The position numbers were made by a program, and so were the translations under genes. Positions 1-64,000 of a stretch of 64,000 bases of DNA are shown here, in pieces. This DNA comes from a virus (taxonomy: Duplodnaviria; Heunggongvirae; Uroviricota; Caudoviricetes). The DNA lies in IMG/VR virus record IMGVR_UViG_3300014205_000209, one strand, 5' to 3'. The notes beneath the pieces are model-generated. The model did no database searches, was not told where the DNA came from, and saw nothing but the letters and a program-made list of their open reading frames with translations. The number at the start of each line of letters is the position of its first letter. The stretch's first letter is position 1.

Positions 1-546
1 AAACCATCATTTTTTAATTCGCATGCTATGATAGATGCTTCTCTTTTTGATTTTGCAAACATCAAAGAGTTCCAATTCATTTTTTTAGAATTAGTTACAC
101 CTTTCACAACAAATGGTCCTTGATAATCACAATTATGAAAATTGTGATCGGTCCATGTTTCAAATGTATGTTCTTTCACTACATCATAATATGAAAAATT
201 AGCTATCCATAAATGTTGACTGAAAGAATTAATTAAATTACAATTTCTTTGAAATAAATCATAACATAAATCATTATAAAATGGTAAAACAGAATATCTA
301 CCAATAACAATACTATTAGGCGGTATTACTGATCTATATTTAATAACATTAAAATATTTTGCTGCTATTTCACATTCATTTTCTTCAGCTAAACTATCTC
401 TAAACAAAATTACTGAATTCACTAATTTATATCTCCAAATTCTGTGAAATTAGTTCTGTCATTTGTATCTTCTTTTTTATAGCTAAGATCTTATGGTTCA
501 TAATAGAAATATCAATATAAATGAATAAAATAGCTAAATTTCTAAA

Positions 547-1797
547 GTGTTTATAATATTATTATCTAATATGGATTTAGATAATAAAAAACAACTTAGA
601 TACAGAAAACAAAAAGAAACCCTATTAGCCACAAAAGCTAAAAGACACCAACAAATATGTAAAGTCATAGAACTTAAAATATCCAATAATCATCTTAACA
701 AAATACAACAAGAACAACTTAAAATGTTCTTTCTTGAAGCAAAATGGCTATACAATCATATTCTATCTACTAAAAAACCTTTTGAATACGATTATAAAAA
801 AAATCCTATTCAAAAAATGAATAAAGACAAAAAACTAGAAATTGTAACTTTAAACTACCTTCCAGCTAAAAACAAACAAACTATACTTAAATATCTTACT
901 CAATCTATTAAAAATCTTTCAACATTAAAAAAGAAAGGTAAAAAAGTAGGTAGACTTAAATTTAAAGATAAAATGAAATCTATAGATTTAGATCAGTATG
1001 AAACTACACATAAAATAGTAGGAAATAGATTTAAGATAAATGGTATTAAGAAACCATTAAAAGTTTACGGATTACATCAAATTAAGTCTGATTGGGAATT
1101 TGCTAACGCTAAATTAATTAAAGATCCAGATGGATATTTTATAAAATTAACTTGTTTCTATTTCCCCAAAGGAGAAATACAAAATGTAGCTAAAAAAGAT
1201 GTTGGATTAGATTTTGGAATCAAAAATACACTAACTTCATCAGAAGGAGAAGTATTTAAAGTAACAGTTGAAGAATCAGAACATCTTAAAAGATTACAGC
1301 AAAAAATAGCTAAATCTAAAAAGGGTTCTAACAATCGTTATAAATTAAAACTTCTTCTTGAAAAAGAATATAAGAAACTAACTAATAAAAAAAATGATGC
1401 AGCTAATAAGTTAGTTCATTATCTAAAAGTAAAGTATAATAGAATATTTATTCAAGATGAGAATATAAGAGGATGGAAAGCTGGATTGTATGGTAGACAA
1501 GTTCAACATTCTATTTTAGGCAGATTGAAAACACAATTAGAACAATTATCTCAAACTACAGTTATAGGTAGATGGGAGAAGAGTACTAAGTTGTGCTATA
1601 TTTGTGGCAAAGAAAATAATATTGGATTTAATCCTGTTTATAAATGTGAATGTGGTTTAGAAGAAGATAGGGATGTTAAAGCTGCGAAGACTATAATTAA
1701 GTTAGGATATATAAAGTTGAAAATACCTATGGAGAGTAGGGAATTTAAGTTTGTGGAGAATAGTGCCTCTGTTCGTTTAGATCAAGTGTCTAAATGA
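547..1797 (+). mobile_element. tnpB: TnpB (IS200/IS605-family OrfB) RNA-guided nuclease-like protein. No tnpA is present.
   Basis: 416-aa ORF with RuvC-I-like DVGLDFGIKNT, an acidic RuvC-II region (IQDENIRGWK) and a C-terminal zinc finger CYICGK...CECG. Plus-strand gene in a minus-strand genome. Shares an upstream motif with the second tnpB. Confidence 0.7.
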
Positions 1798-1832
1798 ATA
1801 AGTATTGTTCTGTGAAGCAAAAAACTATTAAG

Positions 1833-2189
1833 TTAGTATCTCATATCTCCACAATGTGTTGATGCATTTCCGGAAATTTGTTTGCAAGAAATGTCACCTG
1901 TTTGTAATGAAACATTTCCAAGAACATTACCCTCAATATTTATATCACCAGTTTGACATTTTAATGTTGTGACGTTACCTTTTATTGAAATGTCACCTGT
2001 TTGTAGTGAAACAGATTCTGCATCACCTATAATAGTAATGTTTATTCTTGTTCCTGATTCAACTTTATTTCCATCAATTATTACTTCATCGTTGACAACT
2101 GAAACATTAGTACCTTTATATGTTTTCCCATTAATAGTTACTGTAGATTCACTTTTGAATATTGAAGCAAATTTCTTTATCATTAACAT
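1833..2189 (-). CDS. beta-helix repeat protein, possibly bactofilin-like
   Basis: Repeated QTGDISIKGNV / QTGDINIEGNV / LQTGDISCK units, and matching DNA-level repeats of gtcacctgtttgta(a/g)tgaaaca about 94 bp apart. Confidence 0.35.
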   Translation of the reverse strand: MLMIKKFASIFKSESTVTINGKTYKGTNVSVVNDEVIIDGNKVESGTRINITIIGDAESVSLQTGDISIKGNVTTLKCQTGDINIEGNVLGNVSLQTGDISCKQISGNASTHCGDMRY

Positions 2190-2357
2190 TCCTTTTCAAA
2201 CTGTTCATACAAATTATCAATTATTAAACAAATTTTTTTCTTAACTAATTCCTTATCATTACTAGTTTTACTATCCATATTTATAATTGGTAACGACATT
2301 TTTGTTGATTTTTTAACTGTTAATCCGAGACAAAATTTAAAAATCATATTACCTACT

Positions 2358-3155
2358 TTATAATTTAGTTTTTGCTGTTAATGTAATTTTTTCATCGCCT
2401 AAAAAATCAACTAATTTATCGAAAGTAAGATCACAATAATTATCTTTCCAATCGTCAATAAAATATAAATTTCTGCTATCTTTAATTAAACCAAATAAAA
2501 TAGGGTCTCGTTTCTTTTCTATTTCTTTTTTGGTTAAATTAATTGATGAACCTTCTGGATCATAATGTAAAATTGCATAATTATCAAAAATTTTAAAATC
2601 ATCCATTTTATCCTTTTTATCTGCAACAGTATCTGGAATAATTTTTGTAAAATTTGAAATATATGTTAATGAAATACCTTTTTCTGATTGAAGAACAAAT
2701 TTGATTAAATCTTGTTCTGAAATATATTTTACAGAATCTAAAGCAACCAATTGATTTTCTAACAATTTTACAGTTAATGTATCTTTAAATTTTTCAACTA
2801 ATGCTGTTTGACCTAGCTTTTGTGCTTTTTCAATATTATCTTTCAATTCTTTTGAATCAGCATTAAATTTTTCAACCTGTTTAGCATTTTCAAAAATTGC
2901 TTTAAAAAAATATTTAACAGGTTTTTTTCTCGAAAAGATCTTTGAATTTAAAAAACTTTTTTTAATTTTTCTAAAAACTGGTGTAGTACTATTACCATCA
3001 TCAGCTTCAAAAGTACCACCAATAAATATACTGGCTTGTTTGTCAGGATCGTTATTTTCTTCAGTTTGTTTTTTATGTTTTTTTAAATTTTTGTCAATTT
3101 TAAAATGTCTAAAAATTTCCAATTCATATGAACCATCTCTATGCTTAAAAACCAT
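2358..3155 (-). CDS. hypothetical protein
   Basis: 265-aa ORF, tightly packed with its neighbours. No motif recognised. Confidence 0.3.
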   Translation of the reverse strand: MVFKHRDGSYELEIFRHFKIDKNLKKHKKQTEENNDPDKQASIFIGGTFEADDGNSTTPVFRKIKKSFLNSKIFSRKKPVKYFFKAIFENAKQVEKFNADSKELKDNIEKAQKLGQTALVEKFKDTLTVKLLENQLVALDSVKYISEQDLIKFVLQSEKGISLTYISNFTKIIPDTVADKKDKMDDFKIFDNYAILHYDPEGSSINLTKKEIEKKRDPILFGLIKDSRNLYFIDDWKDNYCDLTFDKLVDFLGDEKITLTAKTKL

Positions 3156-3165
3156 TTTAATCTCC

Positions 3166-3546
3166 TTAAATTGGTTGTAAAATTTTTCTTTCTATCTGTT
3201 TTTTACAACCATTTGAATCCACTGCAATAAATATAGCTGTTGTTTCCAAACATTGAACGACATTTAAACTACCACGTTCACTTTTAAATACAACAACTTT
3301 AATTGTCATACTAGTATTACCTATTCTTAAAGTTTCACAGAAAAATTCAAGAATATCACCTTCTTTAACTGGATAAGAAAAGATCATTTCATTAAGTTTT
3401 TTTGTTACTAGGTGTTTTTCCATAGTAGTTTGATGTGCATAAATAGCTGCTGCTTCATCAACCCAAGCCATCATATTACCACCAAAAAGATTTCCATTAA
3501 CACCCAAATCTTTTTGCATACATAATTTAGAAGTTACTTTAGGCAT
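3166..3546 (-). CDS. acyl-CoA thioesterase, hotdog fold (YciA-like)
   Basis: N-terminal GNLFGGNMMAWVDEAAAIYA is typical of the YciA/4HBT thioesterase family. Length 126 aa fits a single hotdog domain. Confidence 0.55.
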   Translation of the reverse strand: MPKVTSKLCMQKDLGVNGNLFGGNMMAWVDEAAAIYAHQTTMEKHLVTKKLNEMIFSYPVKEGDILEFFCETLRIGNTSMTIKVVVFKSERGSLNVVQCLETTAIFIAVDSNGCKKQIERKILQPI

Positions 3547-3571
3547 GTTTTTTCTCCCATGTATAATTATC

Positions 3572-3910
3572 TTAATATTTCATAAAATAAGCTATTTGTA
3601 ATGGCATGTAACTATAAAGTTTAAATTTTACTTCACAATTAATTTTTTTAAAACGTAAATAAGCATTAAGATTTGTTTTAATCTTATTTATTGTTTCACC
3701 ATGTTTGCCGATAAATAAACCTGGTCTTTCAAGATACAATTTAATAGTTATTTTACCAAAAAATTTTGAAATTTTGATCCAATGTATATTTATTAAAGTT
3801 GGATCATTAAAATTTTTAGTTATTTCAAAAGCTAATTCTTGTTTTAACCAATACCATTTATCTTTTCTAGAATGAAAAATTTTATTTTTGACAAAATTAA
3901 TTAAATTCAT
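3572..3910 (-). CDS. KH-domain RNA-binding protein (KhpA-like)
   Basis: GLFIGKHGETINKIKT matches the KH-domain GxxG loop motif. Small (112 aa). Confidence 0.4.
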   Translation of the reverse strand: MNLINFVKNKIFHSRKDKWYWLKQELAFEITKNFNDPTLINIHWIKISKFFGKITIKLYLERPGLFIGKHGETINKIKTNLNAYLRFKKINCEVKFKLYSYMPLQIAYFMKY

Positions 3911-3913
3911 TTA

Positions 3914-4366
3914 TTAACCTTTAAAATTCTGTTGAAACTTTTCAGCTTCTTCCATTTTCTTTTGTTCATCTGCTATTGTAAGATGCCAATCACCAGTTGG
4001 TCGATATGAAGAAATATCTTGTTCTAGATTAATTTTTTCATTAAGTTCATTCCATTCAGCATCACTCATATTTTTTTTCCAAGCATCCCACCATCTAAAC
4101 CATGCCCAATATTCTGCAGTTGGACTTTTATTATCATCTTTTTGAGGTTTTTCAACACCAAAACGGGTTAACTGCGAAACTGCAAACATTTGAGTCTCTG
4201 ACATTTTTTCGATGTCTTTTTGAATTTCTGGCCAATGTGAATTTTCTATTCTACCATGATGATAATCATGACGCATTCGCCAAATGAATGCACCGATTGC
4301 ATCAATTGTTAAATACAATCCAATTTCATTTTCTTTTTCAAGCTGAGCTTTGCGTTTTTCGTCCAT
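3914..4366 (-). CDS. hypothetical protein
   Basis: 150-aa ORF, acidic with a Trp-rich C-terminus. Confidence 0.3.
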   Translation of the reverse strand: MDEKRKAQLEKENEIGLYLTIDAIGAFIWRMRHDYHHGRIENSHWPEIQKDIEKMSETQMFAVSQLTRFGVEKPQKDDNKSPTAEYWAWFRWWDAWKKNMSDAEWNELNEKINLEQDISSYRPTGDWHLTIADEQKKMEEAEKFQQNFKG

Positions 4367-4586
4367 TAAATCCTCCTCGTTCTTTCTTTAGATTTTATAA
4401 CACACAATCCAAACAATCCAAATAATAAACATACGATTTGTATTGTAAATAAAAAATATACTCCAATACCATATAAAATTAAATTTTGCCAAAATCCAAC
4501 TGGTTCAAGAATGTATTTTATAATAAGAAAAAATTCTGTAGGAACAAACATTAAAATAAATATCATTAGTATTGAAAAAAACTTTT

Positions 4587-5138
4587 TCATTTAATCCTTT
4601 CAATAAAAATTTCAAAATGATCTTTGGAAAATCTTGTATAATCGACAACCAAATGTGTTTTAAATAAAGCATATTCTTTTTTGAATGCTTTTAACCAAGA
4701 TTCATAATTTGACAATATCCATGAACCTTTTTGTTTAATTACATTACTAGTTTGCAAATGATGCCATATGTTTCCAATATATTCAAACTTTTTAGGTTTA
4801 CAATGTTTAGTATAATACTGGTTTTTGTTTTTAAATTTCTTAAGTTCATCATCAGTCATTTTATCATAATTCTCATCAAAAAATTTAGCTGATTTATTAT
4901 CTTTCCATCTTTCAACTCCGTTTGGATAACCATATTTATCTTTTTTAGCTTTTGTAGGATCAACTTTAATCATTCTTCTATTATCAAATACACCGGTACT
5001 AAGAAGAAAACGTTCAATTGTTGTTTCTGGAAAAGCATAAAAACCTTTTCTTGAAGGTGGAGCATGATAACTATCTTTACCATATCCTTCTTGAATTACA
5101 GGTGATAAACCACCAAAACGTACAAATTTAATATTCAT
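4587..5138 (-). CDS. hypothetical protein
   Basis: 183-aa ORF. The stop of the upstream gene overlaps its start, suggesting a co-oriented operon. Confidence 0.35.
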   Translation of the reverse strand: MNIKFVRFGGLSPVIQEGYGKDSYHAPPSRKGFYAFPETTIERFLLSTGVFDNRRMIKVDPTKAKKDKYGYPNGVERWKDNKSAKFFDENYDKMTDDELKKFKNKNQYYTKHCKPKKFEYIGNIWHHLQTSNVIKQKGSWILSNYESWLKAFKKEYALFKTHLVVDYTRFSKDHFEIFIERIK

Positions 5139-5169
5139 ATTAAAATATCAACATATATTGGAAAAATAA

Positions 5170-5970
5170 CTAAAATTTATGATAATTTAATTTGAGTTTT
5201 TCTATTGCTTTTTGTTTTATTTGTCTAACTCTTTCTTTAGTTATGTTTAATACTTCACCTATTTCTTCTAAAGTTTTACATTCGTCTTGTTCAATGCCAA
5301 AGTATAATTCAACGATTTTTCGTTCTTTAGGTTTAAGCATTTCCAATGCTTTTTTACACATAGTTTTATTTGATAATACTATTGATAAGTCTTCAATACT
5401 CATATCTTGTAAATTATCAATTAATGTTCTATCTTCATTTTCTTCGTCATTATCCAAACATGTATTTAATGAAATTATCTGATTTTTATTGGATTCTAAA
5501 CGTTCAATTTCTGTTACTGTTTTTTGTGTAATAGTAGTAATAAAATCCATATTTAATCTATTAAATTTTTGTAATGATAATGCTTTTGCTTTTTCTATAT
5601 TTTTATTTTCTCCATAAATATTAGCAGGAACACGAACCAATCTTGAATTTTGAATATACATTATCATAGCTTGTCTAACCCACCATATTGCATAACTAAT
5701 AAATTTATTATTAGTGGTGGTTTTGTAATGAAAAATTGCTTGAATTAAACCAATCACACCTTCGTTGATTAATTCTGGTAATAGATTATCTGGTGTTTTA
5801 AATTTTAAAGCAGTAGATAAAATGATTCTTAAATGTGAATTTACTAATTTATTAATTGCAACATGATCTTTGTTTTTTTGTGCTTGTGCTATAAGTTCAA
5901 TTTGTTCAGCTTCTTTTAAAAGCTTAGATTTTCCAATATCTTTAAGTAACAATTGTTGCAATTTTTCCAT
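5170..5970 (-). CDS. sigma-70 family RNA polymerase sigma factor (regions 2–4)
   Basis: Region 2 is ELINEGVIGLIQAIFHYK...FISYAIWWVRQAMIMYI. Region 4 helix-turn-helix is TLEEIGEVLNITKERVRQIKQKAIEKLK. Confidence 0.8.
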   Translation of the reverse strand: MEKLQQLLLKDIGKSKLLKEAEQIELIAQAQKNKDHVAINKLVNSHLRIILSTALKFKTPDNLLPELINEGVIGLIQAIFHYKTTTNNKFISYAIWWVRQAMIMYIQNSRLVRVPANIYGENKNIEKAKALSLQKFNRLNMDFITTITQKTVTEIERLESNKNQIISLNTCLDNDEENEDRTLIDNLQDMSIEDLSIVLSNKTMCKKALEMLKPKERKIVELYFGIEQDECKTLEEIGEVLNITKERVRQIKQKAIEKLKLNYHKF

Positions 5971-6016
5971 AATATCCTTTGTTAGTTAAAATATCATAAA
6001 AAAATAATTAAATAGT

Positions 6017-6295
6017 TTATTTTTTTAATTTTAAATTATTTAATGAGATTATTGTTTCTTCTAATTCTAATTCTATCTCTTTTGATTTTTTCTTTATCAA
6101 ATTTAATTTATTCCGTTTTATTTTTATTAAATGTTGTATTGCCAAAAATTCTGAAGTAAAACTTTTTTCTTTTTTAACATACCAATAATCATTTGTGATT
6201 TGATTTAACGCATAATATTCAAACGTTAATTCTGTAATAACTTTCAAAGATACAATCTTATCATTTTTATTAAATGCAAAAATAGTATCAAACAT
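6017..6295 (-). CDS. hypothetical protein
   Basis: 92-aa ORF directly upstream of the sigma factor. Confidence 0.25.
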   Translation of the reverse strand: MFDTIFAFNKNDKIVSLKVITELTFEYYALNQITNDYWYVKKEKSFTSEFLAIQHLIKIKRNKLNLIKKKSKEIELELEETIISLNNLKLKK

Positions 6296-7157
6296 AAAAT
6301 CTATTATTTCTGATATACTCTAGAACCTTTATATCCAACGCATTTTGTAATAAGGTATTATCATCTTCTATCAAAGCTTTCCTTACCTCAGATGACGATA
6401 TTTCCATAATAGGACTTTCTTCACATAAATAAATATGCGGTGATTTTAAATACCATGATATTTTAGGATCAAAACTTATTCCTTTTCTTGGTACTACTAC
6501 AAATCTTATCATTTTTTCTAATAATTCATATTCTACCCATTTTTCAAAAGTATTAGCATTATCTAATCCTATTATTAAACTAAAATCATATTGATTCTTT
6601 GCAAAATCTTCTTCTAACAATTGCTTAACAAAATGATATGTTTGACCTGCAAATTTATTTTTTATCTCATAATCACATACTTTTATTCTTTTATCACATT
6701 CAACAGCTAATTTACACATATTTAATCTATCATCAGAACTAATCATTTTTTTTCCATACATATGTGAATAACATGGTAATAGCCATACCTCATCAAAGAT
6801 TTTGCTAGTGTTTAAAACAAATTGAGCTACTTGAATATGACCATTAGTTACAGGATCAAAAGCTCCACCAAGTATTGCTACTTTAATTTTTCTACCTAAT
6901 GATTTATATTGTTTCTCTCTATTTTTGATTTTCAACAATGTTGCATTAATACATTCTTCTGGTGTCCAATCATTTTCATTACATAATTGAATAGCAGAAC
7001 ACAAAAGATCACCTACTTCTTCTTTCATATTTTTAATATCGGTGTATCTTGCAAGTTCTAATGCTTCACCTAAAACATCATCTAATCTTTGTTTTAATGG
7101 TGTTCTACCAAATGCATTTAAAAATACTTCATTTATTTTATTTGAAACATCTTTCAT
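6288..7157 (-). CDS. fusion of a MazG-like NTP pyrophosphohydrolase with a nicotinamide/nicotinate mononucleotide adenylyltransferase (NMNAT)
   Basis: N-terminal EEVGDLLCSAIQLCNE is a MazG-type acidic helix. The C-terminal half has ILGGAFDPVTNGHIQVAQ, matching the (H/T)xGH nucleotidyltransferase motif of NadD/NMNAT. Confidence 0.6.
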   Translation of the reverse strand: MKDVSNKINEVFLNAFGRTPLKQRLDDVLGEALELARYTDIKNMKEEVGDLLCSAIQLCNENDWTPEECINATLLKIKNREKQYKSLGRKIKVAILGGAFDPVTNGHIQVAQFVLNTSKIFDEVWLLPCYSHMYGKKMISSDDRLNMCKLAVECDKRIKVCDYEIKNKFAGQTYHFVKQLLEEDFAKNQYDFSLIIGLDNANTFEKWVEYELLEKMIRFVVVPRKGISFDPKISWYLKSPHIYLCEESPIMEISSSEVRKALIEDDNTLLQNALDIKVLEYIRNNRFYV

Positions 7158-7333
7158 TTATTTTCCTTTGATAAACTATTTCCACATACTTGACATATAT
7201 TTTTTTCTTTAGCACATGCTGAACATTTTTCTTTTAATTGCATCGAATAAAAAGGAAATACTCCATGTTTTTTACAATAACCATCACCCATACAACTTTT
7301 AATCGGTTGTTTACATTCAGTACATAATACCAT
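7158..7333 (-). CDS. small Cys-rich zinc-ribbon protein (about 58 aa, below the ORF-track cutoff)
   Basis: Translating the minus strand by hand gives MVLCTECKQPIKSCMGDGYCKKHG...CSACAKEKNICQVCGN. Its ATG overlaps the upstream stop (ATGA). Confidence 0.35.
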
Positions 7334-7752
7334 TATTTACTCCAATAATTTTTTAAATCAACCATCTTACCACGATTACATTTTTGTGAATCCCACCAAA
7401 TTTCAAATTCTTGATGTGTAGGTAAACCATATGGAAAAATACGAAAAAAAGCATCTTTAAATGTAATCATCTCACCATTATAATTACAATATAAAATCCA
7501 CAAAATTCCCATAGCTTTTCCAGGATTTCCTTTAATAAAAAAATCCTCTAAAGCAACTATTAATATATTTGAAATTTTTAAATTTAATTCAAAAGATTTA
7601 TTTTTTGAAGAAATAATTTTGAAAATAGGATATTGCATTAGTTCTTGATCATCTTCAAAATATTTTTCATCAGTACAAAAAGATAATTTAATGAAAATAT
7701 CAGTTTGTTCTTTAGTCAATGGTTGACCTTTAAATTCAAATTTTGGTATCAT
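7333..7752 (-). CDS. hypothetical protein
   Basis: 139-aa ORF. Confidence 0.3.
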   Translation of the reverse strand: MIPKFEFKGQPLTKEQTDIFIKLSFCTDEKYFEDDQELMQYPIFKIISSKNKSFELNLKISNILIVALEDFFIKGNPGKAMGILWILYCNYNGEMITFKDAFFRIFPYGLPTHQEFEIWWDSQKCNRGKMVDLKNYWSK

Positions 7753-7925
7753 AAGTCATTATATGCTTTTTTATGTGATTCATTTATAACTTTAGATTCA
7801 GTCAACATATGTAAAATATGTCCAGATACATCCATAGACATTTTTTCATCCATCTTATTTTTCAAAAGTAACATTCTAATTTCACCCTGAAATTCTAATA
7901 AGTCATGAAATTCTTTTGACATAAT

Positions 7926-9704
7926 TTACTCCATTTTATTTAATTTTTTTAAAATCATTCTAACTGCTAAAGCATCATTAGTCATTAAACCACGTTTCCA
8001 TTTATTTTTTAATTTCCAATGAACAATTTCATCTTGAATAATTTTATGTTTAGTTTCATTCCAATTCAATTTGCCAGCAATTAGTTTAATAAATTCTAAT
8101 TCTAATTTTTGTTCTTCAATTTTTATTTTTTTAATCCAATGTAATATTGGTAATATAGTTAAATAATGTTCTCTTTCTAATCTATTCTTTTCATAATAAT
8201 CACAATCTTCAATAGTAATTTTATCAAAATTAACAAATTCATCGCTGTAAAATCTATATGGTATTCTTCTTTTTCTTAATCTACCTTCCCATGTTCCTGG
8301 ATCATAAATTCTATCATTTGGTAAATATCTTAAAACAAAATCACCAGAATAAGTTGATTTTTCAATTTTTTCAATTAAATAAATTTGTGATAATGATGGT
8401 GGATCACTTGGATGATATGGTGCGACTCTACGTGATTCATAATTATCACCATGTATTTTTGCTCTTGTTAATACTATTCTTGTTCCTTCAGTAGAATCTT
8501 TTCTATTTTCTGATAAAAATTCATGCCAAGTTTTTTTACCATCAGTTAACCAAAATTCTCTTTCAGCATCTCTAATAAGCTTAACTTTGTTTTCAGGTAA
8601 TCCATTTGGTTTTAATAAATTAACAGAATTTTTGAGTGAATTTCCTAAAATTTCTGTTCGTTCAATTAGTCCTTGAATAGCAATTAATCCATAAAGATAA
8701 TGTTCATGTGATGATTGAACTTTCTCTTTGGCTCTTTCTTCACTCCATTCTTTTTCTTTTTCATATATTTCAGCATATTCAGCTAAAGATGGAAACATTT
8801 TTTCATGAATACGAACACCTGAATATATCCTATAAAAATTTTCACCATTTCTAATTAAAAAATAAGTTTCAAAATTTTCTCTATTAAATCTAAAATTAGT
8901 AAAAACATCACCATAATCTTTAGCGTTTCTTCTAACTCTAAATGCCCTAACTGACTTTTTATCATTAACAAATTTTGTGTGATTCTTAACAACCCATTCA
9001 TCAAACATTTCAATATCACGAAAATCTAATCCATCATCTTCCCAAACACCAACTTCTTCGTCCATATATAATACACTTTGATATAAAACTAAAAGTTCTT
9101 CTTCTGAAGCAGGAATTCCATTACTTATTTGTACCACTTCTTCATGAATACCCAAAAATGTTTCAATCACAAAAATATATTTCATTTTTTGATCAATTTC
9201 TTTTTTCAATACTGACATCGAATTATTTAAATCACGAATCATTAATTCATATTCATTCTTCTGTAAAAGAATTTTATCATGCATTTCTCTTAGTTGATTT
9301 TTATCTTGATTACTAACTTCTTTACTATTTCCAACAATTGGAAGATTAATTTTTTCTTCCAATTCATCTTCTTGAATTATTTGTGGTGCTGCTATTGATT
9401 GTGTTATTTTAGGAAACATATCTGAATAATTAACATTACAACATTCACTTAACAAAATACTTTTTATTAATTTAGGTTTTTTATCTTTGATTATACTATA
9501 AATATCTATTTTAGGTTCGGCTTTAAAATTATATTCATATCTAGATAAAGCATGATTATATTCTTTATCAATCACATATTTTCTTGATACTTGTTTTTCT
9601 GGAAATAATACTTTTATCTTAAAAATATTGATTGCCATGTCAATATTTTTTGCTTCAATTTCAATACTATCGTGATCATCAAAATCACCAAATAAAAATT
9701 TCAT
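7926..9704 (-). CDS. large hypothetical protein
   Basis: 592-aa ORF with a coiled-coil middle region. No catalytic motif recognised. Confidence 0.4.
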   Translation of the reverse strand: MKFLFGDFDDHDSIEIEAKNIDMAINIFKIKVLFPEKQVSRKYVIDKEYNHALSRYEYNFKAEPKIDIYSIIKDKKPKLIKSILLSECCNVNYSDMFPKITQSIAAPQIIQEDELEEKINLPIVGNSKEVSNQDKNQLREMHDKILLQKNEYELMIRDLNNSMSVLKKEIDQKMKYIFVIETFLGIHEEVVQISNGIPASEEELLVLYQSVLYMDEEVGVWEDDGLDFRDIEMFDEWVVKNHTKFVNDKKSVRAFRVRRNAKDYGDVFTNFRFNRENFETYFLIRNGENFYRIYSGVRIHEKMFPSLAEYAEIYEKEKEWSEERAKEKVQSSHEHYLYGLIAIQGLIERTEILGNSLKNSVNLLKPNGLPENKVKLIRDAEREFWLTDGKKTWHEFLSENRKDSTEGTRIVLTRAKIHGDNYESRRVAPYHPSDPPSLSQIYLIEKIEKSTYSGDFVLRYLPNDRIYDPGTWEGRLRKRRIPYRFYSDEFVNFDKITIEDCDYYEKNRLEREHYLTILPILHWIKKIKIEEQKLELEFIKLIAGKLNWNETKHKIIQDEIVHWKLKNKWKRGLMTNDALAVRMILKKLNKME

Positions 9705-9947
9705 TAATTACCTTGCTACGATAAAATCGCTTTGTTTTTCTGCTTCACGTAACAATTCATCAAGTTCAGCTGTATGTTCAATTCTATCAAGTTCATCAGT
9801 TTCAGCTTCTGATTGAATCAAATTCTGCATTTGTTTTTCATAATTTGAATCCATAAAATTTTCCTTTTTTGACTAAATTAACCATTCATGATAAAATATC
9901 ATCAATAATTAGAAAAAAAGATAAAATTTGTGAAAAGATGATAGAGA

Positions 9948-10874
9948 TTATAAATTCAGTTTTTGAATAACTTCATCCTGATATTTATTCCACCATTGAT
10001 AACCAATTTTGACGTATTCACTTTTGAATTTAAATCCATCCATAACATTTAATTCTTTAGGAATTTTTTCATCAATATCAATATAATCGAACAATTCAGG
10101 ATATTGTAATTTAGTCATTTCAGCTACCTGTAATTGAGTAGCTTTTGATTGACGTCTAGCCATACCAACAAATCCGAATGCTGCTTTTAAATTTTGAAAA
10201 ATACCAGTAGCATCTTTTTTAACTTTTTCAAAACTTTCATTAAGATTAACATTTCCTGTACCTAAATTTATTATTAAAACTTTTTCTTTTCCTAACCATC
10301 CTAATTTTTTTGCTTCAATTATACACTCTAACAATGTACAATTAGAATTACCTGTTCCACCATCTAAATACACTTTTCTGTCTTCTTCATCAATAGTTGC
10401 ACCAAAATATACTGGTGCTGAAAAAGAACATTGACAACAATAAGAAATAGACTTTATACATTTAGGTTTCCAAGACTTAAAATAAACATTACCTTCATTA
10501 TAACCTTTATCAACCGCATTTATTTGTAGTAATGTTTTAGTTTTTTGCATATCATCTAATCCGCCAATTTCTGCGATTGCTTTAGAGAAAGTATTAGTAA
10601 TAATTTCCTTCTTATATTTTGGTTGCCATAAGTATTTATTCTTAATAAAAATCTCTTCAGGTCTATCAACATACATACCAAAAATTTTACTAAATTTCAT
10701 GCCTGCTGCTAATCCACCTGCTTGAAGTGAACCTGTACTACACCCTGATAATAAAGCAATCAAATCTAATATAGAATAACCATACTTAAATAACATTTCT
10801 TCAAAACAATAACCTACCAAAGCTGAAATTGTTCCTTTATAACCACCACCTTCATGTGATAACATTACTTTCAT
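9948..10874 (-). CDS. patatin-like phospholipase
   Basis: Oxyanion-hole GGGYKG, nucleophile elbow GCSTGS (GxSxG) and catalytic DGG (YLDGGTGN), all in the canonical order. Confidence 0.7.
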   Translation of the reverse strand: MKVMLSHEGGGYKGTISALVGYCFEEMLFKYGYSILDLIALLSGCSTGSLQAGGLAAGMKFSKIFGMYVDRPEEIFIKNKYLWQPKYKKEIITNTFSKAIAEIGGLDDMQKTKTLLQINAVDKGYNEGNVYFKSWKPKCIKSISYCCQCSFSAPVYFGATIDEEDRKVYLDGGTGNSNCTLLECIIEAKKLGWLGKEKVLIINLGTGNVNLNESFEKVKKDATGIFQNLKAAFGFVGMARRQSKATQLQVAEMTKLQYPELFDYIDIDEKIPKELNVMDGFKFKSEYVKIGYQWWNKYQDEVIQKLNL

Positions 10875-11287
10875 AATATTTCATATCCTGATTCTTTAAA
10901 CATTTTAGAAGCCTTATTAATAATAGATTTTTTACTCTTTAAAGAAATAGTTATTTTTTTCCTCAATAATTTGTATACCATATCTACTATTTCTTTAGCA
11001 GTTTTATTTTTAAATGAAGCAATTTCAGGGGAATTTTGTATTTTAGATATAATTTTTTTCTTTATAACTAATTTTTTCTGTTCTGTTACAGAAATTTTCA
11101 CATGTTTAGACATTTGTTCTTCTGATAAAACAGGATGCTTTTCTTCTGCAATACCATTCTTTTCATCAAACTTTAATTTTAATACCTTAGTACATGAAAT
11201 ACAATAATAAGTTTCCGGCTTAGAACTTGCCATATATCCAACATTTTCATTTGTCAAATTTGTAGAACATTTAATACAACAAAGCAT
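10871..11287 (-). CDS. hypothetical zinc-ribbon protein
   Basis: CIKC...CISC pairs at the N-terminus and a basic C-terminus. Translationally coupled to the patatin gene. Confidence 0.3.
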   Translation of the reverse strand: MLCCIKCSTNLTNENVGYMASSKPETYYCISCTKVLKLKFDEKNGIAEEKHPVLSEEQMSKHVKISVTEQKKLVIKKKIISKIQNSPEIASFKNKTAKEIVDMVYKLLRKKITISLKSKKSIINKASKMFKESGYEIL

Positions 11288-11349
11288 GTTAATCTTTCTT
11301 TTTAAGTTTATTCATTGAAGTTACCATCAATATTATATATAATTAAATT

Positions 11350-11697
11350 ATGGCACAAAGAAAAATACAAATAATTAAAGCTACGCTCTTTATAGATATT
11401 GATGGTACTATTATTGATGCAGCTGAAAACGAATTACCATTTGCAATTGAAAAAATAAATGAAGCATATGATAATGATTATACAATTATCATAACTACTA
11501 TGAGAGGTGATAAATATTTTGATGAAAAAAGTAGATTTTCAAAAGAAAATACTTTAAAACTTCTCAGACGATTAAGAATAAAATATCATGAAATTATTTG
11601 GGATTCACCTTCACCAAGAATAATTATAAATGATGAAGGCATTGGTACTATAAAACATCCTCAATATTCTTCTTGGGAAAATTATAATTTTAACTAG
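11350..11697 (+). CDS. small HAD-like hydrolase domain protein
   Basis: FIDIDGTIID matches HAD motif I (DxDGT). First gene of a plus-strand island. Confidence 0.35.
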   Translation: MAQRKIQIIKATLFIDIDGTIIDAAENELPFAIEKINEAYDNDYTIIITTMRGDKYFDEKSRFSKENTLKLLRRLRIKYHEIIWDSPSPRIIINDEGIGTIKHPQYSSWENYNFN

Positions 11698-11706
11698 GAA
11701 ATAAAA

Positions 11707-11970
11707 ATGCAAGGCATAAATGTAAAAGATTGGAATGGACAATCAGTATTAAAAGAAAATGAATATGCAAAACATCCAACTCTCAATACCTGGTATTGTT
11801 GCACACCAAACGGACATATGGGAAATCTTGCTGGACACACAATAACTGAAAATGAAAATGATACGATTACAGTATCACCATCAATTCTTGTCCAATTCAC
11901 AAATAGTAAAGGTAAAAAACAAGAATTATGGCATGGTTATCTTGAAAATGGAATATGGAGATCTTGTTAA
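11707..11970 (+). CDS. hypothetical protein (plus-strand island)
   Basis: 87-aa ORF. Its start lies 10 nt after the stop of the preceding gene. Confidence 0.3.
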   Translation: MQGINVKDWNGQSVLKENEYAKHPTLNTWYCCTPNGHMGNLAGHTITENENDTITVSPSILVQFTNSKGKKQELWHGYLENGIWRSC

Positions 11971-12699
11971 AATATGAAATATTTAGAATGTACTTGTTGT
12001 GGTTTTTTAGCAGTTATTCAAGAAAAAGATGATCATTCTTTCCCTTGTCCATTCTGTGTTAGAACAAAATGTGAACATGATAAAGGAAAAACATTCGAAC
12101 CTATTTCTTCCATTTCTTTTAAAAATAAAGCTGAATTAAAGTAAAGGAAAATTATGTGGAAATTAGAAGATTTACAAACAAAAGATAGTCCACAAACATT
12201 TATTAATGGTAAATGGGTACCATCTAGACCAGAAAATTTTAAAAAAACATGTATGAGTCTTTCAGATAGATTTAAAAATGCTTGGGAAGTTTTTATGTGT
12301 AGAGCTGAAGCATTCAAATGGCCAGAAGGTCAATAATGGATAATATTACTAAAATGGATTCTATTACAAAACAAATAATCGAAAATATTAAATCTACATT
12401 TAAAAAAGAAGTTGATGAAGATATCAAACTTTTTGAAAATGAAACAAGTATAATAGAAACAAAATGTATTTAGGAAATTTTGGCAGCCAAGTTTGTGCTA
12501 TTACTACTAATGAAGGTAAACATTGTCCAGATATGCCAGAACATTATTTCGAACATAACGGAAAAGAAGTAGGACTTTGTAATCGTTGCTATGAAAATTA
12601 TCAAAATGGTAATTTTCATAAAATGTCAACAGATAATTTTATAAAAATTGATCCAATGTTTAAAATATCAAATAATAATTTCATTAATAAAGATAAATT

Positions 12700-13278
12700 C
12701 TAAAACGCATAATTTTTATTTTCTTTACGAATTTTATATTGCCAATCAACATCATATGATTTATTAGTTGTAAATTTTATTAAACCATTTCTATTTTTCA
12801 TTACCAAACCTTCTTGTTCAGCAACCTTAGTTACCTTATTAAAAACTTTAACAAAATCTTTTTTAAATTCTTTCGTAACAGAAATATTAGGTAATGGTTT
12901 CTTTATAAATGAATATAAAATTTCTTTTCTAACTTCTAATCTTTCTTCAACATCTTCGCCATTCAAATAATAAATATCATAAAAATATATAGTATCTTTT
13001 ATGTTTTTTGTATGAAAATGCATTAATTCACCATCAAACTGTGAATTGTTAGGTAAATTCAAAGAATATAACTGATCTGATAATTCTTTAGATGGTTGAT
13101 ATTTTAAAAGCTGTTTATGACGATTAAAAAAATGAAATTTTTTATCTATTAATTGTAAACATAATCTATCACCATTATATTTAATTTCAGCAAACCAATC
13201 ATCATCATCTGATAATCGTTTTACTAATGAACTATCTGGACTAATTAAAATTGGTCTGTTTGGATAATAGTATATCAT
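12700..13278 (-). CDS. ATP-dependent ligase-type nucleotidyltransferase domain protein (no OB domain)
   Basis: Ligase motif I EIKYNGDR (KxDG/KxNG), motif III QFDGELM, motif IIIa YDIYYLNGEDV, motif IV EGLVMKNRNG and motif V WQYKIRKE all fall within 192 aa. It ends at a TAG and has no downstream OB-fold. Confidence 0.5.
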   Translation of the reverse strand: MIYYYPNRPILISPDSSLVKRLSDDDDWFAEIKYNGDRLCLQLIDKKFHFFNRHKQLLKYQPSKELSDQLYSLNLPNNSQFDGELMHFHTKNIKDTIYFYDIYYLNGEDVEERLEVRKEILYSFIKKPLPNISVTKEFKKDFVKVFNKVTKVAEQEGLVMKNRNGLIKFTTNKSYDVDWQYKIRKENKNYAF

Positions 13279-13301
13279 TTGTATACTATATCAATTAGTT
13301 T

Positions 13302-14018
13302 TTACAAAAAAGATTTTATTTCATCAAAAGTTATTAATTGTCTATTATCTGTTAATGCTTTTTGTGGATCCTGATGAATTTCAACTTCTAAAAAATCAGT
13401 TTCAATTGCTAATGCAGCTTTCATCAAAGGAACTACATATTTTGTATTTCCAGCTGAATGTGAAGGATCAAAACATGAATAAACATTATCAATATTTTTA
13501 AAATAATCATTCAAAACAATCAATGCATCAAAATCAGGCATGAATCTAAAATGTTTATCAAAACTGCGAATACCTCTTGCACACATTATAATTTTATTCT
13601 TTTCGGGATTAAGATATTCCAATCCATCAATCCATTCATCAATAGTCATACCAAAGCCGCGTTTGTATAGAATAGTAATATTTTCCATACTACCTAAATA
13701 TTTCATCAATTCATAATTTTGTGAATTTCTGGATCCAATTTGAAATACATCAACAACATCACTAATTACATCAAAATTATTTTGACATAATATTTCAGTT
13801 ACAAATTTTAATTCAGGAAATTCACTTTTTAAATGTCTTAAATGAATTATTCCTTCATCACCAATTCCTTGCCATGATGTTGGATTAGTTCTTGGTTTCC
13901 AAAGCATTGCTCTATAATACTCTTGATGTGTATCTCTTAAAAAATTACAAACTATACGTTCAGATTCATAATTTTCAAATGAACAATGTCCAAGTATAAA
14001 TTTAGTTTGTTGTTTCAT
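13302..14018 (-). CDS. aroA(G): 3-deoxy-7-phosphoheptulonate (DAHP) synthase, class I-beta / KDO8P-synthase family
   Basis: ILGHCSFENYE (GPCSxE motif), LWKPRTNPTSWQG, FQIGSRNSQNYELMKYLG, YKRGFGMTIDE and IMCARGIRSF line up motif-for-motif with the DAHPS I-beta family. Confidence 0.75.
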   Translation of the reverse strand: MKQQTKFILGHCSFENYESERIVCNFLRDTHQEYYRAMLWKPRTNPTSWQGIGDEGIIHLRHLKSEFPELKFVTEILCQNNFDVISDVVDVFQIGSRNSQNYELMKYLGSMENITILYKRGFGMTIDEWIDGLEYLNPEKNKIIMCARGIRSFDKHFRFMPDFDALIVLNDYFKNIDNVYSCFDPSHSAGNTKYVVPLMKAALAIETDFLEVEIHQDPQKALTDNRQLITFDEIKSFL

Positions 14019-14286
14019 ACATTAACGCTTTCGATGACGCTAAAATTTGTTTCCATATATTTGTGATCACTTCACTAGTTAAATATTTTGAATATTCAAA
14101 ACTTATAGAAGATGAAATTTTGTTTATTATTTCTTCTTCTCTATTTTGATCTTCTACAATAATATTACTTTCTTTTTTTATTTTTGCTATTTCTTTAGCT
14201 AAGCTTAATCTAGTCTCTAACATTTCAACTATCAAATTGTCAACATCGTCAATTCTTTTTCGATATTCACTTAATCTGTTTTGCAT
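14002..14286 (-). CDS. chorismate mutase (AroQ-type) domain protein
   Basis: RKRIDDVDNLIVEMLETRLSLAKEIAKIK is the AroQ helix-1 signature. It overlaps the DAHP synthase start by 17 nt, the Bacillus-type CM–DAHPS arrangement. Confidence 0.55.
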   Translation of the reverse strand: MQNRLSEYRKRIDDVDNLIVEMLETRLSLAKEIAKIKKESNIIVEDQNREEEIINKISSSISFEYSKYLTSEVITNIWKQILASSKALMYETTN

Positions 14287-14581
14287 TTTTAATCCTTATT
14301 CATAAATTCTAATTTTGACATTTTATTTTCTTCAATTTCATTAACTTTTTCACAAGGTTCAACTATACATGTTATAAGTTCATTTTCGTTTAATAATTCA
14401 GTATTTAAAGAAGTTACAATTCCAATAGATTTTTTAAGATTATTTTCTTTTATTATTTTACCTTCAGAATTCAATGATATATGACATCCTAAAGTTAATT
14501 GTTCATTTTTTACAACATCAAAAGCAAGTGTAACAGGATTATAAATATACATAAAATTTTATTTTTATATGTGGTTTCATA

Positions 14582-16237
14582 TCAATCTTTTTCTATTTGT
14601 CTAACAATTACACCATTAGAATTTAAATAATCAATACTTGCTTGTTTACTCCGCGGATATATATCTAAATAAACAACTTCTTTAATTCCGCAGGCAACTA
14701 ATATTTTTGCACAATCTATACAAGGTTGTAATGAAATGTAAACAGTTAAATCTTTAGTTGAATATCCATTTTTACAACAAATTCCAATCATATTTTGTTC
14801 TGCGTGTACTTCGTGAATTACTGACCATTCATGATGTAATTCTTTCCATTCATTAGTTTTTTTCCATTCTTCATAAGAGATTTTTAAATTTTTAGTTATA
14901 TACATAGCTTTAAAATAATCATCACAATTAATCGATTTAGATAAAGTACCATTTATACCAGTTGCTACTATTCTTCCTTCACAACTTGCTATTGCTGAAA
15001 CTTTATAACTTTCACAATGTGATTTTTGACGCATTTTAATTAAAATATCTTTATATAAAGAATCTAAATCCCTTTTTGAATTCCTTGCATTTATATACTC
15101 ATTAAAAAAAGTATAATCTATTTCTCTAGAAGAATAAAATGTTGAATGTGTTTTTAAAGATATTATATCCTTCAAAAATGTTACTATATCTTCAGCATTT
15201 TTAAAATCATTTTCCCAAAGTAAAATATAATTTGGACAATTCTTTCTATTTACTTCATATAAACAATTAAAAGCTTTTTTAATTTCATACATATATTCAT
15301 TTTTTGTGAATCTATCAATATTTATAAAATCTTTGTGCCAATATGTACCATTATATTCAATTATACAATTATCAACGAATAGATCATGTACAAAATTTTT
15401 CTTATTATGTATTTGTCGTAATTCAATGTTGACGCAAGGCGAATAATATTTTTCTACATTAAAATTTTCTTTTTTTAAATATTCTATAATTTTTAATTCA
15501 ATTTTTGATGTTGTTATTACATTTCTAACAGCATTACTACCATTCTTTCTAGTATTTTTATACCAAGTATCATACATTTCATTTTTTCTTCTAACTTTAA
15601 TCGTTTCTTGTCCTCGCCTTGAAAAATCTTTGATTTTTTGTACTGCTTCATCATTTGTCCAACCACGTTTCAACCAATAATATGTTGAATTATTATGATT
15701 AGTTATTATATCAGAAAATTCTATTACAAACTTATCAAAAATTTCTATTTGTCCAAATGATGCTAATTTATATAATTCAATTGCTTTTTTGTAAGTAAAA
15801 TCATTATTGACTAAAAAATTTATAAAATTATCTTCTTTTAATTCACAGCCGGCAAAATATAATCGTACATTTTGATAAAATTTATCTTTAATTTTCTTTT
15901 CAGCATCTTCTAAAGTTAATCCTATTTCAAATAATTTTTTCCATTTTAACCAAGCAACTTTAATATGATTATCAAATTTTATATATTTAAAATATTCTTC
16001 ATTAAAATCTAAATATGTTTTACCATTAAAAAAACTTTTCTTACCACTAAATTTACATTTTTTTATATCAATGGTTCTATTAACTAAATGCCAACAATAT
16101 TCTAAATAAGATAACTTTTCTTTAAATAATTTTCTATATTCTATAAATAATTTATCGTAGAAAATTGACTTTCCTGAAACAATTTTATTTCTTAATGGTT
16201 CAAACTTTATTAAATCTTTTTTCAAATTATCCTCCAC
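14582..16237 (-). CDS. dCMP (deoxycytidylate) deaminase domain fused to a roughly 400-aa N-terminal domain of unknown function
   Basis: C-terminus has HAEQNMI and PCIDCAKIL (zinc-binding HAE...PCxxC of the cytidine/dCMP deaminase fold). The N-terminal 400 aa has no recognised motif. Confidence 0.65.
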   Translation of the reverse strand: MEDNLKKDLIKFEPLRNKIVSGKSIFYDKLFIEYRKLFKEKLSYLEYCWHLVNRTIDIKKCKFSGKKSFFNGKTYLDFNEEYFKYIKFDNHIKVAWLKWKKLFEIGLTLEDAEKKIKDKFYQNVRLYFAGCELKEDNFINFLVNNDFTYKKAIELYKLASFGQIEIFDKFVIEFSDIITNHNNSTYYWLKRGWTNDEAVQKIKDFSRRGQETIKVRRKNEMYDTWYKNTRKNGSNAVRNVITTSKIELKIIEYLKKENFNVEKYYSPCVNIELRQIHNKKNFVHDLFVDNCIIEYNGTYWHKDFINIDRFTKNEYMYEIKKAFNCLYEVNRKNCPNYILLWENDFKNAEDIVTFLKDIISLKTHSTFYSSREIDYTFFNEYINARNSKRDLDSLYKDILIKMRQKSHCESYKVSAIASCEGRIVATGINGTLSKSINCDDYFKAMYITKNLKISYEEWKKTNEWKELHHEWSVIHEVHAEQNMIGICCKNGYSTKDLTVYISLQPCIDCAKILVACGIKEVVYLDIYPRSKQASIDYLNSNGVIVRQIEKD

Positions 16238-16299
16238 CTATTTATAAAACTATAATTCTATTATATATTTTTTATAAATATTGGACAGATATTAAAAAG

Positions 16300-16590
16300 T
16301 TAGTATTCTTTTAATTTAAAACCTAATCCCCAATTGGTGAAACAAACTATTGAATCATTACAAATGTAATACGGTTTGCCACCTTTACCCTTAAATTCTT
16401 TTATTGATATTAATTCTATATTAGCAATTAAACCATTTTTAGTATTTTCAGGTGTTTGCTTTAATAATTTATCAACTGGTTTTTTGTACATTTCAATTAA
16501 AACTTCTGGGGCATTTACTTCAATTAATTTATTCAATTTTGTTTGTGCTTTTTCTAATAATTTTTGACGCATTGTTTCAAATATTGTCAT
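16300..16590 (-). CDS. hypothetical protein
   Basis: 96-aa ORF. Confidence 0.3.
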   Translation of the reverse strand: MTIFETMRQKLLEKAQTKLNKLIEVNAPEVLIEMYKKPVDKLLKQTPENTKNGLIANIELISIKEFKGKGGKPYYICNDSIVCFTNWGLGFKLKEY

Positions 16591-16893
16591 GATATTTTCT
16601 CCATATCATAAATATCATAAAAAATGTTATTAAAAGATAATTTATAAATACTGTGCGTAGCGATCTAAAATTTCATTAACATCATCTAAACCACAAAAAT
16701 AATTTCCAATATCAATAATATCCATTCCTAATGTATACGCATGTAAAACTTGCTCTACAATTTTAGGATCATACAAAATATTGGATAAATCTTTACGAGG
16801 TAATTTCTTCATATATGTATTATATATTTTTTAAACTATTCTATTGAATTTATAAAATTTTAAATTAAAACTTTACTTTATGATAGAGGTATT

Positions 16894-17841
16894 ATGAAAT
16901 ATGTCACATATTTAACAACTTACAAGGGAACTTTATTACCACCAAAATATATTGGTAGTACTTCTGAAGCTAATGCAAAATCTGGAATTTATTTTGGAAG
17001 TGTAGGTTCTAAAAAATGGAGTAAAATTTTTTGGTCAGAAATACAAAATAATGTACAATTATTTTCTTTAGAAATTATTTCATATCATGAAACACGAGAA
17101 GATGCTTTCATTGAAGAATTACGATTACAAAAACTTTATGATGTTGTAAATTCACCATATTATTTCAACGAAGCATATGCTTCAAAAAAATTCTTTTTGG
17201 GACATCCACATAGTGACGAAACAAAATTAAAAATTAAAACTTTACAAAAGAATTTTTCATTAGAAAAGAAAAACGAAATTTCACAAAAAATTTCAATAAA
17301 ATTGAAGGCAGCATGGAAAAAACCAGATGTAAGAAATAAAATGTCAAGAGCAAATTATTTAAAAAATATAGGAAGAAAACATACAGAAAAAAGTAAGCAA
17401 AATATGAGTAATGCACATTTTGGTTATAAACAATCAAAAGAGACAATAAAAAAAAGAAGTGAATCATTAAAAGGGCACAAAATGTCAGAAAAATGTAAAA
17501 AGGCAATTTTACAAGGTCGTTTGAATCATCCATTATCTGAAGAATCTAAAAAATTAATGTCTGAATCTGCAAAAAACAGAAAATTATCTACTGAAATTAG
17601 AAATGAAATGATACGCAAAATGCGTATAGCAAAACAAAAACCACGAAAGATTTTTGAATTAATTTCACCAGATAATTTTATATTAACATTTAATGGTTTA
17701 CAGGCAGTTAAAAATTTTGCTAATATACAAAACTTATCTTTTTCTGTTCTTAAAAACTGGATAAATAGAGGTAAAATTATACAAACATCTAAAAAATGGA
17801 TAGCAAATAAAAATTGGGAGTTATTAACACAACAACGGTAA
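16894..17841 (+). mobile_element. GIY-YIG homing endonuclease with tandem NUMOD3 DNA-binding repeats
   Basis: N-terminal YLTTYKGT...KYIGSTSE...GIYFGS (GIY-YIG). Repeated GHPHSDETKLKI / GRKHTEKSKQNMS / GHKMSEKCKKAI / NHPLSEESKKLMS units are NUMOD3-like. Plus-strand insertion. Confidence 0.65.
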
Positions 17842-18345
17842 ATTTTCAAATGTTTGTTTAATAATTTTCCAATCTTTTGGAATTGCTCCAGCCTTATCGT
17901 CAATAACAATGTTAAAATAAAATTTGATGGAAAAATCTGCATAAGCAGTATTTTTTTCTAAAGGATTACAATTAAAAAATTGAATTTTAATTTCATTAGC
18001 ATCAAATATTGGCTTATAATTTTTAAGATAAATATCTTGTGTGATTGAAGACCATCCAATTAAAATGATATCTGATCTTAAACTCAAATATTGCAGTGTT
18101 TCTTTAGCGTATGGTAAAAAGATAAGTTTTGTATTTTCATTATAACTGGATTTAAAAATAGTATCATGAAAATCAACTGCTATGTAAATTTTATTCCAAT
18201 TTCTTGATTTAGCTTTTGAAAATTCTTTTTCAACTACTAATCTTAAAGATTCATTATGTTTGAACCCATTATTAACAATAAGCAAAACTAACACAATAAT
18301 AACTGTACCAAACATGCATCCTAAAAAACTAATTAGTAAAATCAT
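17824..18345 (-). CDS. hypothetical membrane-anchored protein
   Basis: N-terminal transmembrane helix. IAVDFHDTIF is weakly HAD-like. Confidence 0.3.
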   Translation of the reverse strand: MILLISFLGCMFGTVIIVLVLLIVNNGFKHNESLRLVVEKEFSKAKSRNWNKIYIAVDFHDTIFKSSYNENTKLIFLPYAKETLQYLSLRSDIILIGWSSITQDIYLKNYKPIFDANEIKIQFFNCNPLEKNTAYADFSIKFYFNIVIDDKAGAIPKDWKIIKQTFENLPLLC

Positions 18346-18347
18346 TT

Positions 18348-18800
18348 TTAGCCCCTAATATTTTTTACTATATTTTGAACCATTACAGATGATACATTTT
18401 TATTTGCACTTTTAAATGCTTTCATAGCAATACCAATTGCCATACCTTCTGATTTTGCAAGTTTAATAGATTCAACATGTTCATTCAAAAAATCTTTAAC
18501 TTCTTGTTCAGATAATTCTTTAGGTAATAAACTATTCAAAATTTCAATTTCTTTTTTCAACTCTTCACTTATATTAGTATCTACCTGCCTCTTCTCGTAT
18601 TCTGCTATCCTCTCTAGATTACCTTGAATTAGCTTCTTTAATATCTTTATACATTGTTCATCAGTAACATCCTGAAATGCTCTCTGAATTTCACCTAAAG
18701 CAACCCTCAAAATACTTAACTCTTCATTATTACGGCTTTTCATAGCAATAACAATTTTTTCTTTAATCTGCTCAACTATCATTTTATTTCCTTGGTTCAA
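18348..18800 (-). CDS. GatB/YqeY-domain protein
   Basis: IVEQIKEKIVIAMKSRNNEELSILRVALGEIQ resembles the YqeY N-terminal signature. Length 150 aa fits. Confidence 0.45.
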   Translation of the reverse strand: MNQGNKMIVEQIKEKIVIAMKSRNNEELSILRVALGEIQRAFQDVTDEQCIKILKKLIQGNLERIAEYEKRQVDTNISEELKKEIEILNSLLPKELSEQEVKDFLNEHVESIKLAKSEGMAIGIAMKAFKSANKNVSSVMVQNIVKNIRG

Positions 18801-20044
18801 TAATTAAAGTCAATTTTTCTAAATTTTTCGTTTCTTTAATAGACATTGAAATACCTTGCATTAATTGTTTTTTATTTGAATAAACAACAACAACATTATC
18901 ATCATCTTTTGTTTTTACAATATAACTCATTATTTTCTCTTACTCTTTCTAAATTCTGTTTCAAATTCTTGAAGTTTACAACAAACAAAATACAAAGCAT
19001 CTTTACAATCACTTACCTTCTTTATCTTATTAATCGATTCCCATAATGAAACACTCTTTTTACCAGAAAAAATATCAATATCAACCTTCTTTTTTATTAT
19101 TTTTCTTTTGTAATCAGAACATATATTTGGCTGATTTGTAATAAAAACACTATCCTCGATTCCTTTACAATCTTTTCCTAAAAAACGACAAGTCTTACAT
19201 TTTTTCCAAAATTTCATTTTTCACCTTCATATTCTTTTATATCTAACTTAACAACTCTACCTCTACCTCTTTCAACTTCAGCTGCAGATCCATATGCAAA
19301 ACAAATTTCAAATATCTTTTTATGATGAATCATTTCTGGAACAGTTTTTCCTGTATCAATCCAACCATGATAAATTCCTGTTTCTGATTCAAAAACTAAC
19401 ACTTCAACAATATCTTCACCATACATTCTAGCCATACGTTCATTAACATAACAATCTAAAAATCTAATACCAGATTCATTAACAACTTTATGTCCGAACA
19501 TTTTCCACTTTTTCATTTTTCCTACACTATTATTAAAGATCCATTTACTGCAGTCAAAGCTGGAAAAAAAATATCTCTTAACATTTCATTAGCAAATGCT
19601 TTTTTAGTCATTATTAACATATGAATTTCATGTCCACGTATTCTATTTATATAACTAATATTGTCATCTTTGTCTTCAACTACTACTATAGTCTTTTCTT
19701 CACTTTTAGTAATTAACATTTAAGTATTGCCTTTATTTGATCATGAGTTATTGAACCTGAACCAATTGCTGCTTCATCACTTGAATCAAGATATTCATTC
19801 ATTTCGTGAAGTAAATCTGTTACTTCATCTGAAACTATCAATTTTCTATAATTTGTTTTTTTGTCTTGATCTTCAAGATACCACTCTGCAAATTGTTTAA
19901 AACGATGCATTGACATTGTAACAGTTGTATGTCCAAGTTTTAAAGTAACAAAATTTGGAGTAACCACTAAACTATCATCATTATGTCTAATCCCATTTTC
20001 TTGCAATTTTTTTGTATCTTGTTCGTCTTTACAATCACAAGGTC

Positions 20045-20911
20045 TCATTTTGTCTCCAATGGAAAAGTATCTAACTTATTATTAATATATCTACCTGAAC
20101 AAGATGCTTCATTACATTCAATTATTACTATACCTTTATTCGTATCAGCAATATCAATTACAATTGTCTTAGGCATATTAAATCCTTCTTTTTGCAAATT
20201 ATAAGCAAAATCTTGAATGTAAACTGGAATAGTATGTTCTTCATAATCTAAATAACGACTAATAGAACACAACTTTCCATTTATAAAATAACATCTAAAT
20301 TCTAACTTTCCAAGCCTATCAGTTTTTATTTCTAAAAATTCTGAAAACAAACATTCTCCACCACCACAAGATAAAGCAAAAATACTACCAGTTTCATAAG
20401 CTTCTTTTATAGAACCAGCAAAACTCCAATGCTTTTCTACAGACTTCATAAAAAATCTATTTTCACTATCAACTAATCCATTCACTATTTCAGTAAAATG
20501 ACTTTCTGCATATTCTACATTATATCTATTTATTTTTCTTCTTAAATACTTAATAGCAATCTGCATATACCATCTAGATATTATTTCGTAACTAACTTTT
20601 CCACCTGTAATACTTCTAATACGGTTTTTAACTTCAGATTTAAGAAATTTATGATAAAAAAGAATATCCATTCTAGGAAACATAATAACAGAATCTAAAT
20701 TTTCAAATGGTGTAAAATCTATATTCGTTATTTCAAAATTATCATTAATAAATGCACAATTACCTGTTTTAGAAAAATGTTCAATTTCTAAATAACGCTC
20801 TCTATACACACATAACAAATGATCTTCTTTATTTTCAGAAATCTTTGAATAATTACAATAATAATCAAACTGCTCAATAGATGAAATAGGATATAAATAA
20901 ACGATTTTCAT
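20045..20911 (-). CDS. hypothetical protein
   Basis: 288-aa ORF, last of a run of five tightly coupled small ORFs (18930–20911). Confidence 0.3.
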   Translation of the reverse strand: MKIVYLYPISSIEQFDYYCNYSKISENKEDHLLCVYRERYLEIEHFSKTGNCAFINDNFEITNIDFTPFENLDSVIMFPRMDILFYHKFLKSEVKNRIRSITGGKVSYEIISRWYMQIAIKYLRRKINRYNVEYAESHFTEIVNGLVDSENRFFMKSVEKHWSFAGSIKEAYETGSIFALSCGGGECLFSEFLEIKTDRLGKLEFRCYFINGKLCSISRYLDYEEHTIPVYIQDFAYNLQKEGFNMPKTIVIDIADTNKGIVIIECNEASCSGRYINNKLDTFPLETK

Positions 20912-20982
20912 TTAAATATAAATATCATTTATTATCAAACAAATAGCTAAATTTCTATAATTTTTATAACTTTAATAACTAT

Positions 20983-22050
20983 ATGACTAGATCATCAAAA
21001 CACATACTTAAATTTCAAACTGAAGCTAAATCTTTTTGGTTAGATAAACTATTCTTTGACTACAAAATAGATCTTCAGTTCTACATTGATCTACTTTGGA
21101 ACAAACAATTACCAACTAAAAGAAATCTATCATCAAAAATTCTTCCATCAAATTTAATAGTACATTCTCAATATAAACAATTACTTTATAAACATGCCTC
21201 TGAAATAATTAGATCAAACATTAAAAAGAAAAATACATCTAAACCTTTAATCAAAGATATTTCTATAAATATAGATAATAGACTTTTTGATGTACAAAAA
21301 GATTCTATACACTTTAATGAATTCATACATCTAAGACTTCCTTACTTTCATAATGCCAAAAAGAGATCTTTGTTTATAAGACTACCTATCAAATATCACA
21401 AACAAAGTCTAATATATACTTCTTGGAATAAATCAAATTCTATCAAACTAAAGAAAATAAACAATAATTATTATGTCATCTTTACCTATGAAAAAGAAAC
21501 TACAAAAATTAAAGAAAAAGGTAAGATAATAGGTATTGATCAAGGATATAAGAAGTTGTTAGTGACATCTGATAATCAAATGATAGGAAAAGATTTAGAG
21601 TTATTGTATACAAAGATAAGCCATAAAAGACAAGGAAGTAAAGCTTTTAAAAGAGCTTTAGTTGAAAGAGATAATAGAATTAATTTCGAGTTAAAGAAAT
21701 TAGATTTTAAAAATATAAAAGAGATAGTTATAGAGGATTTGAAAGGTATAAAAAGTTGTAAGAAGGTATTTAGAAAGGTATTTAGGAATAAGTATCAGAG
21801 ATGGGTTTATAGGAAAACTTTAAATAGATTACAAGGACTTAGTGAGGAGAACGGTGTTCTTTTAACTAAAGTTAATCCTGCTTATACAAGTCAGGAATGT
21901 AGTCAATGTGGTTTTATACATCGTGATAATAGAGTTGGTGTGAGGTTTTGTTGTATAGAATGTGGATATGAGTTAGATGCAGATTATAATGCTTCTATTA
22001 ATATTTTGCATAGAGGAGTTTATAATCCCTCTACCAAAGTGAATTTTTAA
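20983..22050 (+). mobile_element. tnpB: TnpB (IS200/IS605-family OrfB) RNA-guided nuclease-like protein, second copy
   Basis: RuvC-I IIGIDQGYKKLLVTSD, RuvC-II VIEDLKGIK, and C-terminal zinc finger CSQCGF...CIECG with NASINIL. On the plus strand. Shares the upstream motif AATAGCTAAATTTCTA with the first copy. Confidence 0.7.
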
Positions 22051-24549
22051 AATGTTAACAATTGATAACATTTTAATTATTATTATTAAGCTTTTTTTTC
22101 AAACTAGTATTTTCACAATCAATTTTTTCTATCAAATCTATCAATAAATCAATTGAATCATTTTGATCTGCTATATTAAGCAATTCAAATGTCAATTTCT
22201 CATTAGTAATTGTTGTTCGAATTTTTGAATACAATGGATCTTTTAATGTACTACGATTTTCGAATTTAATACATTGCTCAATAGGAGGTAAAATAGAAAT
22301 TTGTAAATTTGGCTCAACTACTATTTCAGCATTTTCGTTTTTAGAATATCCTGTCAAATAACATCCCTTAAACACAGATCCATTCTCACAAATAATATCT
22401 AAAGTATTATCAGCATTTTGTATTGTTGATTCTATTTTCGTTTTCATTTCTTATTATCCTTAACATTTACACAAAATACATTTCCACATTTAGGACAAGC
22501 ATATACTGAAATTTCACCATTATCTGAATTAGTTGTTATTGGTAATTTGAATGCTTTACTTGAACACTGACATTTTTGACATATTACATCTTCTGGCATA
22601 ATTTCTCCTATTTAATTTTTACATATATGGATCAAAATCATCATCATCTTCATTAAAATTTTGTTCAATTTCTGATACTTTTTGTTTCAATCTATCAATT
22701 GCTTTTGTTGTTTTAAATGATTCAATTGTTCCAATAACAGTATCTCCTAAACTTATAGTTATCAAATTAAAACCATTATTTGCAATATACGAAATTTTGT
22801 TATTCATTATTCAGGAAAACCATTTGGATAATGTTTTTTTACAAGTTTACCCATATTCAATAACACCTTATGTTCTTCCAACTGTTCTTTAGTCAATTTT
22901 GAATTTTTCATACGTTTAACACATTCAGCTAAATCATATAACAATACATCAGCTTCATCAACAGTCACATTAATATTCTTAGAATGTATTCTTATATCAA
23001 TTGAATTATCAGTCAAATTATGATAACATTGTATCATTATTTTTCCTAGAAAATGATGGTAATCTAAAATTACGATCTCGTTTAAGTTCACTAATCATAT
23101 ATTTTCTATATGATTGATAAATGGAATCTGCCCACAATTTTATTAAACGTTTATTAATTTTTATTTTTTTTACCATTTTTTAATGTCCTGATCTTCTAAA
23201 CTTAGCACTTAAACTAACATGCGGCTTACCATCAATAAAATCCCAAAATATATTCTCTATAGTACTACATGGACAATTAGGTTCTGTTCTTACAGAATCT
23301 CCTATTCTTGGAATAACTGAACTATTACCTAAAAATATCTTTTTATCTGAACCTTGCCAATATATAGGAATTTCATTCATACCATAACCTTTCAGTAGTT
23401 GGTTGTAATGATCTATCAACTATAAAAAGTGTATCTGTTATATTTTGAGTAGCAGAAGTTGGTAAAATAACATTAATAATCCTGTTTCCTCTAGCACCTT
23501 CTTTATTAGCTCTACATATAAGATATGTTAAATCATCACTATTCATAATCTACCCATAAATAAAGAATCTTCAACCGCTTGCAATTCTTGTAAACCTTTT
23601 TTATATGCTTTTCTTATAGCATAACATTTTCTTACTCTTAATTTCGTTGCTAATGAACGTTTTTTATATTTCTTACGCTTTTTCATTTCTTTTACTCAGT
23701 GGATAAAACACATTATTATCATCATCTACAATTTCAAATGATTGTGGAGTAAAAAACATATCTCCTGGATTTGTCATATAAATATCTAAAATTTCAATCC
23801 AATCATTTTCAGTCACTGCTTTTTGAACAGCTATTTTAGTATCTTTACCTCTAGCTAAAGCATCTGGAATTATTTCTTCTTCACAAAAAGCCTTAGCTAA
23901 CTCCATAGGATCTGTTCCAGTTAATACCACAGATACCTCATCATCCCAATTAACTTTTTTAACGTACCACATTATCTTTTCTTTCGTCTTTTTTAAAATC
24001 TTTATATAATTTATCAGCAGCTTTCAAACTGAACCCAGCAATACATTCTTTTTTTTCAATCTTATTTTTCAAACAAAATGAATATGGATGATAATATTGT
24101 AAAGAAACAAATTGAGTATGACTTTTAGAAAAAGAAACATGATGAAAATGTTTCTTTATAAACTTATAAAAAGACTCGTACCAAAAAATTCCTATACTAC
24201 ACACTTTTTTAATATCTATTTGTGTTTCAACTCTAACAATACGCTGCTGAGAATTATATGATTGTCTACTACTAACAGGATTTAATTCGAATAAAGGTCT
24301 TATATGACTATTCAACCCTAAAATTCTTTTATTCTCAAATTCACAAAAAAAATACTTTTTCATTAAATTTCTACTGGTTGATTCTTTTTCTTTTCAGCAA
24401 TCTCAGTAGATTTTTTATTCGTCTGTTGACGTTTTAAATATTCAGAATCTGATTGACGCCATTCTTTCTTAGAAGCAAATACAGCCTGTCCTGATTTTAC
24501 CATTCCCTCAGCAACAGAATCCTTCACTCTCTTAATCTCTGTACCAACT

Positions 24550-24900
24550 TTAACACACTTCATCGTTTCCTCCATGTTTTGTTTGTTGTAATTCTATTTT
24601 AACAATATCTAATACACAATCAATATAACTAATGTTAAAATTCATCATTTTTGCTGAATCTAACATTTTATTAACTACCTCTAATTTATTAGGAGATTCA
24701 AAATCAAAACTGTATGCAGGTATTTTATTTCTTTTTGATTTTTTTGAAAAAACTATATCATCTGGTATATTAGCACAAACTAACTCAAATTTAATATCTC
24801 TAACAGTAGTACAACAAAGACGTTGAAGCTCAACACATAATTCATTTAATACCACTAATGATTTAGGTGAAGTAAAATTATAACCGTTTGATGTGCTCAT
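24550..24900 (-). CDS. hypothetical protein. The track ORF 24550..25005 is trimmed here to the internal Met at 24900.
   Basis: The first 35 codons of the track ORF read through tRNA-Glu (peptide ...GFDPRPD...). The next ATG is at 24900. Confidence 0.35.
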   Translation of the reverse strand: MSTSNGYNFTSPKSLVVLNELCVELQRLCCTTVRDIKFELVCANIPDDIVFSKKSKRNKIPAYSFDFESPNKLEVVNKMLDSAKMMNFNISYIDCVLDIVKIELQQTKHGGNDEVC

Positions 24901-24928
24901 ATTTACATTATATATTTTAAAAGAAAAA

Positions 24929-25003
24929 TAGTCCGGACGGGGATCGAACCCGTAATCTTCGCCTTGAAAGGGCGATGTCCAAAACCAATTAGACGGCCGG
25001 ACC
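24929..25003 (-). tRNA. tRNA-Glu (anticodon TTC)
   Basis: Acceptor GGTCCGG/CCGGACT (G·U at 1–72), T-arm ACGGG-TTCGATC-CCCGT, anticodon stem TCGCC/GGCGA with loop CTTTCAA. Confidence 0.6.
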
Positions 25004-25020
25004 AAAATTATAAAAAGAAA

Positions 25021-25054
25021 CTAGAGCAATTAGTGAAATTACTAATTGCTCTAG
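25021..25054. repeat. perfect 14-bp inverted repeat with a 6-nt loop, lying between tRNA-Glu and tRNA-Lys
   Basis: ctagagcaattagt-gaaatt-actaattgctctag. Either a hairpin processing site or a terminator. Confidence 0.55.
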
Positions 25055-25060
25055 TAATTG

Positions 25061-25133
25061 TGCGTCCAGAAGGATTTGAACCTTCGGCCCTCTCCTTAAA
25101 AAGGAGATACTCTACCAGCTGAGTTATGGACGC
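25061..25133 (-). tRNA. tRNA-Lys (anticodon TTT)
   Basis: Acceptor GCGTCCA/TGGACGC, D-stem ACTC/GAGT, anticodon stem TCTCC/GGAGA with loop TTTTTAA, T-arm GAAGG-TTCAAAT-CCTTC. Confidence 0.7.
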
Positions 25134-25215
25134 ATATTTTAACTGAAGATACAATCTTCTGCCCACAATTTTAATTTCTTAAAATTTCGCTTGAATCAAC
25201 ATATCTTCAGATTTT

Positions 25216-25291
25216 TGGCTGGGGTGCAGGGACTTGAACCCCAATGACAAGATTCAAAATCTTGTATCCTAACCAATTGGATGACACCCCA
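25216..25291 (-). tRNA. tRNA-Gln (anticodon TTG), 3' CCA encoded
   Basis: Acceptor TGGGGTG/CACCCCA, anticodon stem CAAGA/TCTTG with loop TTTTGAA, T-arm TGGGG-TTCAAGT-CCCTG, followed by GCCA. Confidence 0.7.
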
Positions 25292-25319
25292 ATAATTTTC
25301 AAAGAACACTTATTTTAAA

Positions 25320-25419
25320 CGTATCCGGGAGGAATCGAACCTCCAACCTACGAATTCTTCAATATTCCCGCAGAAATATTGGAGAAATCCGTTGCTCTAT
25401 CCAGTTGAGCTACGGATAC
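25320..25419 (-). tRNA. tRNA-like gene (Arg TCT-like) with a 26-nt insertion in the anticodon arm
   Basis: Canonical acceptor GTATCCG/CGGATAC, D-arm GCTC-AACTGGATA-GAGC and T-arm GGAGG-TTCGATT-CCTCC. The anticodon region is 43 nt instead of 17 and contains a 9-bp hairpin CAATATTTC-TGCG-GGAATATTG with a UNCG-type tetraloop. TTTCT occurs twice. Confidence 0.4.
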
Positions 25420-26298
25420 ATATTTTTTAAAACAATTATTAACATAAAAATCTTTCATATATTTTTTTATCCATCTATTTATATATTGACTGGATAAATT
25501 TAATAAATTAGCAGTTTTTTCTACCCAACCAAATTTGGAAAAATCAATCTTACTGTTTTTAATTTTTTCAATTCTATTTTTTTGTTTTAATGATTCAAGT
25601 TCTCGTATATTCTGTAAACTTTCTTGCCATTTTTTTTGTTTAAATAATTTTATATTAATTTTCATTTTTCTATAATCAAAAATTTCAATAGTTTTTTTTT
25701 CTACTAATTTAGTATCATTATTTAAAGCTTGTTTAATAATTTTAAAACATTCATTTTCATGAAAACAAAGTAAATAAGGAATTTCTATAATTTTCCAACC
25801 TATCATTTTTAAATAGTTATGTCTATTTTGATAATATTCAAATAAATTTCCATTTTTATCATAATGTTGATTTCCATTAATTTCAAAACCTATTTTTTTA
25901 TTAATAATAGCAAAGTCTATTTCAAAATGTCTTTTTGTATCTGGTATATACCACTGAATTATCATATCATTTATTTTACATTTTTCTAAAATTAATTTAA
26001 AAAGTTTTTCCGGTTTTGATTCTTTTTTTCGATATATTGACCAATTATGTTTGTTTTTATTTTCATATAAAAATTTTTTTCTTTTTAATGATAAATTTTT
26101 TTTATAATCTTCAGTATATATAAATTTTATTTTACACTTTGCAGTACAAAATGTTTTTTTCTGTTCAATTTCTTTTCCGCAATTTTTACAATGTCTATTT
26201 AATTTATGTAATTTTTTAAAATCAACATAATTCATATTATGCTTTTTTATAACATGAAGATATGTTAATCTTATTCCTTCACAATCTGGACAATTCAT
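25348..26298 (-). mobile_element. homing-endonuclease-like protein: DUF559/Vsr-like PD-(D/E)xK nuclease domain plus a C-terminal FSKFGW module. The 3' end of the ORF probably over-extends into the tRNA-like gene.
   Basis: FEIDFAIINKKIGFEINGNQHYD (EIDGxxH-type endonuclease core), GWKIIEIPY, and C-terminal DFSKFGWVEKTANLL. Zinc ribbon CPDC...CKNCGK at the N-terminus. The last 24 codons or so are tRNA sequence (SVAQLDRA...). Confidence 0.55.
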
Positions 26299-26494
26299 TT
26301 TTCAACCTTACATACAAATTTAAATGCTGGTGCGCAAAGATCCTGCTAAAAACATGGTATTCGTTAATTACATCGTACCTTATTATCTTTAATTGTAAGC
26401 CATGACCTCACAAAGAATATTGATAATTTGCTACTAAATAATCAGTGCGTTCATGGATATATTTTTATATATCTTCCGCCTAACCAGCGCATTA

Positions 26495-26749
26495 TTATTT
26501 TCTCATCATTTTCTTGTACCATGATTTTTTCTTAAAATCTGAAAAACCTAACCAAGATTTTCCATCTTTACTCATAATCCAAGGATCAGAAATTTCTTTT
26601 ACTAAAGGTAGAAGATCATCTTCTACACCTAATAAAAGCTTTTGTTTAACAATTTTTCTCAAAGAACGATTTGCGAATCTTTTATCTTTCTTTTCACTAC
26701 TGGCTGAACCATTACCAGCAATAGGAGTTTTTCTTTTAGATCTACTCAT
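26495..26749 (-). CDS. small basic hypothetical protein
   Basis: 84 aa, Lys/Arg-rich. Conflicts with the overlapping plus-strand ORF 26514..26765, and which of the two is real is unresolved. Confidence 0.25.
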   Translation of the reverse strand: MSRSKRKTPIAGNGSASSEKKDKRFANRSLRKIVKQKLLLGVEDDLLPLVKEISDPWIMSKDGKSWLGFSDFKKKSWYKKMMRK

Positions 26750-27313
26750 ATGTAATCCTTTTTAAAGTATTACATAAATTTCTCCTTTTGTTCAATAATA
26801 CATTTCATAATTTAAATATCAATTAAAAAAATATAAATTGGCTAAACTGGATCTTCTTTATGCATTCTTTTTAAAGTTACATAAGCACCATGAATATGTG
26901 CTTTAACTTGTGCAATTTCTGAAATTGCTGTTACATCAACAATTCTGCTTTCTTTATCTCTTATATTTCTAGCAAATTCTTCAAGATCCTTTAATTCTTT
27001 AGCAAAATTCATTTTTATCTCCTATTTTTTTAATCTCAATATAATTACTTGAAAAAACCATGTGAATCAATATGTTCTTTGTTTTGTTCGTAAAATTCTA
27101 ATCTTTGCTTTTTGCGTTTTTCTTCGTTTTCTTTTATAACTTCAGACCAAGGTGTTCCATCCCTAGCTAAACTTTCACCTTTTTCATTATAATGAATTCC
27201 ACCACACCTTATAGGTTGTTCCATATGTAACACTAAATACTTTCTACAAACATCACAAGAAACAATTGTTTTTAATTTTTCAGTTTTTTCCATAAACTAA
27301 TTATATATTAAAT

Positions 27314-27386
27314 TATCTCTAGATGGAATCGAACCACCATCTTATCGTTCGTAGCGATAAATTTTAATCCGTTAAACTATAGAGAT
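27314..27386 (-). tRNA. tRNA-Arg (anticodon ACG)
   Basis: Acceptor ATCTCTA/TAGAGAT, anticodon stem TATCG/CGATA with loop CTACGAA, T-arm GGTGG-TTCGATT-CCATC. Confidence 0.6.
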
Positions 27387-27392
27387 GAGATT

Positions 27393-27477
27393 TCGAGTAG
27401 GAGGGATTTGAACCCCCGGTGTCTTTCGACTCCTGGTCCCAAACCAGGCGCAATTAACCTGACTATGCGACTACTCG
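27393..27477 (-). tRNA. tRNA with anticodon loop TTTGGGA (TGG, Pro-type) but a long class-II variable arm
   Basis: Acceptor CGAGTAG/CTACTCG, anticodon stem CCTGG/CCAGG, 14-nt variable arm with a GTC-GAAA-GAC hairpin, T-arm GGGGG-TTCAAAT-CCCTC. 85 nt. Confidence 0.45.
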
Positions 27478-27488
27478 TTATTTTTGTA

Positions 27489-27561
27489 CAGACCGGGAGG
27501 GATTTGAACCCCCAACCAATGGTTTTGGAGACCATCATTCTACCAATTGAACTACCGATCT
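27489..27561 (-). tRNA. tRNA-Trp (anticodon CCA)
   Basis: Acceptor AGATCGG/CCGGTCT (one G·U), D-stem GTTC/GAAT, anticodon stem ATGGT/ACCAT with loop CTCCAAA, T-arm GGGGG-TTCAAAT-CCCTC. Confidence 0.6.
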
Positions 27562-27574
27562 AAATTTTAAAATA

Positions 27575-27648
27575 CAGAGCTGACGAGATTTGAACTCGCA
27601 ACCTTTCGGGAGACAACCGAATACTCTAGCCAATTGAGCTACAGCTCT
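27575..27648 (-). tRNA. tRNA-Asp (anticodon GTC), unusual U37
   Basis: Acceptor AGAGCTG/CAGCTCT, D-arm GCTC...GAGT, anticodon stem TTCGG/CCGAA with loop TTGTCTC, T-arm GCGAG-TTCAAAT-CTCGT. Confidence 0.55.
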
Positions 27649-28586
27649 AAGAATTTTCGTTTTTTAAATGCTATTTGTAATATTTCAGGAAAATGTAATT
27701 TTAGTAATCTTTTAATGTGTGTATGTGAAATTTGTAATATTTCACTTATTTTAGATAACCATCCAAATTTAGAAAAATCAACATTTTTTATATTTAAAAA
27801 ATTATTTTTAAATGTTTCTATTTTTTGTTGTTTCTTTTTTAATAATTCTTCTTGCCATTCTTTTTGTCGTTGTGCATTTTTATTTTTTTGAAATTCTTTG
27901 TTTTCAATTACATCTTTACTAAAGCTGCAAATTTTAGGTTGAATTTCTATTAATTCTAAATATTTTTTGAACATATTATCAAATTCTAAAGATTTTAATT
28001 TGAAATATGGAATTCTATAAATTTTCCATCCTTGAGATATTAAAAATTTATCACGCTTTGAATCATATTTCAAACCTTTTTCTGTCCAATGAATTGAACT
28101 GTCAATTTCAACATTTAATTTAATATTTAAAAAGGCAAAATCAAGATAATAAGGGTATATACTAAATTCTCTAATTATATCATACTTTTCTGTTAAATTT
28201 AAACGTTCAATTAAATTTTTAAATAATTTTTCACCATAACTTATTGTTCCGCGTTTCCAAGCATTTTCGTAAGGATGAAGTTTTAAATATTGTTTTCTTT
28301 TTTTACTAAGATGTGCTTTTTGTTCATCAGTTAAATGAAAATTAATTTTTTTTCTACCTTCACTAATACTTTCACTTAATGATCTAAATTTTGATTGTTT
28401 AATTAATCTTTCCTTTGCATATACAGCATTAATTTTATATAGTTTATAAAGTTGATAAAATGATAATTTTTTTGAAATATATTCATTCATCGCTTCTTGT
28501 ATTTTATTTTCATCAAAAGAACAAAAATGCTGAAGTAAACTTTTATTTTTTTTAAATTTCCTTTTGCATTTTTCACATTGCAACAT
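27639..28586 (-). mobile_element. homing-endonuclease-like protein (DUF559/Vsr-like nuclease plus FSKFGW C-terminal module), paralog of 25348..26298
   Basis: YLDFAFLNIKLNVEIDSSIHW, GWKIYRIPY, and C-terminal DFSKFGWLSKISEIL. N-terminal CEKCKRKF zinc ribbon. Sits between tRNA-Asp and tRNA-Val. Confidence 0.55.
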
Positions 28587-28637
28587 TTGAACATCCTTCT
28601 ATAAAGACAAGCTAAATATTATACACTTTATAAAAGA

Positions 28638-28712
28638 AATAGAAATAAGTCCGAGATGAATTGAACACCTAATCTTTCGTATGTAAAACGAATGTTTTAC
28701 CAAAATTAAACT
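28638..28712 (-). tRNA. tRNA-Val (anticodon TAC)
   Basis: Acceptor AAGTCCG/CGGACTT, D-stem GTTT/AAAC, anticodon stem TTCGT/ACGAA with loop TTTACAT, T-arm AGGTG-TTCAATT-CATCT. Confidence 0.6.
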
Positions 28713-28774
28713 ACGGACTTGTAAAATATTGTACTACCTGAGATGTCAAAGAACTTTAAACTTTAAAATAAAAA

Positions 28775-28802
28775 AACCTCTTAATTTCTTAAGAGGTTTT
28801 AA
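28775..28802. terminator. rho-independent terminator, bidirectional, stronger on the minus strand
   Basis: Hairpin cctcttaa-ttt-cttaagagg flanked by a U-run on both strands. It lies downstream of the histone-like gene on the minus strand. Confidence 0.55.
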
Positions 28803-28949
28803 AAATTTCCAGTTTATTTTGTAAACTTAAATCAAATAAAACCCCTTAGATGTTTCCATCTTGGATCTCGTTGTTCGGGTTTTACTTGTTCAAATTTAGT
28901 TATCATGGTTTTAATATAACCTTTTTGTTAGAAAAAGTAAATACTTTTT

Positions 28950-29294
28950 TTAAGTATTTGTATTTCCTTCAGGTTGTACCTGTGCTGGAGCTTGTTCAGT
29001 AATTTCAGCAGCTTTCTTTTTTCTTGCTGCTTTTACAGCTTTATCAAGAATTTCTGTTTTTTCCTTTTTAGCTTTTTTGATGAGCTTTACAGGTTTCTTC
29101 ACAGTTTTTTCAGCTTTTTCAATTACTGGTTTTGTTTTCTTAGCTTTAGCAGCAGCTTTCTTTTCATCAGCAGCTTTTTTAGCTTCAGCTTTTTTTTCTG
29201 ACATTATAGCAAATGCCAGAGTTTTTTCTGTTCTTTTCTTAACTGCATCCAATTGTGCAATTATGTTCTTAAGAACTTTTTGAGTGTTTAACAT
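28950..29294 (-). CDS. Lys/Ala-rich histone H1-like DNA-binding protein
   Basis: AKKAADEKKAAAKAKKTKPV...KKAKKEKTEILDKAVKAARKKKAAE low-complexity KA repeats after a short structured N-terminus. Confidence 0.5.
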   Translation of the reverse strand: MLNTQKVLKNIIAQLDAVKKRTEKTLAFAIMSEKKAEAKKAADEKKAAAKAKKTKPVIEKAEKTVKKPVKLIKKAKKEKTEILDKAVKAARKKKAAEITEQAPAQVQPEGNTNT

Positions 29295-29323
29295 GTGGGA
29301 CCTCCTTAATTTGAGTTAATTTG

Positions 29324-29773
29324 TTATCTTGCAAAAGCAACTATATTTTTGAATTCAGTTGGCTTTTCAATTCTTTTGATATTTTGTGAATCTATTATTT
29401 CGAACCATATTTCTTCTTTATTAGAAACGTTTAAGCCGTGATCATTTAGTTCTATTTGTTCTATTAGAATATATTTGTAGCTATTTCCTTCTGCGAAGAA
29501 TTCAAAATCTATTTTTTTATTAGATACCCATTGGTATAGAGAATCTAGAGCTAGAGTTTTTGTTGACCAATAGCTATGTGTTTTTGGTGATTCATAACTT
29601 AATGTTTCAGGAACAGATACTACAGCATAAATATGTTCTTTGGGTATTTTTTTAGATTTAGATTTTTTAAGTGGTTTTTTTATTCTTTCACAATCTGGAC
29701 ATGCCATACCGTAGTGTGAATTTTTAATTATTATGCCGTCTTTACAATATTTTGATTTACAGTATTTCATCAA
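29324..29773 (-). CDS. hypothetical protein with N-terminal Cys cluster
   Basis: CKSKYCKDG...MACPDCER, then a 100-aa domain. Confidence 0.3.
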   Translation of the reverse strand: MMKYCKSKYCKDGIIIKNSHYGMACPDCERIKKPLKKSKSKKIPKEHIYAVVSVPETLSYESPKTHSYWSTKTLALDSLYQWVSNKKIDFEFFAEGNSYKYILIEQIELNDHGLNVSNKEEIWFEIIDSQNIKRIEKPTEFKNIVAFAR

Positions 29774-30230
29774 ATTAGATCCTTTGATTTTAAATCTATT
29801 ACAGCTTCAGTAGATATTTTTCCAGTGTGTATTTTTGCATATGATTCTTCGTAATCATTTATGATGCCGTGTTCAAATGTAATATCATGCATAAAATTTT
29901 TATCGTGTGTTTTTGAAATTTCTAGAATTTTCATATTCTTAATGATAATATATATTTTTTCAAATTAAAGTTGTTCTTTAAATTTAATTTTTTTTACTAA
30001 ATGTTGTGGGAGTGCAAAATTTGGTGTGACAGGTGATGCATCTGCCAGGCCTGAATCTCCTGAAATGAATGTAAAAATACAATCATCTGGAAATGTGCTT
30101 TGTATTCTTATTGCAGATAAAATAGCTATCATTGTTTGACCTTGTGGAAATGTCATCAGATATTTATGGCCCACAAATATTATATCATTTAGAGTTGTAA
30201 AATAAGTATCAGGTTCAGATAATGTAATTG

Positions 30231-30905
30231 TCATTTATTGCCTTTAAGCAGTTTTTTAGTTAAATAGAATTTTTGATTTAGTAAATAATAATCATTTTTC
30301 ATTATTCTAGATAATCTTATTACTTGACAATTTTGAGGTGTTTTTAGATTATCGAATTCTTCTGGACTCCAATGTAACCATCTCATTAGAAATGTTAAAA
30401 TTGTTAATCCGTGTGATACTATTACAACATTATCGGGAAAATCTTTTTTTTCAAAATCTCTATGCATTGTTTCTAGAAAAGTTGATATTCTGTCATAAAC
30501 ATCTGCACCTGATTCACCATAAGGTATTCTATAGAAAAATTTGCTATGGTTTTTTCTTTCTTTTTCTATTTTAGATACTAAATGATCTTCTTGATAATTT
30601 CCCCATTCTTGTTCACGTAATCTTGGATCTTCTTGATATGAAATTTGTGGAAAGACTTTGCTTTGTTTTTTTAATTCATCTATAATTATAGATGCAGTTT
30701 GTCTTGTTCTTATCCATGGGGAAACATAAAATTGATATGATTGTGAATCGTCGATTTTTAAAATGTTTTTAGCAGCTTCTTTTGCTTGTTTTTTTCCTTT
30801 TGCTGTTAATTCTATTTTCCAATCAGGTATTGTTTTATAAATAGAGTTATCTACATTACCATGTGATTCACCGTGTCTAATCAAAATTATATTTATTGGC
30901 TTCAT
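30231..30905 (-). CDS. histidine phosphatase (phosphoglycerate-mutase-like) family protein
   Basis: LIRHGESHGN is the RHG catalytic motif. Downstream SPWIRTRQTASII fits branch 1. Confidence 0.6.
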   Translation of the reverse strand: MKPINIILIRHGESHGNVDNSIYKTIPDWKIELTAKGKKQAKEAAKNILKIDDSQSYQFYVSPWIRTRQTASIIIDELKKQSKVFPQISYQEDPRLREQEWGNYQEDHLVSKIEKERKNHSKFFYRIPYGESGADVYDRISTFLETMHRDFEKKDFPDNVVIVSHGLTILTFLMRWLHWSPEEFDNLKTPQNCQVIRLSRIMKNDYYLLNQKFYLTKKLLKGNK

Positions 30906-31291
30906 TTAACTATTTCCCAATCACAATGATTAAACCAACTTGCTTTTCTTGTAACTTTGATAAAAACTTTTCCAACAAATTTTTGTATGAATTGTTGAGA
31001 TACTATCTGTTTAGCATGTATCCAAGTTTTGCCATCAAATTCACTTTTAACAGCATCACCTTTAAATGGAACTACTAAAATGTTTCCTTCATTATAAATA
31101 TTTATTGGAGATGATGATGTATCACATACAATTATCTCATTATGTTCTGACCAACAATGTCTTATTTGATCTTTAATATCAATATAGTATTTTTTTCCGT
31201 TTGACATTTCACATAAATATCTTCCAACCTCAATATCAATTTCTATTAACTCATCTTTTTGTTTATCTTTCAGAGATATAATTTTTTCCAT
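30902..31291 (-). CDS. hypothetical protein
   Basis: 129-aa ORF, translationally coupled to the phosphatase. Confidence 0.3.
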   Translation of the reverse strand: MEKIISLKDKQKDELIEIDIEVGRYLCEMSNGKKYYIDIKDQIRHCWSEHNEIIVCDTSSSPINIYNEGNILVVPFKGDAVKSEFDGKTWIHAKQIVSQQFIQKFVGKVFIKVTRKASWFNHCDWEIVK

Positions 31292-31311
31292 TATTTCCTT
31301 TCAATTTTAAA

Positions 31312-31386
31312 ATGCCTCTAGTTGGATTTGAACCAACGCTGAAAGATTTAGAGTCAATCACTTTAGGCCAGACTAAGTTATAGAGG
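31312..31386 (-). tRNA. tRNA-like gene with a CUCUAAA anticodon loop (CUA, amber-suppressor type) and a weak anticodon stem
   Basis: Good acceptor GCCTCTA/TAGAGGC, D-stem ACTT/AAGT and T-arm GTTGG-TTCAAAT-CCAAC. The 17-nt anticodon arm ATTGA-CTCTAAA-TCTTT has two U·U mismatches. Confidence 0.4.
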
Positions 31387-31429
31387 CAAAATAAATTATC
31401 AAATAAATTTTACACTATAGCTATTTTTA

Positions 31430-31786
31430 TTACCATAAATCTTCACTCATTAAAATTGTTCTTACATTTTTAATTGCTTCACCTTTTAATTGTTCACAAG
31501 TAATTGCAAGATCATAACTATCTTCTCTATTCAAAAATCTATCTTTACTTGTTAAAAATCCTTGAACACAAGGTAATTTATTATCCCATCCTTTAGCTTT
31601 AGCTATAATAGAATAAGTCAAAATACAATTATGATGTCTTCTACCTGCAAGTACAAATCCACTGGTTATATTTTTTGGTTGATGTTCATGTTTTTCATTA
31701 TCATCATAATGATTCGCAGCACAAAGAATATATTCTGGTTTACCATGACCTTTGCACCATGGAGGACAATCATCTTCATCTAACAT
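31430..31786 (-). CDS. hypothetical protein with His-rich motifs
   Basis: ILCAANHYDDNEKHEHQP...GRRHHNC. A possible metal-binding enzyme, family not recognised. Confidence 0.3.
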   Translation of the reverse strand: MLDEDDCPPWCKGHGKPEYILCAANHYDDNEKHEHQPKNITSGFVLAGRRHHNCILTYSIIAKAKGWDNKLPCVQGFLTSKDRFLNREDSYDLAITCEQLKGEAIKNVRTILMSEDLW

Positions 31787-32082
31787 TTCATCTCCTTATA
31801 ATAATTTCAAATTCTTAAAAACATTACAATCAGTTACACATGCTATAGCAGTTAAAGTGTTTCCAATATCTGGTTCATAAAATTCTGAAAATTGTAATTT
31901 TTTAATTATTAACTTTCTTTTAATGTCCATAAGGTCACTAGTCTTTAATGCTATTATAGTTCCATTACTCCATTTTATATTATTTTTCAGTAGAAATTCA
32001 GCTATTGCATGCATTCCTTGAACGTATTTATAGCTCTATCCATATTGATTTAGACAATCACTTACAATTACATACATTTTTT

Positions 32083-32652
32083 TCATTTTAGTCTCCAGTA
32101 AATAAAACCATCATTTTCTTTAATTGCATCAAATTTATCACGTAATACAACTACTATACATTGTCCTTGATTTAATTTTTCAATTTTCTGAAATATTAAA
32201 CCTTTTTTATAAAAGTGTTGATAATGACATTTAGTAATTGGATCTGAATCTTTTTGTCTTATAACCCAACCATCATTAAGTTTTTCAATAACAGATTTTA
32301 AAGATTCTGCTTCAAATTTTGCATGTATACTTTTTATTTCTGCTCTACCTTTGTCAACTGCTTCTTGCATTTTTTTATGAGTAAAAACATCTACAACTTT
32401 AATTGGTGCATCAGGTATATCAGATAAAACATCATACCAATCCATTGTATAGATGCACAATTTACTTCCATCACTTCTGTATTCTGCACCTATAATATCA
32501 CCTGATTCATCTTTAACTAAAAGAGAGTATGATCCATCATAATATCCTGGTAATGATGCTACACTACAAATATCTGAATTTCCAATAACTACTTCTTCTT
32601 CCCCTGTTGGATCTTCTTCTTGTAAAAGTTTTATTAAATCTTTACTTTTCAT
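32083..32652 (-). CDS. hypothetical protein
   Basis: 189-aa ORF. Confidence 0.3.
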   Translation of the reverse strand: MKSKDLIKLLQEEDPTGEEEVVIGNSDICSVASLPGYYDGSYSLLVKDESGDIIGAEYRSDGSKLCIYTMDWYDVLSDIPDAPIKVVDVFTHKKMQEAVDKGRAEIKSIHAKFEAESLKSVIEKLNDGWVIRQKDSDPITKCHYQHFYKKGLIFQKIEKLNQGQCIVVVLRDKFDAIKENDGFIYWRLK

Positions 32653-34549
32653 ATTTTCCTTTCTATAATTATAAAATTTGCATAGTCAGATGGATCATAT
32701 GCATCATAACCAAAACAATCAATTTGAATTTCTTCAGAAGAAATTTCAAAATCATTATTAAGTTCTCCAAAATGTTCTAAAATAGAATCATTTACTTCAA
32801 GAAGAGTTTTAGGTGACATTATATGTAATTTATTTTTTGTATTTTCTGGGAATTTCATAAACGATTATCCTTTATTTCATTATTTGAAATAGAAAATTTA
32901 AAATTTTTGAGAATAGCTTCACAAAGGTCTTGTCTTATTTCTCGTGATAAAGTTTTGTCACTGGAAAAGTATGATCTATTATCATAAATTAATCTTTCTA
33001 ATCCTTTAGAAATATCAAATTTTCCATATTCTTGAGCTACTAATCGTTTTGATTCTTCAGCAACAGCATCTTTGATCCATTGTTGAATATCTTCTTTAGT
33101 AATTTGTAATTCGTTGTGCATATAATTTTTAAACATTGTCCATTTATCATTTTGCATTTTGTAACTCCTTTAAGGTTTTAATGTCATCTTCTTTTTCAGA
33201 TAATAATTCTTCAATAGAATAAAAACGATATGAATCTCCCCATTTTTGATCATAATCTTGTTCTACTATAATTTTTCCTTTCCAAATATGATGTTCACCA
33301 TAATTTGATTTTAATTCCTTTTTTATTTCTTCAGTTATTTCTAGCACATCTAAAACAAAAAATCGTCTATCATCATTTAATGACAATTGTTTTACTTTAT
33401 ATCTTTCATTAAATGTTAATGACAACTCATGATTCTCTGCACTAAGTTTATCTTCAAATATTTTACCATCTGTTGTTTTGAAAATAGTTGTAGTTATTGT
33501 TTTAGTTTGTTGTTGCATTTAAAACCTCTTTTTTAACTGGAATATAAAATTGACGTTTTAGATTCTCAATAAATGTTTCATCTATTTGATTATAAAACGC
33601 TGGTTTTTCAATTTGATGACGTTGTTTGCCTTTTAATTCACAATATACTATATGAATATATCTGAATTCTTTTCTTAATTTTACAAGTTGTGATTGTTTT
33701 ATACAGGCATCAGCATTATTTGATTTTTGAAATCGTTTTGTGGTTATTTTTTCTTGTTTTATTAAAGCTGCCAATTTTTTTACCAAAACTTTTAATTCTG
33801 AAATTGGATAACTTTTATATGTAATTGAATAGTCATCATAAATAAATGATGATGATGTTATAATTTTGTGATTCTCTAAAAACATAAATATCTCCTTAAA
33901 ATAGTTAAAAATAAAAAGTTTTAAAATTTTAAAGAAATTTTATGGAGGAATATAAATACGAATCTATGGGGGTATGAAAATCTATATCATAGTATGAATA
34001 TAACTAATTTTGTTTGATAAGTAAATAATTTTTATTCAAAAATTTTATATTTTGTTTTTTTCCAATTAACATAATAAAAAGGTTTACCATCATTAAGAGA
34101 ATCATTTGGACCTTTTACTTTTAAATCTAATAGATTAACTTCTCTTAATTCATTCATACAATGAAATATTATGTAAATTGCATCTATTGTTTGTTGAATA
34201 GAGTCTTTTGCTGTTAATGCAAAAAGATATTCTTTCAATGCGTCATAACAATCACAATTTATAGTGCTTTGTTCTCTTGTTTGATCTTTAGCATTTTTTA
34301 ATTCATAAAGAAAAAATCCGATATTTGGTTTTATTAGTGCCATATCAGGTCTATGTTTTTCTATACGTAATAGTCTTGAATTTATTTTGCCTAGTTCATA
34401 CAAACTTTTCATAAACTTTTCTGGATACATTTTTTCTATGCCAAATTCTGTCACTAACCAATTATTTTTCTTACAAACTGCATAAACTTTATTTAAAAAT
34501 ATTTTATCTTCACCTACAGCATAATTTTTTTCAAATTGAATTCTAGTTC

Positions 34550-35278
34550 TCATTTTACATTGATTTCTTTTTCTATAGTTATTTTTAATAAATTTAATTT
34601 TTCTAACTCTTTAGTATGTGTTTTTATTTTATTTGTTATACTTTCAATTTGATGATCTATTGATTTATGATTGCATTTAATATTTTTTTCTTTAATGAAT
34701 TTAATCATTTCTTCTTTTGTGAAAAATCTAATTACAATATCATCGTCACTAAACATTATAGTAGCATTTTTAAATTCTGCATGACAATGATAATTATCTT
34801 GTAAATATTCAGATAAAAGTGTATGACGATGAATATTATCTTCTAAACATAATGAATTAAAATCAATTTTCCATGATGCTTGTGACATAATTTCAGAACT
34901 ATTAAAAATAGCATTTTGAAGTATACCAGTAAATGTGCTCAATTCACTGCGTAAATCATTCAATTCACGTTGTTTCTCATCACAATGAAATTTGGCTAAT
35001 TTTATAGTTTCAGCATCATTTTTATTTTGTAACTTAACAATTAAATTTTCTGTTTTCTCTGTCATTTTAACATAAATCAATTGTTCTCGTAATTTGACAA
35101 TATCATCTCTTATTTTTTTTAAATAAACAAATCTATTTCTTATTTCTGAGTTATCATTTGTTGAAAGTACAGGTTTGTCCAAAAATTCTGCACATTTTGC
35201 AATTTCATCCCCAATACTATTAAAAGCCTCATTAAGACAATTAAGATATTCATTTTTGTTTTCTAACAATTCGTACAT
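34550..35278 (-). CDS. coiled-coil hypothetical protein
   Basis: 242-aa ORF with heptad-like charged segments. Confidence 0.3.
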   Translation of the reverse strand: MYELLENKNEYLNCLNEAFNSIGDEIAKCAEFLDKPVLSTNDNSEIRNRFVYLKKIRDDIVKLREQLIYVKMTEKTENLIVKLQNKNDAETIKLAKFHCDEKQRELNDLRSELSTFTGILQNAIFNSSEIMSQASWKIDFNSLCLEDNIHRHTLLSEYLQDNYHCHAEFKNATIMFSDDDIVIRFFTKEEMIKFIKEKNIKCNHKSIDHQIESITNKIKTHTKELEKLNLLKITIEKEINVK

Positions 35279-35609
35279 TTTAACCTCTAATTCATTTTAT
35301 GATTCAGAATAAAAATTATAATTTAATTCACTTTTAATCAAACAATCTAACAACATTTCTCTTTCTTTATGTGTTAAAACTAAATATAATTCCCATCTCA
35401 TTAATGTTAAATTACGAATCATAGAAAGAGTAGTAGTTAATAAGTTATTATCTTCAATATACTTTTTTATTTGTAAAAGGCGTTTTTCTTGATCTTGTAA
35501 TTTCATGTTGTTTTCTTCAATATACATATAAGTTCTTTGTGTTTCACCTATAGGTACATAACCATCTTCATAATAATCATCCCATATATTTACTGAAATA
35601 CATTTAGAT

Positions 35610-36062
35610 TTATCTTTCACTCAATGATCCTCTTATTTTCATTAAAAGTTCACCTAATTTGTTTTCACCATTTTCACATTTTCCACAATAACATTTTCCC
35701 CAAAAATTATCATGCCAAGTATTACCTTCAATAATTTTAATTGTTTTTGTATTTAATAACATTTGACGTAATGGATTTTTATTAAATTTCTGTTTTAATA
35801 ACTCTAACATTATATTTTCTTTAATATCATTCCAGTCAGATCTAATATCAATATCTTGTCCTAATTTTTTTGCTTTGCCAGGTGTTTCAGCTTCAAGAAT
35901 TTCTTTAAAATCATCAATATTTTTTGATTTTAACGCTTGATATGCATGTTCAACAGTTTTTGCAATATGTTTATTGCCAAATGCTTCTATTTCTACAGGT
36001 GAACTATAAAAATTACTTAACCATTTATATTCACCTTCAAAAGATTTAATTGGTAAACTCAT
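35610..36062 (-). CDS. NADAR-domain (YbiA-like) protein
   Basis: FEGEYKWLSNFYSSPVEIEAFGNKHIAKTVEHAYQALK matches the NADAR signature (FxGxxxxLSNFY ... E-H-x-x-Q-A-x-K). Confidence 0.6.
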   Translation of the reverse strand: MSLPIKSFEGEYKWLSNFYSSPVEIEAFGNKHIAKTVEHAYQALKSKNIDDFKEILEAETPGKAKKLGQDIDIRSDWNDIKENIMLELLKQKFNKNPLRQMLLNTKTIKIIEGNTWHDNFWGKCYCGKCENGENKLGELLMKIRGSLSER

Positions 36063-36859
36063 TATTTCATTTCTTTATATTTCTTTAATATTTCATCTAC
36101 TGTTTCTTGCTTATCACAAAGATATGTAAAATCTTGCTGAAAATAATCTTCTGTTATTTGTCCTTTTTTAAATCCAGCTTTTGATTCATCCAATACATCA
36201 TAACATACCATTACAGGATATTCAGGAGCCATAGTATGAGCCATCACATCTTTAGATTTTACCGATTTAAATATATTATAATTACCAATAAAAAAGTGGC
36301 CTATAGGAATCTCCGTAAACTTTAAACGTGTTCCTAATTTTATAACTTTATTTTCAGGATCAACAGTTACTGATATACGTTGTTTAATATAATTTTCTTT
36401 TTCAGCAGTTCTTGTATCCACGGGTGAGCCGTTATCTTCAAGTTTTTTTCTGCCACCTGACATTGCAGGTTCTTCATGTTTAAAACGTTGATTAATAGCA
36501 TCATCATAATACTTATTTTTATGTAGTTCTTTTACAGCTTTTTTATTTGCTTTTTTATCCCACATATTTGATTCTAAATATACTTTATTTTTGATAATTT
36601 TCAAATTATAAAAACGTTTTTCATTTCTATCTGTTGCTATTTTTCTAATTTCTGTAAAATACTTCTTTAAAGTTGATTCTTTTATTTTAAAATTTTTACA
36701 TAAAAATGAAATTGTACATGATTTCTGTAGTAAGAGAATCACAATTTGATTGATATTATAAGCTTTTGGTGAAAGTTCTTGTAAAGATTGATGTCTCATA
36801 TTATTCCCTTTTTGTAAAGCTATTTGACTATTAACTCCAATAAAATTTAGATCATTCAT
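36062..36859 (-). CDS. hypothetical protein
   Basis: 265 aa. Its start overlaps the upstream stop by one base, giving an operon of HNH, this ORF and NADAR. Confidence 0.3.
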   Translation of the reverse strand: MNDLNFIGVNSQIALQKGNNMRHQSLQELSPKAYNINQIVILLLQKSCTISFLCKNFKIKESTLKKYFTEIRKIATDRNEKRFYNLKIIKNKVYLESNMWDKKANKKAVKELHKNKYYDDAINQRFKHEEPAMSGGRKKLEDNGSPVDTRTAEKENYIKQRISVTVDPENKVIKLGTRLKFTEIPIGHFFIGNYNIFKSVKSKDVMAHTMAPEYPVMVCYDVLDESKAGFKKGQITEDYFQQDFTYLCDKQETVDEILKKYKEMK

Positions 36860-37432
36860 TTATTCTTTTTTCATTAAAAATAATTCTACATAAGCATTAT
36901 GTGATTCTTTATTTTGATCATGTTTAAATTTTACTTTCAAAAAACCTGATTCTTGTTTTTTATATTTTGGTGTTATTGGTTTTCTAATTAAAATTAAATT
37001 AGCTTGTTCTGGAGTTTTATCAGCTTTTTGTTGATTATGATAAATACAGCAACAAACACAATTTTCAAATGTATATTTTCCACCTTGCGATTGTGGAGTA
37101 ACATGATCTATAGTACGTTCACTGTTTTTACAATGATATTTGAATTTTTGTTTTTTCTTATTGAAATGATAATATTGACAAATATTATTGTCACGCATAT
37201 ATACACCATGATCTGAATATTTTGGTGTATCAGATTTTGTTTTAAAACCAGCAAAATCGACCAAACGAATAACTAAAGGTTTTGGCATTTTGAAAGAAAT
37301 ACTTCCAACTTTTTTAGTTTCAGAAGCTAATACTACTTCTATTTTTTCTTTAGCTAACCAAGAAAATGCTTTCTTTAAATCAACTTCTTTCCAATACTGA
37401 TAATTTTTAGTTAATACTATAATGTCATTCAT
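36860..37432 (-). CDS. HNH endonuclease
   Basis: HCKNSERTIDHVTPQSQGGKYTFENCVCCCIYHNQQK (HNH with Cys-rich zinc site). Confidence 0.6.
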   Translation of the reverse strand: MNDIIVLTKNYQYWKEVDLKKAFSWLAKEKIEVVLASETKKVGSISFKMPKPLVIRLVDFAGFKTKSDTPKYSDHGVYMRDNNICQYYHFNKKKQKFKYHCKNSERTIDHVTPQSQGGKYTFENCVCCCIYHNQQKADKTPEQANLILIRKPITPKYKKQESGFLKVKFKHDQNKESHNAYVELFLMKKE

Positions 37433-37583
37433 AATTTTAAATATCTATTTATTTAATATAAAAAGCTATATTGATAATAATAATTCTCTGACCCTATCTT
37501 TTTCATATTGTATGAAATAATCAAAAATTAAGTCATCTATACTTACAAAAATTGTACAACCACAAACAATTTTAATTTCAGGT

Positions 37584-38174
37584 TCATCTTTTTCCATTGT
37601 TAGTTCTTGATTCAAGATAAAAAGACAATTTAATATTTTTTTTAATGGCTTTATTTTGTATTTCCCAAGTCAAATCAATAAAATCAAAATCATTATATAT
37701 TTGATAATTTAAAATAGCAAATGTATATTCATTTCCCTCTTTTTTATATCTAATATCTTTTGAATATTTTCTTAATTTATTAAAAACACCTTGCATGAAA
37801 CTTTTTTCTTCATTTATATCTTTTATCAACTTACTATATATAAATGGTTCAAAATAGTAAATCTTCAAATTTAACTTTTTTGCTATTTTAATTTCTGCTG
37901 CTATACCTTTAGATGTTTCCCAACCATCTAACTTCAATACAATTATACCATCACAATGAGATAATAATGCTTCATCATATTTTCCCCATACATTCCAACC
38001 ACTTTCAAGTTTTCCTATTTTTCTTAATGTATGATTTTGTGTTAATGGAGAAAAACAATAAATTCCTAATTTCAATAATTCAATACAAGTTTTTGATACT
38101 ATCGTTACGCGTTCAGCCATTTTAGCATAATTTTTATGATAATATGGTGCTGCTAAATAAAAAACTTTTTTCAT
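37584..38174 (-). CDS. nucleoside 2-deoxyribosyltransferase-like protein
   Basis: N-terminal VFYLAAPYYHKNY (YLAGP-type motif) and SKGIAAEIKIAKKLNLKIY (catalytic Glu region). Confidence 0.5.
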   Translation of the reverse strand: MKKVFYLAAPYYHKNYAKMAERVTIVSKTCIELLKLGIYCFSPLTQNHTLRKIGKLESGWNVWGKYDEALLSHCDGIIVLKLDGWETSKGIAAEIKIAKKLNLKIYYFEPFIYSKLIKDINEEKSFMQGVFNKLRKYSKDIRYKKEGNEYTFAILNYQIYNDFDFIDLTWEIQNKAIKKNIKLSFYLESRTNNGKR

Positions 38175-39127
38175 TGATCAATTACCATAATATCTGAATT
38201 TCCAACCCATGTCACAAAATATGGAGGATAATTATGTTTCTCAGCTAAATAAAGTAAAAATGGTTTGTCAAAAATAAATTTTCTATATTGTTTAGGTATA
38301 CTAATACTACATTTTCTTGAAGTTATCATCGCTTCAGAACGTAATTTAGCACCTTCTTCATTTAATACAAATTTAATAAACTGAACAGCATCAGCAATAA
38401 AATAATCTTTATTTTGTTTGTTAACAATAATATTTTTTCCAATTAATTCAGAAAAATGATGTTCAAGATCAAAATCCAATTTTGGAATTATTAATGATTC
38501 ATTTGGCTGTAAATAACTCACAGAATTTTGCTTAATTCTTTGTTGAACAGATTGAAGTGTTTGTTCTAAAGTACATTCATTTGGAATTTTTGCTAAAATC
38601 ATGAAATCTTTTTCAGAAACTAAAGATACGATAAAATCATCATCATTTTTATAATCATAAATTCTAACTTGATTAAGTAATTTCTTTTCTGTATCTTCTC
38701 GAACATTCTTAATTCCAAATGCTTTAACTGCTTTGTTTGCGAACTTAAAATCTTTAATATCTCCAAATTTCTTTTTGAATGCAAGAATTTTTAATAAAAA
38801 TGAATATGCGATAATATCTGTTTCTGAATATGAACTACGATCTAAATTACAACGTGATGTTTCGTTAAATTTTGTTTTGAGTGTTTCAACAATGGTTTCA
38901 AAAACATTGTTTTTAACTGTATCTGCAATAGCAATATAACTATCTTCACAAAGATGTTCTTTTGTGAATGAACGTTTGTTTAAAAAATTAACAGTTTCAC
39001 ATACTTTGTCAAATGTAATTTCACCTTTAAAATATTCAGATAGTACATTCCAAGTAAGATTAATTGTCGAACAATAAATTAAATTTTGTTCTTTAATTAT
39101 TTTTTCAGTAAGTGTTCCAGTAATCAT
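38171..39127 (-). CDS. hypothetical protein
   Basis: 318-aa ORF, coupled to the downstream deoxyribosyltransferase-like gene. Confidence 0.3.
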   Translation of the reverse strand: MITGTLTEKIIKEQNLIYCSTINLTWNVLSEYFKGEITFDKVCETVNFLNKRSFTKEHLCEDSYIAIADTVKNNVFETIVETLKTKFNETSRCNLDRSSYSETDIIAYSFLLKILAFKKKFGDIKDFKFANKAVKAFGIKNVREDTEKKLLNQVRIYDYKNDDDFIVSLVSEKDFMILAKIPNECTLEQTLQSVQQRIKQNSVSYLQPNESLIIPKLDFDLEHHFSELIGKNIIVNKQNKDYFIADAVQFIKFVLNEEGAKLRSEAMITSRKCSISIPKQYRKFIFDKPFLLYLAEKHNYPPYFVTWVGNSDIMVIDQ

Positions 39128-39549
39128 ATTCTATTTTCTCCATTTTCTATTTTAGTAATATTTTCATCTGAAATTTTGTTACACAAATTAATAAAATCAT
39201 GCAATGTAATGTCACAAGAAGGAGTACAACTTTCATTATAATCAAAACATAATATAGATTTACCAATATAATCTTTATGTAGAAAAATTGGATATGATAC
39301 ATTTAATAACGCATTAAGACAAATTTCAGATTTACTTTTTTTCATATAATCATTATTCTTTTATTTTTATCAATAGTATTAAATTCTTCAATTTTCAAAA
39401 ATGGAAACAAACTTTGTTCTTTGTAAATATTACCATAAGAATCAATTATATAAGCAGGATCATTAGCCCAATCTTTAAATAATTGAATCATACTTTCTTT
39501 TATATCAAATTTCAATTCTTGGTAAAATTTAAATACTTCATCAGTTTTT

Positions 39550-40029
39550 TCATCCTTCAATTTTATATCCTACTTTTTTCAAAAATTTATTAACACATTC
39601 TTTTAGATTGATAGGCTGATCAAAATGTATAGTTCTACCTTCTTTATCTTTAAATGTTGTTTTACGTTTTTTCAATCCAGGTATAAATCTATCTTTTATA
39701 TTTGAATTATGTGCAACTATAATAAAATTTTTAGCAGAATCTATATCATTTACTGAACCTTCTTCATTTAAAATTAGTTTCCATTTATTTTTCACTTTAT
39801 TCACAGTCCATAAATCACCAAAAAATGGATTTAATAAAACATCATTTTCATAAACAAAATTTTTATTCATATCCTTAATTTTTGTATTTTCAAAAAAACT
39901 AATCTTTACACAATCAATTTTTCTACCACAATATTCACATTTGGTTTTTATTTTTTTAGTTTCATCAAATACATTTTTCAACAAAAATTCTTTTTCAGAA
40001 CAAATATTACAAATGGCTTGTAATTTCAT
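39550..40029 (-). CDS. hypothetical protein with an N-terminal zinc ribbon
   Basis: CNICSEK...CEYCGRK. Confidence 0.3.
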   Translation of the reverse strand: MKLQAICNICSEKEFLLKNVFDETKKIKTKCEYCGRKIDCVKISFFENTKIKDMNKNFVYENDVLLNPFFGDLWTVNKVKNKWKLILNEEGSVNDIDSAKNFIIVAHNSNIKDRFIPGLKKRKTTFKDKEGRTIHFDQPINLKECVNKFLKKVGYKIEG

Positions 40030-40167
40030 ATTTTTTCCTTTTTAAAAGACGTCCTCACTAGTTTAATATAGCAAACTTAGGGCAGAATACAGAGCTATAG
40101 TGTATTCAATTCCGATGTTTCACGGATACTCCGCAGCCATACCTCTAATGAGGATATCTAAATTTAA

Positions 40168-40251
40168 TGCTCCGAGCCGGAATTGAACCGGCATGAGGTT
40201 GCCCTCGAGGAATTTTAAGTTCCTAGTGTATTCCAATTTCACCATCGGAGC
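40168..40251 (-). tRNA. tRNA-Leu (anticodon TAA), class II
   Basis: Acceptor GCTCCGA/TCGGAGC, anticodon stem AGGAA/TTCCT with loop CTTAAAA, long variable arm with a GAGG-GCAA-CCTC hairpin, T-arm GCCGG-TTCAATT-CCGGC. Confidence 0.65.
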
Positions 40252-40260
40252 GTTTATTTT

Positions 40261-40659
40261 TCATTTATTTCTATTCTTTATTTCTTCAATCATTTGTACA
40301 GTATTTTTATTTTTATTCATAAAAGTTTCTATTGAACAAAAAGCTCCGCTATCCCAATTAGTAGATCCAGCATTAAGTTCTTTTAATTTTGTTCCAACTT
40401 TCAATCTATTTTCTTCTGTATTTAAAACTATTTTCCCAATACAATTATTTTCTATTATAGATTCTATTGCCATTGATTCTATTAAATCTAAAGCAATTGG
40501 TTTATCATCAGTTGGATACGGAAATTTACTAGCTTGTTCTGATGTATAAAGACCAGCTTTATTTAAATCATAAAAATAACCTTGATTATTTGGACCCCAA
40601 AAAAGCATTGCATGATCTTTTTTATATCCGTGTCTTTTACAAAGTATATAATATGTCAT
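40261..40659 (-). CDS. hypothetical protein
   Basis: 132-aa ORF. Confidence 0.3.
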   Translation of the reverse strand: MTYYILCKRHGYKKDHAMLFWGPNNQGYFYDLNKAGLYTSEQASKFPYPTDDKPIALDLIESMAIESIIENNCIGKIVLNTEENRLKVGTKLKELNAGSTNWDSGAFCSIETFMNKNKNTVQMIEEIKNRNK

Positions 40660-41097
40660 TTTACAATTCCATTAAAAAAATATTGTTTTGTCATATCAAT
40701 TATTTTGTCATTATCATATTTCCAAAATTTAAAAGCTAAAAATGGATCTGAAAATGGACCATCACTAAAATAAAATTTTAACATTTTTTCTTGCATTTGT
40801 TTTTCATCATCAATTTTCATTAAACCAATATGTGTTTTTAAATAATACAAAGACAGTTGTTTTTGTTTAAAAATTTCACGAGTTCTATAAAACATTAATA
40901 CTGGCCAAACAATTAACATCAAAGTCAATTTTAATGTAACAAAAATAAGTAATGGAACTGTGAAAATAACTAAAGCTATTGCTAAATTTTTAACATCAAT
41001 TTTCAAAATCAACTTCCTTTTAAAATATAATTCTAACTATACAACCTATACAAGCTAATACAAACAAAATACCAGTAAATGTAGTTACTTTCATATT

Positions 41098-41778
41098 TCA
41101 GTTTTCATATAGTTGATAAATATCTTTCATAATCATTATATATTTTTCAAAATTACCATATTTTAAAGATTTAAGTGATTCAACAACTTTGTACCAAAAT
41201 TTGAAATCACCTTTTTTTGGAATCCAAAATTTATCATTTTCAAATTCTTGGTCATTATGTGTTAGTTCATAATCTATACATTTTTTTATTAAAGATTTTG
41301 CTTTGTCACAACAACATGCTGAACCTTCAAGTTTTTCAAATATTCTAGAAAGATTATTTTCGAAAAAACTATAATTAGTGTAGAAACATAATGTTTTATC
41401 ATTACAACCTATAGTTTCTTTAACAGCTGTTTCTATAATATGATTGAATTTCTGAACACATAATATATCAAATTCAACAGGATTTTTTATTTTTTCTATA
41501 AATTCATTTTCTATTAAAAATACGTATAAAGCATCTTCCATCGATTTTTGTTTTGTTTCTTCAGCAAATGAATTTAACATATTAGTCATAACATTACTTA
41601 AAAATTCTTTTGTAATTGTTTCTTTAGCTGGAGGCGGCGGAGGAGGTGGAGGCACTGATCTTAAACCAATGGGACATTTTCTTGGAGCATTAGTAGACAT
41701 TAAATTAGTCCTTTTAATTGATAAGCTGTTAGTAGTAATAGTATCATAGAAATAAATGAATCTAAAACAATAAACCAT
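41098..41778 (-). CDS. hypothetical protein with a poly-proline tract
   Basis: SVPPPPPPPPA run near the N-terminus. Confidence 0.3.
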   Translation of the reverse strand: MVYCFRFIYFYDTITTNSLSIKRTNLMSTNAPRKCPIGLRSVPPPPPPPPAKETITKEFLSNVMTNMLNSFAEETKQKSMEDALYVFLIENEFIEKIKNPVEFDILCVQKFNHIIETAVKETIGCNDKTLCFYTNYSFFENNLSRIFEKLEGSACCCDKAKSLIKKCIDYELTHNDQEFENDKFWIPKKGDFKFWYKVVESLKSLKYGNFEKYIMIMKDIYQLYEN

Positions 41779-42088
41779 TTTCTTTTAAAATATTCTCGTA
41801 AAAAAGTTGTTTTAACTTTATATATTACAATTATAAATAAAGGAAAAGGGAATTTTGGAATTATAACAAGATACAAAGTAACTAAAGCTAAAAATCCTAA
41901 ATAAGTAATATTTACTAAAGCTAATAATGCAACTATTTTAACATAAAAAAAAGATGGGTGAATTTCTTTTTTTATTTGATCACAAGTTCTATATGCTTTT
42001 CTTATAGTATCAGGAAAAAATAAACAGATTACTTCATATATTGTATAAATAAAACAACATACAATAAAAAATTTAGTGATTAAGCTAT

Positions 42089-43429
42089 TCATTCTCTATC
42101 TCCTTTTGCATCTTTCATATTCATTACAGGTTTTACTCTCATTATGATTTCTGCAGTAGGTTCAATTGCTTCTTCTATCATTTTGGAATTTTTATATGCT
42201 TCAGGTGCTTCATCCAAAGTATTAAAACCAACTGATGTAGAATAAATGTCTTTCATTGAATCTTTAAATTTTTCTACATCAATAATTTGTTTAGCTTTTG
42301 CTCTACTATAAACCCTGCCTGCTCCGTGTGGTGCAGAATAATTCCATTCTGAATTGCTTTTACCTTTGCAAAATAATAATCCATCATGCATATTAAATGG
42401 AATTATCATTTCTTCACCAGTATAAGAACGGATTGCACCTTTTCTAACTATAAAATCTCTGAAATCTATAAAATTATGCACACAAGATATTCTTTTTAAA
42501 TCACTTCTGGATTTAATAGAACTATCTAGAACATCGCATATTATATCAGCTATATATTTCCTATTAACCTCTGCATATTTTTGAGCAAATATCATATCTG
42601 CCAAATAATGCATCGCATCTTCATCTTCAAGATAATCCATTACATTTTTAACATTATCAGTTCCTGCATCATTTCTTAATTTTCTTATTTCTGATTCTAT
42701 GTCTTTACCTGTGTATGTTTTTCTTATATTTTCTATTTCTGTTTTAATAGAAAAATCTTTTCCTTTTCTAACTATTTTAGTTGCATAATATTGCCAATAT
42801 TCACAAACACATTTACCAAAATTTCTAGAACCAGTATGTATAGTTAACCAAAAATGATTTTTTATATCATCTTTTCCAATTTCAATAAAATGATTACCGC
42901 CGCCTAAAGTGCCTATGCTGTTTATAATGCGTCTTTCATTTGCATTTATCTGTTTACATTTATTTTGGAACCATTTTTCTTCTCCTTCATAAATTTCAGG
43001 AGAATATGATGTATTAAATTTAACATTAAACGCATTTGTAAAATCTTTAGCAGTTTTTCTTACTTCATTCCAAGGAAAATCTTTTTTCAAATGAATTACT
43101 GCTTTATCATGCATATTTGATCCAAATGGTATTTTATCACGTATTATTTTATCTAATTCATCATATGACATTGATAATTTTTCACCTAAATCTTGCGATA
43201 ACATCCCACAACCAATATCTACACCTATGACATTAGGAATTATTTTTTGTGTCATAGGCATTGTGAAGCCAATTACAGCTCCTTTTCCCCAATGTGTATC
43301 TGGCATTATTGAAATAGGATTTGTAAATGCTGGATGATTTATGAATGATGTGATTTGACTAATACATGATTCTTCTACATTATCAATCATTACTTTAGCT
43401 GTTGTATATTTACCGGTCATTTCGAACAT
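42089..43429 (-). CDS. rtcB: RtcB-family RNA 3'-phosphate ligase
   Basis: VIGVDIGCGM, TLGGGNHFIEIG and APHGAGRVYSR are the hallmark metal-binding and GMP-His motifs of RtcB. 446 aa. Confidence 0.8.
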   Translation of the reverse strand: MFEMTGKYTTAKVMIDNVEESCISQITSFINHPAFTNPISIMPDTHWGKGAVIGFTMPMTQKIIPNVIGVDIGCGMLSQDLGEKLSMSYDELDKIIRDKIPFGSNMHDKAVIHLKKDFPWNEVRKTAKDFTNAFNVKFNTSYSPEIYEGEEKWFQNKCKQINANERRIINSIGTLGGGNHFIEIGKDDIKNHFWLTIHTGSRNFGKCVCEYWQYYATKIVRKGKDFSIKTEIENIRKTYTGKDIESEIRKLRNDAGTDNVKNVMDYLEDEDAMHYLADMIFAQKYAEVNRKYIADIICDVLDSSIKSRSDLKRISCVHNFIDFRDFIVRKGAIRSYTGEEMIIPFNMHDGLLFCKGKSNSEWNYSAPHGAGRVYSRAKAKQIIDVEKFKDSMKDIYSTSVGFNTLDEAPEAYKNSKMIEEAIEPTAEIIMRVKPVMNMKDAKGDRE

Positions 43430-43874
43430 TTTTGATCCTTTTTTTATATATATCTATTAATTTTTAAATTAAAGCTTAATCTATATCAAAATTTCTTTGT
43501 CCACATTTTGGACATACTGCATTTTTTGATACTTTTTTCCAACTTTTATAAGTCCACCATTTTTGTGTGAATAGTCTTTTTATATGTCTTTTCATTGACC
43601 ATAACATTATATTCCAGGAAAAAATATCGTTAGATTTAAATCCTTCTGCTTTTGCCCAAGAACGATCCATATTAATAATTCTTGGTTTTTTGTATTCTAA
43701 AAAATCTTCTATTACTAATGATAATGGATTATATCCAAATGGTCTTTGCGTTGTCCAAAACTTCCAAACTATTTTAAAATTCCAAAAATCATCTTGGCTC
43801 CAATTACAACCTTTAGTATGACAATGTAAAAATGACATTATATCCTTTCTTAACTTTTAGTTTACAAAGCCCAA

Positions 43875-44414
43875 TTATATTTCACTTCTACTATAACTGT
43901 TTTCTTCGCAAAAATCATCAAACATTTTAGTAAAAACAATTTGTTCATGAATTGATATTGATTTAGCTGATTGTATATTTTTATTTTCTTTAATAATATG
44001 TCTAAGGCCAGTTTTATAAATATCATACCATGTTAGTATTCTAATCTGATGAAATAATGTTAATATTTCAATTTCATCATACATAATTTGTCCGTAATAT
44101 GTTAAAATTTTTGGTTCGATATTTTTATCCAATACTAAAGTAACATATTCTGTTCTAGCATCAGAAGATAAACAATGTTCACAATTTGTAATTTTACAAT
44201 CAACTCTGTTGTATAAATTTTTTTGCCCATTTACTTCTGTTTTCTGCCAATGAATTTTTTTAGTTTCTATTCGATTAAGTATAAAAGAAAGTGTTATATT
44301 TACTGGAATTGGCTGTGTAATGGGTATAAATACACGTTTTATTTGTTGTGTTACTTTTCGTATTTCTGGTAGTATTTCCACATTACCATTCATAAAATCA
44401 AATTTGTATGACAT
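43875..44414 (-). CDS. hypothetical protein, paralog A of a tandem duplication
   Basis: Shares YKFDFMNGNVEI...KKIHWQKTEVNG...DCKI(T/I)NCEHCL...ARTEYV...NIEPKILTY...KMFDDFCEENSY..SEI with 44567..45142. Confidence 0.45.
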   Translation of the reverse strand: MSYKFDFMNGNVEILPEIRKVTQQIKRVFIPITQPIPVNITLSFILNRIETKKIHWQKTEVNGQKNLYNRVDCKITNCEHCLSSDARTEYVTLVLDKNIEPKILTYYGQIMYDEIEILTLFHQIRILTWYDIYKTGLRHIIKENKNIQSAKSISIHEQIVFTKMFDDFCEENSYSRSEI

Positions 44415-44566
44415 TTATATTCTTTCTTGTATTTCATCAAACATATTTAATTGAATAGATTCAATTTGTTCAGGTTCAAATTTTAGAAATCTAATATAAG
44501 CTGATTCACTTGGTAATAAACGTTGATTATTTGTTATTTTAATTTTTAGTTTTTTACAAAGACCCA

Positions 44567-45142
44567 TTATATTTCACTTTTCCTATAACTGTTTTCTTTA
44601 CAAAAATCATCAAACATTTTAGCAAAATATTGTTTAGAAAGATTTGATTGATATAGTGTAGAATGTTCTGTTTTATTTTCTGCAATAACATAACTACGTC
44701 CAGTTTTATAAATATTATACCATGTTAACATTTCAATTTCATCATGTATAATTTGTCCGTGATATGTTAAAATTTTTGGTTCAATATTTTCATCGAATAT
44801 CAATGAAACATATTCAGTTCTAGCGTTAGAAGTTAAACAATGTTCGCAGTTTATAATTTTACAATCAATTTTATTATAATGATTCACTGAATTTATTTCT
44901 GCTTTTTGCCAATGAATTTTTTTGGCGCCTATTTGATTAAATATAAAAGAAAGTGTTATATATTTTACGTCATAATCATTTTTGTAATAAGGTACATACA
45001 CACGTTTTAATTGATTTTGTTGTGGTAATTTTGGTAACATTTGTGGATCAATTTCTACATTACCATTCATAAAATCAAATTTATATTTATACATAGTAGC
45101 GAGGAGGATATTTTTTAGGATGTTTTTGTTTGAACAATTCAT
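44567..45142 (-). CDS. hypothetical protein, paralog B of a tandem duplication
   Basis: Collinear similarity to 43875..44414 along its full length. The downstream flanks are also duplicated. Confidence 0.45.
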   Translation of the reverse strand: MNCSNKNILKNILLATMYKYKFDFMNGNVEIDPQMLPKLPQQNQLKRVYVPYYKNDYDVKYITLSFIFNQIGAKKIHWQKAEINSVNHYNKIDCKIINCEHCLTSNARTEYVSLIFDENIEPKILTYHGQIIHDEIEMLTWYNIYKTGRSYVIAENKTEHSTLYQSNLSKQYFAKMFDDFCKENSYRKSEI

Positions 45143-46429
45143 CTCTATTTTCTAAATATTTGCAAATAAGATCTAAAACTTCTTTATGAAATAAATTATT
45201 CAATGCAGGAAATTTTGTTCCAATATCATGTAATATTATTTTTTTATTTTTAAGAGATAATTTAAACTTAAATTTTTCTTTTATTTCTTTCCAAACATCT
45301 TCAATAGGTCTAGAATCACCTCTTTGTATTTGTCTTTTTCCAACATAAATAGATGTTAATAAATGAAGATGTTCCAAAGCTTTACTAATTTGATTTTCTA
45401 ATTTTCTATCTTCATTTTCATCATTTTTTTTCATATTTCTTATTCCCTTATTTTGCACAAAATTTTAAAAATTAAAGTTTCTAAATATTGCCATTCTTTT
45501 TTATTATAATCTTGAGTTCCAACTGCTTTTGTCCAAACTTTATGTAATGCTGCATTTATTTCACTATTTAAATCGACTTGTGTTATAAAATTAACAATAC
45601 TAAATTTTGTTTCAACAATAAATTTTGATGTTCCTAACATATTTTTAACAGTTGGAATTGATTGAGCAATCTGTTTCCAATCTTCTACATCTATTTTTGA
45701 TGTTACCCAAAATGTTTCAATCTTTTTATTATTAAGCCGAACTTCAACTTCGAAAATATCAGAATTTTCATTCATAAATTATTCCTCAGAAGATTCTTTA
45801 TGCAATTGGGAGTAATTAGTAATACTTTAATGTTTGGATCAAAATCTGACCATTTTCCCGAATAACAATTCATTGCTGATGACCATTTTCCTCTGATGTT
45901 ATTTTCAGAATGCGTTGCAAAATGCCAGATCTTGTTTTTGTAGTAGAAGATATTATTTTTCTTGAGTATTTTTAGTTGTATCTTACTCATTTTTTTTTCC
46001 TTTTATTGCTTCTTCAATTTCTATTTTATTAATTTCTGATAATGCTCCAAAAGCAATATTTCTAAGATATTCAGGATCTTTACTTAATGCAACTGCCATT
46101 ATTCCATTCAATATTTCACCTTCTTTTAAATTATTTCTCATTGCAGCAATAGGATCATTTATTTCTTTTAAAGCTTTTAAAGCCAAATCATATTTTTGTT
46201 TAATATTCATTTTTCCTCAAAATATTTGCTACTATTTCTCTTTCTTTTTTTTCTTCACCATAATGTTGAGCAGTATCCCAAATACATGCTACTATACATT
46301 CTTTACTAGCTTTACCAGTAAAATCTATACCTCTTCCCAAATTTTTATTAAAATATACATCATGTTCAATATTAGTAAAACCTAATTCAGTTAAAATTTT
46401 ATCGCCTTCAGCAGTCATTTTTATTCCTT

Positions 46430-47527
46430 TCAATCAAAATCATTTTTGACAACCACTATACAAAGTATTATAGTTAAAATTAGAGTAATTACAAAAGTAA
46501 TAATAATAGCTTTAAATGTAGGTTCTACTGCAATATAATTAAAATCAGCAAATTGTTTCCTAACAAATTGATTTTTGACAGATTCTGCCACATAATCAAC
46601 TACTTTATTTATATCTAATGAATCCATTTCTTTGATTTTTCTAGCAACAGTTGTTTTTAATATTTGTACATCAGTCCATGATATTACTTTAGTCCATTTA
46701 ATTTTATTTTTTGATGTACCAATACAAACAATAAATTCATTTTTATTTCCACCTTTCCAAAACGATTCTTGTAACAATCCTGCTTCTAATGGTTGATTAT
46801 CAAAAATTAGAATAATCATATGAACTTGTTTCGTTGCACCATATAAAGCATTATATTTTTGTAATTTCTCGATTGCTTTAATATCATTAGTTCCCATAAT
46901 TGGAACAATACTATATTTATACAATTGATATTTTTTAATAGTTGCTGTATCTACTTCTCTGAAATTAAATACAGATCTAGATGATTGTACTTTATTTTCA
47001 TATGTATGTAATAAAATTAAAGGTTTAATATGTTCAAAAATACCATCAAAGGTAGTAAAATATGCATCACCATCATCCATATGATAATGTCTATGTAAAT
47101 CTTCAAATGATTTATTATTCCATAATTTACATAAATTGTAAAATTCTTGTTCTGAAATAAATTGTCTATTTCCTACATTATCTTCAATTTCATAATATTC
47201 AGGATGATAATCTCTATATGAACAATCATAATTTCTTGTACATGTTTTTGTACGTCCTTCAGAATCTTTACCACAATCATATGTTTCAGTACAAGTTTTA
47301 TTTATCCATTCATCCCAATCTTCATAATACGTTGCTTTAATAGCATATGAATTCAAATATTCTTTATCATTTGTTTGTGAAGATATTGAAATATATTTTC
47401 CTAAAGCAATCGCAAATAAAGGAATAAAAAAAATTATGAAATATTCTGCAACATGCATTTTGTGCTGAAATTTTAACACTAAAATGATGATAGCAATTAT
47501 TGGAATAATTAAACTAAACCAAATCAT
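46430..47527 (-). CDS. membrane protein with N- and C-terminal transmembrane segments and a Cys-rich middle (possible TPM-like partner of LemA)
   Basis: Hydrophobic helices at residues 1–40 and at the C-terminus. Sits directly downstream of the LemA-like gene. Confidence 0.3.
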   Translation of the reverse strand: MIWFSLIIPIIAIIILVLKFQHKMHVAEYFIIFFIPLFAIALGKYISISSQTNDKEYLNSYAIKATYYEDWDEWINKTCTETYDCGKDSEGRTKTCTRNYDCSYRDYHPEYYEIEDNVGNRQFISEQEFYNLCKLWNNKSFEDLHRHYHMDDGDAYFTTFDGIFEHIKPLILLHTYENKVQSSRSVFNFREVDTATIKKYQLYKYSIVPIMGTNDIKAIEKLQKYNALYGATKQVHMIILIFDNQPLEAGLLQESFWKGGNKNEFIVCIGTSKNKIKWTKVISWTDVQILKTTVARKIKEMDSLDINKVVDYVAESVKNQFVRKQFADFNYIAVEPTFKAIIITFVITLILTIILCIVVVKNDFD

Positions 47528-47537
47528 TTAGAATTCC

Positions 47538-48086
47538 TTATTTGAAAAGATCAACATCATCATCTTTACCAGTAGAAAAAGCTTTTTCAGTTTTAGTTGA
47601 TGTAACTATTTTAATTTCTACTTTTTGTATTCCTGATAAAAACCAACTACCAGGAAATTTACCTAACAAATTATTATGTTCTCTACTAATATCGATTAAT
47701 CGATTTTGAGCGATCATAAATTCTGCTCTATTAGATTCAATAGCATCACCTAGATCTTTATATAATTCTACAGAAAATTGTGGATTATGTTCTTTGATAA
47801 ATTTAAATAATGGAGATCCTTTTTCTTCACCTTCATATCTTTCGTTCATTATAGTTGCATAAACGTCTTTAAAATCTGCTTTATATTTATCTGAAATTTG
47901 TGCTTTTTGTGAAATTGTTTTCCAAGTTTTATCGTAAATATTTTCATTTGCTTTTTGTTGTGCTATTATTTGATTTCTTAAACCTACTTCATCATTTTTA
48001 TATGATATTCCTGTCATCACATAACCAAAAATTATAATTCCAAGCAAAAATAAAATTACCAACAATGCAATCAATCCTTTTTTCAT
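47538..48086 (-). CDS. LemA-family membrane protein
   Basis: N-terminal transmembrane helix, then RNQIIAQQKANENIYDKTWKTI...NERYEGEEKG and NRAEFMIAQNRLIDISREHNNLLGKFPGSWF, matching LemA-family organisation. Confidence 0.5.
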   Translation of the reverse strand: MKKGLIALLVILFLLGIIIFGYVMTGISYKNDEVGLRNQIIAQQKANENIYDKTWKTISQKAQISDKYKADFKDVYATIMNERYEGEEKGSPLFKFIKEHNPQFSVELYKDLGDAIESNRAEFMIAQNRLIDISREHNNLLGKFPGSWFLSGIQKVEIKIVTSTKTEKAFSTGKDDDVDLFK

Positions 48087-48107
48087 ACGAACTCCTTTTT
48101 AAGTTTT

Positions 48108-48665
48108 TTATTCAATTCCATCATTTACTAAATTTATAACTTCTAATTTATTTTCAATCACATATTTTCTATATTCGTCCCACCAATCAGGTTGTTTTAT
48201 TTTCCATTTAGCAAATCTAAATTTTGATGCTGCATAATAAGTTCTATAAGCTTTTATAGGATCTTCTTGACGAAATTGTACTGGCATCGCTTGAACAAAT
48301 GGTGTGATTTGAGCTAAACCAGCTTGTGGTAAATCAGGATAATTGATACATAAATGTTCAATTAAATCTTGAGTTTTATGTTTTTTTCTATATCTTATAG
48401 TATATTGTTCACATAATTCGAAAGCTAATATTGCCAACCATTTATAATTAGCAATATTAGTTCTAATCCAAACACAACATGGATGATTTTTATGAGTTAG
48501 TTTGTATAATTTAGGATTATCTGAATTTTCAGAATATGTTGAATGAGTAATATGATGAGCAGAACATAAAATTTGTGCATATTCCACAATCATTTTGCAA
48601 ACATGTTTGTTACAATGATCTTGAGCAATTTGTTTTTGATACTTTGATAAAATAAAAATATTCAT
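48108..48665 (-). CDS. hypothetical protein
   Basis: 185 aa with conserved-looking HCNKH...HH...H residues. Family not recognised. Confidence 0.3.
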   Translation of the reverse strand: MNIFILSKYQKQIAQDHCNKHVCKMIVEYAQILCSAHHITHSTYSENSDNPKLYKLTHKNHPCCVWIRTNIANYKWLAILAFELCEQYTIRYRKKHKTQDLIEHLCINYPDLPQAGLAQITPFVQAMPVQFRQEDPIKAYRTYYAASKFRFAKWKIKQPDWWDEYRKYVIENKLEVINLVNDGIE

Positions 48666-48700
48666 ATAATGTGAATATCAACTAAATATTAAATAAAAGC

Positions 48701-49570
48701 TTATCTAATAATAAGTTTTTCACTATAGCTATTATTTCCAATTTTAAAAGTTAATAAATAACGACCTTTTAAATTAATCAACATTGTATATTTAAAAAAA
48801 TCATTTTTAATTTGAAGTAAATTTGTACAATTTCTTCCATTTAAATCGAAAAGTTGAATTTTATTTACAAGATTATTTGATTGTAAATATAAGCTGCCAA
48901 ATGTTGGATTTGGATAAATATTAAAAGTTGTAGAATTTTTAGTAACTATTTTTTTCTCTATACTTGTATAACGAGTAATGAGGGTATCAATACAAACAGA
49001 TACGCCTGGAAAACTTGAATGAGTAACATTATTATTAGAATCTAAAAAGAATCCATCACTCCAATAAAAATTACATTTAAAATTATTTGGTAAAAAATAA
49101 TTATTAGTATCAGTATAAAAACCAATAAATTTTTTGTTAATAAGATATTGTAATGGAGATTCACAACCTGCATAATTAACGGATAATTTTACAAATTTAA
49201 GTGTGGAAAAATTAATACTTCCATTTATTGTAGAATCTATATGAACATAAACTGATTCTTCAGGTGTAAAATCCCCTCTAACTTTAAAAATTGTATCATA
49301 ATAACCTATAAATGCATTATCATACATATTAAATTTTTGCAAAATTCTTACAATTAATTCTTCTTGATAAGAAGTATCTACATAAACATCAACCAAATTA
49401 TTTCTTAAATAATAAGATGTTGTTACTTTTACAATACCTGGTTGAAGTTCTTCATAAACTTTAAAATTAGAATCAGCTGGTGTACAATCACAAGTAAATA
49501 CTTTTAAACAAAAAATTAGTATAAAACTAATAATGAATTTAAGTGTCATAATTTTCTCTCCTTCTTTCAA
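48701..49570 (-). CDS. secreted protein with a T9SS (type IX secretion) C-terminal sorting domain
   Basis: Signal-peptide/lipobox-like N-terminus (MTLKFIISFILIFCLKVFTC). C-terminus KIQLFDLNGRNCTNLLQIKNDFFKYTMLINLKGRYLLTFKIGNNSYSEKLIIR matches the Por-secretion CTD pattern. Confidence 0.5.
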   Translation of the reverse strand: MKEGEKIMTLKFIISFILIFCLKVFTCDCTPADSNFKVYEELQPGIVKVTTSYYLRNNLVDVYVDTSYQEELIVRILQKFNMYDNAFIGYYDTIFKVRGDFTPEESVYVHIDSTINGSINFSTLKFVKLSVNYAGCESPLQYLINKKFIGFYTDTNNYFLPNNFKCNFYWSDGFFLDSNNNVTHSSFPGVSVCIDTLITRYTSIEKKIVTKNSTTFNIYPNPTFGSLYLQSNNLVNKIQLFDLNGRNCTNLLQIKNDFFKYTMLINLKGRYLLTFKIGNNSYSEKLIIR

Positions 49571-49633
49571 ATAAACCTTATCAAGATGTCTAGAATCATT
49601 TCTAGAACATCTTGATAAAGTAAGTTATAGGTT

Positions 49634-51016
49634 TTATTTAGTCTTTGAAATGATTGGATCTACTACCACTTCTTTGATTTCTTTTTTCTTTCCTAAAAAT
49701 TCAGGAAGTTCCATTCCAGCTATCTTGAACAGATTTTCAAGAGGTGGAACTGAATTCATTAGTCCAGATATGAAATTTGGAGTTTGTGTACCAGAACCTG
49801 AATCCCAAACTGTAACATTGTCAATTTTGATACCTTTAACAGCTTCAACCTGTGTTTTTACCAGTTCAGGTAATTTGTCAACAATTAGTAACATTGCAGC
49901 TTTATTTGGATCGCCTCCGGCTGCACTAACAAGATTTTTAAATCCTTCAGCTTGTTTATCAAGAATTTCTTTTAAACCTTTAGCTTGAGCTTCCATTCTC
50001 AAGAAAATTGCATCAGCTTCACCTTTCGCTTCTCTACGTAATTTTTCAGCTTGTGCTTCTGCAGCTATTTCTATATTTGTTTTTGCAATTTCAGCTTTAA
50101 CAACTATATCTGCAGTTTGAGCTGCTCTTTCACGATCTGCTCTGGCAAGTTCAGCGATTTGTTCTGCTTTATACGTTTCTTCCTGAGCTTTTGCAATTGC
50201 AACTTTTTCAGCAGCTGTAGCAGCTCTATCAGCTTCTGCAGTTTTTTGTCTTAATTCAGATTTTGAATTTGCTATTTTAACATTTGCAGTATTTTCACCT
50301 TCAACCGCAATAGCATTAGCATCTGCAACTCTTACTCTTTGTTCTCTTAAAGCATCAGCTTGACCAATTTCACCAGACATTGTTTTTTGTGCAACATCAA
50401 TTTTAGCTTTATTCAATGCTTCTGCTGCCGCATTTTTTCCTAATGCTTCAATATATCCTGATTCATCACGAATATCAGTAATATTAACATTGATAAGAGT
50501 TAAACCAATTTTTTCAATTTCTGTTTCAACACTTAATTTAACATTTCTCAAAAATGTATCTCTATCAGCATTAATATCTTCAATAGACATTGTTGCAACG
50601 ACTTGACGCATTTGACCTGTAATAATTTCACAACATAATTTCTTTATTTGATCACTTGATAAACCTAACAAACGTTCTGCTGCATGTGCCATTATAGCTT
50701 CATTTGTTGATATACCAATTGTAAATGTTGATGGAACATTAACTCTAATTTGTTGTTTGCTTAGTGCACCATCCAATTTAATATCTATTTGAATTGGATT
50801 AAGATCCAAAAATTGATAATCTTGTAAAATTGGTAATATAAATGCTGAACCACCATGAATACATTTGGCAGCTTTATCTTTTCCAACACTTCCAAATACT
50901 ACTAATATTTTATCTGATGGACATCGTTTATATCTTTTCAAAATAACCATTAAAATCATGAAAAAGGCCAAAATTACAATAATGCCTGTAATTAACCAAA
51001 ATGAATTTAGTTCCAT
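49634..51016 (-). CDS. flotillin-like SPFH/band-7 protein (FloT/YuaG-like)
   Basis: N-terminal transmembrane helix, SPFH domain, then a long Ala/Glu-rich coiled-coil (EA repeats) typical of flotillins. 460 aa. Locally higher GC than its surroundings. Confidence 0.75.
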   Translation of the reverse strand: MELNSFWLITGIIVILAFFMILMVILKRYKRCPSDKILVVFGSVGKDKAAKCIHGGSAFILPILQDYQFLDLNPIQIDIKLDGALSKQQIRVNVPSTFTIGISTNEAIMAHAAERLLGLSSDQIKKLCCEIITGQMRQVVATMSIEDINADRDTFLRNVKLSVETEIEKIGLTLINVNITDIRDESGYIEALGKNAAAEALNKAKIDVAQKTMSGEIGQADALREQRVRVADANAIAVEGENTANVKIANSKSELRQKTAEADRAATAAEKVAIAKAQEETYKAEQIAELARADRERAAQTADIVVKAEIAKTNIEIAAEAQAEKLRREAKGEADAIFLRMEAQAKGLKEILDKQAEGFKNLVSAAGGDPNKAAMLLIVDKLPELVKTQVEAVKGIKIDNVTVWDSGSGTQTPNFISGLMNSVPPLENLFKIAGMELPEFLGKKKEIKEVVVDPIISKTK

Positions 51017-51073
51017 TAGAACTCCTTTAATTTAATTTGTTTTATAATCTTTCTATCATTTTTTTTATTTTAT

Positions 51074-51373
51074 CTAAACATTTTTCCTCCATCTTTTATA
51101 TTGCTTCATTTTTTGTTCTGCTATATAATATATCTCGGTAAATTTATTACATTTTAATTTTACTTTTGTATTACATTTATCTCTTTTAAGATATCTACCA
51201 CATTCATCATTTAACGTACATTTTTCATTATTACATCCACATGTATCATAATAGTAATTGTTAAATTTACTCATTAAATGTTCAATAATTAAAACAATAA
51301 AACCTCCACCAACTAAAACTAAAAAAGCAATATAAATTGTAGAAAAACAAAAATTAAAAATTTTAATTATCAT
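51074..51373 (-). CDS. small membrane protein with a Cys-rich tail
   Basis: Transmembrane helix followed by CGCNNEKC...CGRY...C. Confidence 0.3.
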   Translation of the reverse strand: MIIKIFNFCFSTIYIAFLVLVGGGFIVLIIEHLMSKFNNYYYDTCGCNNEKCTLNDECGRYLKRDKCNTKVKLKCNKFTEIYYIAEQKMKQYKRWRKNV

Positions 51374-52643
51374 TCTTATTTTCCCAAAATAAATCTAATG
51401 CTTTTTCACAACAAATATTCTGAAAACATGCCCCACTAATATCATTTTCTTGATCAATAAGATGTTCCCATAGTTTTTTATCAAACCCTTTAAATATTTT
51501 TTCAGCCATCCATTTACGACCATCTAAATTCAAACCTTTAAATTCTACTTTTCTATCAATTCTACCAGGTCTCAATAAAGCTTCATCAAGTTTAGATATA
51601 TTATTTGTAGTTATTATTAGAAATGTTCCATTACTTGTTTCTACTCCATCTATTTCATTAAGCAAACAATCAAAAGTTAATCCAGGTGAATTTTGTGTTG
51701 CTGTTAAATTTTTTCTACCATCAAATATAGTATCAATATCTTCTAATAATACAATTCTTCCATTAGAATTAGATTGCATTCTATAATGTTTAGTAAAATC
51801 GTGGTTATTCATTGATGCTAAATCAAATATGTATAATGGTAAACATAAATTTTGAGATATAGCAGCTGCTACTTTCGTTTTTCCTGTACCAGGTTGACCA
51901 TAAAATAAAAATCCGCGTTTCCATGGAATATTTCTATCAAGATACCATTGTTTTTTCTTTAACCAAGTTTCTGATTCATTTACTATATGTTTAATAGATT
52001 CATCTAACCACAAATTTTTTATTAATCTAGTTGATGGTTCTAATTCCAAATCTGATATATTTACTCCAATAGGCAATGCTGTTCTTACATTTTCTATTAT
52101 ATAAGCTGGAAAAGATGATTGATTATCATTTTTTATATTTCTTGATGATTCATTAACATTACCTGGCTGATTTGAATATTGTTTTTCACGATTTCCTTCT
52201 AATAAGATTATTACTGGATATTGTTTTGCGTTTAAATGTGCATCTATCGTTTGCAAATTAGCTAGTTTTAAAATATCATATAAATTTACAAATTTTGGTG
52301 CAATTATAGAAAATTTTTGAGGTGTAATACTAATAAAAGCAATTTTTTTTCTTAATATAGTTTTTTCTGAAAAAGATAAATATGATTCCCAAAAAACAAC
52401 TATACTTTCTTTATAACTTTTAGAATATTTCCACTCACAAAAAATATGTTTAAAATTGTTACTTACTGGTTTCCAATTATTTTTTTGTAAATATCTCATT
52501 AAATGAACAAATGAGGCTTCATCAAAAGAAAATCTATGAAAAAATAAACCTGAAAATTTAAACAAATATTCTTTTATAGTATTCCAACCGGCAACTATTG
52601 TTGCACCTATAGCACCTAATCCAATAGCACTTGTAGTAATCAT
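51363..52643 (-). CDS. BCS1-like AAA+ ATPase
   Basis: WKRGFLFYGQPGTGKTK (Walker A), IVLLEDIDTIF (Walker B), and LRPGRIDRKVEF (second region of homology with arginine finger), which is BCS1/ATAD-like. Confidence 0.65.
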   Translation of the reverse strand: MITTSAIGLGAIGATIVAGWNTIKEYLFKFSGLFFHRFSFDEASFVHLMRYLQKNNWKPVSNNFKHIFCEWKYSKSYKESIVVFWESYLSFSEKTILRKKIAFISITPQKFSIIAPKFVNLYDILKLANLQTIDAHLNAKQYPVIILLEGNREKQYSNQPGNVNESSRNIKNDNQSSFPAYIIENVRTALPIGVNISDLELEPSTRLIKNLWLDESIKHIVNESETWLKKKQWYLDRNIPWKRGFLFYGQPGTGKTKVAAAISQNLCLPLYIFDLASMNNHDFTKHYRMQSNSNGRIVLLEDIDTIFDGRKNLTATQNSPGLTFDCLLNEIDGVETSNGTFLIITTNNISKLDEALLRPGRIDRKVEFKGLNLDGRKWMAEKIFKGFDKKLWEHLIDQENDISGACFQNICCEKALDLFWENKNDN

Positions 52644-53161
52644 TTATTCTCTACTATTTCAAATGTATTAGTAGCTTTATCAAATTTACTAACTTTAACC
52701 TGCATACCAGTAGTAAAAATAATATTAGATTTATTTAGAGCATTAACATGCATTTTTTTTCCAGATATCATTACTATTATTTCACCAATAATATTCGGAG
52801 CAATAGAATAATATACTTCTGCTGTTTTACCAACAACTTCATCATAATTAAGTTTTGCTGCAATAGCTTGTTTATACATCATCCATAAAAACCATGCTAC
52901 TGAAAACATAACAAATAAGCCTAGTAAACTAGAAAATATCATTGAAAAAATTAAACTATGTCCATCTTTCAAAAATGCTAAAGATGACCAACCAAATATA
53001 GTCAAAAATGTAAATATATTTCTTATAGACAAAAGTTTGAAATCATGAGATGAATCATGATGATCAACATCAATATCATGCAAACCAACAAATGTTAAAA
53101 TAAAGAAAATTAAAAATACAATTGTTGAAAAAATAGACAAATACATTAAAACTTCTAACAT
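52640..53161 (-). CDS. NfeD-like membrane protein (YuaF-type partner of flotillin)
   Basis: Multiple N-terminal transmembrane helices and a C-terminal short beta-barrel (IGEIIVMISGKKMHVNA...MQVKVSKFD). Confidence 0.55.
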   Translation of the reverse strand: MLEVLMYLSIFSTIVFLIFFILTFVGLHDIDVDHHDSSHDFKLLSIRNIFTFLTIFGWSSLAFLKDGHSLIFSMIFSSLLGLFVMFSVAWFLWMMYKQAIAAKLNYDEVVGKTAEVYYSIAPNIIGEIIVMISGKKMHVNALNKSNIIFTTGMQVKVSKFDKATNTFEIVENK

Positions 53162-53928
53162 AAAAATCTCCTTTAAGCAAAATCTAATTTCATTTCAGTT
53201 GTTACATTATAACCACCATCTAATTTCTTCCATTCAACTTCAAAAAAACCATTAGCAATATATGCTAATTTTGAATTTTTCACAATTCTCTGAAAAGTTT
53301 TATTTTTAGTCATAATAAATTCAAATGATTGATTCGCAGATTTTTCAAATCCTTCTATATATTTTAAATCATCTTCAGATAATTGTGACATTATTTAAGG
53401 TCTTTTAAAAAAAGAACGTCCTAACATACTTGCTTTTTGACCTTCATTCCATTTATCCCAACCAGAACCATTTCTGATTTCTTCACTTTCAATAAAATCT
53501 TTTGAAGCCACAAAATCAGCTAATGCATTTCTATATTCAATTTCTGTTTCTTTTTTTAGTACATCTCTAAATTTGTGCACTTTTGCTGCAGACTTGAGAC
53601 TTTCTAAATCAGGAAAATCCATTGGCATTTTTTTACTCCTCTCTATGAAATTTATAATAATATCTAAATTCACAAACTAAAAAATTCATTATAACAATTT
53701 GTATTTCAAATCTTGGACTATGATCTGATTCATACAAATCTAAATTAATTGTTGGACTTAAAATTGTAATTCCGTCTTTAAAATTTCTAACAAAATAAAA
53801 TCCGGCAATTTCTATTGCATAATTTTTACTAACACTAAATCCAATACAAGAAATTGGAAAAGTTCTATTTTCATTTAGCCATGAAATAAAAAACATTATT
53901 GAAATTGCAATGCCAAAAATTATTTCCA

Positions 53929-55053
53929 TCATAATTCATTTCTTTCACGTAAATAATCTTTAATAATTTCAATCAACTTTTCACTTACTAATTCATGATT
54001 AGGAACATGTCTTAAAGAACTAGTTTTATATAAGCTTGTCATTTTGGAATCCATATCATGAGCATACTGTTCTACTTTATCAAAACTCCATCCACCATTT
54101 CTAATATTTTTTAATTCATCTGCATCAATTCCTGTTCTATCAACATTAACAATTCCTGTTTCTAAAATTTCTGTTCCCATCCGCATTAAACGTGTAAGGT
54201 GCATTGCATGTTTTGTATCATAACCATATTTTTCTTCTGTTTCTGCACGTTTTTTGTTTCTTCCAGCTTTCCATGCTAAATATCTTTTCCATCCTTTCAA
54301 TGCCGCTGCATAACTCAATTCATTAATTGCCATTTCTTTATATTCTGGTTTAATGTATTCATTTCCAATAGATTTAATTGCATACAATTGTGAATCCAAT
54401 CCTTTTCTAAATAAATCCAATGCAATTTCTCTGTATTCTTCTTTCAAATTTTTCTTAATCAAAATTAAAACTTGATCACTATAAATAGCTTTCAAATCTT
54501 CAATCATATCTTGTTTTGTTAATGGATCAAAAAAATCATCAGCTAAATGAACAATTCCATCAAGTTGCGTTACTGGAAAAATTGGTGTTTCTGGAAGATT
54601 ATAATCTTTTCTATCAGGTTCTTTTTTTGGTGGATTCAACAAAAATGCTCTATGTAATTTGATTCGTTCCAATTGTGCAAATCCATATCCAGAAAAAGTA
54701 AATCTGGCTTTTTTAGAAACAAATTCACTTTTAAGTTCACGAATTCTTTCCCAATATGGTGTGATGTACTTAATACATCTATCAGCAGTAAAAAGAATAT
54801 CCATACAATTTGGATTATTATCTAAAATCAATCCTACAATTTTCCTTAAATCATAAATTGTTCTATCGTCTTGAACACCAGGAATTGCTTTGTAAACAAC
54901 TTGTTCGAATTTTCTATATCCTAAAAAATATTCAATAGTAGGCAAGCAAACTGCTACAGTATCCTCATCAGAATCAGGATTATTAGTACCATATGCTCTA
55001 GATCCTACAATTACATCAACAATTTTTCTCTGTTCAGCAACATTTGCATGCAT
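53929..55053 (-). CDS. Pol-beta superfamily nucleotidyltransferase
   Basis: IVGSRAYGTNNPDSDEDTVAV matches the hG[GS]x(9-13)Dx[DE] nucleotidyltransferase motif. 374 aa with a helical C-terminal domain. Confidence 0.5.
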   Translation of the reverse strand: MHANVAEQRKIVDVIVGSRAYGTNNPDSDEDTVAVCLPTIEYFLGYRKFEQVVYKAIPGVQDDRTIYDLRKIVGLILDNNPNCMDILFTADRCIKYITPYWERIRELKSEFVSKKARFTFSGYGFAQLERIKLHRAFLLNPPKKEPDRKDYNLPETPIFPVTQLDGIVHLADDFFDPLTKQDMIEDLKAIYSDQVLILIKKNLKEEYREIALDLFRKGLDSQLYAIKSIGNEYIKPEYKEMAINELSYAAALKGWKRYLAWKAGRNKKRAETEEKYGYDTKHAMHLTRLMRMGTEILETGIVNVDRTGIDADELKNIRNGGWSFDKVEQYAHDMDSKMTSLYKTSSLRHVPNHELVSEKLIEIIKDYLRERNEL

Positions 55054-55355
55054 ATGTACCCTTTCAGTTCATTTATAATTAAATATCAATATGTTTTTGA
55101 AAAAAAGATAATTTTTATTTTTCTGCAATGCAATCATGATCGGTATTATAAGCATCACCAACCCATTTACACGGTTCTAAAAGCTTTTGTTCTATTAGTG
55201 AATAATCCCAAATACAATTTCTACATGTACATTTAAACATTTCTCTAATTTCAATATTATCTTTTTGCTCATATGATTTTTGAACTTTACAAAAACCTTT
55301 AATAAATTTTTCACATTCTTTATCAGAACAAACAGTTACTGTTAACATATCACTA

Positions 55356-55787
55356 TCATATGATTTTTCCATTATAATCTTCTCCTTCACATTTATTACC
55401 TTTTTCATTATTACATAACCAACACATAGGTTGTAAATTTTTAAGTGAACGAGCACCACCTTTAGATGCTGGAACTATATGATCAACAGTCATCATTATT
55501 TCTTGATCATTTTTCATAGTATATAAATTGAAATGATATTTGTCTGATTGAATATTTTTATCTTTTTCTAACGCAAAATATTGACCAACTAATCCGCATT
55601 TAACACAAATAATTCCTTTTTGTGAAAACACATGGTATCTAACTGAGTCTTTAACTTTTTTATCTTCAAATATTTTAAATTTTTTATTTTGTTTCCAATT
55701 TCTGAAGGTTGAATCGAAATACTCTTCATTAAATAAATCAAAAACAACACTTATTTGATAAGTACCTATTCTTTCATATTTACACAT
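55356..55787 (-). CDS. HNH endonuclease
   Basis: CVKCG...H...VDHIVPASKGGARSLKNLQPMCWLCNNEKGNK. Confidence 0.65.
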   Translation of the reverse strand: MCKYERIGTYQISVVFDLFNEEYFDSTFRNWKQNKKFKIFEDKKVKDSVRYHVFSQKGIICVKCGLVGQYFALEKDKNIQSDKYHFNLYTMKNDQEIMMTVDHIVPASKGGARSLKNLQPMCWLCNNEKGNKCEGEDYNGKII

Positions 55788-55789
55788 AA

Positions 55790-56836
55790 TTAAAAAGTAT
55801 TAAGTTGTTCAGATAAATATTGACGACATTTAGCTGCAACTGAACTTGTAATATCTTTTGATGTAAATCCACTTGCTGCTAAAGTATCTATTTCTTCTTT
55901 TAAAATATCAGCCATTGTATTCTTAATAAATTCTCCCATTCCTTTCATTTCAATTCTTCCGCCATTTAATAGATCAAATGTTTTTGAACACATTTGTTCT
56001 AATCTCCACATGGGTGTAATCTTTTCTACTAACTCTTTTATATTGTTAATTCTTTCAACATCTACTGGTACTAAAGTTTTTACTTTTGTTGCGCTATGTT
56101 TATCGCCTTTAACTTTAAACCAAAAACCACTATTTTCATATCCTTTAGAAATACACTTCCAAACTATTCCTTCGCCGATTCCAATAACACCAAGTTGTTT
56201 TCCGACAGGACATTCTGCTTCTACAGCTAACATCATTTCTGCCAATTTGATTTGATATTCATGTGGCTTATTAAAATCTATGTCTAAATACCAATGTGGA
56301 AAATCAAAAATACATTTAATTTCAGGTTCATTAATGGTAGACATTATTTTGATGATTTTTTCTTTAGAAAGCCATGTTTTTTCGATCATTTCTTGATCAT
56401 TAATATTTGCATAAGCAATATTAAAAACAACAAACATTTTAGGCAACTCACTAATTGCCATACCTTTTTGAATACCTTTACCACACCATTCACCAAAAAT
56501 AACTACAGGATTATCTGGTAAATTAATAACATCAAAAAGTTTTTCAAAAACATTTTTTTTAGAATGTACAAACATAGCAAATCCAGCATTATCTTTAGCA
56601 GGATCAATAATATTTTCCCTACTTTGTACCCACATTTCATCATCTTCCATAACAACTGCAGAATTTGTTCCATGCAATTTTACAGTTCCTTCAAATGTCA
56701 AAACCGGACAATGTTTTGTATAATCATGAATAACATTATCATTTTCATCTTTTCCTTGATAACTTGTTTTATGTTTAACATTATGAACAACGCTTCTAAA
56801 TTGTTCAATATCAGGAAATGTTATTAATCTTTTCAT
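55790..56836 (-). CDS. ATP-dependent RNA ligase, Rnl2-like family
   Basis: Adenylation motif I EGTVKLHGTNSAV (KxHGTN as in T4 Rnl2) in a nucleotidyltransferase-domain protein of 348 aa. Confidence 0.55.
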   Translation of the reverse strand: MKRLITFPDIEQFRSVVHNVKHKTSYQGKDENDNVIHDYTKHCPVLTFEGTVKLHGTNSAVVMEDDEMWVQSRENIIDPAKDNAGFAMFVHSKKNVFEKLFDVINLPDNPVVIFGEWCGKGIQKGMAISELPKMFVVFNIAYANINDQEMIEKTWLSKEKIIKIMSTINEPEIKCIFDFPHWYLDIDFNKPHEYQIKLAEMMLAVEAECPVGKQLGVIGIGEGIVWKCISKGYENSGFWFKVKGDKHSATKVKTLVPVDVERINNIKELVEKITPMWRLEQMCSKTFDLLNGGRIEMKGMGEFIKNTMADILKEEIDTLAASGFTSKDITSSVAAKCRQYLSEQLNTF

Positions 56837-58116
56837 CTATAATTCCTAAAATAAAGTTTTAGTAAAAAATCTGTATATTAATGTTACAATAGCAATTAAA
56901 ATTAAACTACCAAATATTATATACAAAATAATATCTACTATTTTTCCAACATTTGGAGGCAATTGCATATTTATCTTCCTTCCTCAATAACTTCTACCAT
57001 ACACCCACCATCGCTACACATTGCACAATATGTAAAAAATTTTCCAGTTCCAACTTCCTCGTATATCCTTTGATTCTTTGTAAATTCAAATTCTTCATCA
57101 CTACTTTCACATTTTTCTTTCAATTTGAAATTTTTTAAATGTTTAACAGATTCTGCCAACCATTTTCTATTAAACAGATCATCATTTTCTAACAAACGAC
57201 AAATTTTACTCATCAAATAATCATCTTCAGTTTCAATAGTTGCAACTTTCATTTCAGGCTTTTTATCAGGCTCATTTTTACTTGAACAAAATAATTCATA
57301 TTTCATATTTTACCTTTTAATAACAAACAATTAGATTTTGGATCATTACACAAATAATTAGAACAATTATTAGGAATTCTTCTTTGATCACACGTTTCTT
57401 TTGTTTCATTATCACAATCCCAATAAAGATCAAACAAATTACAAGATTTACATTTTATCCAATTTTCTAAATCATCATATATAAATTGTTGACCACATAA
57501 AAGACAAACATCAAATGCTAACAAATGACATGACATATCACGTTTCATTGCCAATATACCATCATCACAAATTGGACATTTAGATTTATGATCACTAATT
57601 TCAACCAAATCAAATTTATTAATATGCTTAACAGGATTATGAATATTTAATGGTATTGTTGGTTTCATATTCTTTTAACTTTTAAATAATATTCAGGATA
57701 ATTTTCTTTTAACAACATTTTAGCTTCTTTAAAACCAGTCGCTACAATAGAAATTTTATGTTTAACCTTTCCTTTTACTATTTCTGCAAATTTAAATTGA
57801 TGTAATTCTTTTTGAATTTTTCTCTGATGTGGAAAATTTTTCATAATCATATTTCAGATTATATATTAAATTTTCAAATTATTTCATTACCTTTATCATC
57901 ACATTTATAAAACCAACTCTCAAAACTGGTTGCACGTATTGCAAAGTCTCTTAAACTTTCTTCTAATTCTTTTTCTGTTACATCATCATCAAACTCAAAT
58001 ATTTCTTCATCAGCATCATTCATTCCTAAACATCTTGCACCAAATTTAACTTTCATTTTTTCTTCTTTGGATTATTAAACACAAATTTCTTCTTTTTCTT
58101 TTTAAATAAAATAAGC

Positions 58117-58665
58117 TTAAGAATTTTTAAGATACTCATCTGATTTAATCCATTTTTTATTATCCATTGAAAACACTTGTTTAGCATTTTCAATTATAAC
58201 ATATGAATGTGTTGTTAAAATAATCTGACAATTATTTTTCGTTATTGATTCTTTAAATACTTTCAATATTTTACGCTGATTAAAAATTGATAATCCAGCT
58301 TCAGGTTCATCAATAATTATCAAACAATCATTAAAATCTTTAATAGCTTTTATCAAAGGTAACATTGCTTCACCATGACTTACAAATCTAGCATTCAAAG
58401 AAAATGCCGGATTTTTCATTGTATTCATATCAGTTTTTATTCTTGGATTATCCTTTTCTGTATCAAATGCTCTAAATGTAGTATTCGGCTCAACATCAAA
58501 TTTTACATATTTTTTATATGTTTCATTAGAAATCAATGACAATAATGACGATTTTCCTATTCCATTCTCACCCACAATTATATTAATACCATCTTTCAAT
58601 TCTAATGTAAATGGCTGAATACCTCTGAATTCTTTAGTAACTATTAATTTTTTCAAATATCTCAT
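58117..58665 (-). CDS. small ABC-type/AAA_15-like ATPase
   Basis: Walker A GENGIGKSSLLSL, signature-like LSLNARFVSHGEAM, Walker B IIIDEPEAGLS, and H-loop THSYVI. Only 182 aa. Confidence 0.5.
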   Translation of the reverse strand: MRYLKKLIVTKEFRGIQPFTLELKDGINIIVGENGIGKSSLLSLISNETYKKYVKFDVEPNTTFRAFDTEKDNPRIKTDMNTMKNPAFSLNARFVSHGEAMLPLIKAIKDFNDCLIIIDEPEAGLSIFNQRKILKVFKESITKNNCQIILTTHSYVIIENAKQVFSMDNKKWIKSDEYLKNS

Positions 58666-59178
58666 TTATTTTTGATCAACTATCTTGCCAAATATTTCAG
58701 CAATTGATTTAAACCGATCATCTTTTTTAATATCTTCAGCTGACATAACATTTAATTCTGACATGGTTTTTTCAAATTTTTCAGCTATTGTAACTGGTTC
58801 TTCTCCAGTCATAAACTCTTTAACAAATTCTTTATACTTTTCTGGAACAGAAAATTCAATATAAGCATATGTACTATCAAAATCATCATCTTTATCTCTC
58901 AAATAATTTGGATGTTTAGGCAAATGATATTGAATAGTACAACCAGTACAAGTACAATTTTCTCCCTCTTCATTTTCATCATAATGTTCTCTGTTACCTC
59001 CACCATTTCTAGTATATAAAATAATTTCGGTAGCATCTTTGTTCAAATATATATCTCTAAATCTACCACTTCGCCATTTACCATTATTTTGATCAATATC
59101 TAATACTTTAAGTAAAATAGCAGAAAATGGATTTTTTCCATGCAACATATTATATAAACTCATTTTCCATCCTTTCAA
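58666..59178 (-). CDS. hypothetical protein, operon partner of the ATPase
   Basis: Its stop abuts the ATPase start. Confidence 0.3.
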   Translation of the reverse strand: MKGWKMSLYNMLHGKNPFSAILLKVLDIDQNNGKWRSGRFRDIYLNKDATEIILYTRNGGGNREHYDENEEGENCTCTGCTIQYHLPKHPNYLRDKDDDFDSTYAYIEFSVPEKYKEFVKEFMTGEEPVTIAEKFEKTMSELNVMSAEDIKKDDRFKSIAEIFGKIVDQK

Positions 59179-59251
59179 TTAAAATATCAATACATTTCAA
59201 TTTTAAAGCTAAAACTAAAATAGGATTAACTTAATAATCCTATTTAGAATA

Positions 59252-59415
59252 ACTCCCTAATGGGAATTGAACCCATAAAAATGTTTGTTCCTTCCGATTT
59301 AGTCAAACAACGCCGATTTATGCTTGGTATTTGTGATTGGCCGTGTCACAATCCTTTGGACTCAAATACCGGTCGTGTAGCTACCACCAGCCCCTTTGCC
59401 ATTTGGTATAGGGAG
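59252..59415 (-). ncRNA. long (about 165 nt) tRNA-like element: canonical acceptor and T-arm bracket a roughly 90-nt insertion
   Basis: 5' CTCCCTA pairs with 3' TAGGGAG. T-arm ATGGG-TTCAATT-CCCAT sits immediately before the 3' acceptor strand. The internal region has GGCT-GGTGGT-AGCT, which is D-arm-like. A second orphan T-arm-like sequence (GTAGG-TTCGACT-CCTAT) lies at about 59505–59535. Confidence 0.3.
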
Positions 59416-59628
59416 AAATTTATAAAGAAAGAGCGAATTTCAATAAAGTTTGATTTTTTGATTGTTCTTAAGACAATTGCCTAACCGTTTGGCTTCTTTC
59501 CTCGAAAGGAAACATAGGAGTCGAACCTACTATTATTCTGTAACTTTATTTGAGCGCCACTTTCTAATTTTTCAAAGAACAATATCTTAACTTTTGTTAC
59601 GTTTTATAACTTTCTTCTAACTTCTATC

Positions 59629-59660
59629 AATATTATATATTAGATCATTTTTAAAATGAA
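59629..59660. repeat. 32-bp perfect direct repeat, copy 1 (copy 2 is at 60319..60350)
   Basis: aatattatatattagatcatttttaaaatgaat appears twice, about 690 bp apart. The minus-strand reading contains TATATAATATT, which is -10-like. Confidence 0.6.
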
Positions 59661-60293
59661 TTTAGTACATGATGATGGTTCATCTAAACAATCGTCATGA
59701 TTTTTGCAATTGACACATTTAGGAGATAATAAAAGTCTAAATTCTTGATCTATTTTAATTTTTTTATAATTCATTTTCAAAATATTAATTAATGCATCTG
59801 CATCACCATGTACATATACCCCATAATCGAATGATGTATGAATAATTCCAAATTGTTTTTGTATATCATTAAACAATTCATTTGTCGATTTTATTAAAAC
59901 TTCTATATCATCGCGAATTAAAGGAGTATTATTGGGGCCTTTAGAAAAAATTTGTAAATTTTTATGTGCAATATATTCATGACGAAAACCTTTATATCTT
60001 TTAAATAATTTTAGTAAAGTATCAAAAGAATCTTTGAGTTTTTGTTTAGATTCTTGGTTTTGTATTTTATTTATTATTGTAGTAAAATTAAAATACTTTT
60101 TATCAATTAAACATGATAATTCTAAAATTATTTTTTCTGATAATGATTCTTGAATTATTGAAAAAGCACTTGGTGCAACCATATTTAGTAAATTAACAGT
60201 TTCTTCGTTAGAAAATAATTTTTTATATGTTTGTAAATGCAAGTTTATTTTAATGACTTCATGTGTTAATGATTCAAGTTCATTATTATTCAA
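59640..60293 (-). CDS. hypothetical protein (TTG start)
   Basis: 217-aa ORF flanked by a 32-bp direct repeat. Confidence 0.35.
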   Translation of the reverse strand: MNNNELESLTHEVIKINLHLQTYKKLFSNEETVNLLNMVAPSAFSIIQESLSEKIILELSCLIDKKYFNFTTIINKIQNQESKQKLKDSFDTLLKLFKRYKGFRHEYIAHKNLQIFSKGPNNTPLIRDDIEVLIKSTNELFNDIQKQFGIIHTSFDYGVYVHGDADALINILKMNYKKIKIDQEFRLLLSPKCVNCKNHDDCLDEPSSCTKFILKMI

Positions 60294-60318
60294 TGTAAAC
60301 CTCCTTTATTTATTGTAA

Positions 60319-60350
60319 TATTATATATTAGATCATTTTTAAAATGAATC
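60319..60350. repeat. 32-bp perfect direct repeat, copy 2
   Basis: Identical to 59629..59660. Lies upstream of the ORF 59640..60293 on the minus strand. Confidence 0.6.
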
Positions 60351-60450
60351 TAAGATATTATATGGGTGAATGATGGTATTCGAATCAATAACAATCTGAA
60401 TCACAATCAGGAATTCTAACAAATTGAACTACATTCACCATGTTTTTAAA

Positions 60451-60530
60451 TGCTCAGGGAGAGACTCGAACTCTCAAGATTTCTCATCCGGGTTTGAGCC
60501 GGACCTGGTTGCCAATTTCAGCACCTGAGC
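60451..60530 (-). tRNA. tRNA-Leu (anticodon CAA), class II
   Basis: Acceptor GCTCAGG/CCTGAGC, anticodon stem TCCGG/CCGGA with loop CTCAAAC, 11-nt variable arm, T-arm GAGAG-TTCGAGT-CTCTC. Confidence 0.6.
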
Positions 60531-60535
60531 TAGTA

Positions 60536-60820
60536 TTATTTTTTCTGTACTTTTTCAAACCCACCTAATGCAACTATCATTTTTCCATGAGATAAAGAAT
60601 TAACTATTCCTTGTGATACCAAAAATTTAGCTTGTTCAAATTGAACATCAACATCAGAAGAATCACTTAATCTATTTTTTGTTCGCCTTCCTTGTGGTAT
60701 AAGATCTACAAATTTTGCTACTTCTGGTGAAAGAGTGTACCTTTTAATATATTCTTCATCAGTCAATTGAGGACTAACTAATCTTCCATCATCTGTTTTC
60801 AACAATGTTTTCATAACCAC
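60536..60820 (-). CDS. hypothetical protein
   Basis: 94-aa ORF. Confidence 0.3.
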   Translation of the reverse strand: MVMKTLLKTDDGRLVSPQLTDEEYIKRYTLSPEVAKFVDLIPQGRRTKNRLSDSSDVDVQFEQAKFLVSQGIVNSLSHGKMIVALGGFEKVQKK

Positions 60821-61005
60821 AACCTTTCACTTCTTTTCAATCTTTTACCTTCATTCCAAGCTATTACAGCTTCATGTTCTGAATCTTCAATAGTACTACA
60901 ATCTCCACATGTTCCACATACAACATAATAATATGGAGTTAAAAATTCTTTTTCTCTTATTGACAAAAGAATACTTCTACAATGTTCACAAAATTTTAAT
61001 TCCAT
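60811..61005 (-). CDS. small zinc-ribbon protein. The track ORF 60811..61167 is trimmed here to the internal Met at 61005.
   Basis: MELKFCEHC...CGTCGDC. The upstream part of the track ORF is a translation of tRNA-Ser (PGFDSRQP). Confidence 0.35.
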   Translation of the reverse strand: MELKFCEHCRSILLSIREKEFLTPYYYVVCGTCGDCSTIEDSEHEAVIAWNEGKRLKRSERLWL

Positions 61006-61030
61006 ATTAGTAGTATTATAAATTAAAAAA

Positions 61031-61119
61031 CGGAGAGGATGGGAATTGAACCCACAGTTCTTTTTAAGGAACAACATTTTAGCAGAATGCCCCAGCAAAC
61101 CGATATCTGGCTCCTCTCC
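61031..61119 (-). tRNA. tRNA-Ser (anticodon GCT), class II
   Basis: Acceptor GGAGAGG/CCTCTCC, D-stem CCAG/CTGG, anticodon stem GCATT/AATGT with loop CTGCTAA, long variable arm with a GTTC/GAAC hairpin, T-arm GTGGG-TTCAATT-CCCAT. Confidence 0.7.
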
Positions 61120-61126
61120 AAATTTT

Positions 61127-61197
61127 TCCGGCTGCCGGGAATCGAACCCGGGTAAAGAGAGCCACAATCTCTTGGACTACCACTGTCCTACAGCAGG
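61127..61197 (-). tRNA. tRNA-His (anticodon GTG)
   Basis: D-arm GGAC-AGTGGTA-GTCC, anticodon stem AGAGA/TCTCT with loop TTGTGGC, T-arm CCGGG-TTCGATT-CCCGG, acceptor CCTGCTG/CAGCCGG with one mismatch. Confidence 0.55.
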
Positions 61198-61210
61198 GAT
61201 GATTTTTATA

Positions 61211-61286
61211 ATACCAACGGAGAGATTTGAACTCTCAACATACTGGTTCTAAGCCAGCCGGATCTGCCAATTGTCCTACGTTGGTA
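61211..61286 (-). tRNA. tRNA with anticodon TAG (Leu by anticodon) but a short class-I variable loop
   Basis: Acceptor TACCAAC/GTTGGTA, anticodon stem GCTGG/CCAGT with loop CTTAGAA, T-arm GAGAG-TTCAAAT-CTCTC. Confidence 0.5.
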
Positions 61287-61292
61287 TGTTTT

Positions 61293-61367
61293 TGGTAGTG
61301 AGGGACGGAATTGAACCGACGTAACCATGGATATGAGTCATAGCTTGGAACCAGCACCAACCTCACT
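61293..61367 (-). tRNA. tRNA, probable anticodon CAT (Met/Ile2-type), 3' CCA encoded
   Basis: Acceptor AGTGAGG/CCTCACT followed by ACCA. T-arm GTCGG-TTCAATT-CCGTC. Anticodon arm read as TATGA-CTCATAT-CCATG with a 4-bp stem. Confidence 0.45.
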
Positions 61368-61374
61368 ATATATT

Positions 61375-62235
61375 TTATTCAAAACTTTTTTTATTATGCA
61401 ATGTTCTAAATTTTATATCTGGCATATATTTTCTTAAAAATATTGCTGTTTTATTAGCATGCTTTCCAACAATTTTTGCTAATTGTTTAAGACAACCCAC
61501 ACGAGTTAAATCTATTCCACTTTCAACAATTTGTTTTCTTAAATAATCAATTTTTTCTGCACGTTTAACTTCTCTACTTTTAATATCATATTTTTTTAAA
61601 TTTTGTCTTTTTTGCAATTCTTCTATCATATTTAATTTTTTTAATTGTATATCATAATATGATGTTACATCATATTTTTTATCATATTGTATAATTATGT
61701 CTTTTATTTTATTTAATTCGTTTTTAGTATCACTATAAAAAATTTTCCAAATAATTCTTAAAGTTTCTACATTTTTAGATTTTAAAAAAGCATCTCTAAT
61801 TTTATCTTTTTCTTGAATATGTTTATAACGATAATGTTGATATCCATCAATTTCTATCGCTAAACTTTTTTCAGGGAAGAAAAAATCTAATCTATATCTT
61901 CCAAATGGAAATTCGCAAAAAAAATCTCTTTCTTTTATAAAACCTTCGTTTATTAAAAATTTTTCAAAAAAGTTTTGAGCATATGAAAACTTAGGTTTCC
62001 ATGGATTAGCTCGTCTTTCAGAATGTGCTTTTTTCATGCCATCAGAAATCTTTTTTCTAGATATTTCTGAATGATGCTTATTTTTAAAACCTGGAATAAT
62101 TATTCCTAATCTGATTTTTTCAGAATATTTTTCACCAGCTTTTTTAAGAATATCACTAGTTTCTTTTGTTTGTCCTCTATTCCATCCCCAACATTTTCCT
62201 CTATAATTTGTTTTATGAATGTATATTTTACTCAT
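61375..62235 (-). mobile_element. homing-endonuclease-like protein (DUF559/Vsr-like nuclease), third paralog
   Basis: YRLDFFFPEKSLAIEIDGYQHY (EIDGxxH), then a Lys-rich helical C-terminus with LTRVGCLKQLAKIV. Flanked by tRNAs on both sides. Confidence 0.55.
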
Positions 62236-62237
62236 AA

Positions 62238-62309
62238 AGCGCCTGGATGGAGTTGAACCATCGATAACGTTTTTGCAGAACGTTCCCTTAACCGTTTGGG
62301 TACAGACGC
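62238..62309 (-). tRNA. tRNA-Cys (anticodon GCA)
   Basis: Acceptor GCGTCTG/CAGGCGC (one G·U), D-stem CCC/GGG, anticodon stem ACGTT/AACGT with loop CTGCAAA, T-arm GATGG-TTCAACT-CCATC. Confidence 0.65.
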
Positions 62310-62569
62310 ATTTTTTTCTTTATTCCAATAAGGACTTTTACATTTTGGACAAATAATAATTTCTTTTTTTCTAGGAGACCATTTCCATCCACAACGTTTA
62401 CATTCTTCAACTTTAATTTCTCGACCACTGTTTTTCATTTTTACCTCTAAAGTATAATTTTATAAGTATTACCTATAAAGTAATATTTTATAAAAACTTT
62501 AGAAATAATTTGTAGAGAACGATTCTATGGACCTCGTTCGACGGTATTTTTATCTACAAATTTAAATTA

Positions 62570-62655
62570 CGGAGGTAACAGGAATTGAACCTATTTCTCC
62601 TTTCAGAGGACAACTTTCCAAGTTGTTCCAGCGAACCAATATCTGGCTTACCTCC
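62570..62655 (-). tRNA. tRNA-Ser (anticodon GGA), class II
   Basis: Acceptor GGAGGTA/TACCTCC, D-stem CCAG/CTGG, anticodon stem ACAAC/GTTGT with loop TTGGAAA, long variable arm, T-arm ATAGG-TTCAATT-CCTGT. Confidence 0.65.
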
Positions 62656-62729
62656 AATTAACAATCTATTCTTTTACATTCTGAACATTTACCATTACAA
62701 GGTTTTCTTTTCATTTTAACTCAAAAAAA

Positions 62730-62816
62730 CGGAAGAAGTGAGACTCGAACTCACAGTGCATTCATCATGCAGTACAAATTTTCAAGATTTGCTCCTCATC
62801 CAGCCGGATCTCTTCC
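62730..62816 (-). tRNA. tRNA-Ser (anticodon TGA), class II
   Basis: Acceptor GGAAGAG/TTCTTCC (one G·U), anticodon stem CAAAT/ATTTG with loop CTTGAAA, variable-arm hairpin TGCAT-GATGA-ATGCA, T-arm GTGAG-TTCGAGT-CTCAC. Confidence 0.65.
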
Positions 62817-62826
62817 AATTAAAAAT

Positions 62827-62904
62827 GCTCCCAAAGAGACTTGAACTCTTAAGATTTCTCAACCGATCTTAAGCCGGTCGTGTTTGCCAATTTCACCATA
62901 GGAG
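62827..62904 (-). tRNA. tRNA-Leu (anticodon TAA), second, diverged copy
   Basis: Acceptor GCTCCTA/TGGGAGC (one G·U), D-region GTGAAATTGGCAAACAC, anticodon stem ACCGG/TCGGT with loop CTTAAGA, 11-nt variable arm, T-arm AAGAG-TTCAAGT-CTCTT. Confidence 0.55.
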
Positions 62905-62916
62905 CAAATTTTAAAG

Positions 62917-62993
62917 TCCACTTGGTTGGAGTCGAACCAACGTGTAACCAAATTAACCTTTCTACGCCTTATCAGAGCGAGGGTATACAAGTG
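62917..62993 (-). ncRNA. tRNA-like gene with canonical acceptor and T-arm but no resolvable anticodon arm
   Basis: Acceptor CCACTTG/CAAGTGG and T-arm GTTGG-TTCGACT-CCAAC. The internal sequence AAGGCGTAGAAAGGTTAATTTGGTTACAC gives no 5-bp stem plus 7-nt loop. Confidence 0.3.
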
Positions 62994-63111
62994 GAAGTTT
63001 GATTTTACATTACACTAATATGTTCCAAATAACTAAATGATAATTGGATTCTAACCATGCTATTTATATTAGTATCATCGGTTGCGAATGACATGTAAAA
63101 TTATATTTTGG

Positions 63112-63193
63112 TGGCTCCGAGCAGATTTGAACTGCCGACACCGAAATTTTCAGTTTCGTGCTCTACCTGTGCTTACGCCTGAGCTACAGAGCC
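63112..63193 (-). tRNA. tRNA-Phe (anticodon GAA) with an enlarged 17-nt D-loop
   Basis: Acceptor GGCTCTG/CGGAGCC (one G·U), D-stem GCTC/GAGC enclosing AGGCGTAAGCACAGGTA, anticodon stem CGAAA/TTTCG with loop CTGAAAA, T-arm GGCAG-TTCAAAT-CTGCT. Confidence 0.55.
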
Positions 63194-63826
63194 AATATTA
63201 TTTTTCAAAGAACAAAGAAATTCTTCTTTAGTTTGTATTTCTAATAACGAAAAGAATAATTTCTTTTCGACGACTATTAGTTTTTCTTTTAAACTTTCGT
63301 GTTGATCAAAAACTATTTTCATTTTTTCTTTATCATTACCCCACCAAAAACCTTTAACTTCAATAAAAAGATCTTCGTCATTTAGATAAAAGTCTGGAGT
63401 ATAATGTTTTTCTTTTCCTCCAAAAACATACAAAAAAGAATTTTTATGTAAATTTAGTTTCTTCCAATTTATATTTAATTTATTCATCAAAAGTGCAAGA
63501 TCTCGTTCCCATGTTCCTTGCACTTTTTGTTTGTTAATTTCATACCATTTTGATCTTCCGCCAGAATTATGTAAAGATTGTCTAATCGATAGTCGTTGCA
63601 TTTGTTCTTTAAATTTTTCTGTCTTAGCATATTTTTGAAATGAGTTTAAACCTTTAGAAGAAAGATCTTTCATCTTAATTGACACTTTGTTCGCTATCTT
63701 CGCAATCCTCGTATCAGTTTTATTTTTTCCACTATTCCATGCTTTACCATTTCGTTTATGATATAAAGAGTGAAACCCTATTCCTTTTCTACTATAATGC
63801 TTTTTACAAATTGTACATTCAAACAA
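63173..63826 (-). mobile_element. homing-endonuclease-like protein (DUF559/Vsr-like nuclease), fourth paralog
   Basis: N-terminal zinc ribbon CTICKK...H..H. YTPDFYLNDEDLFIEVKGFWW (nuclease core), then a helical tail. Its 3' end overlaps tRNA-Phe by about 20 nt. Confidence 0.5.
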
Positions 63827-64000
63827 ATTTTCAGAAATTTTTATAAAATCCTTTCTAACTTCTTCAATGATACCTTTACAACTTTTAACATGAACTTCAA
63901 AATTATTATTTGAAACATTTCTTTGACATTTGTCACATTTCGAAAAATTATTCGGTGAATGAATTCTAGCATGACCTCCTAATTTTTGTTTAGTAGGAAA

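Follow-up and report, generated by a model that had tools for sequence, protein, structure and literature searches.

In the window (the whole stretch of DNA that we analyzed, 64,000 nucleotides), a flotillin gene and its NfeD-like partner are held apart by two extra genes, one of which encodes a BCS1-like AAA+ ATPase. The locus probably consists of two known modules that were juxtaposed by a lineage-specific rearrangement, in an accessory region of a large Bacteroidota phage with 26% GC. The juxtaposition is most likely neighborhood by descent and not a conserved SPFH-AAA system. The identities of the genes, their synteny with a relative, the rarity of the arrangement, and its restriction to one lineage were established as follows.

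The ORF list of the window confirmed, to the nucleotide and on the minus strand, all five ORFs of an earlier sequence-only reading. The features of the locus are as follows:

52640..53161, minus strand: short NfeD-like membrane protein, 173 amino acids (ORF, family profile, and AF2/Foldseek)
51363..52643, minus strand: BCS1-like AAA+ ATPase, 426 amino acids (Pfam AAA, phrog_7485, and Bcs1 PDB matches)
51074..51373, minus strand: orphan small TM/Cys-rich protein, 99 amino acids (ORF and independent gene call; hydropathy)
49634..51016, minus strand: flotillin-family SPFH protein, 460 amino acids (Pfam Band_7; identity to chromosomal flotillins)
49575..49621, minus strand: stem-loop, candidate intrinsic terminator (inverted repeat I2; RNA fold energy)
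48701..49570, minus strand: secreted protein with a T9SS C-terminal sorting domain (Por_Secre_tail and TIGR04183)

The first four genes form a co-oriented string, and hydropathy predicts all four products to be membrane proteins. The end of nfeD and the beginning of the AAA gene share 4 nt (ATGA), and the last 11 nt of the AAA gene are also part of the small ORF. Overlaps of start and stop codons had been proposed for the whole string, and this is correct for these two junctions. However, the small ORF and the flotillin gene are separated by a 57-nt gap, which holds an AAGGAG ribosome-binding site. The nfeD and flotillin genes lie 1.6 kb apart on the same strand of the same gene string. All of the four-gene junctions were recovered identically on an independent Logan assembly.

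A 21-bp hairpin comes immediately after the stop codon of flotillin and is followed by a U-rich tract (GGUUUAUUU). Its RNA has a predicted fold energy of -25.9 kcal/mol (z = -7.09), and none of 200 shuffled sequences folded as well. A consensus terminator scan made no call at this hairpin because the stem is A+T-rich. The stem-loop is a candidate for the intrinsic terminator of the operon, and we infer that the four genes are probably co-transcribed up to this point. The gene beyond it encodes a protein with an N-terminal hydrophobic segment and matches to Pfam Por_Secre_tail (3.2e-7; 31 bits versus 27) and TIGR04183 (4.5e-10; 39.4 bits versus 23), so it was rightly described as a T9SS secreted protein. 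However, it does not appear to belong to the unit. The strong hairpin separates it from flotillin, and therefore it is probably a separate transcription unit. It is also absent from L005, the syntenic relative described below. Its T9SS sorting domain points to a Bacteroidota host.

The description of the region as a phage-like element was supported. PHROG families match neighbors on both sides of the module, nearly all genes in the window are on one strand, and there are at least 17 tRNA genes and many small orphan ORFs. The module itself sits in a variable accessory region (tRNA and RNA repair), near genes for RtcB, RNA ligase, and RlaP. We also considered that the region might come from the host chromosome or from a mobile element of another kind, in which case the locus would be either a chimera of the assembly or simply a bacterial operon of the usual sort. 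Consistent with this, we found no structural hallmark gene (capsid, portal, or terminase) within the 64-kb window, there are two TnpB-like transposase ORFs, and the flotillin is very close to bacterial ones. However, the gene organization and the flanking PHROG families argue otherwise, and GC3 is uniformly ~0.1 in the module as well as in its flanks. Furthermore, the junctions are the same on the Logan assembly, a rearranged form occurs in L005/L006 (two further datasets), and the 80 bacterial genomes examined that carry this flotillin all lack the arrangement. A nonphage origin is therefore extremely improbable.

In the NfeD-like protein, three helices with a loop rich in His and Asp form the N-terminal part, and a five-strand OB-type beta domain forms the C-terminal part. 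Alone, it did not match Pfam NfeD (PF01957), even at E ≤ 10. However, phmmer found 1,169 relatives, and 16 of 62 aligned relatives matched PF01957 (best E, 8.9e-6). The family profile matched the soluble domain of YuaF (2K14; 6.3e-5) and 1510-C (3WWV; 0.016). An AF2 model (pLDDT, 92.4) has helices at residues 2 to 25, 46 to 65, and 70 to 103 and five strands at residues 113 to 171. Its top four Foldseek matches in the PDB were all NfeD proteins: 2K14 (YuaF), 8Z5G (YbbJ in QmcA-YbbJ), 3WWV (PH1510-C), and 2K5H (MTH693), with TM scores of up to 0.75 on the target. Therefore, the NfeD assignment is correct at the level of family profile and predicted fold, although single-sequence Pfam fails.

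The flotillin has an N-terminal membrane anchor (hydropathy of 3.19 at residues 8 to 26), a Band_7 domain (residues 33 to 211), and an Ala/Glu-rich coiled-coil region. It matched Pfam Band_7 (PF01145) at 2e-25 (90.3 bits versus a cut-off of 23.6), which confirms its identity. Its match to NCBIfam FloT (NF058507) was 4.9e-49, and the 167.7 bits were under the equivalog cut-off of 700. Judged by its sequence, the phage protein is a flotillin-family member and not a FloT equivalog. It is 74% identical to the L005 copy and ~62% identical to chromosomal flotillins of Marinifilum, Tenacibaculum, and Prolixibacteraceae (58 to 64% over >90% of the length for the "flotillin family protein" entries of Marinifilum and Tenacibaculum). 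The sequence-only reading had taken its GC and Ala enrichment as a sign of separate acquisition. The enrichment is real (GC of 0.326, peaking at 0.36 to 0.37, versus a mean of 0.261 for the window; 13% Ala). However, the GC excess is confined to codon positions 1 and 2, and GC3 (0.115) is the same as that of the neighbors (0.08 to 0.16). Therefore, composition gives no sign of recent acquisition, and we read the matching GC3 as amelioration.

The ATPase has an N-terminal hydrophobic helix (residues 3 to 31), a BCS1_N-like alpha/beta domain (~35 to 148), a disordered linker (161 to 183), and a single AAA domain (~215 to 425). The helix is a prediction, with a hydropathy of only 1.61 for residues 1 to 19 in a Gly/Ala-rich segment. 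Walker A (GQPGTGKT), Walker B (LLEDID), and the RPGRID arginines are conserved. The protein matched Pfam AAA (PF00004) at 5e-20 (72.7 bits versus a cut-off of 21.2) and phrog_7485 at 6e-45. As a single sequence it did not match BCS1_N (PF08740), even at E ≤ 10. Its best PDB sequence matches were yeast and mouse Bcs1 (3.3e-30), and the top 11 Foldseek matches of the full-length AF2 model (pLDDT, 84.9) were full-length Bcs1 (392 to 456 aligned columns; TM scores of up to 0.58 to 0.63). Using hhalign, the full-length ATPase aligned with true BCS1 at a probability of 100% (E, 2.7e-60), and its N-terminal 200 residues, as a family profile, aligned with the N-region of PF08740-bearing proteins at a probability of 91% (E, 1.1e-6; 126 columns). 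Therefore, a BCS1-type AAA+ ATPase with Walker A, Walker B, and an arginine-finger region is the correct identification. For the four proteins as a set, flotillin and AAA are above HMM thresholds, whereas NfeD and the BCS1-type N-domain are recognized at the profile or structure level only.

In the alignment, the segment from Walker A to Walker B has no canonical aromatic pore loop, either in this ATPase or in BCS1. The earlier term "unfoldase" is therefore unlikely to apply. No protease domain (M41) was found; only AAA exceeded its Pfam cut-off, and the AAA lid is the end of the protein (residue 426). BCS1 orthologues are widespread in jumbo phages (Iyer, Anantharaman, Krishnan, Burroughs, and Aravind, 2021, Viruses 13:63; PMC7824862), and 244 phage records in GenBank match the AAA half of our protein. 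It shares with these orthologues and with mitochondrial Bcs1 (6SH3, 6UKO, and 8TP1), its best sequence and structure matches, a predicted N-terminal helix, a putative Bcs1-specific-like domain, a single AAA domain, and the missing pore loop. However, its N-domain has diverged beyond the reach of Pfam BCS1_N, its subfamily (phrog_7485; P0002 to P0065) is a distinct one from uncultured phages, and it has a flotillin pair as a neighbor only in the window phage and L005.

The small TM/Cys-rich protein between the ATPase and flotillin exists as first described. It has one TM helix (residues 12 to 30), a lysine/arginine-rich tail, and six cysteines (residues 45, 47, 52, 58, 67, and 75), and gene calling on a second, independent assembly of this phage found it too. 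It had no match in Pfam, PHROG, PADLOC, or NCBIfam, and no homologue was found in any of 118 loci, L005 included.

A conflict function had been raised for this module, as superinfection exclusion, anti-defense, or a phage-carried defense cassette. The ATPase would be IetA-like, and flotillin and NfeD would alter the membrane against incoming phage. PADLOC IetA models matched the ATPase (2.9e-16; residues 204 to 273), as did NCBIfam IteA_antiphage (8.8e-12). The RNA-repair genes beside the module (RtcB, RNA ligase, and RlaP) counter tRNA-cleaving defenses, and the closest AAA homologue is ~5 kb from an anti-Pycsar Apyc1-like gene. However, the IetA matches are local, covering ~70 residues around Walker A, and the NCBIfam match scores 44.8 bits versus a cut-off of 510, whereas BCS1 is a far better match over the whole ATPase. 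PADLOC had no match for flotillin, NfeD, or the small ORF, and none among the other neighbors. Flotillin and NfeD are of the ordinary housekeeping type, given the identity of the former to chromosomal copies. This makes a conflict function quite improbable. As for IetAS itself (IetA ATPase plus IetS protease), both ATPases are classical-clade AAA proteins with a BCS1-like flavor. However, there is no IetS-type protease at the phage locus, and the gene is on a phage rather than in a defense island. We therefore rejected membership in IetAS.

NfeD was directly upstream of flotillin at 74 of 76 bacterial loci and at all 20 distinct IMG/VR flotillin loci having upstream sequence (identical copies L101, L102, L103, and L108 were counted once). 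The same was true of csAssE-Sib, L009, and L010. Therefore, the interruption of the pair is genuine and exceptional. A BCS1-like AAA gene was found at the flotillin loci of none of 80 bacterial genomes and at none of 26 viral loci, nor in csAssE-Sib, L009, or L010. No flotillin or NfeD-like gene was found near the AAA family at 80 IMG/VR and 80 metagenome loci (0 of 160), with at least 3 kb on both sides in only 21 of the 80 metagenome loci. All of these surveys, from the flotillin side as well as from the AAA side, covered flanks of 8 to 10 kb at most. The closest AAA homologue (P0002; 47% identity) and P0011 are both without a flotillin or NfeD neighbor, and neighbor clustering over 91 loci found no conserved AAA partner.

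Besides the window phage, the trio of flotillin, AAA, and NfeD was recovered only in L005/L006, within a single lineage. The ATPase can therefore hardly be called dedicated to the SPFH scaffold, as had been suggested, because its family is free-standing in many large phages. L005 is syntenic, with the order RlaP, p92 homologue, AAA, NfeD, flotillin. NfeD and AAA are 42 to 44% identical between the two phages, and the flanking RlaP and p92 genes are as conserved in synteny as the trio.

Our preferred explanation is therefore one of two modules. The first is a standard short NfeD and flotillin pair, as on the chromosomes of Bacteroidota and related phyla and in other large phages. From what is seen in these families, flotillin oligomers would form an SPFH dome at the inner membrane, on its cytoplasmic side, and NfeD would bind it via the OB domain. 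Together, they might fence off a membrane patch that stabilizes or organizes membrane proteins in the infected cell. The second module is a BCS1-like ATPase, predicted to be membrane-anchored, whose family occurs here and there in many large phages. Without a canonical pore loop, its ring may handle folded or assembling membrane-proximal proteins rather than thread substrates. In the ancestor of the window phage and L005, the ATPase gene would have been just upstream of an intact pair. A local rearrangement in the window phage would then have moved it between nfeD and flotillin, along with a TM/Cys-rich orphan ORF that was new.

The first module resembles B. subtilis yuaF-floT, E. coli yqiJ-yqiK, and QmcA-YbbJ (8Z5G). 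The two proteins, their domain layouts, and their orientation with NfeD first are the same, the NfeD fold matches YuaF and YbbJ, and the flotillin is close to chromosomal Bacteroidota flotillins. However, the pair here is phage-borne and split by two genes, its flotillin is under the FloT equivalog cut-off, and its NfeD is under that of Pfam NfeD.

Some observations count against juxtaposition by descent and suggest that the genes might encode one machine. In this case, a flotillin/NfeD dome would enclose or recruit the BCS1-like ring, and the small Cys-rich protein would be an adaptor or substrate. The trio is adjacent in two divergent phages despite the reshuffled order. (The reshuffle kept it in one translationally coupled string, which is the pattern that selection for co-expression would produce.) Here, nfeD, AAA, and the small ORF overlap as in translational coupling and probably share an operon with flotillin. 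All of the products are predicted membrane proteins, and the N-terminal helix of the ATPase resembles the Bcs1 anchor. In addition, four other viral loci (L113 to L116) have a second, unrelated AAA protein 0.5 to 2.2 kb downstream of a longer flotillin. SPFH cages with membrane AAA+ machines also recur, as HflK/C-FtsH and as prohibitin with m-AAA protease (PMC12624060), and SPFH-NfeD cages (QmcA-YbbJ) protrude into the cytoplasm, where an AAA ring would sit. There is even a precedent for a client gene. Flotillin-associated rhodopsins are collocated with flotillin in 93% of cases, immediately upstream of it and co-transcribed (Haro-Moreno et al., 2023; PMC10308929). However, that association is conserved, whereas ours is confined to a single lineage, and the partner here is an ATPase.

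Even so, one lineage amounts to one juxtaposition event. The neighborhood surveys found no second case from either the AAA or the flotillin side, the AAA family has no conserved neighbor anywhere, and the small ORF is absent from L005. Furthermore, the synteny of RlaP and p92 is conserved to the same degree, and the adjacency therefore needs no special selection. We consider a single machine rather unlikely.

If the genes are coupled, then HflK/C-FtsH and prohibitin with m-AAA protease are the natural mechanistic analogy, because each has an SPFH scaffold and a membrane-anchored classical-clade AAA+ protein that are encoded or act together. However, the phage AAA protein has no protease domain, HflK/C is periplasmic whereas the phage SPFH member is a cytoplasm-facing flotillin, and the phage trio is not conserved outside one lineage. 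An HflK/C–FtsH-like functional coupling of the flotillin pair with the ATPase is a possibility. If it does occur, the locus would encode a phage-built membrane compartment analogous to these systems, which might serve, for example, to assemble virions near the membrane, to translocate proteins, or to maintain the membrane during infection.

Five ORFs of the window share the minus strand, and ORF calling reproduced exactly the coordinates and orientation given by the sequence-only reading. A stem-loop follows the fourth:

52640-53161, minus strand: NfeD-like ORF, 173 aa
51363-52643, minus strand: BCS1-like AAA+ ORF, 426 aa
51074-51373, minus strand: orphan TM/Cys-rich ORF, 99 aa
49634-51016, minus strand: flotillin ORF, 460 aa
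49575-49621, minus strand: stem-loop of 21 bp directly after the flotillin stop, then GGUUUAUUU
48701-49570, minus strand: T9SS-tail protein ORF, 289 aa

The first four genes form a compact module of 3.5 kb. All had been described as having overlapping start and stop codons. This is so at the nfeD/AAA junction (a 4-nt overlap, ATGA) and at the AAA/99-aa ORF junction (11 nt), but a 57-nt gap, with an AAGGAG site ahead of the ATG, lies between the 99-aa ORF and the flotillin gene. The stem-loop (-25.9 kcal/mol, z = -7.1; none of the shuffled sequences folded as stably) is a plausible candidate terminator. A consensus terminator scan found nothing because it requires G+C-rich stems; this hairpin is A+T-rich and was shown by folding. 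With a terminator here, the T9SS-tail gene would be a separate transcription unit. That gene is absent from L005, a locus syntenic with the window.

The window has a GC content of 26%, carries almost every gene on the same strand, and has 17 (ARAGORN) or 18 (Rfam) tRNA genes. Its neighbouring genes match PHROG families (RNA ligase, RlaP-type nucleotidyltransferase, RtcB, dCMP deaminase, phrog_624, phrog_1383, and phrog_2087). Therefore, the window is an accessory part of a large phage, and a non-phage origin of the region is very improbable. Window positions 46 to 56 kb had no megablast match among GenBank phages. The downstream protein bears a T9SS sorting domain, which points to a host in the Bacteroidota. 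Other features of the window were as follows:

547-1797 and 20983-22050, plus strand: transposase-like ORFs (phrog_506, phrog_12300, TnpB/OrfB-like)
16894-17841, plus strand: homing/HNH endonuclease ORF
43875-44414 and 44567-45142, minus strand: tandem paralogous ORFs, 179 and 191 aa, 58% identical (E 6e-69)
31312-31388, minus strand: CUA-anticodon tRNA (amber suppressor; ARAGORN label "tRNA-Pyl")
25320-25419, 60365-60438, and 63112-63193, minus strand: tRNAs found by Rfam only (missed by ARAGORN)
40168-40251 and 61030-61120, minus strand: tRNAs Leu-UAA and Ser-GCU, found by ARAGORN only (under the Rfam gathering score)

The two transposase-like ORFs and the HNH endonuclease ORF are selfish elements within the phage genome. 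The tandem paralogues have a conserved core that contains CxxC. The 100-nt tRNA at 25320-25419 possibly contains an insertion or intron. The CUA-anticodon tRNA raised the possibility of TAG recoding, of which the window gave no clear sign: 79 long minus-strand ORFs end in TAA (48), TGA (26), or TAG (5), and treating TAG as a sense codon increases total ORF length by only about 3 kb.

The module also belongs to a stretch of about 7 kb that is rich in membrane proteins, together with predicted envelope proteins downstream of the flotillin gene:

46430-49570, minus strand: the T9SS-tail protein, a 182-aa single-TM phrog_1383 protein ("virion structural protein"), and a 365-aa phrog_2087 protein

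The phrog_2087 protein has TM helices at both ends, and a soluble phrog_624 protein is the sole interruption. We dropped a LemA-like assignment for the 182-aa protein, which did not match Pfam LemA even at E≤10.

We then examined the identity of each module protein. The flotillin scored 90.3 bits against Pfam Band_7 (cut-off 23.6) and did not reach the NCBIfam FloT equivalog cut-off. It is 58 to 64% identical, over nearly its full length, to chromosomal "flotillin family" proteins of Marinifilum, Tenacibaculum, Prolixibacteraceae, and Bacteroidaceae. Its high GC content had been read as a mark of separate acquisition, a view that codon-position analysis does not sustain. Overall GC is 0.326, and the excess is confined to codon positions 1 and 2 (0.505 and 0.358) because the protein is 13% alanine. 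GC3 (0.115) lies within the range of the neighbours (0.08 to 0.16), so the codon usage of the gene is fully ameliorated to that of the phage, and GC content is no sign of recent separate acquisition. In a rough neighbour-joining tree (without support values), viral and bacterial flotillins were interleaved, and the window protein grouped with those of L005 and the metagenomic locus L009.

The 173-aa NfeD-like protein had no Pfam match whatever, even at E≤10, so direct HMM searching did not bear out the NfeD call; its family profile and predicted fold did. A word-based search returned only the protein itself, whereas exhaustive phmmer found 1169 relatives, and 16 of 62 aligned relatives matched Pfam NfeD. 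The family profile matched the solved YuaF soluble domain (E 6.3e-5). An AlphaFold model (pLDDT 92.4) has three helices followed by a five-strand barrel, and its four best PDB structure matches are all NfeD proteins: YuaF (2K14), YbbJ (in QmcA-YbbJ, 8Z5G), PH1510-C (3WWV), and MTH693. The protein is a divergent short-form NfeD. A tblastn search with it against GenBank phages gave no match.

The AAA+ protein matched Pfam AAA (5e-20) and not Pfam BCS1_N. Its best PDB sequence matches were yeast and mouse Bcs1 (3e-30), and its next database relatives beyond its own uncultured-phage subfamily were PF08740 plus PF00004 proteins. In the model (pLDDT 84.9), an N-terminal helix is followed by an alpha/beta domain (residues ~35 to 148) and then by a disordered linker and the AAA domain. 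Foldseek ranked full-length Bcs1 chains in the first 11 places (392 to 456 aligned columns). Profile-profile comparison with true BCS1 gave 100% probability over the full length; the first 200 residues matched the BCS1 N-region with 91% probability (E 1.1e-6, 126 columns). Walker A, Walker B, and RPGRID are invariant across the family. Sequence, structure, and profile all uphold the BCS1-like call, but the proposed unfoldase role is doubtful: in the alignment of PDB sequence matches, an aromatic-hydrophobic-Gly pore loop is missing between Walker A and Walker B, as it is in Bcs1. Iyer et al. (2021; PMC7824862) described BCS1 orthologues scattered through jumbo phages and suggested a role in membrane-proximal assembly.

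The 99-aa ORF encodes a single TM helix and a basic tail that holds six cysteines. It matched no family in Pfam, PHROG, PADLOC, or NCBIfam and had no homologue in any fetched locus. Gene calling likewise predicted it in an independent assembly of this phage. Small ORFs beside the AAA gene in L005 and in L003, the contig with the closest AAA homologue, were considered as counterparts and rejected for lack of similarity.

To ask whether the arrangement recurs, we surveyed gene neighbourhoods. Bacterial genomes were scanned with the flotillin. For IMG/VR, single-protein queries with the flotillin or the AAA protein gave nothing, and alignments were used instead. An NfeD-like gene was directly upstream of flotillin in 74 of the 76 bacterial loci with enough upstream sequence (80 genomes). 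One exception was a scoring artefact. The other, in a Marinilabiliaceae MAG (L272, 5382-7477), has the NfeD-like gene downstream of flotillin on the opposite strand. The gene was also directly upstream at all 22 IMG/VR loci with upstream sequence (26 loci in total), which count as 20 distinct because L101, L102, L103, and L108 share identical flotillin and NfeD-like copies. There was no BCS1-like AAA gene within 8 kb of flotillin in the 80 bacterial genomes and no window-type AAA gene at the 26 IMG/VR loci. Phage csAssE-Sib and the metagenomic loci L009 and L010 likewise have the NfeD-flotillin pair and no BCS1-like AAA gene.

The converse search agreed. The AAA flanks at 80 IMG/VR and 80 metagenomic loci contained neither a flotillin nor an NfeD-like gene, only 21 of the metagenomic loci having ≥3 kb on both sides. 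Neither the closest AAA homologue (47% identity) nor P0011, on a 509-kb contig, had such a neighbour, and when AAA neighbours (≤4 kb, 91 loci) were clustered, no family was common to >4 loci. A 170-aa ORF upstream of the P0011 AAA gene was considered as a possible NfeD and showed no similarity. Some 5 kb downstream of the AAA gene in L003 is an anti-Pycsar Apyc1-like metallo-beta-lactamase-fold protein (9317-10081).

The sole exception was L005/L006, one relative recovered from two further datasets and syntenic with the window (RlaP 756 bits, p92 homologue present). Identity between the window and L005 is 74% for flotillin, 42% for NfeD, and 44% for AAA. The L005 order is RlaP, p78, AAA, NfeD, flotillin. 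Therefore, the ancestral state was most likely an AAA gene just upstream of an intact NfeD-flotillin pair, and the order in the window most likely arose by a local rearrangement, which also introduced the orphan ORF. The association of pair and AAA is one juxtaposition event in one lineage, and the survey does not support the proposed SPFH scaffold with a dedicated AAA+ unfoldase. Probably, the two modules, both already known, are transcribed together because they were inherited as neighbours. Judging from their families, flotillin and NfeD would assemble into an SPFH dome that faces the cytoplasm from the inner membrane and organises or stabilises membrane proteins, and the BCS1-like protein would be a phage membrane ATPase.

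A second, independent flotillin-AAA neighbourhood in phages occurs in another clade of viral loci (L113 to L116), with an NfeD-like partner upstream. The flotillin is longer (about 640 to 660 aa), and a different AAA gene lies 0.5 to 2.2 kb downstream (also in L114 and L115); its product has the AAA domain at the N-terminus, followed by a Cys-rich region with a weak zf-CRD match:

L113, 12436-13677: within the flotillin-AAA neighbourhood
L116, 14170-15360: within the flotillin-AAA neighbourhood

True coupling of the genes, in which the dome would recruit or surround the ring of the ATPase on the model of HflK/C-FtsH and of prohibitin with the m-AAA protease, would fit the translational coupling, the retention of the trio through a gene-order reshuffle, and the membrane location predicted for every product. 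However, there is no co-occurrence beyond one lineage, and we consider coupling rather unlikely. Still less likely is a phage-built membrane compartment in which the dome encloses a heptameric BCS1-like translocase, while the small Cys-rich membrane protein serves as an adaptor or is itself the cargo. Such a compartment would be the viral parallel to HflK/C-FtsH and the prohibitin-AAA assemblies, but its ATPase would be non-proteolytic and act on folded proteins; it might assist virion assembly close to the membrane or carry a folded phage protein through the inner membrane. A defence or anti-defence module was suggested solely by local IetA matches; with no IetS partner, it is improbable.

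RNA-repair genes flank the module:

42089-43429, minus strand: RtcB
53929-55053, minus strand: RlaP-type nucleotidyltransferase
55790-56836, minus strand: RNA ligase

L005 has Thg1 and YqeY in addition. Band-7 proteins are reported to adjoin RtcB in bacteria (Burroughs and Aravind 2016, as relayed in 10.1101/312249), and the rtc locus of P. aeruginosa holds PaFlo8. However, RlaP, RNA-ligase, or RtcB homologues near flotillin or AAA genes were sporadic (5 AAA loci and 2 flotillin lineages), and no tRNA-like or other ncRNA lies beside the flotillin gene. Therefore, we do not claim an RNA-repair link.

Every part of the module belongs to described families. GenBank annotates a phage-borne NfeD-flotillin pair in csAssE-Sib and flotillin alone in Vibrio phage KIT04. 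One paper noted an SPFH lipoprotein in a phage and called its role unclear, and we found no analysis of phage-borne NfeD-flotillin pairs in the searchable literature. What is new is the split pair with an embedded BCS1-like ATPase. Large phages that infect Bacteroidota and related hosts repeatedly carry the short-NfeD/flotillin pair of bacterial type (26 IMG/VR contigs and csAssE-Sib), which hints at phage manipulation of host membrane organisation. Should the genes be no more than neighbours, the arrangement is of descriptive value. If they are coupled, it would be the first viral SPFH-AAA+ assembly and would assign both a role and a partner to the BCS1-like ATPases of phages, a widespread yet uncharacterised group.

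Follow-up and report, generated by a model that had tools for sequence, protein, structure and literature searches.

The locus at positions 53,929–56,836 of the window (the whole 64,000-nucleotide stretch of viral DNA that was analysed) probably holds two phage RNA-repair genes of a type known from earlier work, with a selfish endonuclease cassette set between them. The pair consists of an RlaP-family nucleotidyltransferase (NTase) and an Rnl2-like RNA ligase, and the RNA-repair reading is supported by the sequence relationships of the two enzymes. This type of tRNA-repair pairing has already been described in phages, and what is found here is one more ordinary instance. The locus adds one uncultured large phage to the many that pair RlaP with RNA ligases and tRNA arrays, a combination that counters the anticodon nucleases of the host, and has little significance beyond annotation.

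Layout of the locus

The original prediction, made from the sequence alone, described the ligase, HNH-like/Cys-rich and NTase genes as co-oriented; all four ORFs were confirmed at its coordinates, on the minus strand (Table 1). Their shared orientation is real and uninformative, since 110 of the 122 ORFs in the window lie on the minus strand. The tight packing that had been described holds for part of the block: the ATG of the HNH gene lies 2 nt past the ligase stop, and the 5′ end of the Cys-rich ORF overlaps the 3′ end of the HNH gene by 17 nt, but a 61-nt spacer precedes the NTase gene. Altogether, the ligase and NTase genes are 736 nt apart. The Cys-rich ORF most likely starts at the ATG at 55372, giving a product of 85 aa rather than 114; this start has a Shine-Dalgarno sequence (GAAGGAGA) 8 nt ahead of it, and independent gene callers picked the same one in L115 and L116. 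The four-gene arrangement was found again in these independent assemblies, completely in L115 and in part in L116, and L111, L112 and L113, the closest relatives, do not share it. A promoter and terminator scan of 53500–57400 gave no signal above chance and is therefore uninformative on operon structure.

Table 1. Features of the RNA-repair locus and related genes elsewhere in the window
Feature	Coordinates	Strand	Remarks
Rnl2-like ATP-dependent RNA ligase, 348 aa	55790..56836	−	Adenylyltransferase domain and C-terminal helical domain; KLHGTN = residues 53–58
HNH endonuclease, free-standing, 143 aa	55356..55787	−	PF01844, PF14279
Cys-rich orphan ORF, 85 aa (8 Cys)	55115..55372	−	Shine-Dalgarno sequence and gene-caller starts
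AT-rich spacer ahead of RlaP gene, 61 nt	55054..55114	−	Direct sequence reading
RlaP-family (PF10127) Pol-beta nucleotidyltransferase, 374 aa	53929..55053	−	GSRAYGTNNPDSDED = residues 17–31
RtcB 3′-phosphate RNA ligase	42089..43429	−	PF01139; 12 kb off; second, independent repair route
Nearest tRNA gene array, 9 tRNAs (20 in the window)	60365..63193	−	ARAGORN and Rfam; 3.5 kb upstream of ligase

The window is part of a larger genome: proteins identical to its own occur on an 80.6-kb contig, and contigs of 250–470 kb carry homologues. When the whole block was searched at the DNA level against 50,697 phage records, the only matches were three short ligase fragments, indicating that there is no close cultured relative. 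The phage is large and uncultured and probably infects Bacteroidota. The tRNA genes of the window number 20 (17 found by ARAGORN and 3 by Rfam only), replacing an earlier count of 21 plus 2 tRNA-like elements.

The nucleotidyltransferase and the ligase

Profile matches and conserved motifs identify the 374-aa protein as an RlaP nucleotidyltransferase, in keeping with the RNA-repair role first proposed for it. On PF10127 (RlaP) in Pfam it scores 49.7 bits, where the cutoff is 23 (E 5.2e-13), and it matches phrog_388 in PHROGs (E 1e-54); PF10127 is annotated in all 120 homologues among the matches listed. In an alignment of 21 sequences, G17, S18, D29 and D31 are invariant and D85 is nearly so; a further C-terminal motif, D279-x-K281-H282, is conserved along with D29-x-D31. 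The protein is homologous to NrdC.11 of T4, itself a member of the RlaP family (BLASTP, E 4e-6; hhalign, probability 95.7%, E 9e-9), and the GS and acidic catalytic residues of the two line up. It thus belongs to the same NTase family as the enzymes of known RlaP-ligase systems and has the GS/DxD/D residues intact, but falls within a longer viral clade (374 aa, phrog_388) (PMC7824862; PMC12776372).

The helical C-terminal half fits the Pfam profile poorly, the PF10127 alignment covering profile positions 24–139 of 249 only, and it carries an extra helical segment. In the AF2 model (pLDDT 84.6), an alpha/beta N-domain (residues 1–100) is followed by an all-helical region, within which the segment 160–240 is of low confidence; the crystal structure of PfRlaP has an N-terminal NTase domain and a C-terminal helical domain, which form a cleft (PMC12776372). 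Sequence and profile searches of the PDB gave no solved structure for the NTase, and Foldseek gave weak matches only (3c18, Hailong HalB and kanamycin NTase), with E 0.008 or worse and TM 0.27 or less when normalised to the query. Two other groupings were rejected: there is no robust link to the antibiotic NTases (weak fold matches, E about 0.04), and the Foldseek match to the HalB defence NTase is too weak. PADLOC gave no match to the CD-NTases, and its scan of defence systems left RlaP, the ligase and the 85-aa ORF all without a match.

The ligase is a distant relative of Rnl2 that spans the full length and keeps every catalytic motif. It matches PF09414 (E 3e-16) and phrog_548 (E 1e-56). 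It differs from T4 Rnl2 in being only about 17% identical to it and in scoring 36 bits against TIGR02307, the Rnl2 equivalog of NCBIfam, far under the cutoff of 197.15, and is therefore Rnl2-like rather than an Rnl2 equivalog. Beyond the KLHGTN motif I, on which the Rnl2-like assignment had first been based, motifs III–V are all present. The residues conserved in 20 homologues are K53 (motif I), R73 (Ia), E116 (III), F138 (IIIa), E222 and K227 (IV), and K241 and K243 (V), and their equivalents in T4 Rnl2 are K35, R55, E99, F119, E204, K209, K225 and K227 (hhalign, probability 96.9%, E 2e-10). The single difference noted is N139 in place of D120 of T4 Rnl2. The hhalign alignment extends to profile column 324, corresponding to T4 residue 297, and so runs into the C-terminal domain. 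The AF2 model (pLDDT 87) has full-length T4 Rnl2 as its top PDB match (E 5e-12); the Foldseek alignments to the full-length structures 2hvr and 2hvq span 366–372 columns at that E value, and helices across residues 260–345 make up a C-terminal domain of the Rnl2 type. Elsewhere in the window, at 12700–13278, there is a TAG-terminated mini-ligase with no continuation beyond its stop.

Repair pathway and gene neighbourhood

RlaP was named for its association with RNA ligases (Burroughs & Aravind 2016, as related in citing papers). It is described as more prevalent in jumbo phages than any other NTase, in parallel with the RNA ligases (PMC7824862); the link with ligases is published for both bacterial operons and jumbo phages (PMC7824862; Burroughs & Aravind 2016, through citing papers). 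Its activity, characterised in 2025, is known for PfRlaP and PaRlaP only, which come from Pseudomonas RtcB-RlaP-RtcA operons and not from phages. They add 1–2 NMP to an RNA 3′-OH and do not accept 3′-phosphate ends, prefer the 5′ half when given a mimic of cleaved tRNA, and rescue the aminoacylation of tRNA that is short of one nucleotide (PMC12776372). By analogy, the RlaP of the locus would restore the nucleotide excised by ‘smart’ anticodon nucleases such as RloC after cutting, and the Rnl2-like ligase would then seal the 3′-OH/5′-phosphate nick in the tRNA stem-loop. Ends of the 2′,3′-cyclic phosphate/5′-OH type would have to be passed to the phage RtcB, or else be healed beforehand by some kinase/phosphatase that the window does not show. 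The RtcB gene, correctly recognised from the start, encodes a protein that covers profile positions 1–425 of the 426 in PF01139 (216.6 bits, cutoff 27, E 1e-63). The tRNA array near the ligase gene is possibly a substrate pool or a back-up. As in known RlaP-ligase systems, RlaP here adjoins an ATP-dependent 5′-phosphate RNA ligase, and the phage that carries it is large, rich in tRNAs and also encodes RtcB. The viral RlaP clade and the Rnl2-like clade have thousands of homologues, and would be reasonable targets for testing the model ‘restore excised nucleotide, then seal’ in phage.

The tRNA repair of T4 (Pnkp/pseT and Rnl1, Rnl2/rnlB, NrdC.11) follows the same logic of countering anticodon nucleases, and the ligase and NTase of the window are homologues of Rnl2, over its full length, and of NrdC.11. 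In contrast to T4, the window has no visible Pnkp or Rnl1, and the ligase and RlaP genes are close together, whereas the repair genes of T4 are dispersed (about 53 kb from rnlB to nrdC.11). The original prediction proposed the NTase as a possible healing partner of the ligase in place of Pnkp, perhaps through the addition of CCA or of a nucleotide, in a Pnkp-free variant of the T4 pathway not described before. This is extremely improbable. It has in its favour that the NTase adjoins the ligase, and that the 64 window ORFs of at least 110 aa include no Pnkp, HAD phosphatase, 2H phosphoesterase or CCA-adding enzyme by Pfam. However, characterised RlaP requires a 3′-OH and is inactive on 3′-phosphorylated RNA (PMC12776372), so that it cannot remove a 2′,3′-cyclic phosphate or phosphorylate a 5′-OH; nucleotide addition achieves neither. 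T4 has both NrdC.11 and Pnkp, which are thus complementary rather than alternatives, and in relatives metallophosphatases and CCA enzymes sit beside RlaP, not in its stead. The window, moreover, covers only part of the phage genome, and absence of Pnkp from the phage cannot be claimed. RlaP is an additional nucleotide-restoring step, not a Pnkp substitute. Nor is the arrangement new, as the association of RlaP with ligases is published (PMC7824862) and T4 itself has an RlaP. A more elaborate arrangement would be a two-track kit without any Pnkp, in which RtcB handles 2′,3′-cyclic-phosphate/5′-OH breaks, RlaP and the ligase handle 3′-OH/5′-phosphate breaks left by nucleotide-removing metal-dependent nucleases, and the HNH gene with its 85-aa companion, coupled to the ligase in translation, is a working accessory and no selfish insert. 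We regard it as quite unlikely. It is retained because no kinase/phosphatase that could supply 3′-OH/5′-phosphate ends is visible in the 64 kb, the remainder of the genome lies outside the window, and independent assemblies agree on the coupled layout.

The neighbourhood of both genes was compared in 113 related loci, 31 anchored on viral RlaP and 82 on the viral ligase, with neighbours taken within 6–10 kb. Another RNA-repair gene lies within this distance in 17 of the 31 RlaP-anchored loci (a CCA-type NTase in 8, Rnl1 in 5, Thg1 in 2, RtcB in 1 and a metallophosphatase in 1). Around the 82 ligase genes, the neighbours are Rnl1 (22), RlaP (12), Thg1 (4) and a CCA enzyme (3). A loose, shuffled RNA-repair neighbourhood of Rnl1, Thg1, CCA enzyme, RlaP and the ligase family does recur in phages, as in L107, where the order is CCA-RlaP-ligase, back to back, and in L112, with ligase-Rnl1-RlaP-Thg1. 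Direct adjacency of ligase and RlaP does not hold up even among the closest relatives: it was seen in none of 30 RlaP loci of the clade and in 1 of 80 ligase loci, and L111, which has the nearest RlaP (88% identity), carries DUF7487, YqeY and Thg1 upstream of it, not HNH and ligase. RlaP occurs within 10 kb in about 14% of the ligase loci, which is roughly the expectation for random placement in genomes of 100–150 kb, so that linkage within the clade has no statistical demonstration. The two enzymes might therefore be independent, the ligase acting on other nicked nucleic acids, say, and RlaP on tRNA 3′ ends or other RNAs, and neighbours only through the shuffling of early or auxiliary genes in large phages. 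Such an incidental adjacency is unlikely. It would fit the lack of adjacency in the closest relatives, the distance of tens of kb between the two genes in the cultured Salmonella phage SSBI34 and Pseudaeromonas phage KLEP7, the spacing of rnlB and nrdC.11 in T4, and the inserted cassette and spacer that divide the genes here. Against it, Rnl1, Thg1, CCA enzyme, the ligase family and RtcB are found near RlaP in many unrelated viral contigs, and the 3′-OH ends that RlaP makes are what a 5′-phosphate ligase requires. Moreover, the Pnkp and Rnl1 of T4 cooperate although their genes are dispersed. Published operon and phyletic associations of RlaP with ligases also point to linkage. With the genes of L111–L113 as queries, tblastn found no Rnl1, Thg1 or metallophosphatase in the window, and a YqeY homologue at about 18.4–18.8 kb; in the search of the 64 ORFs for end-healing enzymes, Pfam picked up only a His_Phos_1 protein at 30231–30905.

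The HNH gene and the Cys-rich ORF

Two HNH-like, Cys-rich proteins had been predicted between the ligase and NTase genes. One is indeed HNH-like, matching PF01844 (41.4 bits, cutoff 21.4, E 1.6e-10), PF14279 (39.6 bits, cutoff 27.5, E 5e-10) and many HNH PHROGs, but the other is a Cys-rich orphan, for which there was no match in Pfam, PHROGs, PADLOC, phage genomes (tblastn) or the related loci. The overlap of the two genes suggests that the 85-aa ORF is translationally coupled to the HNH gene and that they are expressed together. The pair is best read as a mobile homing-endonuclease insertion standing outside the repair chemistry, because none of the 113 related loci has a homologue of either gene beside the ligase or RlaP. 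In L111, L112 and L113 the HNH gene is absent and the flanks differ too, leaving no clean empty site. As with the free-standing homing endonucleases of T-even phages (Mob, Seg), a small endonuclease gene lies between conserved genes, varies in presence among close relatives, and occurs in a genome with many such genes: the window also has a second HNH, two DUF559, a NUMOD3 protein, an endonuclease-I-like protein and two TnpB. The HNH gene is a putative member of this class, and its 85-aa partner has no known counterpart.

It is very unlikely that the HNH and 85-aa proteins are instead a working partner of the ligase, as a split version of the HNH-Rnl2 fusions reported from jumbo phages (PMC7824862). 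In both cases an HNH is physically associated with an Rnl2-type ligase, the 2-nt gap and the overlapping ORF suggest coupled expression, and the arrangement is stable in independent assemblies. In the reported fusions, however, the HNH is N-terminal, whereas here it stands as its own gene downstream of the ligase and is not conserved in relatives, as the 113 loci show; the abundance of other free-standing endonuclease genes in the window also speaks against a partnership. The same layout recurs in T4, where the homing endonuclease gene mobD lies directly upstream of nrdC.11, and this again favours a mobile insertion. In L014–L017, the RlaP gene itself contains an intein. Selfish elements thus appear to have hit RlaP genes repeatedly (the HNH gene here, mobD in T4 and the intein in these loci), which marks RlaP as a conserved and presumably important phage gene.

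The nucleotidyltransferase and the ligase

By sequence the 374-aa nucleotidyltransferase is assigned to RlaP: it scores 49.7 bits against PF10127 ('RlaP, RNA repair pathway DNA polymerase beta family'; cutoff 23), matches phrog_388 at 1e-54, and PF10127 is present in all 120 of the homologues listed. It is homologous to T4 NrdC.11 (BLASTP E 4e-6; hhalign 95.7%, E 9e-9), which has been placed in the RlaP family (PMC12776372). G17-S18, D29-x-D31 and D85 are conserved in an alignment of 21 members, as is a C-terminal block containing D279-x-K281-H282. The AF2 model (pLDDT 84.6, low confidence at residues 160-240) folds into an alpha/beta domain at the N-terminus and a helical region at the C-terminus. 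It has no convincing match among solved structures, and no robust grouping with antibiotic nucleotidyltransferases was found, kanamycin nucleotidyltransferase and Hailong HalB appearing only at E ~0.02-0.05. A PADLOC search with RlaP gave no match.

Four RlaP homologues of 721-756 aa (L014, at 9986-12232, L015, L016 and L017) carry an insertion of ~370 aa exactly between the invariant D279 and K281. Starting with Cys, ending in HGN followed by Ser, and holding LAGLIDADG-like motifs, it resembles an intein that contains a homing endonuclease, and its site marks the D-x-K-H motif as functionally critical.

The ligase is classed as Rnl2-like (PF09414, E 3e-16; phrog_548, E 1e-56). Its score on the Rnl2 equivalog model is only 36 bits (cutoff 197); it is a distant relative of T4 Rnl2 rather than its orthologue. 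Motifs I (K53-LHGTN), Ia (S72-R73), III (FG-E116-W), IIIa (F135, F138), IV (G-E222-GIVWK227) and V (K241-V-K243) are all kept in 20 homologues; hhalign aligns both domains with T4 Rnl2 (96.9%, E 2e-10), the motif residues corresponding to its K35, R55, E99, F119, E204, K209, K225 and K227. Full-length T4 Rnl2 is also the best PDB match of the AF2 model (pLDDT 87; E 5e-12), ahead of Naegleria Rnl5 and trypanosome REL1. The identities of the two enzymes support the original reading of the block as RNA repair. Elsewhere, the window encodes a minimal ATP-dependent ligase of 192 aa, an adenylyltransferase domain only (PF01068, E 5e-14; motif I KYNGDR), with no PHROG match; its stop codon is TAG, and no read-through ORF was found behind it.

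RlaP and the question of end healing

The name 'RNA ligase-associating Pol-beta' comes from Burroughs and Aravind 2016, who are cited (in PMC12776372 and PMC7824862) for the occurrence of RlaP genes in operons with several kinds of RNA ligase. A 2021 survey found RlaP to be the most prevalent repair nucleotidyltransferase of jumbo phages, with a distribution mirroring that of RNA ligases, and predicted for it a role in replacing the nucleotides that broken RNA ends have lost, ahead of ligation (PMC7824862). According to a 2025 preprint, two Pseudomonas RlaP enzymes extend RNA that ends in a 3'-OH by 1 or 2 NMPs and are inactive on 3'-phosphorylated RNA; of a cleaved-tRNA mimic they favour the 5' half, and they partly rescue aminoacylation of repaired tRNA that had been one nucleotide short (PMC12776372). 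The RlaP-ligase association is therefore already published, and not, as had been supposed, an undescribed variant.

Pfam scans of 64 ORFs detected the expected RtcB and no Pnkp, HAD phosphatase, 2H phosphoesterase, Thg1, Rnl1 or CCA enzyme within the 64-kb window, which covers only part of the genome. The original proposal that RlaP heals ends in the place of Pnkp does not follow from this, since RlaP needs a 3'-OH (PMC12776372) and T4 has both enzymes.

Organization and conservation of the block

The window is AT-rich (~25% GC) and transcribed almost wholly from the minus strand (110 of 122 ORFs). The predicted gene block is present, with one HNH protein rather than two and an ORF of 85 rather than 114 aa. 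Only 2 nt separate the ligase stop codon from the HNH ATG. The Cys-rich ORF, most plausibly starting at an ATG preceded by the Shine-Dalgarno sequence GAAGGAGA, overlaps the HNH gene by 17 nt, and a 61-nt AT-rich spacer lies upstream of the nucleotidyltransferase gene. In two independent assemblies the gene callers give the same 85-aa ORF, and the four-gene order is repeated (L115; in part, L116). A consensus scan gave no promoter or terminator signals above chance.

Positions of features in the window
Feature	Coordinates	Strand	Remarks
Ligase, 348 aa	55790-56836	-	first in transcription order
HNH protein, 143 aa	55356-55787	-	second
Cys-rich ORF, 85 aa	likely start ATG 55372	-	third
Nucleotidyltransferase, 374 aa	53929-55053	-	fourth
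RtcB	42089-43429	-	Pfam scan
His_Phos_1 protein	30231-30905		sole phosphatase-like protein among 64 ORFs
Minimal ligase, 192 aa	12700-13278	-
Block 3' of RlaP	49634-53161	-	173-aa membrane protein; 426-aa AAA ATPase, weak IetA similarity; 99-aa ORF; 460-aa Band_7/flotillin protein
Second HNH	36860-37432	-	beside NADAR; 77% identical to one in L111
Nucleases (grouped, second HNH included)	27639-28586 (-), 61375-62235 (-), 16894-17841 (+), 36860-37432 (-), 63173-63826 (-)
TnpB/Cas12f-like, two	547-1797, 20983-22050	+	OrfB_IS605 and TNB domain
tRNA, CUA anticodon	31312-31388	-	ARAGORN label 'Pyl'
tRNA match, 100 nt	25320-25419	-	Rfam, 55.8 bits
tRNAs, Rfam only	60365-60438; 63112-63193
AbiU2-family protein	59640-60293	-	HEPN; E 3e-18
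ABC/AAA_15-type ATPase, 182 aa	58117-58665	-
ORF, 170 aa	58666-59178		no family match
Type IX sorting-domain protein	48701-49570	-
NADAR, DUF1937, MazG fusion, histidine phosphatase (grouped)	35610-36062, 37584-38174, 6288-7157, 30231-30905

The block is not conserved as such. The closest RlaP relative (L111, 88% identity) keeps the downstream genes (78-aa ORF, AAA ATPase, Band_7) and upstream has DUF7487, YqeY and Thg1 where the window has HNH and ligase. The closest ligase relatives (68-69% identity) are without HNH; one of them, L112, has the order ligase, Rnl1, four small ORFs, 260-aa RlaP, Thg1, YqeY, metallophosphatase. This ligase family is found within 6-10 kb of RlaP in none of 30 loci anchored on RlaP homologues of the clade. 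A more distant RlaP lies within 10 kb, on the same strand, in 11 of 80 ligase-anchored viral loci (directly adjacent only in L107), a frequency (~14%) not clearly above that expected from random placement. In T4, and in cultured phages having both, the two genes are tens of kilobases apart. When several repair genes were used as probes, the neighbourhood proved to recur in shuffled form: 17 of 31 RlaP loci have another repair gene nearby (CCA-type nucleotidyltransferase 8, Rnl1 5, Thg1 2, RtcB 1, metallophosphatase 1; Rnl1 directly upstream in L020 and L026), and 82 ligase loci have Rnl1 (22), RlaP (12), Thg1 (4) or a CCA enzyme (3). Family knowledge and a loose neighbourhood, rather than a conserved operon, therefore underlie the functional link between ligase and RlaP. 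The block 3' of RlaP is shared with L111, and its linkage to RlaP persists even without the ligase.

The HNH domain of the 143-aa protein is clear by Pfam, and its cultured-phage relatives are annotated as HNH endonucleases. HNH-Rnl2 fusions reported in jumbo phages (PMC7824862) would favour a functional partnership with the ligase, which is nevertheless improbable: the 113 related loci contain no homologue of HNH or the 85-aa ORF, free-standing nuclease genes are abundant elsewhere in the window, and the RlaP gene of T4, like that of the window, has an endonuclease gene just upstream, the homing endonuclease mobD, which in T4 overlaps the nrdC.11 start by 17 nt (L117, 20436-22209). The simplest reading is that HNH and the 85-aa ORF are a selfish insertion. 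The heavy nuclease load includes two DUF559 proteins encoded within tRNA arrays, a NUMOD3 protein, an endonuclease-I/DUF7487-like protein, and two TnpB genes among the few on the plus strand. A TnpB relative also lies near the RlaP gene of a 70%-identical relative.

tRNAs and possible counter-defence genes

The expected tRNA genes are numerous, numbering 20 (ARAGORN and Rfam) instead of 21 plus 2. One is an amber suppressor, and TAG ends only 5 of the 74 ORFs of at least 100 aa (TAA 43, TGA 26); these may be signs that TAG is recoded elsewhere in the genome, beyond the window. The 100-nt match, missed by ARAGORN and overlapping the 3' end of ORF 25348-26298, may be an interrupted or long-arm tRNA.

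The AbiU2-family protein, a potential phage-borne RNase, adjoins a tRNA array 3 kb upstream of the ligase. The 182-aa ATPase, neighbour of the 170-aa ORF, aligns with AriA, GajA and PtuA only at their N- and C-termini, as if the middle of a defence ATPase were missing. One protein carries a C-terminal sorting domain of type IX secretion, which suggests that the host belongs to the Bacteroidota. Near the protein bearing it are NADAR, DUF1937, MazG fused to a cytidylyltransferase-like domain, and a histidine phosphatase, which point to possible nucleotide- or NAD-related counter-defence.
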